A stretch of DNA of 32,000 bases, from positions 2,910,001-2,942,000 of the forward strand of contig OZ245049.1 in NCBI GenBank assembly GCA_965224465.1. Reading direction: 5' to 3'. The notes beneath the pieces were generated by a model that searched no databases, was not told the origin of the DNA, and was given only the letters and a program-made list of their open reading frames with translations. Of this stretch, positions 1 to 32,000 are shown piece after piece; the first letter of the stretch is position 1; every line of letters starts with the position of its first letter. Both the position numbers and the translations under genes were made by a program. The stretch comes from Flavobacteriaceae bacterium. Its GTDB lineage: Bacteria > Bacteroidota > Bacteroidia > Flavobacteriales > Flavobacteriaceae.

Positions 1-3000
1 ATGCCAAATCAAAGTAAAAACTAACATGATCATCACGAATATCTGTGAAGTCTGCCTTGCTAGAAGATCTATTAGAAAAACCAGTAAAACGTGTATTCAA
101 AATTTCCCATCCAGAAGGAAAAAACTCGGTCAATGCAATATCTTCTACCAAACGACTTTTCATATTTTCTACTGTTACTACAGCCATAAAATTAGTCCCT
201 TGTTCTAACTGACTTACATCTAACACATTTCCTTTTGTATCCTTATACTTTACACTAATTTTAAGTCCTCTTTCTTCCGTTAATTCCTGTCCTAAAGGCA
301 GTTTCCCAGAATTGATAACCGTTACAAAAACGACCGAAGATCCCGTATTAGATATTTTTAAAGTATTCAAACCATTAACAATATCTAATTTACGTTGTAT
401 TAATGCCTTAGAAGATTTCAAAGCACTTGTTTTTTTATCATTTAACTTAAAATCAACCTCAAAATCTGAACCACCATTTTCCGACACCATCGTCGCCATT
501 GCTAATAAAGAATAGGCGGTAGTTTGAGTACTCATCCAAGTATCAGAAGACAGGTCTTTTGCCAGATTTTTTGCAAGTTCCCTATATCCTTTATTTTTTA
601 GTAAGACCATTGTTTCCATAGCCATTGCAAGGTTTCTAGTCGCAGAACCATAGGTGTAATAATCACGATTTTTAAGTGTAAAATCCATGCCAGCACTATT
701 CACTAATTGTTGGGCAGCCTTAGGTTTACTCGCCAAGGCGTAAGCTGCAGCCAATCGCCATTTCCCAGGATTGGACAATTTACTGTATTCGCGCAACCTA
801 TTCATGGCACTTAAATCGGGACTCCCTGCCAATGCAAGGGTATACAACCTATAAGCTTGCGCCAAATCTGAATAATTATAAGAACTTCCAGCACGCCAAT
901 TTTTAGCTGCTTTTTTCTGATATTTTATCCATTTACTCATAAAGGTTAAAGGAAGCACGTATCCTTTTTTCTCCGCTGCAATCATAAAATGACCTGCATA
1001 GGTAGTTCCCCAGTCGTTGACGTAACTTTGCCCTATCCAGTAACTCATACCTCCATTGGATAATTGAAAACGATTCAATCGATCAATTCCTTTTTGAATA
1101 TTGTTATGAATTTCTTGTTTTTTCTGTAAGCTTAGATCAAAAATAGTTTCCAAAAACAATTGAGGAAAAACACTCGAAGTTGTTTGTTCAATACATCCGT
1201 GAGGATACTGAATCAAATATTTCATACGCTTGGTAAAATTCATAGGAGGCAGTAATGAAAACTCAACAAGAGCCGTATTTGTACCTTCAAGACCAAACGT
1301 AGAGAAGCTCATGGTGTTTGAGGATTTACCGTTCAGATCAAGGCTTAGCAACTTACTACTAATAGGATTAGGGTTTACCACATCCATTTCCACTGCATAA
1401 CTAGCTTTTTTACCATTTCCTTTTGCAATCACTTCAATGGTCTGTATCCCTCTAGATTTTGTAACCTCTAAGTCAAAAAACACCATTTTCTCATCTGGTT
1501 CGGTAAATACTAACTGTTTTGACGCATCACCAATAATACGAATACCATCACTCAATTTCAACCTAACTTTTACATTTTTAACCTTTTTACTCATGGCAAA
1601 AACAGTTACTGGAAGCCTCACCTTTTCCCCAGGGCTTAATTTCCGAGGTAAAGATGCTAAAACCATCAATGGTTGACGCACAGGAGTGCTTTTTTCTGCA
1701 CTTCCATAAGCAGCATTGGAGTTATCAGCGGCCACAATCATGGTACGTACTGCACCGATGTATTTCCCCATTTTAATGTGATGTTTTGCTGTTTTACCCT
1801 TTGCAATGGTAAACGGACCTAAATAAGTTACAACAGGCTTAAAACGGTTTGCTTTTTTGTTTTTAGCACCACTTGCTGCCTCATCACCACCAATGGCAAA
1901 TATTTGATCTAAACTACCTCCAAAAGCACCTATTACATCATCAAACATGTCCCAGGTTTTTACTCCCAGAGCTTCACGTTGATAAAACTGATCCCAAATA
2001 TTAGGTGTTTTAAAACGAGTTAAGTCCAACAACCCCTCATCGACAACTGCAATGGTATAAGTCATTCTTTTCCCATTTTTCTCTTTCACTTTTAGCGTGA
2101 AATTTTCAGAAGGTTTTAATACATCAGGCATTATCAACAACGGTTCTAAACGGGTTGCTGGATCTTCCACCATCAGCGGAATAATCCCGTACATTCTCAG
2201 CGGTAAATCATTGGCTATTTGAGCATGTTTCTGCAATAACGAAATATTTACAAATACATTTGGTGCCATGGCAGCGGTAATTGGAATGCGAACTTGGGTT
2301 TCTCCCTTCGTAGTTTTTTTCCAAAAAGATTGAATTACTTCCGTTCCATTTTCTATACTAATCAAAGCCCTTCCATTGCCCGAAGAAGGAAAGTTTATCA
2401 CAGCCTCTTCACCAACATTATATGTTTTTTTATCCGAAGAGAACAAGAGCATTTTTGCAGATTCTGGATCACTCCCAGCAGGACGTTTCCACCAATCTTT
2501 ATAAAAATAAGTAGTAATCCCAGTTGCATGTCCATTGGCAGGATCTGAAATTCGCACTAAATAACGTCCACCTTCACTGTCCGGTATATTTATTTTAAAA
2601 CTAACTTTACCATTTGCCTTTGTACTAATTTTAAAATTTTGATACGGTTTATGATAACTACTACCTTGATAAGAAGAAAGGTTTTCATAAGAACGATTCC
2701 ACCACCAATGCCATTTAATTTGATACACATCTACTTGTAAATTTTTCTGAGCAAAAGGAGTCCCATCTGCTTTTAAAGTAACAATATCAAAAACGATGTT
2801 TTGGTCTGTATCATAAGAACCATAATTTGTTGTTTTAGGAGATTGTACCCCTACAAAAGAATGGTATGGCGCATATTTCTTTGTCATTACGTCCATAGAA
2901 AAATCACCACCATTTTCATAGGTTCTTGTTAAAAAGGAAGCCAGTAACATCCCTGGAGCTTCGTTATTTAAACGTACTTTCTTATCTAATTTTGCCAATC

Positions 3001-5419
3001 CAGAATCATCTACTTTCCCGTCAAATATGGTCAAATCTTCACTTAGAAACTCACGCGTAGGATCTCTGAAAATATAATTTTCAAACCTCTTAAAAGGTTT
3101 TTGAAGACTCTTAAATTTAACGGCAACCTTTGTTTTTAGATTTTTAGCAATAGCACCATGTAACCACTTAACCGATAATGAACCATTTAAAGATTCTCCA
3201 TCTACCAGAATATCTTTTTCAAAATTGATTTTTATTTTCAAACGGTTCGGCTTGATGGTTTCAATCTTTAAATCCCTTAGGAATTTAACCCCACCAACCT
3301 TTACTAAGGCTTTCCAATTACCTGTTGCTGCATTGGTTTTTGTAGGTACTTGAAATGTATAAAAACCATTCACACTAGAATATAAGGTTTTCTGATAAGC
3401 AAGACCCCCATTTGGATCTGTAACAATAAGTTTAACCGGATGATTTTTAGGAAGCGGATTTGCTTTATCATTTAAAACAAATGTTAGATGTAATGAATCT
3501 CCAGGACGCCAAACACCCCGTTCTCCATACAGATAACCTTTCAATCCTTTTTGAAGTTTTTTACCCGAAACATCAAATTTACTCAAAGACAAGGCACGCC
3601 CATCTTCCAGTTTTAGATATGTTTTATTATCACCTTGAGATACGACAGCAAACGCTGCATGCGCATCCGAATCAATCGTAGCAAACCCATCAGCATCTGT
3701 TTGAGCTCCTCCTATCTCTTGCTGTTGATAATTAAATAATTTGACATTCGCATTTGCCACAGGAATGGTCGTAAGAATATTGGTCACTGCAAAAGAATAC
3801 GACTTATTGGATCCCATTTTAACAATAACGCCCAAATTAGACCCTAACACATTGCAACTAACCACATTTTCATCACTTCCATAATACCCTTCTTTACACG
3901 GGTTTTCTCTATCTCTCCAAGAATAATACTTGCTTTTATATCTATAAATTACATTGTCCCAATACTGTTCTTCTCTTTTTTCTACATCATCAGAGACCTT
4001 TTCTGTATACGAGTCACTATAATAATAATCATCTTCGTCATACTCATCTTCATCAGAACTACCTTCCGCTTGATCACATTTATAAATAGCATCTGATTGT
4101 CGCATGCTCAATTCCACATGATAAATAGCTCCAGGATCTGCCTTTATCAAAGTCGATAAGTCTATGGCATAAGCCTTCCATACCCCTTCATTCGGTTCGT
4201 TTTTTCTTAATAAAGTCACCGTTTTCTTTGCGATGCGACGTCCCACATAACGAATATTAGATTCATGAGAAGTATTCAAATTATTCCGCTGTAAAAACTG
4301 CAAGACATTCGACTCAAATATTTTAATAACTCTCACTTCGACTTTACGCAGATTAACAGCTTCAAAATTTAGTTTTAGATTTTGAGAATCTGGGAGAAAT
4401 ACCCCGTTATCCAACAAGCGAATGGCTGGTTTTAATTGTTCAAAAGCTACCAGTTCCGACCACTCCTTTTTCAATTTAAACCCTTCTTTACTTTTTATTC
4501 CTTGAAAAATATCAACAGTCAAATTCCCTGTCAATTTACGTCCTGGATACACTTTTAATATATTTCCTTGGACGCTGTATCGCAATTTTTTCACTCCTTG
4601 GACAGCCATAAGTCCATTAAAATTCTGACTCTTTTTTATAGGATCTGAAAAATTGACTTGTATGTATTGATTTGGGGATTGAATTACGGATACACTCTGT
4701 ACCGAAAAATTATTTTTCCCAGGAATTAAAATTCTTTTTTCCCCTTTGAGATCTATTCCAAGTTTTTTTCCACTCCACGAAATAAGAACCTGAGAATCGT
4801 CGACACCTCTATGGACACTATCAATAACAAAATTGAAATACTTAGCACTTTCTGATGCATTTGGAAACTTGATTTTTAGTGATTTACCAGCGTGTTCTGC
4901 TTCAATAAGTTGACGTGCATCTTTCAATAAAAAAAGATCTGACGCACTGATTACACCTTCCAAATATTGCCATTCCTTAGAATAGGATTGCAGCTTAGGA
5001 GTGTTTATCCAAAAATCAGATACAATAGTTTTAAAACTAAATTGATATGATTTATGAGAAGATGGTACGTTTGCAAGTAACTTATCCAACTGTACCTTTA
5101 CCGTGTATTCTGTTCCTGGTAACAGGTACTTATTTGGTTTAAAAACCAAGGTACGATTGTTCTTCATAAACAAAACCCCTGCAGTTTTTGGAGAAATTTC
5201 TAAGACATCGTTTTCCAACGGTTTGCTATCTACAAAGTCCACCAAATCACTTGCCATACTTATTTGTATAGGATCTGCAATAGAGATTTCGCCTGCTGTA
5301 GTTCCATAAATATAAGATTTATAGGCATAAATATTGTCAGTTTTAATTTTTTTCTCCTTTCCACACGAAGTGATAAAGAGTACCATCGCTGTTAAAAACA
5401 GCAGTTTTCTAATAGTCAT
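1..5419 (-). CDS. alpha-2-macroglobulin family lipoprotein with thioester motif; C-terminus runs off the left edge of the window
   Basis: Absent from the ORF track because no stop codon lies in the window. The minus strand reads open from ATG 5419-5417 to position 2 (about 1806 codons, spot-checked at several places), and only short antisense ORFs exist on +. The N-terminus MTIRKLLFLTAMVLFITSCGKEK is a signal peptide plus lipobox Cys. QYPHGCIEQTTSSVFPQL carries the CxEQ thioester motif (CIEQ = 1195-1184, in frame with the start). Confidence 0.9.
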   Translation of the reverse strand, partial: MTIRKLLFLTAMVLFITSCGKEKKIKTDNIYAYKSYIYGTTAGEISIADPIQISMASDLVDFVDSKPLENDVLEISPKTAGVLFMKNNRTLVFKPNKYLLPGTEYTVKVQLDKLLANVPSSHKSYQFSFKTIVSDFWINTPKLQSYSKEWQYLEGVISASDLFLLKDARQLIEAEHAGKSLKIKFPNASESAKYFNFVIDSVHRGVDDSQVLISWSGKKLGIDLKGEKRILIPGKNNFSVQSVSVIQSPNQYIQVNFSDPIKKSQNFNGLMAVQGVKKLRYSVQGNILKVYPGRKLTGNLTVDIFQGIKSKEGFKLKKEWSELVAFEQLKPAIRLLDNGVFLPDSQNLKLNFEAVNLRKVEVRVIKIFESNVLQFLQRNNLNTSHESNIRYVGRRIAKKTVTLLRKNEPNEGVWKAYAIDLSTLIKADPGAIYHVELSMRQSDAIYKCDQAEGSSDEDEYDEDDYYYSDSYTEKVSDDVEKREEQYWDNVIYRYKSKYYSWRDRENPCKEGYYGSDENVVSCNVLGSNLGVIVKMGSNKSYSFAVTNILTTIPVANANVKLFNYQQQEIGGAQTDADGFATIDSDAHAAFAVVSQGDNKTYLKLEDGRALSLSKFDVSGKKLQKGLKGYLYGERGVWRPGDSLHLTFVLNDKANPLPKNHPVKLIVTDPNGGLAYQKTLYSSVNGFYTFQVPTKTNAATGNWKALVKVGGVKFLRDLKIETIKPNRLKIKINFEKDILVDGESLNGSLSVKWLHGAIAKNLKTKVAVKFKSLQKPFKRFENYIFRDPTREFLSEDLTIFDGKVDDSGLAKLDKKVRLNNEAPGMLLASFLTRTYENGGDFSMDVMTKKYAPYHSFVGVQSPKTTNYGSYDTDQNIVFDIVTLKADGTPFAQKNLQVDVYQIKWHWWWNRSYENLSSYQGSSYHKPYQNFKISTKANGKVSFKINIPDSEGGRYLVRISDPANGHATGITTYFYKDWWKRPAGSDPESAKMLLFSSDKKTYNVGEEAVINFPSSGNGRALISIENGTEVIQSFWKKTTKGETQVRIPITAAMAPNVFVNISLLQKHAQIANDLPLRMYGIIPLMVEDPATRLEPLLIMPDVLKPSENFTLKVKEKNGKRMTYTIAVVDEGLLDLTRFKTPNIWDQFYQREALGVKTWDMFDDVIGAFGGSLDQIFAIGGDEAASGAKNKKANRFKPVVTYLGPFTIAKGKTAKHHIKMGKYIGAVRTMIVAADNSNAAYGSAEKSTPVRQPLMVLASLPRKLSPGEKVRLPVTVFAMSKKVKNVKVRLKLSDGIRIIGDASKQLVFTEPDEKMVFFDLEVTKSRGIQTIEVIAKGNGKKASYAVEMDVVNPNPISSKLLSLDLNGKSSNTMSFSTFGLEGTNTALVEFSLLPPMNFTKRMKYLIQYPHGCIEQTTSSVFPQLFLETIFDLSLQKKQEIHNNIQKGIDRLNRFQLSNGGMSYWIGQSYVNDWGTTYAGHFMIAAEKKGYVLPLTFMSKWIKYQKKAAKNWRAGSSYNYSDLAQAYRLYTLALAGSPDLSAMNRLREYSKLSNPGKWRLAAAYALASKPKAAQQLVNSAGMDFTLKNRDYYTYGSATRNLAMAMETMVLLKNKGYRELAKNLAKDLSSDTWMSTQTTAYSLLAMATMVSENGGSDFEVDFKLNDKKTSALKSSKALIQRKLDIVNGLNTLKISNTGSSVVFVTVINSGKLPLGQELTEERGLKISVKYKDTKGNVLDVSQLEQGTNFMAVVTVENMKSRLVEDIALTEFFPSGWEILNTRFTGFSNRSSSKADFTDIRDDHVSFYFDLA

Positions 5420-5572
5420 AGTCAATGTTTTTACTATAAAAAAGCATTAATGTTAACCCAACTGGACACATTAATAAATCCCTTATAGAGATGCAATAAA
5501 TAAATAATAATTAAGCTATGAAATTACAATAATTTACAACACAAAAAACACAAACGTTAAAAAAAATAAAAA

Positions 5573-6223
5573 TTAAATCACTAGTACATAAAAGTATATA
5601 GAAATAAAATGCGCAATACTTCCAAACAGTACAAAAAAGTGAAAAATAGCATGGTTAAAAGGGAGCTTATTCACACTGTACAATACCGCCCCAAGTGTAT
5701 AACTAACACCTCCAGCCAACAACCACCACAAGCCTTCTACGGATAAATTTTGGATCAATGGATTCACAGCCAAAAGTATAATCCATCCCATAACAACATA
5801 AGCAATTGTAGAAATACGATCATAACGCCCTGTATAAAACAATTTTAAAACAACGCCTAATAAAGCAATCCCCCATGAAACACCAAAAATTGTCCAGCCT
5901 ACCCAGCCTTCTAATACAACAAGCGTATAAGGTGTATACGTCCCAGCTATAAGTATATAAATAGAGGCGTGATCAAATATATTAAGACGCGCTCTAAGTT
6001 TCGGTTTTATTGCAGCGTGATAAGAGGTAGACGCCGCATATAAGATAATTAAACTTACACCATAAATACACACACTTACAACAGTCACAACATTACCAAG
6101 TATGCTAGCTTTTGAGATCAAGAACACCAAGGCAACAATGCTAAAAAAACATCCAACAGCATGAGATATAATATTAATATTTTCCTCGATGCGGCTGTAT
6201 GATTTGGGTGTGTATCTGCTCAT
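5573..6223 (-). CDS. hemolysin III / PAQR family integral membrane protein
   Basis: 216 aa with about 7 predicted TM segments. The N-terminal EENINIISHAVG, the mid HAAIKPK...FDHASIYILIAGTYTP and the C-terminal HAIFHFFVLFGSIAHF His-rich motifs are typical of the HlyIII/YplQ family. Confidence 0.85.
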   Translation of the reverse strand: MSRYTPKSYSRIEENINIISHAVGCFFSIVALVFLISKASILGNVVTVVSVCIYGVSLIILYAASTSYHAAIKPKLRARLNIFDHASIYILIAGTYTPYTLVVLEGWVGWTIFGVSWGIALLGVVLKLFYTGRYDRISTIAYVVMGWIILLAVNPLIQNLSVEGLWWLLAGGVSYTLGAVLYSVNKLPFNHAIFHFFVLFGSIAHFISIYFYVLVI

Positions 6224-6840
6224 AGTGATAAAAACGAGTAGATTGTTAATTTGTTGTATTTAACAAGCGTTCATTTATAGTAGAAAAATGTATTTATAAA
6301 ACAAAAAAAGCACTCGTAACTATGCTTTAGAAAACTGGTTTCTCTTTTAATAGGAATACCAGATACACTTCTAAAGAACTATTGATAGCCTCTTCATAAA
6401 CTTCACGTAATCCACAAAATAATAGATTCTGAGCCGGTATAGTCAACAGGATGTTCATGCTGGGCGCTACGCACCGCACGAATACTTAGTTATTGTATAC
6501 AGTATGTTTATTGTTCTGTCCAAACACCAGATCCAGCTGCGCAAAGTCTCCCGACTTTGAGTCCTATTTCCCCCAATCTTTTTACAGCCTTAAACCTCTC
6601 AAAAAAAACCACTAAATACCATCATCTGATTGCTCTATTAAACGAATGTGATTAACCTAATTACATACCGATAAAGCAGCGTCCCTTTTTTTTAAATGCA
6701 AAGCTCCAACCTTTATATTATTATACTAGTTCCTTTTAAACAAAGCTATCTACTACAGTAGCTGTCATAAAATGTATCTTTTTTTGATGTCGCAACCTAT
6801 AACAATCTTTCATTCTTAATATTCCCCCTTGCTAATGTGA

Positions 6841-6886
6841 GCAATATAGTGGCGCTAAGTCTCCCGATTTAGCGCCACTATATTGC
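6841..6886 (-). terminator. perfect 18-bp stem / 10-nt loop hairpin 57 nt downstream of the LRR gene stop; candidate terminator or repeat-element hairpin
   Basis: GCAATATAGTGGCGCTAA (6841-6858), gtctcccgat loop, TTAGCGCCACTATATTGC (6869-6886). No clear U-tract follows on either strand, so terminator function is inferred from position only. Confidence 0.45.
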
Positions 6887-6943
6887 TACGATTCTTGAAT
6901 AAAACTCAGGAAATCAGTTCGTAAACAAGCATAAAAAATCACA

Positions 6944-8482
6944 TTAATTAGCACAGTCTACATCTCCTACACTAGAAATCCCTGTGCCACTAGCACGATA
7001 GTGTAAAGAAGTTCCTTTTGCTTTAAGCAAGTCCCAGAAAGTCTGAGGCAAACAATTTAAATTCTCCATTTGCCAAAGCGTAAACGAACTTAAATTAGCC
7101 AAGTTCCCTATAGAAGCAGGAAGTTCGGTTATATTTGGAGACACTTTTAATTCAAAATCTTTTAAGTTCTCAAGCACTCCAATCTCATCACTAATGCCAT
7201 CCAACGTTTTTCCCCAAATAATTAAACGCGTTATATTTTTTAACTGAAACAATGCCCCTGGTAGTGCAGTCATTTTATCTTTTTTGTAAAAAACTATTGA
7301 TAAATTCAAGTTTTTTACGCCACTAAAACTATCCTGCAAGCCAATAATTTGACTCGCTGTAATATGATAGACTAATTGTGTATTTTGAAATAAACTAGAG
7401 GGTATTTTACTTATTCCTGAATTCTCCAAGAAGAGTTTCCTTAATTTTGTTAAACCTGATAAATCTGGAGAAGTATCACCGATATCATTATTATTCAAAT
7501 TCAAAATTTCTAAGCTTGGTAATTTAGCAATTACATTGGGTATTTTTCTTAATTTTGTTGAAGACAATACTAACTTACGTAAATTGGTTAACGCAGATAA
7601 ATCATCTGGCAAATCACTTGTTAAGTAATTTCCTTGTACGGTTAATTCAATTAAATTAGTAAGCGACGAAATAACGGCAGGGAATTTGGTCAAATTATTA
7701 GCTGACAAATACAAGTCATCAACAAAAATAAAGTTAGAAAAATATGCAGGTAAATCTTCTAATTTCATAAAGATAAAATTAATTTCTCTAAGCAAAATTA
7801 ATTTTGAAAACGAATCAGGCAACAACACTTCTATATCTGCCCCTGGACCATGATGGGTAAAGATTCTTAAATACGATAGGTTCCCTATATGTTTAGAAAT
7901 AGATTTCCCAATGGAAATAATTTCATACACTCGCTTTTGATATACCTTAAAATGTCCTGTATCATCTGCCTGCGCAATTAAATCACTTAATTCTACTGTA
8001 GCTATATCTTGCTTCCATTTTAAATCATTAAAGTGAAACACACCTTCAAACTGCTCTTTCACAACCATATAATCTATTTGAAACCCTTCTAATGGCTTTA
8101 AATAAACATAAATATCCTCGGTACTTCCATCACTATACACAACTTTATACAGCAACTTATCTTCGGATACAAAAGTTGGACTTTCACCAGATTTTGGTAT
8201 TGAACTAGCCCCTTCTGGCAATTTAAACCTAGGAACAATCAATTTCGGAGAATCCAATACATTATACAGACCTAGTAGATCAAACCCTTGTTTGTAACTG
8301 GACAAAAAGTTAATTTCAAAGTCTAACAGGCCTCTTTCAACAATAATAAGTGAATAAACTTTTGTGCTTTCGTCACTAAACGTTAGTTTAAACACTTTAG
8401 ATTTAGAAAAACTAAAATTAATGGGCATATAAGATACTATAGTCTCATCATTAAATTCCAATTCAAAATTTAAGGCACTCAA
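6944..8482 (-). CDS. leucine-rich repeat (LRR) protein; body of a frameshifted lipoprotein gene
   Basis: 512-aa track ORF beginning at a TTG. The C-terminal half has many LxxLxLxxNxL-type repeats (LTNLIELTVQGNYL, LTNLRKLVLSSTKL, LPSLEILNLNNNDI, LTKLRKLFLENSGI, LANLSSFTLWQMENL). The same frame stays open upstream to about 8605 without a start codon. Confidence 0.8.
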   Translation of the reverse strand: MSALNFELEFNDETIVSYMPINFSFSKSKVFKLTFSDESTKVYSLIIVERGLLDFEINFLSSYKQGFDLLGLYNVLDSPKLIVPRFKLPEGASSIPKSGESPTFVSEDKLLYKVVYSDGSTEDIYVYLKPLEGFQIDYMVVKEQFEGVFHFNDLKWKQDIATVELSDLIAQADDTGHFKVYQKRVYEIISIGKSISKHIGNLSYLRIFTHHGPGADIEVLLPDSFSKLILLREINFIFMKLEDLPAYFSNFIFVDDLYLSANNLTKFPAVISSLTNLIELTVQGNYLTSDLPDDLSALTNLRKLVLSSTKLRKIPNVIAKLPSLEILNLNNNDIGDTSPDLSGLTKLRKLFLENSGISKIPSSLFQNTQLVYHITASQIIGLQDSFSGVKNLNLSIVFYKKDKMTALPGALFQLKNITRLIIWGKTLDGISDEIGVLENLKDFELKVSPNITELPASIGNLANLSSFTLWQMENLNCLPQTFWDLLKAKGTSLHYRASGTGISSVGDVDCAN

Positions 8483-8595
8483 ATTTTCACCCGTAGGAAT
8501 AAAAACCGTGATATCGGTAGCATCAACTTTAAAAACCAGCGCTTTTGTTTCTGAGTCTTTTCTTAAAATAACACGTTCTAATACCGTGGAAATAT

Positions 8596-8697
8596 CTACT
8601 GTTTCTGATTTTTTGTTTTATTAGCCACCTCATCTTTACTACATGAAGTAAATAACAATAGACAAAAAACGACACTCATAAATAATGTATTGTTCAT
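8596..8697 (-). pseudogene. orphaned 33-codon lipoprotein signal-peptide ORF; displaced 5' end of the LRR gene
   Basis: ATG 8697-8695 gives MNNTLFMSVVFCLLLFTSCSKDEVANKTKNQKQ, then stop (8598-8596). LLFTSC is a lipobox. One extra A in the A6 run (T6 on + at 8609-8614) would fuse it in frame to the LRR ORF. Confidence 0.7.
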
Positions 8698-8867
8698 ATT
8701 TTCTGTTGTTTTTAAAAAAATTATAACAAACTAATATACTAAATACATGGTGATACTGAACACAGAAATCCAAAATAATTAACAATTAAAAAATGGTCAT
8801 AAAAGACTTATCCACAGGTACTTAACGGAGTAATTTCTGCCTCCACTTATCTATTTTTAACAAAAGA

Positions 8868-10448
8868 TTAGACATCTAAAGAAAAAGAAGAAATTCTTTG
8901 CAAAGTAAAGTAAAAACATGTCCCGATACCGAGTTCAGAAGTAGCCCATATTGTACCTCCATGTTTTTCTACAAACTCCTTACACAAGACTAAACCTAAG
9001 CCAGTTCCTCTTTCGTTTGCTGTACCCACAGTAGTCGTTTTATGTGCAATATCAAACAATTTAGACAGGTTATCTGCTACAATACCCACTCCAGAATCTT
9101 GGACAAAAACAGTGATAAAGTCGTCACCCAATCCTACTTTGTTTTTGACAGCTCCAACAGTAATAAGGCCTCCATCATCTGTAAATTTTAATGCATTCCC
9201 TATAAGGTTTCTAACAATCGTAGATAGCATGTTTTTATCAACAGAAATAAGGATATCTTGTGGTATTTTGTTTTTAATGGTAATAGATTTTAACTCAGAA
9301 GGAAGTTGGAGGGTTTTAATAATAGCATCAAAAAACAAAAATAGATTTTCTTCTTCTGGCTTAAACTGAATCATATTTGACTGAGACCGGGACCATAGCA
9401 ATAGATTTTCCAAAAGACAGTAGGTGTTTTCGAGATTTACATGAATAATTTTAGAGAAATAATGTTTTTTCTCATCATTTAGCAAATAATAATCCTCCAT
9501 TAATAAATTTGAAAAACCCAACATAGAGTTAAAAGGATTTTTAAGATCATGTGCTACGATAGAGAAAAATTTATCTTTGGCATTATTACTCTCAATCAAT
9601 TCCCTCTCACTTTTTTCTAAGCTTGTTTTTACTTTCAGAAGATGTTCTTCTGTAATTATCCTGGCTGCAACTTCTTGTTTTAGCAATTCTTTAGACGCCA
9701 TTGTGGTTTTTAAACGGTTCAACATCTCTTCAAAAGCCATGGCTAAAGCACCAATTTCATCTTTTCTAGTTACATCAAGCTTATCATCAAGATTTCCTTG
9801 ACCGACAATTTCCATTTCATTTCGCAATATATTAATTGGTTTCACAATAGAACACACCATCAAAGAACCAACAACAAGAATAACAATAGCACTAAAAAAA
9901 AACAATGTTAAATGCACAAAAAATGTGTTTTTTATTGCCTTTTCAGAGCGCAGTACATTAACATTCAACAACCTAAATTCCTCACTCCTAATTACGGAAA
10001 CTACATGTAGTAATTCATTCACCTGAGTATACATTCTCTCCTCCACATGATCACCCTCCACATCCGATGTTAAAGCCTTCCATTTAAAATCAATCAGATC
10101 CTTAAGAAGGTTTATTCTTTTAGTTTGTGCGGGGTTACTAACTATTATCTTATTTAAAAAATCAACTTTTGAATAAACGTTTAGTAAACCAGTAGCATAA
10201 GAATCTAGACCGCCTAATGTGTCTGTTTTCACAAGATTCTTTTTAATTTTCAAGTCAATTAAGCTAGCTTCTATATGTTCAATTTCGTTCAGTACATGAT
10301 GCGTATGAACTATTAAGTTTTCACTTTTGATAATCTTATTTGAATTTTCTAGTGAAACTAAAATAACGGTAATAACCACCAACATAATAATAGAAAACCC
10401 AATAAAAAGGCGTGTTGAAATCCGAGTATCTTTTAAGTTCAATTTCAT
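8868..10448 (-). CDS. sensor histidine kinase (TM, CHASE3-like periplasmic domain, TM, HAMP, HisKA, HATPase_c); no receiver domain
   Basis: 526 aa. Two TM segments (FIGFSIIMLVVITVILV and FFVHLTLFFFSAIVILVVGSLMV). HAMP-like IVKPINILRNEMEIVGQGNLDDKLDVTRKDEIGALAMAFEEMLNRL. H-box FFSIVAHDLKNP (His codon 9551-9549). N and G boxes NLIGNALKFT, DSGVGI, GTGLGLVLCKEFVEKHGG. Confidence 0.9.
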   Translation of the reverse strand: MKLNLKDTRISTRLFIGFSIIMLVVITVILVSLENSNKIIKSENLIVHTHHVLNEIEHIEASLIDLKIKKNLVKTDTLGGLDSYATGLLNVYSKVDFLNKIIVSNPAQTKRINLLKDLIDFKWKALTSDVEGDHVEERMYTQVNELLHVVSVIRSEEFRLLNVNVLRSEKAIKNTFFVHLTLFFFSAIVILVVGSLMVCSIVKPINILRNEMEIVGQGNLDDKLDVTRKDEIGALAMAFEEMLNRLKTTMASKELLKQEVAARIITEEHLLKVKTSLEKSERELIESNNAKDKFFSIVAHDLKNPFNSMLGFSNLLMEDYYLLNDEKKHYFSKIIHVNLENTYCLLENLLLWSRSQSNMIQFKPEEENLFLFFDAIIKTLQLPSELKSITIKNKIPQDILISVDKNMLSTIVRNLIGNALKFTDDGGLITVGAVKNKVGLGDDFITVFVQDSGVGIVADNLSKLFDIAHKTTTVGTANERGTGLGLVLCKEFVEKHGGTIWATSELGIGTCFYFTLQRISSFSLDV

Positions 10449-10734
10449 TCTGGGAAAATTTTAATTAATACTTACAATCTATATCGAATATATATATATT
10501 TCGGGCATTCAATATATAAAAAACTTATCACTTGATAAAGAAACAATGCAACAGAAAAAAAAGACACTACTATTCTTGTTATTAGACAATAACAGCTAAA
10601 ATAAACCTGAATTTAATTGAATTTCGTATAAATAATTGACAAAAAAAGAAGAATAACAGGAGTATTCCAAAAATTCCACCCTACAATAAAAACCCAAAAT
10701 TTAATAAATACGTCCTAAAAATAGGGCGTACACA

Positions 10735-11679
10735 CTACACATTTCCAAGAATATCATCTACAGCCTTTTGATAATTTCTAGCATTTCCAGCTTTTTTTAT
10801 CTTTTTATATGTTTTTCTAGGATCGGAAAACGATTGAGAAAAGTACTCCCAAAATCCTAACATTTTCATTCTGATAGGAACAGGTCCAGACAAAGCTGCA
10901 TCGTATTCTTGATACAGCGTATCATGAAAATCTCTAAATATTTGCCATCTGTTCTCGGGATAATCTAAGGAATTACTTTTAATCATACTCGGTAAAAAAG
11001 GATCTGAAATAAGTCCTCTCCCTATCATAAAATGATCAATCCCAGGAAAACGTTCTTTCATTTCTCTATACACCTGCACCGATGTAATATCTCCATTGTA
11101 ATATAATGTATGTTTCGTATGATCCACGCATTTCTGAAAAGCATCTAAATCAACCCCTCCTTTATACAACTGTTTCCCAATACGGGCATGAATGGCAATA
11201 TTTTTAAGCGGGTATTTATCAAGAATAGGAAATACATCTAAAATTTCAGTTGCATCTTCATAGCCCATACGCATTTTCATAGATACAACCACATCACTTT
11301 CGTTGTGAACACGTTTTAAAATATGATCAATTTTAGCTGGGTCACAGATAAGTCCAGAGCCCATTCCTCGTTTGGTTACCATAGGATACGGACAGCCTAA
11401 ATTCCAATTCAATTCTTTATACCCCAATTCTTGAATGTATTTTACAACAAATAAAAACCCATCAGCATTATTGGTCATCACTTGAGGAATAAGGTCTAAC
11501 GCAGTATTATTTTCGAGCTTTAAATCTCGCTGATTGGATGATTTTATAACTAATTTTCCGTCCAAACGGATGTAAGGTGCGTAATAGGTATCAATCCCTC
11601 CAAAAAAATGATGAAAGGCATTTCTAAATCTAAAATCTGTAAAACCTTGTAATGGAGATGAAAGTAATGTAATGCTCAT
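10735..11679 (-). CDS. tRNA-dihydrouridine synthase (Dus) family flavoprotein
   Basis: The track ORF runs to 11955, but its first 92 codons are low-complexity read-through of the divergent promoter region. ATG at 11679 (MSITLLSSPLQGFTDF) gives 314 aa. It has the NLGCPYPMV catalytic-Cys motif and a later IHARIGKQ motif of the Dus TIM barrel. Confidence 0.85.
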   Translation of the reverse strand: MSITLLSSPLQGFTDFRFRNAFHHFFGGIDTYYAPYIRLDGKLVIKSSNQRDLKLENNTALDLIPQVMTNNADGFLFVVKYIQELGYKELNWNLGCPYPMVTKRGMGSGLICDPAKIDHILKRVHNESDVVVSMKMRMGYEDATEILDVFPILDKYPLKNIAIHARIGKQLYKGGVDLDAFQKCVDHTKHTLYYNGDITSVQVYREMKERFPGIDHFMIGRGLISDPFLPSMIKSNSLDYPENRWQIFRDFHDTLYQEYDAALSGPVPIRMKMLGFWEYFSQSFSDPRKTYKKIKKAGNARNYQKAVDDILGNV

Positions 11680-11953
11680 GAAATAAATTATGGTGCAAAT
11701 ATAAGGAGAAGCATTCAAAAATAAAAGAGAAAAATTAATAAGGAATAAAACAAGGTTTCCTGTAAAAAAATTAAAATTGTTATCGGTATCAAAACAACTA
11801 TCAAGCAAGATAAAAAACAATTGGAATTGATTTTCCTGATAAAAAAAACAGGCCCCACCCCTATGATTTATTGGTGTTTGCAAAACTTTAACATTAAAAC
11901 TTTTACAGTTGATAGTATTACTATTATATTCGCACGCAATTAAATTATATCCC

Positions 11954-12622
11954 ATGAAAAATTTACATATTCAAATTGAAATTGGTCCCGAATTATATTC
12001 GAAAAATCCAGATTCGTCTGTATTGGGTCAAAAGATAATTTCGAAGAGTATTGAATTGATTCATGAGATTGGTTTTGAAAACTTCACCTTTCGAAAACTA
12101 GGAAAGCTCATCAATTCGAACGAGAGTTCTATTTACAGATATTTCGAAAACAAACACACGTTACTTGTGTATTTAACAAGTTGGTATTGGTCTTGGATAG
12201 AATACCGATTGGTCTTTGCAACTACCAATATAAGTTCCCCCAATGAACGCTTAATAAATTCTATAAAAATACTGACACAGCAAGTAAAAGAGGACAATGC
12301 ATTTGGATATATAAACGAGGTCTTATTGAGTGAAATTATATTTTCAGAATCTATAAAAGCGTACCATACAAAAAACGTAGATGAAGAAAACAAACGTGGG
12401 TGTTTTAAAGCATATATTGGGGTTGTTCACCGTGTGAGTACAATGGTCTTAGAAATAAAACCAACATACAAATACCCTCACATGTTAATTTCGACGGTGA
12501 TAGAAGGTGCACATCAACAAAATTATTTTGCAGAGCACCTGCCAAAATTAACCGACATCAGTAAAGAAAGTGAAGCCATCACTAATTTTTATACAGAAAT
12601 GGTTTTCAATTTTTTAAAATAA
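11954..12622 (+). CDS. TetR/AcrR family transcriptional regulator
   Basis: ATG at 11954 (MKNLHIQ...). N-terminal HTH FTFRKLGKLINSNESSIYRYFENKHTLL. Divergent from the Dus gene. Confidence 0.8.
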   Translation: MKNLHIQIEIGPELYSKNPDSSVLGQKIISKSIELIHEIGFENFTFRKLGKLINSNESSIYRYFENKHTLLVYLTSWYWSWIEYRLVFATTNISSPNERLINSIKILTQQVKEDNAFGYINEVLLSEIIFSESIKAYHTKNVDEENKRGCFKAYIGVVHRVSTMVLEIKPTYKYPHMLISTVIEGAHQQNYFAEHLPKLTDISKESEAITNFYTEMVFNFLK

Positions 12623-12799
12623 ATAAAACAGCAAAAGAAAAACAAATTTACAAACAAGCATTCCCGTAAAACAATGTTGATAATCAGAGTTTTACAAACA
12701 AATAAACGAACAATATAGATACGTGTACCACAAAGAGACTTTGCCTAGACAAGACAACAGTAGCTAGCTGATACAGAATTCATAAACAATAAAAAACAC

Positions 12800-14632
12800 A
12801 TGAAGAATTTTTTTAATTTTAAACACTTTAAAGGAGACTTATTTGGTGGAATCACCGCCGGTATTGTCGCACTACCTTTAGCCTTAGCATTTGGAGTAAG
12901 TTCTGGTTTGGGCCCAAGTGCAGGACTTTACGGCGCTATTTTTGTCAGCTTTTTCGCAGCACTTTTCGGAGGAACCAACACACAGATATCAGGACCTACT
13001 GCTCCAATGACTGCCGTAAGTATGGTTGTAATAGCAGGAATTGTAGCAACGTTTAACGGAGATGTCACAAAGGCCTTACCTGCAATTCTAACTGTATTTA
13101 TCTTGGCAGGAATCATCCAAATAGGTTTAGGATTTATAGGACTTGGAAAATATATAAAATACATTCCCTATCCCGTAGTTTCTGGATTTATGACCGCTAT
13201 TGGAGTGATTATTCTAATTACACAAATTCTCCCTTCCATTGGTTATTACCCAAAAGAAGACCTTGAATATGTATCAGAATATACACCACAAGCCCAAGAG
13301 GTTATCCTAGACAACATCCTTAAAGAAGAAGCCGGAGAAGGAATTCTGGTCTTAGAAAACTTTAAAGAAACCATCATTCGGGCTGCAGATATTACCAAAG
13401 AACAACTACAAAAAGAATCAGAAACCTTAGCAGGGAAAGAAGCCTCTGGAGTGATCGGGACTTTAAAAGTATTGCCACGTGCATTACAAAACATCAATTG
13501 GTTAGAACTTCTATTAGCGCTAGGAACAATTATTATTATCTATGGATTCAAACGCATTACTACAAAGATACCTAGTACACTGGTTGCCCTTTTAGTAATG
13601 TCTGGTATTGCCATTGGATTTAAGCTCAATTACCGCCCTATAGAAGAAATCCCTGGAGGGTTGCCAATTCCAAATTTCGCGATTTTTACGGAATTTAACT
13701 TAGGAAGCATTACTCCTTATATTTTTACCGCTTTAACCTTAGCATTGCTTGGCGCAATAGATTCGCTACTCACATCTGTAGTGGCAGATAATATGACCAA
13801 AACAAAACACAGCCCAAACAAAGAATTGATAGGTCAGGGAATAGGAAATAGCATTGCTGCAATTTTTGGAGGGATTCCTGGAGCAGGTGCCACTATCCGA
13901 ACCGTTGTAAATATTAATGCAGGAGGAAAAACACGTTTATCAGGTATGGTAGCTGGGGTTTTATTATTAATTATATTGCTCGCATTGGGACCTATCGCAT
14001 CACAAATTCCCGCAGCAGTATTGGCAGGAATTCTAATTACCGTAGGTATTGGAGTTATGGACTATAAAGGTCTTAAAGCGATCCCGTACATGCCAAAAGC
14101 AGAAGTCATTATTATGATCGTTGTATTGATCCTTTCATCGGTATGGAACTTAGTCTATGCAGTTGGAATAGGACTGGTGATAGCATCGTTAATGTTTATG
14201 AAAAAAATAGGTGATTTAACCGCAGAACACTCCGATGTAAAATCCTTGAAAAAAGAAAAATCATGGGCAGATGAAAAGGACTTTCCAGAGCATTTAAAAG
14301 AAGAGGTGTTTATAAAGCATATCAAAGGGCCATTATTTTTTGGATCTACAAGTGATTTCCAACGTTTAATGAATCAGATTCCAGACACCGCACATACTAT
14401 TGTCATAAGAATGGGACGAATGCCGTACATAGACCAATCAGGTTTATACGCGCTTGAGGATGCATTGGTAGAACTTGTAAGACAAGACAAAAAGGTACTG
14501 CTTGTTAATGTATTAAAACAACCACAATACCTATTAGAACGCATAGACATTATTCCTGACCTTGTACCAAAAGAACAATTATTTACAAGTTTTGACGATT
14601 GCATTACTTGGATCAAAGAACACAGACAATAA
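12800..14632 (+). CDS. SulP (SLC26) family anion transporter with C-terminal STAS domain
   Basis: 610 aa, many TM segments, N-terminal FKGDLFGGITAGIVALPLALAFGVSSG typical of SulP. The C-terminal ~120 aa are soluble and STAS-like (IKGPLFFGSTSDF...IVIRMGRMPYIDQSGLYALED). Confidence 0.9.
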   Translation: MKNFFNFKHFKGDLFGGITAGIVALPLALAFGVSSGLGPSAGLYGAIFVSFFAALFGGTNTQISGPTAPMTAVSMVVIAGIVATFNGDVTKALPAILTVFILAGIIQIGLGFIGLGKYIKYIPYPVVSGFMTAIGVIILITQILPSIGYYPKEDLEYVSEYTPQAQEVILDNILKEEAGEGILVLENFKETIIRAADITKEQLQKESETLAGKEASGVIGTLKVLPRALQNINWLELLLALGTIIIIYGFKRITTKIPSTLVALLVMSGIAIGFKLNYRPIEEIPGGLPIPNFAIFTEFNLGSITPYIFTALTLALLGAIDSLLTSVVADNMTKTKHSPNKELIGQGIGNSIAAIFGGIPGAGATIRTVVNINAGGKTRLSGMVAGVLLLIILLALGPIASQIPAAVLAGILITVGIGVMDYKGLKAIPYMPKAEVIIMIVVLILSSVWNLVYAVGIGLVIASLMFMKKIGDLTAEHSDVKSLKKEKSWADEKDFPEHLKEEVFIKHIKGPLFFGSTSDFQRLMNQIPDTAHTIVIRMGRMPYIDQSGLYALEDALVELVRQDKKVLLVNVLKQPQYLLERIDIIPDLVPKEQLFTSFDDCITWIKEHRQ

Positions 14633-14649
14633 TTTTTTAAAGACATCTA

Positions 14650-15276
14650 ATGAGAACACAAACAAAATTAATCCAAGAAAATTTAACGTCAAAAGACGCA
14701 CATAACATACTCGTAGAAGGAAACAAACGATTTGCACAAAACCTAAAAGCACAAAGGAATTTAAAAGACCAAGTAATAGAAACAAGTACGGGACAATTTC
14801 CGTTTGCGGTAATCCTGAGTTGTATTGACTCTAGGGTGCCTGCAGAACTTGTTTTCGATCAAGGAATAGGTGATATATTTAGTGTTAGAATCGCGGGAAA
14901 CATCGTGAATACAGACATCTTAGGATCTATGGAATATGCGTGTAAAGTAGCAGGTTCCAAAATTGTAGTCGTTATGGGACACACCAAATGCGGTGCAGTA
15001 ACTGCTGCATATCAAAATGTACAGTTAGGAAACATTACTAGTTTATTAAATAAAATTCAGCCTGCCGTAAAAAAAATAAAGGAAGAAAAAGAATTAATAG
15101 AAGAGATTGCTATTGAAAAAACAGCCGTTTTAAATGTAAAATTATCTATTGATAAAATCCGAATTGATAGCCCAATACTCGCAGAGATGGAACGCACAAA
15201 CGAAATTGAAATAGTAGGAGCAGTATATGATGTTTCTAACGGAGTTGTAACATTTATGGACTCCTACAAAAAATAG
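14650..15276 (+). CDS. beta-class carbonic anhydrase
   Basis: 208 aa. Zinc-ligand motifs SCIDSRVP and GHTKCGAV. Starts 18 nt after the SulP stop. Confidence 0.9.
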   Translation: MRTQTKLIQENLTSKDAHNILVEGNKRFAQNLKAQRNLKDQVIETSTGQFPFAVILSCIDSRVPAELVFDQGIGDIFSVRIAGNIVNTDILGSMEYACKVAGSKIVVVMGHTKCGAVTAAYQNVQLGNITSLLNKIQPAVKKIKEEKELIEEIAIEKTAVLNVKLSIDKIRIDSPILAEMERTNEIEIVGAVYDVSNGVVTFMDSYKK

Positions 15277-15339
15277 CTCTTAACTTGGTTTAATTCTTAT
15301 TGATTGATTGTTGATATTACTAAATTTAAGAGTTTAAAA

Positions 15340-15397
15340 GGGAGGCATTCTAGTAAACCTGTAGTACGGTTTAGTCTGAGTTGCTTCTCTTTTTTTT
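15340..15397 (+). terminator. intrinsic terminator after the SulP/beta-CA pair
   Basis: GGGAGGCA (15340-15347) pairs with TGCTTCTC (15382-15389, two G-U pairs). An inner AAACC/GGTTT stem is present and a T8 run follows. Confidence 0.55.
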
Positions 15398-15433
15398 ATG
15401 AATTTAAACCCTAATCATTTAACCTCAACCCTT

Positions 15434-15916
15434 CTAAAACAATTCTAACTGTCCACTAGGGCTCTCCAACTCCAACAACCATTTCTTACGCCATATACCA
15501 CCCGCATATCCCGTTAATGAGCCGTCCGACCCAATAATCCTATGACAAGGGACTACAATCCACAAAGGATTCTTACCATTGGCAGCTGCAACAGCTCTGA
15601 TTGCTTTTACATCTCCTAAAAATTTAGACTGTTCCAGATAAGAACGTGTTTTCCCAAAAGGAACATCTCCTAAGGATTTCCAAACTTTCTGTTGAAATTC
15701 GGTGCCTTTTGGATTCAGTTTTAAATCAAATTGGCAGCGTTCACCTGCAAAATATTCGGAGAGTTGCTGCACACAGTCAAGAAGGCTTGGATGCACTTCC
15801 TTACAAATACCTTCTTTATCATCCCCAACAGAAACACTAGAAATCCCGTCAGCATTGCCAATAATAGTAGCCAAGCCAATAGGAGTTTTACAATATGCTG
15901 TATGTTTAGATTCCAA
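15434..15916 (-). CDS. ogt: methylated-DNA--protein-cysteine methyltransferase
   Basis: 160 aa with the active-site motif VPCHRIIGSDGSLTGYAGG. Its start overlaps the TatD stop by 11 nt. Confidence 0.9.
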   Translation of the reverse strand: MESKHTAYCKTPIGLATIIGNADGISSVSVGDDKEGICKEVHPSLLDCVQQLSEYFAGERCQFDLKLNPKGTEFQQKVWKSLGDVPFGKTRSYLEQSKFLGDVKAIRAVAAANGKNPLWIVVPCHRIIGSDGSLTGYAGGIWRKKWLLELESPSGQLELF

Positions 15917-16673
15917 AAATATCTTTTGAATTTTTTGTGGTAACCTCCGCTATTTCTTCAACTGTAGTTTGGTAAATATCAGCTAATTTCTCGACCACTT
16001 TTAGAATATAACTAGATTCGTTTCGCTTCCCTCGGTACGGGCTAGGCGCCAGATAAGGAGCATCCGTTTCTAAGACAATATTCTGCAATGGAATTTGATT
16101 TAAAAACCTGTCTATCTTTCCGTTCTTAAAAGTAACAACTCCGCCAATCCCGAGCTTTAAATTATAAGAAATAGCCCGTTTTGCCTGTTCTAAATCACCC
16201 GTAAAACAATGAAAAATACCGAATAAATCATCTCCTTTTTCACTTTCTAAAACTTCGAATATTTCGTCAAAAGCATCTCTACAATGAATAATAATGGGTA
16301 GTTTAAGTGCTTTTGCCCATTGTATTTGAGTTTTAAAAACCTGTTGTTGCTCTTTTAAAAAGGTTTTGTCCCAATACAAATCTATTCCAATTTCTCCAAT
16401 CCCATAAAAAGAACGTTCTTCCAATTTTTGTTTGATAAAATCCAACTCGTCCTGATAGTTTTCTTTGACATACGTAGGATGCAATCCTATAAGTAAAAAA
16501 GCGTTTTCTGGATAGTCTTTTTCAAGAGAAATCATAGAATCATAACTCGCCATATCAATAGCAGGAATAAAAAATCTACGAACGCCAGCATCGATTGCAC
16601 GTTGCATCATGGCATCTCTATCTTCATCAAATTGTTCGCTGTATAAATGGGTATGCGTATCAGTAATTATCAT
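15906..16673 (-). CDS. TatD family metal-dependent hydrolase
   Basis: 255 aa. N-terminal MIITDTHTHLY (HxH metal site), later IGEIGIDLYW, PIIIHCRDA, FHCFTG, LLETDAPYL. Confidence 0.9.
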   Translation of the reverse strand: MIITDTHTHLYSEQFDEDRDAMMQRAIDAGVRRFFIPAIDMASYDSMISLEKDYPENAFLLIGLHPTYVKENYQDELDFIKQKLEERSFYGIGEIGIDLYWDKTFLKEQQQVFKTQIQWAKALKLPIIIHCRDAFDEIFEVLESEKGDDLFGIFHCFTGDLEQAKRAISYNLKLGIGGVVTFKNGKIDRFLNQIPLQNIVLETDAPYLAPSPYRGKRNESSYILKVVEKLADIYQTTVEEIAEVTTKNSKDIFGI

Positions 16674-16731
16674 GCGGCAAATGTAGTTTTTATTTACGAA
16701 TTAAACCTAGCAAACTATTTTCAAATCGGCT

Positions 16732-17460
16732 TTACAAACGACCTAACAATTCCTGTGCCTTTTTATATTCTCCAGCCTCTGGTGAGATTTTTTCTAAGGC
16801 ACTTTTACACCATTCCAATTTTCCTGATTTTAAATAACCAAGAGCCGTATACCACTGGGCTGTATATTTATAAACAGATGGGCCATTTGTGATCGGTTCT
16901 AAAACGGTTAAAGCCGTGGCAATTTTATCTGTTTCTATTAAAGCAATACCGTAGTACAATTGCCATTCTACATTTTTGGGCGAGGCACCTAACAACTGTC
17001 TTAATTTAGGCAATGCTATTTTATAATCTCCTGAATTAAAAGCATTTTCAGCGGCGACACTTATTGAGTCATCAGTCCCTCTAGTTCCAATCTCTAATGG
17101 TTGATGCATGGCATATTCAACATAACTAGGCGGATCAACATCATTAAATATATAGACAGAAAACAAGACTAGTAGACTGGCAGCTACGCCTATCCATACA
17201 AACGAATACAAGGAGGTAGTCCTGCCTTTTTTCACTGTTTTTTCTTGAAGCCCTAATGTAGTTAAGGTAGCTCGGAGATCCTGTGCTCCTTTTGCGTGTT
17301 CTATTCTAGATTTCAAGGACCGCTCTACATCGGAGTACTCTTGGAACGCAGCGTTAAAATCTGTATTTTTCAACAACTTATTTTCAAAGGATTGCAATTC
17401 ATCTCCTTTCAATTCACCATTCAAATAAGCATCAAATATTAGGTATAAATCTTCGTTCAT
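16732..17460 (-). CDS. single-pass membrane protein with periplasmic TPR-like domain; probable anti-sigma factor
   Basis: ATG lies 1 nt after the sigma gene stop (coupled). N-terminal helical region MNEDLYLIFDAYLNGELKGDELQSFENKLL, one TM (LYSFVWIGVAASLLVLFSVYIF) and C-terminal TPR-like repeats. The anti-sigma role is inferred from position and architecture. Confidence 0.6.
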   Translation of the reverse strand: MNEDLYLIFDAYLNGELKGDELQSFENKLLKNTDFNAAFQEYSDVERSLKSRIEHAKGAQDLRATLTTLGLQEKTVKKGRTTSLYSFVWIGVAASLLVLFSVYIFNDVDPPSYVEYAMHQPLEIGTRGTDDSISVAAENAFNSGDYKIALPKLRQLLGASPKNVEWQLYYGIALIETDKIATALTVLEPITNGPSVYKYTAQWYTALGYLKSGKLEWCKSALEKISPEAGEYKKAQELLGRL

Positions 17461-17461
17461 C

Positions 17462-18040
17462 TCAGTCGTTTTTTAATTGATCAAATTCTGCAGCATTGCG
17501 AACAAGTTTGGTGATTTGTCCAATGCATTGCGATTTTTTTTTGCGAGCATAACCATAGGTTACCCCCAATTTTTCAGCTACTTTCTCCATGGATTTTAAT
17601 GCAAAAGCCAACTTAATTATTTCTTGGCATTTCTTTCCTAATTGGACAAACATTCGATCTATTAGTTGACTTTTTTGTTCATACAATAATGTATCTTCAG
17701 ACATGGAAATTTCTTCCTTACTTATAGATGTAACTTCCTCCAAAAATGTTACCTCTTTACGACCTCTTTTCCGCAATTCGTTCAGCCATTTTCGTTTACA
17801 TACCAAGAAAAAATAAGCATCAAAAGGACAGGTAAGTATGAGTCCTTTTTCTAGAGCTTGATGATAAATTGTCACCAAGCTTTCTTGAATAATATCCTGA
17901 GCATCATCATAATTACCACTATTCTTAGAAATATAACGCACTACTTTGGGCGTAAATTTTTGATACAATTCCGATAAGACCCGCGCATCGTTCTGAACCA
18001 AGCCCTCTATATATTTATGATCGTTGTGTTTGACTGCCAA
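17462..18040 (-). CDS. ECF-type sigma-70 family RNA polymerase sigma factor (start uncertain)
   Basis: Region 2-like DDAQDIIQESLVTIYHQALEKG...FDAYFFLVCKRKWLNELR and a region 4 HTH SMEKVAEKLGVTYGYARKKKSQCIGQI. There is no 5' ATG. TTG at 18040 gives 192 aa, and the track ORF uses TTG at 18100. Confidence 0.8.
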   Translation of the reverse strand: MAVKHNDHKYIEGLVQNDARVLSELYQKFTPKVVRYISKNSGNYDDAQDIIQESLVTIYHQALEKGLILTCPFDAYFFLVCKRKWLNELRKRGRKEVTFLEEVTSISKEEISMSEDTLLYEQKSQLIDRMFVQLGKKCQEIIKLAFALKSMEKVAEKLGVTYGYARKKKSQCIGQITKLVRNAAEFDQLKND

Positions 18041-18415
18041 TGTAAAAAATTTAGGCTTTAAAGGTAGTAAAAAAATAGTGGCATTAAAACAACACCTCAA
18101 AACAAGAAATAATCATAAAAAGGGTCACAAAATTTAAAGACAGTGATATATCAGTAGAAACCTAAAAATATAGAAATTATGAAACAATTAATACTGGTAG
18201 ATAAAATGGGTTTGGAAACACAGACCATCCAATCAGACGCTATTAAATACACACCGCAATTTAGCCACATTAATTAATGGGAGATTGCAGAAAAAGAAAA
18301 ATAATTGAATTAAATAATAATTAACATCCAATAAATTATAACTGACCGAAAACAAACTGTCATTAAAATTTATTTGGTATCACATGAGGCAAATGCCGAC
18401 AAAAACATAGAAATT

Positions 18416-19411
18416 ATGAAAAAATTTAAAAACATTTTAGGACTTATACTTGTAACCATTGTACTTACAAGTTGTTTAAAAAATGATGACGACATCCAAC
18501 CAGTACCACAAGCAGATGGAGAAGCACTCTTAGGGCGTTTTCTGAAAAACAGAACTGGAGATGTAGAAACTTTTTCTTTAGATGCTGAAACAGGAGGTAA
18601 TATTACTGGAAATCAAGGAACAAAAGTAAATTTTCCTCCCAATGCATTTGGATTAAATGGAGCCGTTATAACAGGAAATATCACCATAGAATTGCTAGAA
18701 ATTTACACAAAAGCAGACATGCTTTTAAAAAACAATTCTACCTTAGGAAAACGCGCGGACGGCACAAAAGAAATCTTAAAATCGGCTGGAGAATTTTTTA
18801 TCAGCGCAAAACAAGGCAATGTACAATTAGAACTACTTAAAAAAGCAGTCATAACTTCAAGACCTGTTACGATAGAGAATTTTGACGGAAAAATGAATAT
18901 CTTTAAAAAAGGAGCAGACGATTGTCAAGGTATAGAAGCTGATTGCGACTGGGTAGAAGCCGATGAAAATAAAGATGGAAAAGCAGACGAAGCCAAAGTA
19001 GTAGACGGAGCAAATGGAGAGATGGTTTCATATATCTACTCCATAGGGGATTTTGGTTGGACAAATTTAGATAGATGGTTCAATTATACAGGACCAAAAA
19101 CAAAGATTTTTGTAGATGTACCCGCTGGATTTGATGCAGACAATTGCGCCGTATTTTTATCCTATGACGGAGAGCCAACTGCACTTGCAAGAATGGACAC
19201 ATACGTTACCGATTTAAATCTATTCACAGAACACTATGGAAAAATTCCAATTGGTCAAAAAATACACATTATTGTAGTCGCAGAAATAGACGGTGTTTTA
19301 AATTATGCGATACAAGGAAATACTGTAGTAGAGGAACACATAGAGGTAATAACTACCTTAACCCCTACAACCCAAGCAGCATTAGAATCTTTAATAAACG
19401 GATTGCCATAA
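18416..19411 (+). CDS. hypothetical lipoprotein
   Basis: ATG at 18416 gives MKKFKNILGLILVTIVLTSCLKNDDD (signal peptide plus lipobox). The track ORF begins at an upstream TTG (18374). No domain was recognised. Confidence 0.75.
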   Translation: MKKFKNILGLILVTIVLTSCLKNDDDIQPVPQADGEALLGRFLKNRTGDVETFSLDAETGGNITGNQGTKVNFPPNAFGLNGAVITGNITIELLEIYTKADMLLKNNSTLGKRADGTKEILKSAGEFFISAKQGNVQLELLKKAVITSRPVTIENFDGKMNIFKKGADDCQGIEADCDWVEADENKDGKADEAKVVDGANGEMVSYIYSIGDFGWTNLDRWFNYTGPKTKIFVDVPAGFDADNCAVFLSYDGEPTALARMDTYVTDLNLFTEHYGKIPIGQKIHIIVVAEIDGVLNYAIQGNTVVEEHIEVITTLTPTTQAALESLINGLP

Positions 19412-19444
19412 TAGCCCATTTCTAAAGAAAACAATACTGATTTC

Positions 19445-19480
19445 ACCGCTACATTTCGTAAGATTTGTAGCGGTATTTTT
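19445..19480 (+). terminator. intrinsic terminator after the lipoprotein gene
   Basis: ACCGCTACA (19445-19453) pairs with TGTAGCGGT (19466-19474), followed by ATTTTT. Confidence 0.6.
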
Positions 19481-19634
19481 GTGATCGTATCAACAGCTAG
19501 AACACAAATAACTCAGGATTAAAATACGATTACTAACAATAACGCAACCCAAAACAACACCTATCACGAATTAATCACTTAATTTACACGATTAATGAAA
19601 ATTATACATATATTAAAACACTAAAACTAGAACT

Positions 19635-21623
19635 TTGAAAACAACGTATACACAAATACTACTCTTATTGACTTGTTTTTCTGTAAATTCCCAAGTAATA
19701 TTACAAGACAGTATTCCTAGAAAAGCACATATAGAATTTGAACAATTAAAGCAGCAATATATCCTAAGATCCGTGGCGCCACCATTGCGACAAATTGCAG
19801 GAGCACCTAAGGCGTTTTACAGCTATTTCTGGGAGTTAGGTGATGGGAATTACAGTTATAAAAAAAACCCGAAACATCACTATAAAAACAAAAAACAATA
19901 CACCGTTCGTCTATCACTTACCAATAATTATGACGATGGACTCCCCCCTACTACACGTCCCATATTACTCAAAAACACATCCGATGTTTCAACTATTTCA
20001 ACAAACGAATCACATTATTTAAACGAAAGACATGACGGATTTAGGCTACTCAGCAATAGAGAACCTATTCCAAATCAGGAAATGGAATTTGTAATTAGTT
20101 ACGGCAATAAATCGCCCCTTCCTAGTCAGGGAAAAATATACTTATTTTACAACGAACGTAAATACAAAAATAACAACTTTGAATTAGTAGCCATACGTAC
20201 CTATCACAACGAACAGGAGGAACTTATGGAAACACTTGCCAACACGTACCTTTCAAAAGAAATGCTTATTCGTACTAGTGGGATAGAAAATATAGTCCCA
20301 GAAAAAAACATAGCCATCGATACCTTAAGTCACAATTTACCAGCTACACTTGCGGAGGCACAAAAGAAATATACAGATGTAAAAGTATGGAACGTAAACG
20401 ATTTAGAAAGCAATGAAGAACGCAACCTGTTTTTAACCTTTAAAACAAGCCCTAAAATGTTGAAGGACACCTCTGCCATTATCACGATCCGGAGCGTTTA
20501 TGTCCCAGAACGCGGAGGAGATACACATCAAATAAGAACAAAAGAAATGGAAATAGTCACCTCTCACGACCCCAATAAAATGGCTGTTTACAATACGTTT
20601 CTGAACTATCGATTGGTGAAATTTAAACGCTTAAAATACAAGATACGCTTTCAAAACAATGGAGAAGGTCCCGCTAGACTGATCAAACTAAATGTAGATG
20701 TTCCAGCCATGTTGGACAAAACATCCCTTAGAATAATAGACATGTACCCCAAAGTACCCATCTGTCCAGAAGGAAAAACAGTAAGATATAGTTGTTTAGA
20801 CACCCTTTTTTATGGCGATAAAATTTCCTTTCAATTTAAAAACATTTACTTACCAGGCACCGAACAAAAAGGGGTTCAAGAAAAAGACTCTACCAAAGGA
20901 TTTGTAAAATACTCCCTAAAATTCGGGAAGGATTTTCATAAAATTAAATCCAAGAGTAAAACCGAAATAATTTTTGACAAAAACGACCCCATCATCACCA
21001 ATTCAGCTAGCTCTAGATTCCTTCCTGGGATATCCATTGGCGCTAAAGCTGGTTACAATTACATCCTAGAAGTAGACAACTCTAAAAGCTATTTTGTGGG
21101 AGCCACCATATCTACTTACAAGGCGTATAAATGGTATCCACAAGCCGAATTAATGATTTCGAATACTTCCTATTCCAAAACAAACAAGCAACAAAACATC
21201 GTAGAAAACATAGATACACCCAACGGGTTTTATAAAAGGATATACAAAGAAAGCACGAGCAATTTAATTACAAAACGCATGGCACTAGATCTAGTACCTG
21301 CTTCTATTCGCTATAACATGAACGGTATGATAGGGCTCGGAATAGGCGCGCATGTTTCTATGGATTATGCCACAAAAATTACAAGTACAAATACAGCATC
21401 ATTTTTTGGCTATCAAAACGGAATTAAGGGAGACCCCATAGAAACATTAAATACACATACAACAAACCATACTGACACCTCATTTAAAAACATAAATTAC
21501 GGTGTTTTTGGTGATCTAACGATAGGTGCTTCACGTATTGGACCAAGTCTAGGGTTTCGTTATATTCATCATTTTAAAACACCCGAAGGACAATTACACA
21601 TCTATGCAATTTGGAAATTCTAA
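19635..21623 (+). CDS. secreted PKD-domain protein with C-terminal outer-membrane beta-barrel-like domain
   Basis: TTG start giving a plausible signal peptide (M)KTTYTQILLLLTCFSVNSQ. PKD signature FWELGDGNYSYKKNPKHHYKNKKQYTVRLSLTN. A middle module SHDPNKM...YKIRFQNNGEGPA...ISFQFKNIYLPG...GFVKYSLKF resembles modules I recall upstream of T9SS sorting domains in Flavobacteriia. The last ~190 aa have alternating beta-strand patterns and end in ...IYAIWKF (terminal aromatic). Confidence 0.8.
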   Translation: MKTTYTQILLLLTCFSVNSQVILQDSIPRKAHIEFEQLKQQYILRSVAPPLRQIAGAPKAFYSYFWELGDGNYSYKKNPKHHYKNKKQYTVRLSLTNNYDDGLPPTTRPILLKNTSDVSTISTNESHYLNERHDGFRLLSNREPIPNQEMEFVISYGNKSPLPSQGKIYLFYNERKYKNNNFELVAIRTYHNEQEELMETLANTYLSKEMLIRTSGIENIVPEKNIAIDTLSHNLPATLAEAQKKYTDVKVWNVNDLESNEERNLFLTFKTSPKMLKDTSAIITIRSVYVPERGGDTHQIRTKEMEIVTSHDPNKMAVYNTFLNYRLVKFKRLKYKIRFQNNGEGPARLIKLNVDVPAMLDKTSLRIIDMYPKVPICPEGKTVRYSCLDTLFYGDKISFQFKNIYLPGTEQKGVQEKDSTKGFVKYSLKFGKDFHKIKSKSKTEIIFDKNDPIITNSASSRFLPGISIGAKAGYNYILEVDNSKSYFVGATISTYKAYKWYPQAELMISNTSYSKTNKQQNIVENIDTPNGFYKRIYKESTSNLITKRMALDLVPASIRYNMNGMIGLGIGAHVSMDYATKITSTNTASFFGYQNGIKGDPIETLNTHTTNHTDTSFKNINYGVFGDLTIGASRIGPSLGFRYIHHFKTPEGQLHIYAIWKF

Positions 21624-21630
21624 ATACCTT

Positions 21631-24294
21631 ATGAAATATCTCTCTGTTGTATGTTGTTGCCTTTTTTCATTAATCATCTTTGCACAAAACAGCAAGAAAA
21701 CTCCTTATTCTAACTATAAAAAAAAAGATGATATAGAGGGGTATATCTACGCAACGATTGATGCCTTTTTAAGAAATTCAAGTACAGAAAACCTTGTTTT
21801 ATTTACAAATTTAGAACAAAAATTATGGAGAAAACCAAGCAGTAAAGCAGAAAAAATAGCTTGGTTACATGGACTCATACAACAAGGATATCAATACAAA
21901 AAATTCGGTAAAATCCCAGCAGCTTTACACGTCTATGAAAAAGCACTCCACTATTACAGAACACAACACTTAACGCGTTATAATATAGTGGAATATTGCC
22001 TACTCCCTATGGCAACAAATTACACGAGATTAGGCGCCTTTGACCGGGCCGAAATCGTTTTAAAAGTAGCGGAAACCAAGGCGAGCAAACAAGCCGACCC
22101 CATAAAATTAGCAGCCGTCTACAACAACCTTTCTATTGTATACCAATCTCAAGGATTGTACCCGAAAGCCATCAAACTTTTAGAAAAAACGTTGAAATTA
22201 AAAGGCTTACCTCAAACACAAAAAGCACGTGTTCTAGGAAATATTGCCATCATAATGATGCGTTTAAATAAACTAGAAATCGCATTAAAATACGCTGAAA
22301 AATCACGAATACTACATCCTAAAAACATAGAACTCACACAAAAACTAGCAAGTATTAAAGCACTTTATTATGAGAATAAGAAGGAATTTATCACCGCAGG
22401 ATCTGAATATAAAAAAGCCATGCTACTTGCAGAAAAACAATTTGGAACTGGCAGTCGAGAACACATAAAATCCAGCCTAAACCTCGCTGACTTTTACCGC
22501 AACCAACAGCAATTAGAAAAAGCATTATTCATATATTCAAACTGTTTAAAAAATCAAAATAACAGTCTCGAAACAATTGACAACAGCCTTAAAAAAATTT
22601 ATGAAGGGATGGGTGATATAGCCTATGAAAAAGGAGAAATAAGCAGTGCAATTGACTCTTATAAACAAGGACTAAAAGCCAACCAAAACCTGAAAGAATC
22701 ATTTGTTTCAGCTATTTCAAAAATAAGACTCCTGGTTGAAAGCAATGCATTAAGCGAAAAAATTATAGCCGCTTATTATGAATTATACACGGTGTCCAAT
22801 AATCAAAAATACGCACTATCTGCTTTAAATATTTCCGAACACAGCAAAGCGAATATCCTCTTAGAGCAACTACAACAAGCATCTATTAATCAATGGGACT
22901 CCAGAGACACTTACAGCAAAGAAACAGCTCTAAAACTACGTATAAATGAGCAAAAACACCAACGGATGCTAGAAGAGCAAAACCATGAATTAGCGAACAT
23001 TACAAAATTAAAACACATCAATAAGCAACTCGACATTCTAAATAATGAGTTGCAATTATTAAAACAGACAAAAGGCCGAATCCCCCTATCAAAACCATCA
23101 GAGATTAAAAAGGAAGAACTACTAAGCATCTTACAAAACAACCAACAATTGCTGATCGAATATTTTGTTGGTTCAGAAGCCGTATACGTATTTTCAATAT
23201 CCAAAAACACAGCACTTACATTTCGTAAAATAAACAACAAAGACCAATTCCAAAAACAACTTCGTAAATTTTACGAACTCTTTGCAGTTGCTGCTGGCGA
23301 AAAAATCAATACTAACATTCAAGAATACAACACGCAAGCATATCAACTTTATGTACAATTGCTACAACCAGAACTAGAAGGCAATACGTATACTTCACTC
23401 ATAATTATCCCCGATGCGGCGATTGGGTTAATTCCGTTTGATGCCCTGCACAACGCTCCTACAAGCAGTAGTGATTTTTCAAAAATGCCCTATGTATTAC
23501 ATCAATCAGAGATTATCTACAATGTATCCATTCAACTAATGCGCATGCATAAAAAACAACCATTGAACCAATCTTTTACAGGTTTTTTTCCCGTTTTTGA
23601 TGTCGAGAACAGCACACATCAACCTTTAAAAAACACACTTACAGAAGCAACAAACATTCATAAAACTATGGGTGGAACGCTATTTTTAAGAAAGAATGCT
23701 AGTAAAGAAAATTTTTTAAAACAACAAAAAACCACTGGTATTTTACACCTTGCCACACATGCGTCTAGTGGTACTGGTCAAATACCTCCATCCATAGAAT
23801 TTGCAGATAAAACACTGTATTTAACGGAATTATACGGCATGCAATTTATGTCACAACTAATCGTATTAAGTGCTTGTGAAACCAACGTAGGCCCCATCTA
23901 CAAAGGAGAAGGGATTTTAAGTCTAGCCCGTGGGTTTATCTATGCAGGCATCCAAAATAGTATCGTATCTCAATGGAAGGTAAACGATAAAGCTACAGAA
24001 TTTTTGATGTCAGAATTTTATAAAAATTTAAAAAAATCTATACCTATTTCAACAGCACTACAGCAATCAAAAGAAGCATATATTTCAAGTAGTAAGATAC
24101 ATCCCTCTAAAAAATCCCCCTATTATTGGGCTGGATTTTCATATATGGGACACTCCGAAAACACCTCAAAAAAACCAATCATATTGTGGAGCATCCCAAT
24201 CACTTTAGCCATCGTATTGATGGGTTTCTATTACACAAAGAAACGACGTGTAAGCAATCAGAAAAATCATTTAGAAACACAGGGGGATTCCTAG
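21631..24294 (+). CDS. TPR-repeat CHAT-domain (caspase-fold) protein with N-terminal signal peptide and C-terminal TM anchor
   Basis: ATG at 21631 gives MKYLSVVCCCLFSLIIFAQNSKK (the track ORF starts at 21604, overlapping the upstream gene). There are about 300 aa of TPR-like repeats and a coiled-coil region. The CHAT core has GILHLATHASSG (His codon 23758-23760) and LIVLSACETNVG (Cys codon 23875-23877). C-terminal TM PIILWSIPITLAIVLMGFYY, then KKRR. Confidence 0.85.
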   Translation: MKYLSVVCCCLFSLIIFAQNSKKTPYSNYKKKDDIEGYIYATIDAFLRNSSTENLVLFTNLEQKLWRKPSSKAEKIAWLHGLIQQGYQYKKFGKIPAALHVYEKALHYYRTQHLTRYNIVEYCLLPMATNYTRLGAFDRAEIVLKVAETKASKQADPIKLAAVYNNLSIVYQSQGLYPKAIKLLEKTLKLKGLPQTQKARVLGNIAIIMMRLNKLEIALKYAEKSRILHPKNIELTQKLASIKALYYENKKEFITAGSEYKKAMLLAEKQFGTGSREHIKSSLNLADFYRNQQQLEKALFIYSNCLKNQNNSLETIDNSLKKIYEGMGDIAYEKGEISSAIDSYKQGLKANQNLKESFVSAISKIRLLVESNALSEKIIAAYYELYTVSNNQKYALSALNISEHSKANILLEQLQQASINQWDSRDTYSKETALKLRINEQKHQRMLEEQNHELANITKLKHINKQLDILNNELQLLKQTKGRIPLSKPSEIKKEELLSILQNNQQLLIEYFVGSEAVYVFSISKNTALTFRKINNKDQFQKQLRKFYELFAVAAGEKINTNIQEYNTQAYQLYVQLLQPELEGNTYTSLIIIPDAAIGLIPFDALHNAPTSSSDFSKMPYVLHQSEIIYNVSIQLMRMHKKQPLNQSFTGFFPVFDVENSTHQPLKNTLTEATNIHKTMGGTLFLRKNASKENFLKQQKTTGILHLATHASSGTGQIPPSIEFADKTLYLTELYGMQFMSQLIVLSACETNVGPIYKGEGILSLARGFIYAGIQNSIVSQWKVNDKATEFLMSEFYKNLKKSIPISTALQQSKEAYISSSKIHPSKKSPYYWAGFSYMGHSENTSKKPIILWSIPITLAIVLMGFYYTKKRRVSNQKNHLETQGDS

Positions 24295-24388
24295 CATATA
24301 AAATAGTAGATTTGAATTCTAAAACGAACCGATGCGATTGAAATACATTCTCAAAAGAAAAGGCTATACGTGCATAAAATTACGCACC

Positions 24389-24784
24389 ATGGCAACCAAA
24401 CACTTGGAACTTAAAGCAAGTATCAATGGCATAAAAGGACGGTTTATTTTGGATACTGGTGCCTCTAACTCTTGCGTAGGTTTTGAAGGTATTGAGAAGT
24501 TTAAATTACAAGCACAAGCATCCGACACCAAGGCTGCAGGGGCTGGTGCCATAGACATGGAAACGAAAACATCGGCAAAAAACACACTCAAAATTAAAGA
24601 TTGGAAATATAACGCTATGCACCTTGTAGTTTTTGACCTAAGCCATGTAAACACAGCATTAGAACAACAATCCGAACATCCTATTGACGGTATTTTAGGC
24701 GCTGATATTCTAGAAAAAGGAAAAGGAATTATAGACTATAAAAAGAAACGCCTATACCTTAAAAAACTAGTTTATAAATTTTAA
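24389..24784 (+). CDS. retropepsin-like (clan AA) aspartic protease, single domain, no signal peptide
   Basis: GRFILDTGASNSCV (Asp codon 24452-24454) plus a distal IDGILGADIL motif. ATG at 24389 gives 131 aa. The alternative ATG at 24332 gives 150 aa. Confidence 0.7.
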   Translation: MATKHLELKASINGIKGRFILDTGASNSCVGFEGIEKFKLQAQASDTKAAGAGAIDMETKTSAKNTLKIKDWKYNAMHLVVFDLSHVNTALEQQSEHPIDGILGADILEKGKGIIDYKKKRLYLKKLVYKF

Positions 24785-24795
24785 ATCACACACTA

Positions 24796-24957
24796 ATTCA
24801 ATTAAAATCCAAAACGATCGATGTAAATAGTTTGTTTAACGATCTAGCATTGTTAAAAAACAGAACGATAGCTATGGTTACCCTTAGATTTTTCGCCTAG
24901 CTAAAATAAAAAATAATTCGATTTCTAAACCGTCACTTAAAAATGTATTTGGTATAA
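24796..24957 (+). repeat. copy A of a ~150-160 bp dispersed direct repeat
   Basis: Aligns by eye with 26027-26190 and 29079-29240. Shared blocks are (C)AATTA/ACAATCCAAAA, TAAATAGTTTG, TCTAGC(A/G)TTGTTAAAAAACAGAACGATAGCTATGG, CCTAGCTA, AAAATAATT, TTTCTAAACC and AAATGTATTTGG. Similarity to copy B continues to ATCAATCGAT (24993-25002). Confidence 0.85.
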
Positions 24958-25047
24958 ACACAATATGGCAACATCCGTATTCATACTCCACTATCAATCG
25001 ATCTCGATAAAATGAGCTTCTGTATAATTACTGGATACATACCATCC

Positions 25048-25653
25048 CTATTTCGACTCTTTTTTATGATAAAAATCGATAGTTTGGGCAATGGCTTCAT
25101 CAAAATTATCCCATGTTTTTTCGTCGTGTAAATCGGTAGAAATAAAAGACTTATTAAACTTAGAGAGCAAGGTGAAATAAATATATCCACCAATCATAAG
25201 TTGAAAGGCATGATTTAAAGGCTTGTTATTTTTATGTCCTTGAAAAATATCACCCATTTGCGAATTTGTAAACTTAAAGAGTTCTTTCGTGTTTTCGTTA
25301 TTTTCAATCAAAGGCCAACGCAATAGTTCTTGAGCGAGGACATTTTCACGCAATTCTTTGGTTCCTTGAGCTGTGATTTTTTTCAAATATTCTATGCTCA
25401 TATCATCACTATCATACTCAATAATAGACTTAAAGAAATCACCTTTTTTAGCCAATTGTAATAACAGTCCCTTCATACCACCAAAATAGCGATAAATCAA
25501 CTCTTTAGAAACACCTGCTTTTTTAGCAATGGCATTAATTCCAACACCTTGGGGTCCTTTTTCTTCTAGTAAGTCAAGAAATGCCGTATAAATACGTTCT
25601 TCGGTAGCGGTACGATCTTTTTTCACGGATATTTGTGGTTTAGTTGCCAGCAA
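25048..25653 (-). CDS. TetR/AcrR family transcriptional regulator
   Basis: HTH GINAIAKKAGVSKELIYRYFGGMKGLL. TTG start at 25653 per the track, with an alternative GTG 9 codons in. No obvious partner efflux or enzyme gene is adjacent. Confidence 0.8.
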   Translation of the reverse strand: MLATKPQISVKKDRTATEERIYTAFLDLLEEKGPQGVGINAIAKKAGVSKELIYRYFGGMKGLLLQLAKKGDFFKSIIEYDSDDMSIEYLKKITAQGTKELRENVLAQELLRWPLIENNENTKELFKFTNSQMGDIFQGHKNNKPLNHAFQLMIGGYIYFTLLSKFNKSFISTDLHDEKTWDNFDEAIAQTIDFYHKKESK

Positions 25654-26026
25654 ATATAAGGAATAGAGAGTAGAATAGCCCTAAGACCTTCTTATGATTC
25701 TTGTTTTTCTTTAACAATACGCTAAAAAAATCATCAAAACACTGAAAATAATGACATTAAACAAGGAAGAAGTAATAGCTCTCGCATTAGAATCCTGATT
25801 CGAATTCTATACAAATCCCCCTCCCAAAACAAAAATCAATTCCTATTTCGTAGATTTTAAAATCAACAAGCACAACTAAAGAATCGGAGCTAAATACCAG
25901 AAAACACCTATAAATCTATCTAAACCGAAGGAAATAAAGCGCATGTGTTTTTTTATATAGGAAAACAACTAGCTTGTCATCACTAAGGTTCCATTATATA
26001 AGGGGACCTAAATAAAAATAATTGAT

Positions 26027-26190
26027 TTATACAGTTACAATCCAAAATGACCAATATAAATAGTTTCTTTTACGTTCTAGCGTTGTTAAAAAACAGAACG
26101 ATAACTATGGCTATCCTAAGATTTTCTACCTAGCTATAACAAAATATAATTCCAATTGTAAACCGCCAACTAGAAATTTAATTGATATGA
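26027..26190 (+). repeat. copy B of the ~150-160 bp dispersed direct repeat
   Basis: Same orientation and block order as copies A and C. It begins TACAGTTACAATCCAAAATGACC. The extension ATCAATCGAT at 26202-26211 abuts the stop of the 26213-26872 gene. Confidence 0.85.
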
Positions 26191-26212
26191 CACCAATTAC
26201 AATCAATCGATA

Positions 26213-26872
26213 TTACAACAAAGATAAGTTCAATACATCTCCCATCTTGATCTCTTTTTTAAGTAATAAAGGATATGTTTCACACATTAATTTAAACATA
26301 TATTCCAAAGGTACTTCATCAAAAGTACCATAATCCTCTAGGTATTCCATAAACGAATTGGCACCTTGGGCATCAAATTCTTGAAAAACAGCATCGGTTT
26401 TCCCATCAAAATCCAATGCATGAACACCCATTTTTTGACATAATTCTTTGTTAAAAGCAGGCGTAGCTTTCACCCATTTCCCTTCTAAAAAAATATCCAC
26501 ATAGCCGTGAGGCACCAATTCGTCTGAACCAAATTTCTCTATCATTTGATCGACAGCAATATGATTTTTAACGCGAGATATTCCCAGTTTTGCAGGGATG
26601 TTTTTTGCTCTTAAAACACTGATTAAAATAATGCTTTTATCCAAACAATGTCCCTCTTTAAGACTGGCAATTTTTGATGATTTCCAATCCTCTTTTTTTA
26701 AGCTAAATCGATACGGAAAATAAGGCCAAAAATCACGGACAAAAGTATAGGCTTTCACTGCAAAATCTAAGTCTGTATCGCTTTCTTTTTTATCTAATTT
26801 CTGAATTATTTCTTGAATTATTTCTGATGAATAATCAAAATAAAATGTTTCTTCTACATGAGATATTTTCAT
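26213..26872 (-). CDS. transglutaminase-like (papain-fold) superfamily protein, cytoplasmic
   Basis: 219 aa. KEGHCLDKSIILISVLRAKNIPAKLGISRV matches the Cys-containing TGase-core motif, and PHGYVDIFLEGKWVKATP matches the His motif. In my by-eye alignment the usual Asp (DPT) position reads Thr (ATP). Confidence 0.7.
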   Translation of the reverse strand: MKISHVEETFYFDYSSEIIQEIIQKLDKKESDTDLDFAVKAYTFVRDFWPYFPYRFSLKKEDWKSSKIASLKEGHCLDKSIILISVLRAKNIPAKLGISRVKNHIAVDQMIEKFGSDELVPHGYVDIFLEGKWVKATPAFNKELCQKMGVHALDFDGKTDAVFQEFDAQGANSFMEYLEDYGTFDEVPLEYMFKLMCETYPLLLKKEIKMGDVLNLSLL

Positions 26873-27860
26873 TTTTTACGCGTTTTTATTTAATAAAATT
26901 GATTAAAAAAAAGATGAAATATCTATTAATAACCTTTCTTTAACACTCAAAACAAGGATTTGTAACCCCTCAGTCACCTACAAGAATATCACTTTTTTTT
27001 ATAATATCAAAATCTACCCAGTAAAGAGAAGCATATTTATAAGCGAAAAAAAGAAGAAATAAACACTCAGAATAAGGGCATCATAAAACAAAAAATAACA
27101 ATCAAAAGATCCGAAAACCACAAGATATAGCACAAACTATTCTTTGATTCTTATACATTGATGAAAACCATACAATTATCATTAAAACAAGTAAAACCCC
27201 ATCCGTTATAGACCTATAAATACTGCTCTTGAACATTTGGATCTGAAAAACCGACTAAAAATAAAATACCAAACAGTATATGCACAATTATAAACACCGT
27301 AAGATCAATAAAATACATCGGATAAAAACACATATACAGTTAGTAAGATACTGATTGGTATAATAACGGTATTTACCCGTTTAACAAAACTCATACTAAC
27401 ACCCTCGTAAAAAGAGTCCCTAGTTTTTATAAAAAGCAGTTGAATTCCTTAAGTACACGTAAGAAAACACCTGTCGATACTTCATAATATGAAGCCTTAG
27501 TAAATCCAAAATCGTTCGTTTAATTTTTAAGATTACTGTAACAAATCAATTCTTTATCCATGGTACATTCTACAATCTAAAACAAAAAAACCATATAACC
27601 TAAAAGTCACATAAAGAAATGAAAATACGCGTTTTATAAGAAAACAAGGATATGGAAGTTTTCTTATAGAATTCAGGATGAAAGAAAAACCAACAAAATC
27701 ATTTCATACAACACGACACATTTTATTAACACTAAAAACATCAGAAGCTTAAAAAACTGAAATAACATGGAGAATAGAGGGGAGCAACAGTTTAGATAAA
27801 ACGACTAAAAAAGGAAGTAGAATAGGGAAAAACAAGTTCAATTTCCTATGAAAAAACGCA

Positions 27861-27892
27861 GGTCTAAAAACCATATTTTAGACCTGTTTTTT
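27861..27892. terminator. bidirectional intrinsic terminator-like hairpin inside the ORF-free region
   Basis: AAAAAACGCA, then GGTCTAAAA (27861-27869), accata loop, TTTTAGACC (27876-27884), then TGTTTTTT. A-run upstream and T-run downstream. Confidence 0.55.
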
Positions 27893-28023
27893 ACGGCAAT
27901 TTCATCACTGATTTGGAGGTAATATTACAGGGTTTATAAGGGGAGAAATCTAAGAGGAAAAATTAAAGAATATTAGCTTTTAAAAACCAACAGAATCTGA
28001 TTGAATAAGGATGAATAAATCCG

Positions 28024-28057
28024 TTTAAATAGTACGGTCAAAATATAACTATTTAAA
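28024..28057. promoter_or_regulatory. inverted repeat TTTAAATAG-N16-CTATTTAAA (stem extendable to 11 bp GTTTAAATAGT/ACTATTTAAAC)
   Basis: 28023-28033 pairs perfectly with 28048-28058. The same 9-mer palindrome arms recur at 29617-29637. Confidence 0.35.
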
Positions 28058-28487
28058 CAATTATTCGTTTAAAATTTTGAGGTGTGTTAGTCTTCGAAAT
28101 ATGGAAAATCAAAAAAAACAGTTACTACTTTTTATACACAAACAAAACACCATGCGTGTCTTTAGGCTACAATTATATTTAAGCGATAAACGATAGTGAT
28201 GGCAATCCCCAGATTAAACCGTATCGATAAAACCAGCATAATCATCTAAAAAAAAGTAAAGGGTAACAGGTAAAATGAAAACGATAAAAATCAAAACCAC
28301 CCCATATTTATTAAATGTGCCCCAAATAATTACATGGAATAGCTTTGATTTGTTCTCATTCCTGCATTCTTAACTCTTATAAAAAAACGTTCCTGATTCT
28401 TATCTTAATACGCACTAGTCATTATTTAATATCAAGCAAAGCTCTTTCTACTTGAAAATCGTTTTATTAAATGCCGTGATCAAACGA

Positions 28488-28829
28488 TCAGCTCCTATCC
28501 TTATATATATATGATGCATCTCCAGACGATAATAGCCAACTACCAATTGATTTTATTGTTTTTGGAAGGACTTCATAACTAATTCCTTCTACTATGTATA
28601 GATATAATGTAAAGCCACTATCATAATAAGTGGCAATCACCTTTTGCTCATCTAAAATAGTTGGAATAATGATACTTGTATTCGGGAAATCATAGCTACA
28701 GGTCATCAAAAAATCATTTTTACTTACAAGACATTCATCATCAAGTAAATAAGCTTTCGTTTGAACGCAAAAAGAATTCCACAGTAAAAAAAAACTAAGA
28801 TCTCTAAAACACAGTGTTTGTTTCATCAA
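28488..28829 (-). CDS. hypothetical small protein (113 aa), hydrophobic N-terminus
   Basis: The only ORF of 60 aa or more between 26873 and 28914 apart from nothing-like fragments. N-terminal MMKQTLCFRDLSFFLLWNSFCVQT may be a signal peptide. No recognisable motif, so coding status is uncertain. Confidence 0.4.
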   Translation of the reverse strand: MMKQTLCFRDLSFFLLWNSFCVQTKAYLLDDECLVSKNDFLMTCSYDFPNTSIIIPTILDEQKVIATYYDSGFTLYLYIVEGISYEVLPKTIKSIGSWLLSSGDASYIYKDRS

Positions 28830-29078
28830 AAAAACTACTTAAAATTAAAAAAGTAAAACAGCCCCATTGGGAACGGATTGTTCTATAAAGTTAGCATACA
28901 ATCCCCTTACTTTTTCAAATAACGCATTTACTTGATAAACGTATGTAATTTTGGCGCGAGCGCATACGAATTGTACATAAAGGAACTTTTATTTTAAAAA
29001 ATAAAGAATAAAAAAGCAGTGTTATAAACCAAAAAAAGGAAGGTTTATAAAAAAGAGAAGGCAACTCTACGAAAGGTA

Positions 29079-29240
29079 TAATACAATTACAATCCAAAAT
29101 AACAGATATAAATAGTTTGTTACCCATTCTAGCGTTGTTAAAAAATAGACGATAGCTAAGACTATCTTTCCCTTTTTAGCCTAGTTAAACAAAAAATAAT
29201 TTTATTTCTAAACCATCATATAGAAATGTATTTGGCGTAA
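29079..29240 (+). repeat. copy C of the ~150-160 bp dispersed direct repeat
   Basis: ATACAATTACAATCCAAAATAACAGATATAAATAGTTTG...TCTAGCGTTGTTAAAAAATAGACGATAGCTAAG...CCTAGTTAAAC...TTTCTAAACCATCATATAGAAATGTATTTGG. Same orientation as A and B. Confidence 0.85.
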
Positions 29241-29616
29241 GAAGTAGGTAAAAAAAACATTATAAACTCATTTTTAAACAACAAAAACCGATGTAAATGA
29301 ACACAGGTTTAATTTTAGACGGCCATTTTTAAAATAAACCACCAACATTCGACAGCTTTTAACCAAAACGGGTGTTTTTTTTACAATCCTTTTGAAAGTA
29401 TCAAGGTTCTTTTTAAAAAAGAGAAGTCCTTATTATATTTTACGCATATATCTAATTGATTCCTACAAAGATATAAGCATAAACCCACGTTATGGCTGTG
29501 TTTATAAAAATAATAAAGTGAATAAAAACACGCTATTTAAATACAGAATTGGGGAATAACTGAAAGTTAATGTGTTCAAATTTCTGAATTCTACACTTGT
29601 TCAAGGGAATCTATAG

Positions 29617-29637
29617 TTTAAATAGAGACTATTTAAA
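29617..29637. promoter_or_regulatory. palindrome TTTAAATAG-aga-CTATTTAAA about 50 bp upstream of the DUF2490-like gene; candidate operator
   Basis: Perfect 9-bp arms (29617-29625 and 29629-29637). An extra half-site CTATTTAAA lies at 29533-29541. Confidence 0.35.
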
Positions 29638-29684
29638 TGAAATTTGCAGAAAAATAAACCACTTAAAAATTAAAGAAGTTAAAA

Positions 29685-30404
29685 ATGAAAGTTAACAAAA
29701 TTTATTACCTATTACTATTTTTAGTAACTACTATTTGTTCACAAGCGCAGACAATAGAAAGTTATAGTTCATGGAATTCTATAATCTTAGATTACAAAAT
29801 CAACAACGATTTTTATCTAAAAAACGAATCACATTTCAGGCGCACAAACTTTTTGGAAAATTGGCAACAAATATTGATTCGCCCTTCCATTCATTATAAA
29901 TTAGATAAATCGGTTGATTTATCAGTAGGATATACCTATGCAAAAAACTTTAGACAAAATATAAACTTTGTAGAAAACGGAACTTGGGAACAATTTATGC
30001 TCACACAGCATCATGGAAAATCGACATTTAAACATCGATTTCGTTTAGAACAACGATTTATAGACCAAGTTATCAAACAAGCAGACAATAGCTATGGAAT
30101 CGGGAGTACAGATTTTAAAATGCGATTGAGATATCGATTTACTTGGGGCATCCCATTATTTAAAGTGAGTGAAAATAAACATGTTTCATTTACAGCATTT
30201 GACGAGGTTTGGTTAAACACAAATAAAGGCATCAAACCAAAATCTTTAAATCAGAATTGGTTTTATGTTGGGTTATCCTATCCAATATTTAAAAACGCAT
30301 CCATCGGTATGGGGTATTTAAACACTTACGCACCAAAAGGAGCCAATATATTCTCATGTAATAACGTATTACAAACAACATTTAAGTACCATTTTAACAA
30401 ATAA
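29685..30404 (+). CDS. DUF2490-like predicted outer-membrane beta-barrel protein
   Basis: 239 aa. Signal peptide MKVNKIYYLLLFLVTTICSQAQ, alternating amphipathic strands and a C-terminal ...TTFKYHFNK. Its size and the N-terminal SWNSIILDYKINNDFYL...RPSIHYKL pattern match my recollection of DUF2490. Confidence 0.65.
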   Translation: MKVNKIYYLLLFLVTTICSQAQTIESYSSWNSIILDYKINNDFYLKNESHFRRTNFLENWQQILIRPSIHYKLDKSVDLSVGYTYAKNFRQNINFVENGTWEQFMLTQHHGKSTFKHRFRLEQRFIDQVIKQADNSYGIGSTDFKMRLRYRFTWGIPLFKVSENKHVSFTAFDEVWLNTNKGIKPKSLNQNWFYVGLSYPIFKNASIGMGYLNTYAPKGANIFSCNNVLQTTFKYHFNK

Positions 30405-30409
30405 AAAAA

Positions 30410-31228
30410 ATGAATATTAAAACAATAATTACAGTAGTAGCATTATCAACAATGATATTTGCTTGTAAAAGCGAAAAAAACAAAACTTCTAAAAAACAAG
30501 AAATTGCTGAAGCTACCATTAAGGCTCCAGAACATAAAGAAGCAAAACATTGGAGTTATGAAGGAGAAACAGGACCAGAACATTGGGCAGAATTTGTAAA
30601 AAACTCTCAATGTGGAGGAGAATTTCAATCACCTATAAACATTATTAGCTTAAAAAGTGATGTAGACAATACATTAAAAGCATTGGATTTACATTATGCT
30701 AAAAGCACAAAAATCCATAATGTAACAAACAACGGTCATTCTGTACAGTACAATTTTGAAGCTGGGAATTACATAAACTATAAAGGTGAGAAATATGCCT
30801 TAAAGCAAATTCATTTCCATGAATCAGCAGAACATACTATTGATGGTGTACGTTACCCAATGGTTATTCACATGGTACATGTAAGTGCCAAAGGTAAATA
30901 TGTAGTACTTGCAACTATGGTAAAAGAAGGAGAAACCAGTGCTCCTTTCACCTTTTTAGAACAATACTTACCTGTACAAAAAGGAGAAACAAAAACAATC
31001 GATCAAGGATTTGATTTGAACTTAAATTTACCAAAAGACAAAGGGTATTATAACTATGTTGGTTCTTTAACAACACCTCCATGTACAGAAGGTGTAAATT
31101 GGTTTATCTTTAAAAACCCAATTTCTATAACAACAGCACAGTTAAAAGAAATTCAAAAATTAATGCCTAAAAACAATTACAGAAACGAGAAACCATTACA
31201 TGGTAGAAAAGTTAAACAAACAAAATAA
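30410..31228 (+). CDS. alpha-class carbonic anhydrase, secreted or lipoprotein
   Basis: HWSYEGETGPEHW, QSPINI, QIHFHESAEHTIDG and VIHMVH (His ligands), GSLTTPPCTEGVNWFIF. N-terminal MNIKTIITVVALSTMIFACKSEK with a possible lipobox Cys. Starts 5 nt after the upstream stop. Confidence 0.9.
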   Translation: MNIKTIITVVALSTMIFACKSEKNKTSKKQEIAEATIKAPEHKEAKHWSYEGETGPEHWAEFVKNSQCGGEFQSPINIISLKSDVDNTLKALDLHYAKSTKIHNVTNNGHSVQYNFEAGNYINYKGEKYALKQIHFHESAEHTIDGVRYPMVIHMVHVSAKGKYVVLATMVKEGETSAPFTFLEQYLPVQKGETKTIDQGFDLNLNLPKDKGYYNYVGSLTTPPCTEGVNWFIFKNPISITTAQLKEIQKLMPKNNYRNEKPLHGRKVKQTK

Positions 31229-31270
31229 CATATAAAGTTTAAGCTGATTTAAATAATATATTTATCTTTG

Positions 31271-31313
31271 ATAACTGTGAATAAGCATCAATAGCTTATT
31301 CACAGTTATTTTT
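31271..31313 (+). terminator. intrinsic terminator after the alpha-CA gene
   Basis: ATAACTGTGAATAAGC (31271-31286), 7-nt loop, GCTTATTCACAGTTAT (31294-31309), then TTTT. Confidence 0.7.
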
Positions 31314-32000
31314 ATGAATATAGATTATAATTTTATCAGCTTTTTAGATACTCTAGCCATTATTCAAGGTCTTTTTTTTGGGATTATCCTTACGTATTTA
31401 AGTTTTAAAACCAATATTTCGAGGCTATATCTCGGGATTTTTGTGATTCTTTTCTCATTAGAACCGATTCCAAATATATTGGAAGAGTTAGAAATCTTAA
31501 AAAATTATCCGTTTTTAGAACTCCTTCCTACTCATTTTCATTTTTTAGCCTATCCCCTATTTTTTATATACATTCAAAAAATAACCATTCCTAAAATTAA
31601 AAAAATAAAGTATTGGATTTTAATCCCTGGTGGCATCGAATTATTAATGGGACTAATTATTTTCTTTCTTCCTTTAGAAATTAAATTAAAAATAAAAGGG
31701 TCTTTCTTTGCCAATCTATACTTTGTGCTTGGTATGTTTTACTCTATTTTTATTGGTATTGTAGTTATTCGTAAGGTTTTACGACATCAAAAAGAAATAA
31801 ATAAGCAATTTTCTCAAACGCATTATAAGAATTTAGATTGGGCTAAAACCTTTATTTACGTCAGTATATTCTTTCAAATATTATTACTCCTAAACTTTTT
31901 TATAGGTTCACAACCTATTAATTATTTTCTCTCTATTTTAAATGTTTTATTAATTTACGGAGTATCCTATAAAGGAATTATTCAAGAAAAAACAGTGTCT
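31314..32000 (+). CDS. multi-pass membrane protein, 3' end beyond the window; possibly the N-terminal membrane domain of a membrane-bound AraC-type regulator
   Basis: Not in the track because there is no stop in the window. ATG 31314 opens 229 uninterrupted codons to 32000 (MNIDYNFISFLDTLAIIQGLFFGIILTYLSF...), with several hydrophobic helices. The regulator assignment is only an analogy to common Flavobacteriia architectures. Confidence 0.55.
   Translation, partial: MNIDYNFISFLDTLAIIQGLFFGIILTYLSFKTNISRLYLGIFVILFSLEPIPNILEELEILKNYPFLELLPTHFHFLAYPLFFIYIQKITIPKIKKIKYWILIPGGIELLMGLIIFFLPLEIKLKIKGSFFANLYFVLGMFYSIFIGIVVIRKVLRHQKEINKQFSQTHYKNLDWAKTFIYVSIFFQILLLLNFFIGSQPINYFLSILNVLLIYGVSYKGIIQEKTVS

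Follow-up and report, generated by a model that had tools for sequence, protein, structure and literature searches.

A conserved ECF sigma factor module of Flavobacteriaceae containing a predicted periplasmic CHAT protease

Introduction

In regulated intramembrane proteolysis, as carried out by the DegS/RseP/RseA-sigmaE system of E. coli, an envelope signal leads to a periplasmic site-1 cut that is followed by a site-2 cut and by cytoplasmic proteolysis. FecI/FecR/FecA and the SusC-linked systems of Bacteroidota carry out trans-envelope signaling. For most Bacteroidota ECF sigma factors, both the signal and the activating protease are unknown. Bacteroidota genomes encode dozens of ECF sigma factors each (PMC7826278).

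CHAT proteases have been connected with sigma factors of this type. The TPR-CHAT protein Csx29 cuts Csx30, which inhibits an ECF-like sigma factor (CASP-sigma) (PMC10028731). The initial annotation of the locus analyzed here described CHAT as a domain known from cytoplasmic systems, a view that is outdated since Myxococcus DdvA, reported in 2024, is an anti-sigma factor fused to a periplasmic TPR-CHAT region. This region has been proposed to act as DdvA's own site-1 protease ahead of RseP, and DdvA-like fusions have been reported only from Myxococcota and one Comamonas (PMC11506125). Here, we describe a module of Flavobacteriaceae that is a split form of the known TPR-CHAT/ECF sigma arrangement and that probably switches on surface lipoprotein genes.

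Results

The six-gene module is conserved and has a stable chromosomal position in many genera

The analyzed DNA is a 32,000-nucleotide stretch of a Flavobacteriaceae genome (the window; contig OZ245049.1, positions 2,910,001 to 2,942,000). The six genes initially annotated at the locus are present as open reading frames at the positions claimed with the exception of the retropepsin start (Table 1), and domain profile searches returned Sigma70_r2, TPR, PKD_4, CHAT and Asp_protease_2. The envelope-facing products could likewise be recognized by signal peptides (CHAT and barrel proteins), a lipobox cysteine (lipoprotein) and membrane helices (anti-sigma factor and CHAT protein).

Table 1. Genes and predicted regulatory elements of the module, in window coordinates
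Feature	Position	Strand	Characteristics
Putative single-pass anti-sigma factor, 242 aa	16732..17460	-	ORF, TPR_19, position after sigma gene
Predicted ECF (group 4) sigma factor, 192 aa, TTG start at 18040	17462..18040	-	Sigma70_r2, TIGR02937
Candidate housekeeping-type -7 box of sigma/anti-sigma operon, TACCTTTA	18059..18066	-	Weak call in the window
ECF-type promoter motif: GGGTCAC 18122-18128, 15-nt spacer, TGATAT 18144-18149	18122..18149	+	Motif match
32-codon remnant of small secreted-protein gene	18180..18278	+	Start ATGAAACAATTAATA aligns to start of 132-aa gene in related locus L001
Lipoprotein, 331 aa, tandem beta-sandwich domains	18416..19411	+	Lipobox LTSC, then LKNDDD
Intrinsic-terminator-like hairpin, 9-bp stem 19445-19453/19466-19474, T-run 19476-19480	19445..19480	+	3' of lipoprotein gene
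Predicted outer-membrane protein, 662 aa	19635..21623	+	Signal peptide, PKD, DUF7619 Ig-like, C-terminal DUF7849 small beta-barrel
Predicted periplasmic TPR-CHAT protease, 887 aa	21631..24294	+	Signal peptide (..IFA/QNS), TPR array, CHAT, C-terminal membrane helix
Predicted retropepsin-like aspartic protease, 150 aa	24332..24784	+	Asp_protease_2, DTGA motif, no signal peptide

Gene presence, order and orientation were scored in 80 related genomic loci. With order and orientation unchanged, the barrel gene is retained in 80 loci, the CHAT gene in 77, the sigma gene in 65 and the anti-sigma and lipoprotein genes in 64 each. Sigma, anti-sigma and lipoprotein genes keep the same order in 64-65 of the 80, some of them outside Flavobacteriaceae, and the ECF sigma gene lies at most 4 kb from the TPR-CHAT gene in 65. 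Co-occurrence in related genomes, proposed earlier as a check on the module, is thus borne out. For the barrel protein, at least 567 related loci are found among GTDB species genomes. The full core also occurs in one Mangrovibacterium locus and in one MAG labelled Chlorobiota, in both cases without Flavobacteriaceae flanking genes. By sequence comparison, the six-gene ECF sigma/CHAT module, uncharacterized to date, is real and widely conserved in Flavobacteriaceae.

The module adjoins TatD at a stable chromosomal position in many genera (49/80 loci) and its base composition resembles that of its flanks; the window's flanking genes past TatD show no conservation in the 80 loci. The stable position and the base composition argue against an anti-phage or other conflict system, in which the sigma factor would turn on defense effectors as in the DdvA/DdvS CBASS-CRISPR island or Craspase. 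Such a function could be expected from the two characterized CHAT-ECF sigma links, both of which are defense-related, and from a weak match of the retropepsin to the defense-candidate family PDC-M08B (E 1e-8). However, none of the five core proteins matches a PADLOC model, a scan of the window for CRISPR and other RNA families came back empty, and the genes preceded by the ECF-type motif described below encode lipoproteins and small secreted proteins, with no nucleases or recognizable effectors among them. A defense function is consequently highly improbable.

The sigma factor is coupled to a putative single-pass anti-sigma factor

ECF sigma factors contain only sigma-2 and sigma-4 regions, are about 170-220 aa long and match sigma70-ECF models. 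Size and models both fit for the sigma protein of the module, which is predicted to be an ECF (group 4) sigma-70 factor based on matches to Pfam Sigma70_r2 (E 9e-07, 29 bits, cut-off 24) and TIGR02937 sigma70-ECF (residues 42-198, 59.3 bits, cut-off 42.9). The longest open reading frame extends to 18100, but TTG at 18040 fits as the start because family conservation begins just past it, and with this start the previously described 375 bp between the sigma and lipoprotein starts hold. The spacing given for translational coupling was also correct, the anti-sigma ATG lying 1 nt past the sigma stop, and conservation of the pair in 64-65 of 80 loci indicates a co-transcribed anti-sigma gene. TAnnTT[TA][GA] is found within 60 nt 5' of the sigma start in 55 of 61 loci, most commonly as TAAATTAG.

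In the anti-sigma protein, a cytoplasmic helical N-terminus (FDAYLNGEL...) is joined through a membrane helix (residues ~84-105) and a juxtamembrane linker to a TPR domain in the periplasm. The single hydrophobic helix, with KKGR just before it, and the C-terminal TPR_19 domain, which Pfam finds in 16 of 16 members scanned, predict a single-pass topology with the N-terminus inside and the C-terminus outside, the latter serving as an extracytoplasmic sensor domain. The TPR region is small and the chain ends after about 110 aa of it. The N-terminus of the 16 members matches no Pfam anti-sigma domain at E <= 1 and NCBIfam returned only a faint match to one anti-sigma family (E 0.008). We take the N-terminal YLxGEL motif to resemble helix 1 of anti-sigma domains.

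All 64 homologues carry Arg127 in the juxtamembrane linker, the rest of which is only 30-40% identical. This conservation makes Arg127 a candidate site for cleavage by CHAT, although it could have a structural role instead. In a mirror-tree comparison, which is confounded by shared phylogeny, anti-sigma distances correlate with those of CHAT (partial r 0.69), barrel (0.70) and sigma (0.57), weakly suggesting that the anti-sigma factor co-varies with CHAT and barrel at least as closely as with sigma.

The CHAT protein is predicted to be an intact protease at the inner membrane

The CHAT domain (Pfam PF12770) is matched with an E-value of 4.7e-50 (171 bits) over profile positions 4-288 of 289, and TPRs were also matched. 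The catalytic residues initially numbered H719/C758, counting from 21604, correspond to H710/C749 when counted from 21631. Neither residue varies among 17 diverse members, and across 70 homologues, in which the LSACETG motif around the dyad is strictly conserved, their conservation is at least 95%. A search of the PDB with the CHAT-domain profile matched only five CHAT-protein sequences, all of them Csx29 or DdvA. In this weak profile alignment (E 0.04), the dyad falls on H585/C627 of Csx29 chain 7x8a_D, which we take to be its catalytic residues; similarity to DdvA (8rot_B) is marginal (E 0.12). The catalytic dyad of Csx29 has been reported as H615/C658 in the D. ishimotonii orthologue (PMC10028731). 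Both the claim of an intact His/Cys dyad and its equivalence to that of Csx29 are upheld by these comparisons and the protein is predicted to be a catalytically intact clan CD caspase-fold peptidase.

Each of the 70 aligned homologues has a signal peptide and, at the C-terminus, a membrane helix with a short K/R-rich cytoplasmic tail, as in the window, which places the protease in the periplasm. The CHAT domain lies within ~20 residues of this inner-membrane anchor.

With periplasmic TPR arrays present in both CHAT and the anti-sigma factor, CHAT might also be mainly a TPR scaffold or receptor that binds the anti-sigma TPR domain, acting in a partner-switching-like manner or as a steric shield against the site-2 protease, while proteolysis would be limited to autoprocessing or to cutting on the cytoplasmic side by the coupled retropepsin. 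The bulky TPR-CHAT domain of DdvA does block RseP, and no cleavage has so far been observed (PMC11506125). Translational coupling of the retropepsin to CHAT is seen in 44 of 54 loci, where its gene overlaps the CHAT stop or starts at most 10 nt from it. On the other hand, strict conservation of the dyad and of LSACETG in 70 homologues argues for catalysis, and many loci lack the retropepsin but retain the five core genes, so that it cannot be essential to the mechanism. We consider a mainly scaffolding role distinctly unlikely.

The retropepsin gene follows CHAT in 55 of 80 loci and is absent outside Flavobacteriaceae and from some Lutibacter. Its start had been placed at 24389; the conserved N-terminus MxLKxILxRKGY sits 5' of that position and moves the start to 24332, 37 nt past the CHAT stop in the window. 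The match to Asp_protease_2 (E 1.9e-12, 48.2 bits, cut-off 24.3) and the conserved DTGA motif predict a clan AA retropepsin-like aspartic peptidase.

CHAT is paired with a predicted outer-membrane barrel protein

The barrel gene abuts the CHAT gene. Its product matches PKD_4, DUF7619 and DUF7849 (E 3.3e-55), ends in an aromatic residue (...YAIWKF) and carries a signal peptide that ends in Q, as in the CHAT protein. In the structural model, residues 466-661 form a barrel domain of ~10 strands (pLDDT ~80), whereas residues 304-465 are poorly modeled. Fold matches to OmpX, Ail and OmpA have a probability of 1.0 but low TM-scores, consistent with a DUF7849 outer-membrane beta-barrel protein with an OmpX/OmpA-like barrel domain of about 200 aa. 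PKD and DUF7619-like domains typically occur in surface proteins (PMC12617251), and the N-terminal domains could be either periplasmic or surface-placed.

No other pair in the module is as tight as barrel and CHAT, which adjoin in 77 of 80 loci and show the highest co-variation (partial r 0.84). In several Lutibacter species barrel, CHAT and retropepsin genes are located at a chromosomal site apart from the sigma, anti-sigma and lipoprotein genes, so physical linkage is dispensable. That barrel and CHAT stay paired after such a split would suit a system for envelope-protein processing or quality control, in which CHAT matures, trims or attaches the lipoprotein(s) or the barrel partner, while the ECF pair only supplies substrate genes and is activated by a different, unlinked site-1 protease. 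A comparable case is PorU, a clan CD peptidase that serves type IX secretion as a sortase. Two features of transcription described below, a separate barrel-CHAT promoter and the restriction of the ECF-type motif to lipoprotein genes, also fit. Nevertheless, ~80% of loci keep the linkage to the sigma/anti-sigma pair; these loci come from different genera and include at least two lineages outside Flavobacteriaceae. CHAT is moreover situated near its inner-membrane anchor, beside the expected position of the anti-sigma linker and far from the outer membrane, and both characterized CHAT-ECF sigma links, DdvA and Csx29, concern sigma release. A processing function is therefore rather unlikely.

An ECF-type promoter motif is restricted to lipoprotein and accessory genes

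Of 42 short intergenic regions between sigma and lipoprotein genes, 39 contain a conserved ECF-type promoter motif, GGGTAACAA-N14-TTGATAT, compared with at most 22 in shuffles. 99 sites fall within the sigma-to-barrel interval and 26 in the remaining ~3 Mb, corresponding to an ~80-fold enrichment on the + strand between sigma and barrel, and 95 of the 99 have a 16-nt spacer. The motif precedes only the lipoprotein gene and accessory lipoprotein or secreted-protein genes, one copy being located 5' of each of the latter. It is absent from barrel-only loci without a sigma gene and present at L081, a sigma/lipoprotein locus separated from the rest of the module. Based on this distribution, the motif appears to be the target of the module's sigma factor.

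The copy in the window is slightly off-consensus (GGTCAC, 15-nt spacer), lies 266 nt 5' of the lipoprotein ATG and shares 84.5% identity over 71 nt with copy 2 of L001. It is followed by the gene remnant listed in Table 1, whose intact counterparts encode 132-147 aa and are sited between promoter and lipoprotein gene in other genomes. Beyond its start, the remnant shows no protein similarity to the 132-aa gene of L001.

The lipobox cysteine followed by an acidic run is found in 62 of 64 lipoprotein homologues (e.g. SKNDDND, DNSDGDD, LKNDDD). This run presumably resembles the published Bacteroidota lipoprotein export signal and the lipoprotein is thus probably surface-exposed. No Pfam family was matched, and the mostly beta AlphaFold model (pLDDT 79.7, pTM 0.74) returned only generic beta-sandwich or CBM-like folds. 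The lipoprotein is likely a sigma-dependent output.

The terminator-like hairpin has a folding energy of -18.4 kcal/mol (z = -5.16; 0 of 200 shuffles fold as well) and 75 of 81 loci have an equivalent strong hairpin 5' of the barrel gene, compared with 7 of 70 controls. A TAnnTTT[GA] box likewise precedes the barrel gene in 62 of 81 loci and 9 of 70 controls. The barrel-CHAT-retropepsin unit therefore appears usually to be read from its own housekeeping-type (TAnnTTTG) promoter; 5' of the window's own barrel gene no canonical TAnnTTTG box was found. The initial proposal of a single divergent regulon spanning 18416-24784 has to be abandoned given the limitation of the ECF-type motif to lipoprotein and accessory genes, the terminator after the lipoprotein and the separate barrel promoter. 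We infer three transcription units: sigma/anti-sigma, lipoprotein(s), and barrel, CHAT and retropepsin. What stands of the original reading is a conserved, envelope-facing module built on an ECF pair and a CHAT protein with an intact dyad.

A possible mechanism for CHAT-dependent sigma release

We propose, with a probability of roughly 45%, that the module is an envelope-signaling system in which CHAT acts as a site-1-like protease of the anti-sigma factor and lipoproteins are the sigma output. The sigma factor and its single-pass TPR anti-sigma factor would be transcribed from a housekeeping-type promoter, while barrel, CHAT and retropepsin would represent constitutively made sensing and processing parts. 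CHAT would be anchored on the periplasmic side of the inner membrane through its C-terminal helix and the retropepsin, where present in Flavobacteriaceae, would be cytoplasmic and translationally coupled to CHAT. An envelope or surface cue, sensed via the outer-membrane partner and/or the TPR arrays, would activate CHAT, which would then clip the anti-sigma factor in its periplasmic juxtamembrane linker, possibly at Arg127, thereby taking the role of site-1 protease. Subsequent intramembrane and cytoplasmic proteolysis would release the sigma factor, and the freed sigma would turn on the lipoprotein genes, each behind a copy of the ECF-type motif, together with small secreted proteins in some genomes. 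Gene context and precedent suggest cleavage of the anti-sigma factor by CHAT; the roles given to Arg127 and to the retropepsin are conjectural. Several observations weaken this reading: linkage is dispensable in several Lutibacter species, the anti-sigma N-terminus matches no curated anti-sigma domain, the window's promoter copy is off-consensus, and its barrel gene has no canonical TAnnTTTG box. A more elaborate version, in which free-standing CHAT with its outer-membrane Ig-domain partner cuts the anti-sigma factor in trans at the arginine and the retropepsin helps to clear the released fragment, seems somewhat unlikely. If true, it would constitute an envelope-spanning two-protease switch for surface lipoprotein expression across Flavobacteriaceae.

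Discussion

Hundreds of Flavobacteriaceae species from marine and freshwater habitats conserve the module. It represents a compact, genetically separable version of the unproven proposal, made for DdvA, that anti-sigma proteolysis is initiated by a caspase-like protease in the periplasm. With protease and proposed substrate on separate proteins, trans cleavage, the candidate cut site Arg127 and the part played by the outer-membrane partner are each directly testable, and the predicted promoter offers an immediate reporter and a route to defining the regulon. If the proposed function is correct, the link between caspase-fold proteases and ECF sigma factors widens from cytoplasmic defense to ordinary envelope physiology.

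Like the Craspase/type III-E system, the module ties a TPR-CHAT protein to an ECF-like sigma factor and an inhibitor whose cleavage unblocks sigma, and the dyads align. Csx29, however, is cytoplasmic, RNA-activated and Cas7-11-bound, while the CHAT protein described here is predicted to be periplasmic and membrane-anchored. The module is not a Craspase: no Cas7-11/gRAMP or cas gene was found among the window's open reading frames, no PADLOC match was obtained for the core proteins and the window contains no Rfam family or CRISPR array. With the DegS/RseP/RseA-sigmaE system it shares a single-pass anti-sigma factor with a periplasmic domain and, in the proposed mechanism, an envelope signal followed by site-1, site-2 and cytoplasmic proteolysis. 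The candidate site-1 enzyme is caspase-fold (clan CD) instead of a PDZ serine protease of the DegS type, and its gene is located beside the sigma genes together with that of an outer-membrane partner.

FecI/FecR/FecA and the SusC-linked systems resemble the module in that their sigma/anti-sigma pair shows no obvious autoregulation and diverges from sigma-dependent outer-membrane or surface genes, with an outer-membrane component that likely shares in sensing. FecR-type signaling was rejected since Pfam searches gave no FecR, Plug or TonB_dep_Rec match and the barrel has a small OmpX/OmpA-like fold. In contrast to FecI/FecR/FecA, a protease gene is integral to the module.

The DdvA-DdvS system of Myxococcus xanthus likewise combines an ECF sigma factor, a membrane anti-sigma factor and a periplasmic TPR-CHAT region with an intact dyad near the inner membrane; a site-1-like CHAT cut before intramembrane cleavage is proposed for both, and adjacent genes are driven by sigma-dependent promoters, which in the present module are predicted. 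A DdvA-type fusion of anti-sigma domain, helix and TPR-CHAT in one polypeptide does not describe this locus, which has two genes. CHAT is a separate protein here that carries a cleavable signal peptide and is anchored at its C-terminus, whereas DdvA is one fused polypeptide. The anti-sigma factor has its own small TPR domain and lacks a zinc-binding motif, and there is a dedicated outer-membrane partner, often accompanied by a coupled retropepsin. The two systems also differ in lineage, the present one belonging to Bacteroidota, and in their output, which is CBASS/CRISPR for DdvA and apparently surface lipoproteins for the module described here.

Gene organization and conservation of the module

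The six open reading frames of the module lie where the initial annotation had placed them, with the exception of the retropepsin start, and profile searches match the CHAT, TPR, PKD and sigma domains that it had proposed. The anti-sigma gene starts 1 nt past the sigma stop codon, as described before. The start first given for the retropepsin (a small aspartic protease) was too far downstream: the gene begins at 24332 because homologues share an N-terminus, MxLKxILxRKGY..., that is encoded upstream of the earlier start. Base composition is even throughout the module region.

Features of the module and its surroundings in the window
Feature	Position	Strand	Basis and remarks
Large ORF	1-5450	-	Runs off the left end; at least 1,815 codons
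Methylated-DNA methyltransferase gene	15434-15916	-	Adjoins anti-sigma gene together with the TatD gene
TatD-family hydrolase gene	15906-16673	-	Adjoins anti-sigma gene together with the methyltransferase gene
Putative anti-sigma gene	16732-17460	-	ORF; TPR_19 (profile search)
Sigma gene	17462-18040/18100	-	ORF; Sigma70_r2; sigma70-ECF model above its curated cut-off
Two-part motif copy	18122-18128 (GGGTCAC), 15 nt, 18144-18149 (TGATAT)	+	Variant common to second copy in closest relative (L001)
Apparent secreted-protein gene remnant	18180-18278	+	32 codons (MKQLILVDKMGLE...); first codons align with gene start in L001
Lipoprotein gene	18416-19411	+	ORF; no family matched
Terminator hairpin	19445-19474, then T-run	+	Downstream of lipoprotein gene; folding, z = -5.2
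PKD/barrel gene	19635-21623	+	ORF; PKD_4, DUF7619, DUF7849 (E 3e-55)
TPR-CHAT gene	21631-24294	+	ORF; CHAT (E 4.7e-50, full model length) and TPRs
Retropepsin gene	24332-24784	+	Asp_protease_2; ATG 37 nt past CHAT stop

The module is widespread. About 2,400 relatives of the barrel protein are present in the protein collection and a pattern scan of GTDB genomes, one for each species, identified at least 567 loci encoding one. The best 80 of these, each with 10 kb flanks, were searched by tblastn using the window proteins as queries. Co-occurrence of the module genes, set beforehand as a test, was upheld: the barrel protein is found in 80/80 loci, CHAT in 77, sigma in 65, anti-sigma and lipoprotein in 64 each and retropepsin in 55. 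Where present, the genes almost always keep the order and orientation seen in the window, the exceptions being one locus with an inverted CHAT gene (L032) and one with a relocated retropepsin gene (L004). The farther window neighbors SulP, carbonic anhydrase, TetR and transglutaminase-like occur in one locus each. Genera with loci include Lutibacter, Aquimarina, Flavobacterium, Tenacibaculum, Lacinutrix, Algibacter and Mariniflexile. The module is also found in a Mangrovibacterium MAG (L035) and in a MAG labelled Chlorobiota (L054), both of which keep the five-gene core and lack TatD and retropepsin; CHAT is not seen in the latter because its 4.4-kb contig ends directly past the barrel gene. 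Retropepsin was rejected as a universal core member because the non-Flavobacteriaceae loci and several Lutibacter loci lack it and have no other gene in its place.

Some Lutibacter loci contain barrel, CHAT and retropepsin genes alone, downstream of SprA, GcvH and TonB-like genes. In L. oceani, sigma, anti-sigma and two lipoprotein paralogues are located at another site, where their neighbors are TatD and MGMT, the same as in the window. Since some Lutibacter species carry the two sets at separate sites, the module is divisible into two halves, each of which is kept. When the barrel loci L010 and L003 are compared with the separated sigma/lipoprotein locus L081 (loci of L. oceani and L. maritimus), TonB_C-domain genes are found at each breakpoint: in L081 they follow the lipoprotein genes and in L003 they precede the barrel gene. 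A rearrangement between TonB paralogues could have produced this pattern.

Two further observations concern the surroundings. The TatD and methyltransferase genes keep their place beside the module in many Flavobacteriaceae (TatD in 49/80 loci) and are absent outside the family, a pattern we read as inherited chromosomal position, not module membership. The large ORF at the left end of the window encodes a lipoprotein (MTIRKLLFLTAMVLFITSCGKEKK...) whose size and N-terminus suggest an alpha-2-macroglobulin-like bacterial protein.

An ECF-type motif precedes the lipoprotein and accessory genes

A two-part motif is found on the + strand in 39 of the 42 loci with a short sigma-lipoprotein spacer, compared with at most 22/42 for the best dyad of shuffled sequences. 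Its consensus is aaaaaaaGGGTAACAA-N14-TTGATATaannnTgtAAa, also written GGGTAACAA-N14-TTGATAT. A relaxed pattern yields 99 + strand sites between the sigma and barrel genes and 26 elsewhere in 1.5 Mb on both strands. An exact 16-nt distance separates GGTAAC from TGATAT in 95 of the 99 sites; 98 of the 99 are distinct in sequence. This layout is that of a predicted ECF-type -35/-10 promoter, an AAC core being typical of the ECF -35 element. Each inserted extra gene has its own motif copy in front; such genes encode lipoprotein paralogues, a secreted protein of ~147 aa (several genera) or, in Aquimarina, a 407-aa lipoprotein. Where the lipoprotein-barrel interval is without an accessory gene, the barrel gene has no copy immediately before it, and the copies found in that interval in Aquimarina-type loci precede the inserted genes. 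Lutibacter loci of the barrel-only type lack the motif and L081 contains it; no copy was found on the strand of the sigma gene.

The inserted genes vary between lineages. Secreted proteins of ~132-147 aa are encoded between the sigma and lipoprotein genes in L038, L040, L070, L071, L073, L076, L079 and L001; they share a signal peptide followed by ...YDWSVKT..G.Y.GT..L..A..MI, with a GGGTAACAA-N14-TTGATAT copy before each gene. Aquimarina loci instead carry the extra 407-aa lipoprotein gene between the lipoprotein and barrel genes. Flavobacterium loci encode a 99-aa protein that has a hydrophobic segment at its C-terminus. All three would be variable accessory outputs of the module. In some Flavobacterium-type loci the motif and its surrounding 90-120 nt are tandemly repeated 2-4 times between the sigma and lipoprotein genes (L063 8470-8700, L066 7740-7900, L077 8531-8800, L042 4817-4950), which suggests local duplication of the promoter region. 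The motif copy of the window is 84.5% identical over 71 nt to the second of two copies in L001. In L001 a 132-aa secreted-protein gene is present (8204-8602), of which everything past the first codons is missing in the window; the stretch at 18180-18278 looks like a deletion remnant within the 266-nt leader of the lipoprotein gene.

Lipoprotein and barrel genes are likely transcribed separately

An E. coli-type promoter and terminator scan performed at chance level and is not suitable for Bacteroidota; the lipoprotein terminator escaped it owing to a loop of more than 8 nt. Cross-species comparison and folding were used instead. A strong hairpin is located upstream of the barrel gene in 75 of 81 sequences (the 80 loci and the window) compared with 7 of 70 control regions. 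A TAnnTTT[G/A] box, which we take to be the Bacteroidota primary-sigma -7 element, is found at most 80 nt upstream of the barrel gene in 62/81 sequences and 9/70 controls, with no canonical box before the barrel gene of the window itself. A similar box, most often TAAATTAG, precedes the sigma start in 55 of 61 loci. At the other end of the barrel unit, the retropepsin gene starts inside the CHAT gene, with a 4-nt overlap, in about 23 loci; retropepsin starts that overlap the CHAT stop or lie within 10 nt of it number 44/54. The initial annotation had treated the + strand genes as one regulon, a view that does not hold: the ECF-type motif precedes the lipoprotein and accessory genes, a terminator follows the lipoprotein gene and the barrel unit usually has its own box. 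The lipoprotein genes are likely the sigma-dependent output, and barrel, CHAT and retropepsin genes probably form a separate, constitutive operon.

The CHAT protein and its putative partners at the cell envelope

All 70 full-length CHAT homologues aligned start with a signal peptide that is predicted to be cleaved so as to leave Gln at the new N-terminus (..AQ, ..SQ), which, reading the site from the sequences, fits the Bacteroidota Q-rule (PMC5837995). All 70 also have a hydrophobic helix and then K/R at the C-terminus. Together these features place the TPR-CHAT body in the periplasm, as first proposed, with the catalytic domain predicted to lie no more than about 20 residues from the inner membrane. 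Conservation among the 70 homologues is at least 95% for H715, H719 and C758 (numbered from 21604; H706, H710 and C749 from 21631). A full-length search of PDB sequences was swamped by TPR matches and discarded. A profile of the CHAT domain alone matched only CHAT proteins, and weakly so: Csx29 (7x8a_D, E 0.04) and 8rot_B (E 0.12), the latter being DdvA as judged by its length of 991 residues. Because this weak alignment places the His of ...LHLSTH... opposite Csx29 H585 and LSACET opposite LGAC(627)ET, the proposed H719/C758 pair is retained as the CHAT dyad. A less likely rival reading treats the CHAT protein mainly as a TPR scaffold; the conserved dyad residues speak against it and for catalysis.

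The putative anti-sigma consists of a short N-terminal helical region, KKGR, one membrane helix and a periplasmic TPR domain. Profile searches detected no curated anti-sigma domain in it, and its assignment therefore rests on gene context and topology. R127, located in the linker between membrane helix and TPR domain within a phi-x-phi-x-x-R-(G/S) motif, is invariant in 64/64 homologues that are otherwise about 30-40% identical.

The barrel protein carries a signal peptide at its start and the residues ...YAIWKF at its end. AlphaFold models its last 196 residues confidently as a ~10-strand barrel (pLDDT about 80), for which the small barrels OmpX, Ail, OmpA and NspA are the best structural matches (probability 1.0, low TM-scores). 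Residues 304-465 are modelled unreliably and the DUF7619 region poorly. DUF7619 is one of the Ig-like domains predicted to contain intramolecular isopeptide bonds that are common in surface proteins (PMC12617251). The N-terminal 440 residues could lie on either side of the outer membrane, in the periplasm or at the surface; with an even-stranded barrel like that of OmpA they would be periplasmic. In 62 of 64 lipoprotein homologues the lipobox Cys is followed by an acidic run (C-LKNDDD in the window, C-SKNDDND or C-DNSDGDD elsewhere), which we take to resemble the Bacteroidota lipoprotein surface-export signal. The lipoprotein, for which profile searches returned no family, is modelled as tandem beta-sandwiches (pLDDT 79.7, pTM 0.74). 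No ligand can be deduced since the fold matches are generic (beta-sandwich, CBM/Ig-like) with low TM-scores.

A proposed model for CHAT-barrel signaling to the sigma factor

In the model that we propose, the sigma/anti-sigma pair would be made constitutively, as would a periplasmic protease that lies close to the membrane and has an outer-membrane partner, and the neighboring genes would depend on sigma. Barrel and CHAT proteins would act as a switch upstream of the sigma factor. Most economically, activated CHAT would cut the periplasmic linker of the anti-sigma and thereby license intramembrane proteolysis, with R127 as the candidate P1 residue. Arg/Lys specificity is common among clan CD peptidases. 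Such a cut is plausible because two published systems, DdvA and Csx29/Csx30, offer precedent. We assign the overall model a probability of about 0.45, slightly short of even, and regard the specific cleavage step as the more tentative part.

Pairwise distances were compared by a mirror-tree analysis controlled for TatD, in which all pairs correlate and shared phylogeny confounds the values. The partial correlation is highest for barrel and CHAT (0.84); anti-sigma distances correlate at 0.69 with CHAT, 0.70 with the barrel protein and 0.57 with its own sigma factor, values subject to the same confounding, and this co-variation lends weak support to signaling from CHAT and barrel to sigma. CHAT might instead process the lipoprotein or the barrel protein, its closest correlate in this comparison. 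That the module is a defense system is disfavored and was rejected as the main explanation: the core proteins have no PADLOC match, no CRISPR or other RNA family was found in the window and the chromosomal position is stable. The retropepsin weakly matches the PADLOC defense-candidate family PDC-M08B (E 1e-8); the other module proteins match no defense model.

Comparison with known systems

Searches combining CHAT with Flavobacteria and sigma, or using DUF7849 or CHAT site-1 protease, returned no published study of this Bacteroidota module, and the main text of the 2021 ECF re-classification does not mention CHAT. The gene context may already be listed among the ECF Hub group descriptions. Databases annotate the components only as PKD, DUF7849, CHAT or hypothetical proteins. 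The module is not categorically new; it is widespread and well defined.

It does not belong to the Craspase, DegS/RseP or FecR/TonB types. In Craspase, the TPR-CHAT protein Csx29 cleaves Csx30, a binder and inhibitor of an ECF-like sigma factor (PMC10028731). DdvA of M. xanthus is an anti-sigma with a periplasmic TPR-CHAT whose intact dyad faces its own linker; without the TPR-CHAT domain it is exposed to RseP, and CHAT self-cleavage as the site-1 event is a proposal of its authors that has not yet been observed (PMC11506125). DdvA-like fusions are reported only from Myxococcota and one Comamonas (PMC11506125). The module would work like DdvA/DdvS, yet it lies outside that family because it lacks the defining fusion: in DdvA the anti-sigma domain, a membrane helix and the TPR-CHAT part belong to a single polypeptide, whereas the module encodes separate proteins. 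In addition, the membrane anchors are at opposite ends of the CHAT part, the two systems have different outputs and their sequences are only marginally similar. Since protease and putative substrate are separate proteins here, the question left open for DdvA could become directly testable.

Follow-up and report, generated by a model that had tools for sequence, protein, structure and literature searches.

Three direct repeats of a non-coding sequence lie between genes in the 32,000-nucleotide stretch of Flavobacteriaceae DNA analysed here (the window), and the question that they raise is whether they are small-RNA genes, boundaries of gene cassettes or copies of a mobile element. We propose that the repeat is very probably a MITE (a non-autonomous DNA transposon) of 156–159 bp, non-coding, which inserts at TAA in a group of marine Flavobacteriaceae. 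Among the possibilities raised in the earlier note, it is the MITE/REP-like one that the evidence favours.

Three copies in the window

Repeat searching, alignment and nhmmer (E 1e-40 to 1e-46) place three direct intergenic copies, A, B and C, just where they had been described, and the identity of about three quarters that had been judged by eye proved right (80.6% for A–B, 79.1% for A–C and 76.6% for B–C once aligned). All three lie outside ORFs of at least 80 aa. An 18-nt core block occurs three times in the window at 0 mismatches; allowing up to 3 mismatches gives 4 matches, where shuffles lead one to expect 0.56. Copy A sits between the stop of an Asp-protease gene (24784) and that of a TetR-family gene (25048), with its end 90 nt from the latter; copy B ends 22 nt from the stop of a transglutaminase-like (TGase) gene. 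The stretch that holds the copies has lost genes relative to relatives. In the list below, identities refer to L014, a copy in a related genome.

24794–24796, plus strand: TAA, left flank of copy A (target-site-duplication triplet)
24797–24954, plus strand: core of copy A, 158 nt, a probable decayed MITE copy (nhmmer 153 bits; 86.9% identity to L014)
24955–24957, plus strand: TAA, right flank of copy A
25048–25626, minus strand: TetR-family gene, 192 aa from GTG, core syntenic and not a cassette (Pfam; 92–93% amino acid identity to relatives)
26027–26029, plus strand: TTA, a degenerate TAA, flanking copy B on its left
26030–26187, plus strand: core of copy B, 158 nt, in the TGase–TetR spacer (145.5 bits; 85.6% identity to L014)
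26188–26190, plus strand: TGA, a degenerate TAA, flanking copy B on its right
26191–26212, plus strand: CACCAATTACAATCAATCGATA, possibly another left terminus of the element, truncated and adjoining copy B (read by eye and uncertain)
26213–26872, minus strand: TGase-like gene, 219 aa, core syntenic and not a cassette (Pfam, homologues, synteny)
29079–29081, plus strand: TAA, flanking copy C on its left
29082–29237, plus strand: core of copy C, 156 nt, in ORF-poor DNA past a synteny break (131.7 bits; 81.6% identity to L014)
29238–29240, plus strand: TAA, flanking copy C on its right

The segment CACCAATTACAATCAATCGATA was likened by eye to the left ends CACCAATTAAAATCC (of L057, a second copy from a related genome) and TACAATTACAATCC (of copy C).

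Related copies, terminal repeats and target sites

Better-preserved copies are found in two related Flavobacteriaceae MAGs, L014 (NORP129) and L057 (NORP167), and what these share with the window is the 156–159-nt element alone, at 79–87% identity; its ends are sharp, and the sequences on either side are unrelated. The full set comprises at least six independent copies (A, B, C, L014, L057 and L076), from three genomes and five or six distinct loci, and a fourth lineage holds one remnant. Pairwise identities form a star around L014, to which each of A, B and C is 82–87% identical, against 77–81% among themselves, a pattern that fits independent old insertions. Across genomes the element is 79–91% identical, versus 29–66% at the fourfold-degenerate sites of shared genes, so the common source of the copies should be far more recent than that of the genomes. 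Unanchored alignments of the flanks give similarity at chance level. Beyond their right-hand TAA, copy C and L014 have 7 nt in common, a match that simple transposition leaves unexplained.

The element's tips, TAYCAATTAAA...TTTAATTGGTA, form imperfect terminal inverted repeats. Those of L014 (TATCAATTAAA and TACCAATTAAA) match at 10 of 11 positions, and over 30 positions L014 matches at 21 and L057 at 19, values that none of 500 shuffles equalled for either copy. Terminal repeats in A, B, C and L076 are weaker, at 17–18/30 (p 0.01–0.05; the window copies 17/30, p 0.016–0.05), and L076 has matched tips of its own, TACCTAA/TTAGGTA. Nine of the 12 flank triplets are TAA, a triplet with a frequency of 0.034 in the window (binomial P ~1e-11).

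Two clean pairs of filled and empty sites show that insertion is precise and that TAA is duplicated. At the 3' end of purF, in genomes whose purF is 95–96% identical, the filled site reads GCGTAT-TAA-(159 nt)-TAA-GAAGTAGTGAGATATTAG in L014, and the empty sites read GCGTAC-TAA-GGAGATATTAG (L096) and GCGTAC-TAG-TAAGTTGTGAGATATTAG (L097). In the ahpC–ahpF spacer, the filled site reads CTCCTTCCTT-TAA-(159 nt)-TAA-CACCCAGAAAATATG (L057) and the empty one CTCCTTACCTT-TAA-CTCATAGAAAATATG (L098). The first insertion falls exactly on the purF stop codon and the second 12 nt before the ahpF start, inside the ahpCF operon. The earlier note had named target-site duplications and terminal inverted repeats at copies elsewhere as what would mark the repeat as an ordinary MITE, and copies of this kind are what we find. 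Presence at orthologous sites is patchy, with a diverged copy after TetR in L076–79 and none in L080–87; copy A and L076 both follow TetR, at different positions. L089–94 have no copy after TetR, yet carry a 45-nt remnant in the TGase–TetR spacer.

We applied a working definition of prokaryotic MITEs that asks for a length of 50–800 bp (PMC11602168), terminal inverted repeats of at least 10–15 bp and a target-site duplication of 2–10 bp. The element's size of 156–159 nt, its terminal inverted repeats and its target-site duplication all fall within that published definition (PMC11602168), and multiple copies are dispersed at non-orthologous sites, as a MITE is also expected to show. The element has no conserved ORF. 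The 8-codon mini-ORFs described in copies A and B do lie at 24874–24900 and 26107–26133, and are the sole ORFs noted; their start ATG is AAG in C, as had been claimed, and likewise in L014 and L057. Neither the window nor the copy flanks examined encode a transposase, and none whose ends match was found.

Correia elements of Neisseria and RUP elements of Streptococcus pneumoniae duplicate TA, whereas the present element duplicates TAA. TAA/TTA is the usual triplet of PIF-Harbinger/IS5 elements, and 3-bp duplications are known in some IS5 subgroups. In other respects the likeness to Correia, RUP and the prokaryotic MITEs of a published census (PMC11602168) is close: these are non-coding, ~100–200 bp long and bounded by terminal inverted repeats, with a target duplication of short, fixed length, positions between genes or at their 3' ends, several copies per genome and a patchy distribution among relatives, although no sequence relation between the named MITEs and the present element is shown. 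The present element has the 3-bp TAA/TTA target duplication of Tourist-like MITEs. PMC2213677 describes a 3-bp duplication for PIF/Harbinger elements. Because no transposase is in hand, a link to the IS5 / PIF-Harbinger superfamily, drawn from the duplication alone, is only an analogy.

Folding and the competing readings

The arms of the element are imperfect mirror images, so that an intact copy can fold into one long hairpin. L014 matches its own reverse strand (E 4.6e-6), and its predicted fold is one end-to-end hairpin closed by its own termini; the minimum-energy folds of L057 and L076 are more local. Single-stranded DNA fold z-scores are −2.5 for L014, −3.3 for L057 and −2.8 for L076, and when the L014 structure is imposed on the six copies, 80% of cells pair, versus 33–45% with partners slid. 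In the window copies most of the arm pairing is gone (z +0.65 for A, +0.02 for B and +0.24 for C, no better than shuffles). With weak terminal repeats and no fold, assignment of these three to a MITE rests on their homology to the intact copies.

The element's centre (alignment columns 52–83) is somewhat better conserved than its tips (0.83–0.96 versus 0.64–0.88), a pattern that neutral decay alone does not predict and that counts against the MITE reading. It is conceivable, but we think unlikely, that the element is a mobile module under selection. Its conserved centre (TCTAGCRTTGTTAAAAAAYAGAACGATAGC and an apex hairpin, GATAGC/GCTATC) would then serve as a protein-binding site or a regulatory RNA, and the module would be carried to operon spacers and stop codons and pass from species to species. 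Were this true, interspecies movement would explain how the element stays 79–91% identical despite near-saturated silent sites.

ERIC is a non-coding imperfect palindrome of ~130–160 nt found in transcribed intergenic regions of enterobacteria, and the present element, likewise a non-coding imperfect palindrome of similar length in intergenic DNA, might by comparison be an ERIC/REP-like repeat, of any origin, that the host maintains because it serves a structural or regulatory purpose, for instance stabilising mRNA or bringing about termination between genes. The palindrome does span the whole element, five copies (A, B, L014, L057 and L076) lie at gene 3' ends or in operon spacers, identity across genomes exceeds the neutral level, and five pairs in the six-copy set carry double changes that keep the pairing (covariation 0.091 versus 0.065 shuffled, 4/500, from a shuffle control that carries a caveat). 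However, such pairing can be explained by descent from a palindromic ancestor (mean column identity across copies is 84%), close relatives lack the element at the same sites, and the three window copies, their fold gone, show no sign of selection for structure. ERIC/IRU elements also belong to another phylum, from which sequence similarity is not expected, and for the present element insertion and target duplication are directly shown. A host role is compatible with a MITE origin and adds a function on top of it; we regard it as quite unlikely.

It is very unlikely that the copies are paralogous genes for ~100-nt small RNAs, each equipped with a promoter of Bacteroidetes type (the TAGTTTG box) and, at its 3' end, a terminator hairpin, a suggestion for which promoter, Rfam and covariation evidence all give no positive support. 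The centre is indeed the best-conserved part, five of the six copies can pair as a local hairpin ATTTCTAA...TTAGAAAT, and selection on an RNA could produce the same excess of cross-genome identity over neutral expectation. The box, said to recur at equivalent positions, is exact in A and C and reads TAGTTTC in B, its final base varying among G, C and A across copies; exact TAnnTTTG is found 0 times on either strand of A, B and C, versus 52 times in the whole window. The conserved block upstream of TetR, by contrast, illustrates how a genuine promoter appears in this DNA:

25643–25661, minus strand: CCTTATATTTGCTGGCAAC, conserved TetR promoter block with an exact TAnnTTTG, outside the repeat (sequence conserved in relatives)

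A terminator-like site is called in no copy, and the mini-ORF is not conserved. Of the two stems proposed earlier, CGTTCT/AGAACG is exact in B only, with one mismatch in A and a break in C, and the 3' hairpin can still pair at 7/8 positions in A and 7/7 in C but is broken in B; checked for covariation, these stems show mismatches instead of compensatory changes. The RNA consensus fold of A, B and C is weak (−6.9 kcal/mol, 0 compensatory pairs). Rfam gives nothing at gathering threshold in the window and nothing on the window copies at E<=10. The best sub-threshold match is Flavo-1 (RF01705) on the opposite strand of L014, at 16.8 bits against a gathering threshold of 42 (E 0.55). Flavo-1 is, similarly, a non-coding motif confined to Flavobacteria, but the L014 match is partial (model positions 13–65 of 76) and the window copies have none, and the element is not a member. 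Copies at non-orthologous sites that are empty in close relatives, with TAA duplicated, behave as insertions and not as inherited genes.

The possibility that the repeats are attC-like or similar recombination sites bounding acquired cassettes (TGase, TetR), suggested by the same-orientation copy that follows each of these genes on the minus strand and by an imperfect palindrome as in attC sites, can be set aside as extremely improbable, since it is contradicted by conserved synteny: TGase-TetR-(244-aa gene)-Asp-protease-CHAT... is a conserved block in six related lineages, its genes orthologues 82–93% identical and not variable cargo, and most of the six lack the element there (a copy follows TetR in one only, and the spacer remnant is in one other), while the window encodes no integrase or recombinase, the element ends lack consistent RYYYAAC/GTTRRRY core sites, the copies elsewhere, at the purF stop and within the ahpCF operon, stand by themselves, and searches of plasmid and phage collections gave no hits.

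Proposed history and significance

For the MITE that we favour, we propose that a transposase supplied in trans would recognise the ends, insert the element at TAA and duplicate that triplet. The element would have spread, probably by transfer between genomes, in a group of related marine Flavobacteriaceae that are mostly uncultured and have Lutibacter as their nearest named relatives. Copies A, B and C would be older insertions, which have since diverged from the best-preserved copy by 13–18% substitutions and kept little of the complementarity between their arms.

The repeat is an ordinary kind of element, neither a gene-cassette system nor a demonstrated small-RNA family, and beyond annotation the result has little importance; there it helps to keep such repeats from being labelled as boundaries of cassettes or as genes for sRNAs. 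The three window copies are useful markers of a rearranged, gene-depleted region. To a poorly studied marine and subseafloor clade of Flavobacteriaceae it adds a probable MITE family that has no name and duplicates TAA at its target. Because copies of the element are far more alike across genomes than silent sites are, the element or a helper IS has probably moved between these lineages recently, and its insertions at the purF stop and before ahpF could alter expression.

Identity and insertion sites of the repeat

The ~158-bp non-coding repeat is very probably an unnamed family of miniature inverted-repeat transposable element (MITE) with a TAA target-site duplication, of which this window holds three old, eroded copies. 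We set the limits of their cores by reading them against better-preserved copies from other genomes:

24797-24954, copy A core, 158 nt, between the convergent Asp-protease and TetR genes, flank triplets TAA/TAA
26030-26187, copy B core, 158 nt, between the TGase stop and the TetR promoter, flank triplets TTA/TGA
29082-29237, copy C core, 156 nt, in a stretch poor in ORFs, upstream of a DUF2490 gene (Pfam), flank triplets TAA/TAA
25643-25661, minus strand, TetR promoter block CCTTATATTTGCTGGCAAC, conserved in all relatives and containing an exact TAnnTTTG that precedes the GTG start by ~25 nt

The window is AT-rich (G+C ~33%) and encodes Flavobacteriaceae-type proteins; all three copies lie outside ORFs and are 80.6, 79.1 and 76.6% identical in pairwise comparison. 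A repeat finder recovered the three direct copies described in the earlier note (families D1-D5), MAFFT bore out their block-for-block alignment, and the coordinates and mini-ORF positions reported there were correct. Directly 3' of copy B, the segment 26191-26212 (CACCAATTACAATCAATCGATA) reaches the TGase stop and resembles a second, truncated left terminus of the element.

When the genome collection was scanned with the element's best-conserved 18-mer, TCTAGCNTTGTTAAAAAA, at least 73 loci came up, nearly all of them chance, with two real among the matches listed. A profile search located the whole element in two Flavobacteriaceae MAGs, NORP129 (locus L014) and NORP167 (locus L057). Both are 79–87% identical to the window copies, and the element alone is held in common, with sharp ends and unrelated flanks. 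Through homologues of the TGase protein, syntenic loci were located in six related lineages. One of these (L076-79, also NORP129) carries a diverged copy, 63–70% identical to the others, directly after the TetR stop, and L089-94 carry a 45-nt remnant in the TGase-TetR spacer. This fragment (L089 3211-3255, also in L090-L094; AAACTATTTATATCGGTTATTTGGAAATGTATTTGGGATAAG) joins a piece resembling the inner left arm, in reverse complement, to one resembling the right end, and it probably derives from a copy, since deleted, that occupied the place of window copy B. A sensitive profile search over 799 kb of collected sequence gave no additional copies, plasmid and phage blastn gave no match, and a two-block pattern scanned against metagenome and viral sequences matched only by chance, within coding sequence. 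L014 also holds ~99-nt tandem repeats (1760-2970; 70–86% identity) inside a 1250-aa ORF adjoining an fn3-domain gene.

The two whole copies can be set against empty sites. In L014 the purF gene ends GCGTAT-TAA; the 159-nt element comes next, then another TAA and GAAGTAGTGAGATATTAG. Two genomes with 95–96% purF identity lack the element at the corresponding site, which reads GCGTAC-TAA-GGAGATATTAG (L096) and GCGTAC-TAG-TAAGTTGTGAGATATTAG (L097). The left TAA in L014 is the purF stop codon, which the TAA duplication keeps. The ahpC-ahpF spacer of L057 reads CTCCTTCCTT-TAA-[159 nt]-TAA-CACCCAGAAAATATG, and the empty site on a related contig (L098) reads CTCCTTACCTT-TAA-CTCATAGAAAATATG; L057 retains an intact ahpF (87.8% identity over 490 aa), with its start codon 12 nt downstream of the element. 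Both insertions are precise, independent of each other and accompanied by a duplicated TAA. Of the 12 flank triplets of all six copies, nine are TAA and three are one base off; since TAA makes up 3.4% of window trinucleotides, chance is excluded (P ~1e-11). Copy C and the L014 copy also agree beyond the triplets, with GTAT(T) preceding the left TAA and GAAGTAG following the right one (window 29075-29081 and 29241-29247; L014 5371-5377 and 5543-5549). In L014 these bases are the native purF flank, and the right-side identity extends over 7 nt; the match may reflect a preference for such targets, carry-over of flanking sequence or coincidence.

The earlier note had offered a MITE or REP-like element as one option, with target-site duplications and terminal inverted repeats in copies elsewhere as its marks, and both were found there. 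The element is of MITE size, encodes nothing, ends in inverted repeats, makes a short target-site duplication and is present as dispersed copies, and so fits the working definition of prokaryotic MITEs used in a 2024 census, which counts thousands in Flavobacterium alone (PMC11602168). PIF/Harbinger-type elements have as their hallmark a 3-bp duplication (PMC2213677), the length of the TAA seen here. The IS-family literature searched does not state the target-site duplication sequences of IS5 subgroups. Some of these subgroups also make 3-bp duplications, and IS630/mariner-type elements duplicate TA. Assignment of the element to a PIF/Harbinger/IS5-type superfamily would be by analogy only, from the duplication.

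Palindromic structure and transcription

The two arms of the element are mirror images over its full length. In L014 the first 11 nt (TATCAATTAAA) match the reverse complement of the last 11 (TACCAATTAAA) at 10 of 11 positions; between the first and last 30 nt, 21 positions match in L014 and 19 in L057, with none of 500 shuffles as good, and 17–18 match in A, B, C and L076. The tips of L076 differ from those of other copies but match each other (TACCTAA/TTAGGTA), and the reverse strand of the L014 copy itself matches the element profile (E 4.6e-6). As single-stranded DNA, L014 forms a single hairpin that runs from end to end, with the termini closing it (-19.9 kcal/mol, z -2.5); L057 (z -3.3) and L076 (z -2.8) have more local minimum-energy folds. 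When the L014 structure is placed on the alignment of all six copies, 80% of its cells pair, versus 33–45% with the partners slid, and five pairs stay paired despite changes on both sides. Because much of this pairing may be inherited from a palindromic ancestor, we do not read selection for structure from it. The folds of copies A, B and C do not surpass those of shuffled sequence (z +0.65, +0.02 and +0.24), so these copies have decayed.

The best-conserved part of the element is its centre. This speaks for the earlier note's proposal of a family of small-RNA genes, each with its own promoter and terminator, and is also the basis of an unlikely reading of the element as a selected module, but the small-RNA proposal is nonetheless highly unlikely. 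The proposed TAGTTTG box is TAGTTTC in B, its last base varies between G, C and A among copies, and the CGTTCT/AGAACG stem described as common to all is exact in B only. An exact TAnnTTTG occurs 52 times in the window and on neither strand of A, B or C, unlike the neighbouring TetR promoter, where it is perfectly conserved. No terminator-like site was called in any copy, and a promoter and terminator scan gave nothing copy-specific. Three copies have AAG where the mini-ORF would begin, and the RNA consensus fold of the three window copies is weak, with no compensatory pairs. Rfam gave nothing at gathering thresholds across the whole window and nothing meaningful at E<=10 for 24700-29350 or for the intact L014 copy, whose best sub-threshold match, Flavo-1, scores 16.8 bits against a gathering score of 42. 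No tRNA or tmRNA was found.

Resident genes and gene loss

That the copies are recombination sites bounding acquired TGase and TetR cassettes, as their layout had suggested in the earlier note, is scarcely credible: six relatives share the order TGase, TetR, 244-aa gene, (S8 peptidase), Asp protease, CHAT-TPR and PKD/DUF7849, continuing through TatD, MGMT, carbonic anhydrase, SulP, TetR and Dus, and the window is colinear with this block from position ~11.2 kb to 26,887. TGase and TetR are orthologues (82–93% amino-acid identity) whose spacer in relatives is 98–261 nt without the element, the window has no gene for an integrase, recombinase or transposase, and attC-type core sites are lacking. 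Resident genes, not cassettes, thus lie between the copies. Between TetR and the next gene, relatives have a spacer of ~55 nt holding a small hairpin, CAGTAATT...AATTACTG, and the L076 element is inserted inside it.

What is special about the region is gene loss compared with these relatives. A 244-aa Phenol_MetA_deg-like gene lies between TetR and the Asp-protease gene in all six (L076 7054-7788, L080 11558-12292, L084 11510-12244); window 24785-25047 lacks it and has copy A and 64 nt of unrelated DNA instead. A fadA-fadB-acd (acyl-CoA dehydrogenase) operon precedes TGase in relatives (L080 3974-9259), and none of it is present in window 26873-29684, where 1.6 kb of ORF-free DNA, a 113-aa orphan ORF and copy C are followed by DUF2490 and alpha-type carbonic anhydrase genes. 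In the ORF-free DNA no pseudogene remnants of the operon or of the 244-aa gene (the latter by tblastn) are detectable.

Several further features were observed:

26873-28487, 1.6 kb starting just past the synteny break upstream of the TGase gene, with no ORF of at least 45 aa and A-rich on the plus strand (AT skew +0.26 to +0.30)
27858-27887, two-way terminator-like hairpin with a 12-bp stem, within that 1.6 kb
26959-27012, probably the promoter or leader of the TGase gene, a 54-nt block preceding it that matches the equivalent position in L089-L094 at 89% identity and marks the final stretch of conservation before synteny is lost
19635-24784, conserved cluster encoding a PKD/DUF7619/DUF7849 protein, an 896-aa TPR-CHAT protein and a small retropepsin-like aspartyl protease, syntenic in all relatives
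2-5446, minus strand, bacterial alpha-2-macroglobulin ORF of more than 1815 aa, continuing past the left edge of the window

History of the copies and possible effects

The L014 copy is 86.9, 85.6 and 81.6% identical to A, B and C, respectively, in every case above the window copies' mutual identity. Separate insertions of a master sequence, each decaying independently, would be expected to leave such a star-like pattern; local duplication would not. Unanchored alignments of the copy flanks, which bear on segmental duplication versus transposition, were at chance. As to whether A and L076 are one inherited insertion, their insertion points lie 64 nt apart, and A is no nearer to L076 (66.5% identity) than are the other copies (62.6–69.7%).

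Between genomes, fourfold-degenerate sites of shared genes are 29–66% identical, whereas the element is 79–91% identical; the source of the copies is therefore much younger than the split of their hosts. A source this young implies either that the element or its helper moved between lineages or that the sequence is under selection, and we favor movement on the basis of the empty sites. The element could affect expression inside the ahpC-ahpF operon (L057 1472-1652) and on the purF stop (L014 5378-5542).
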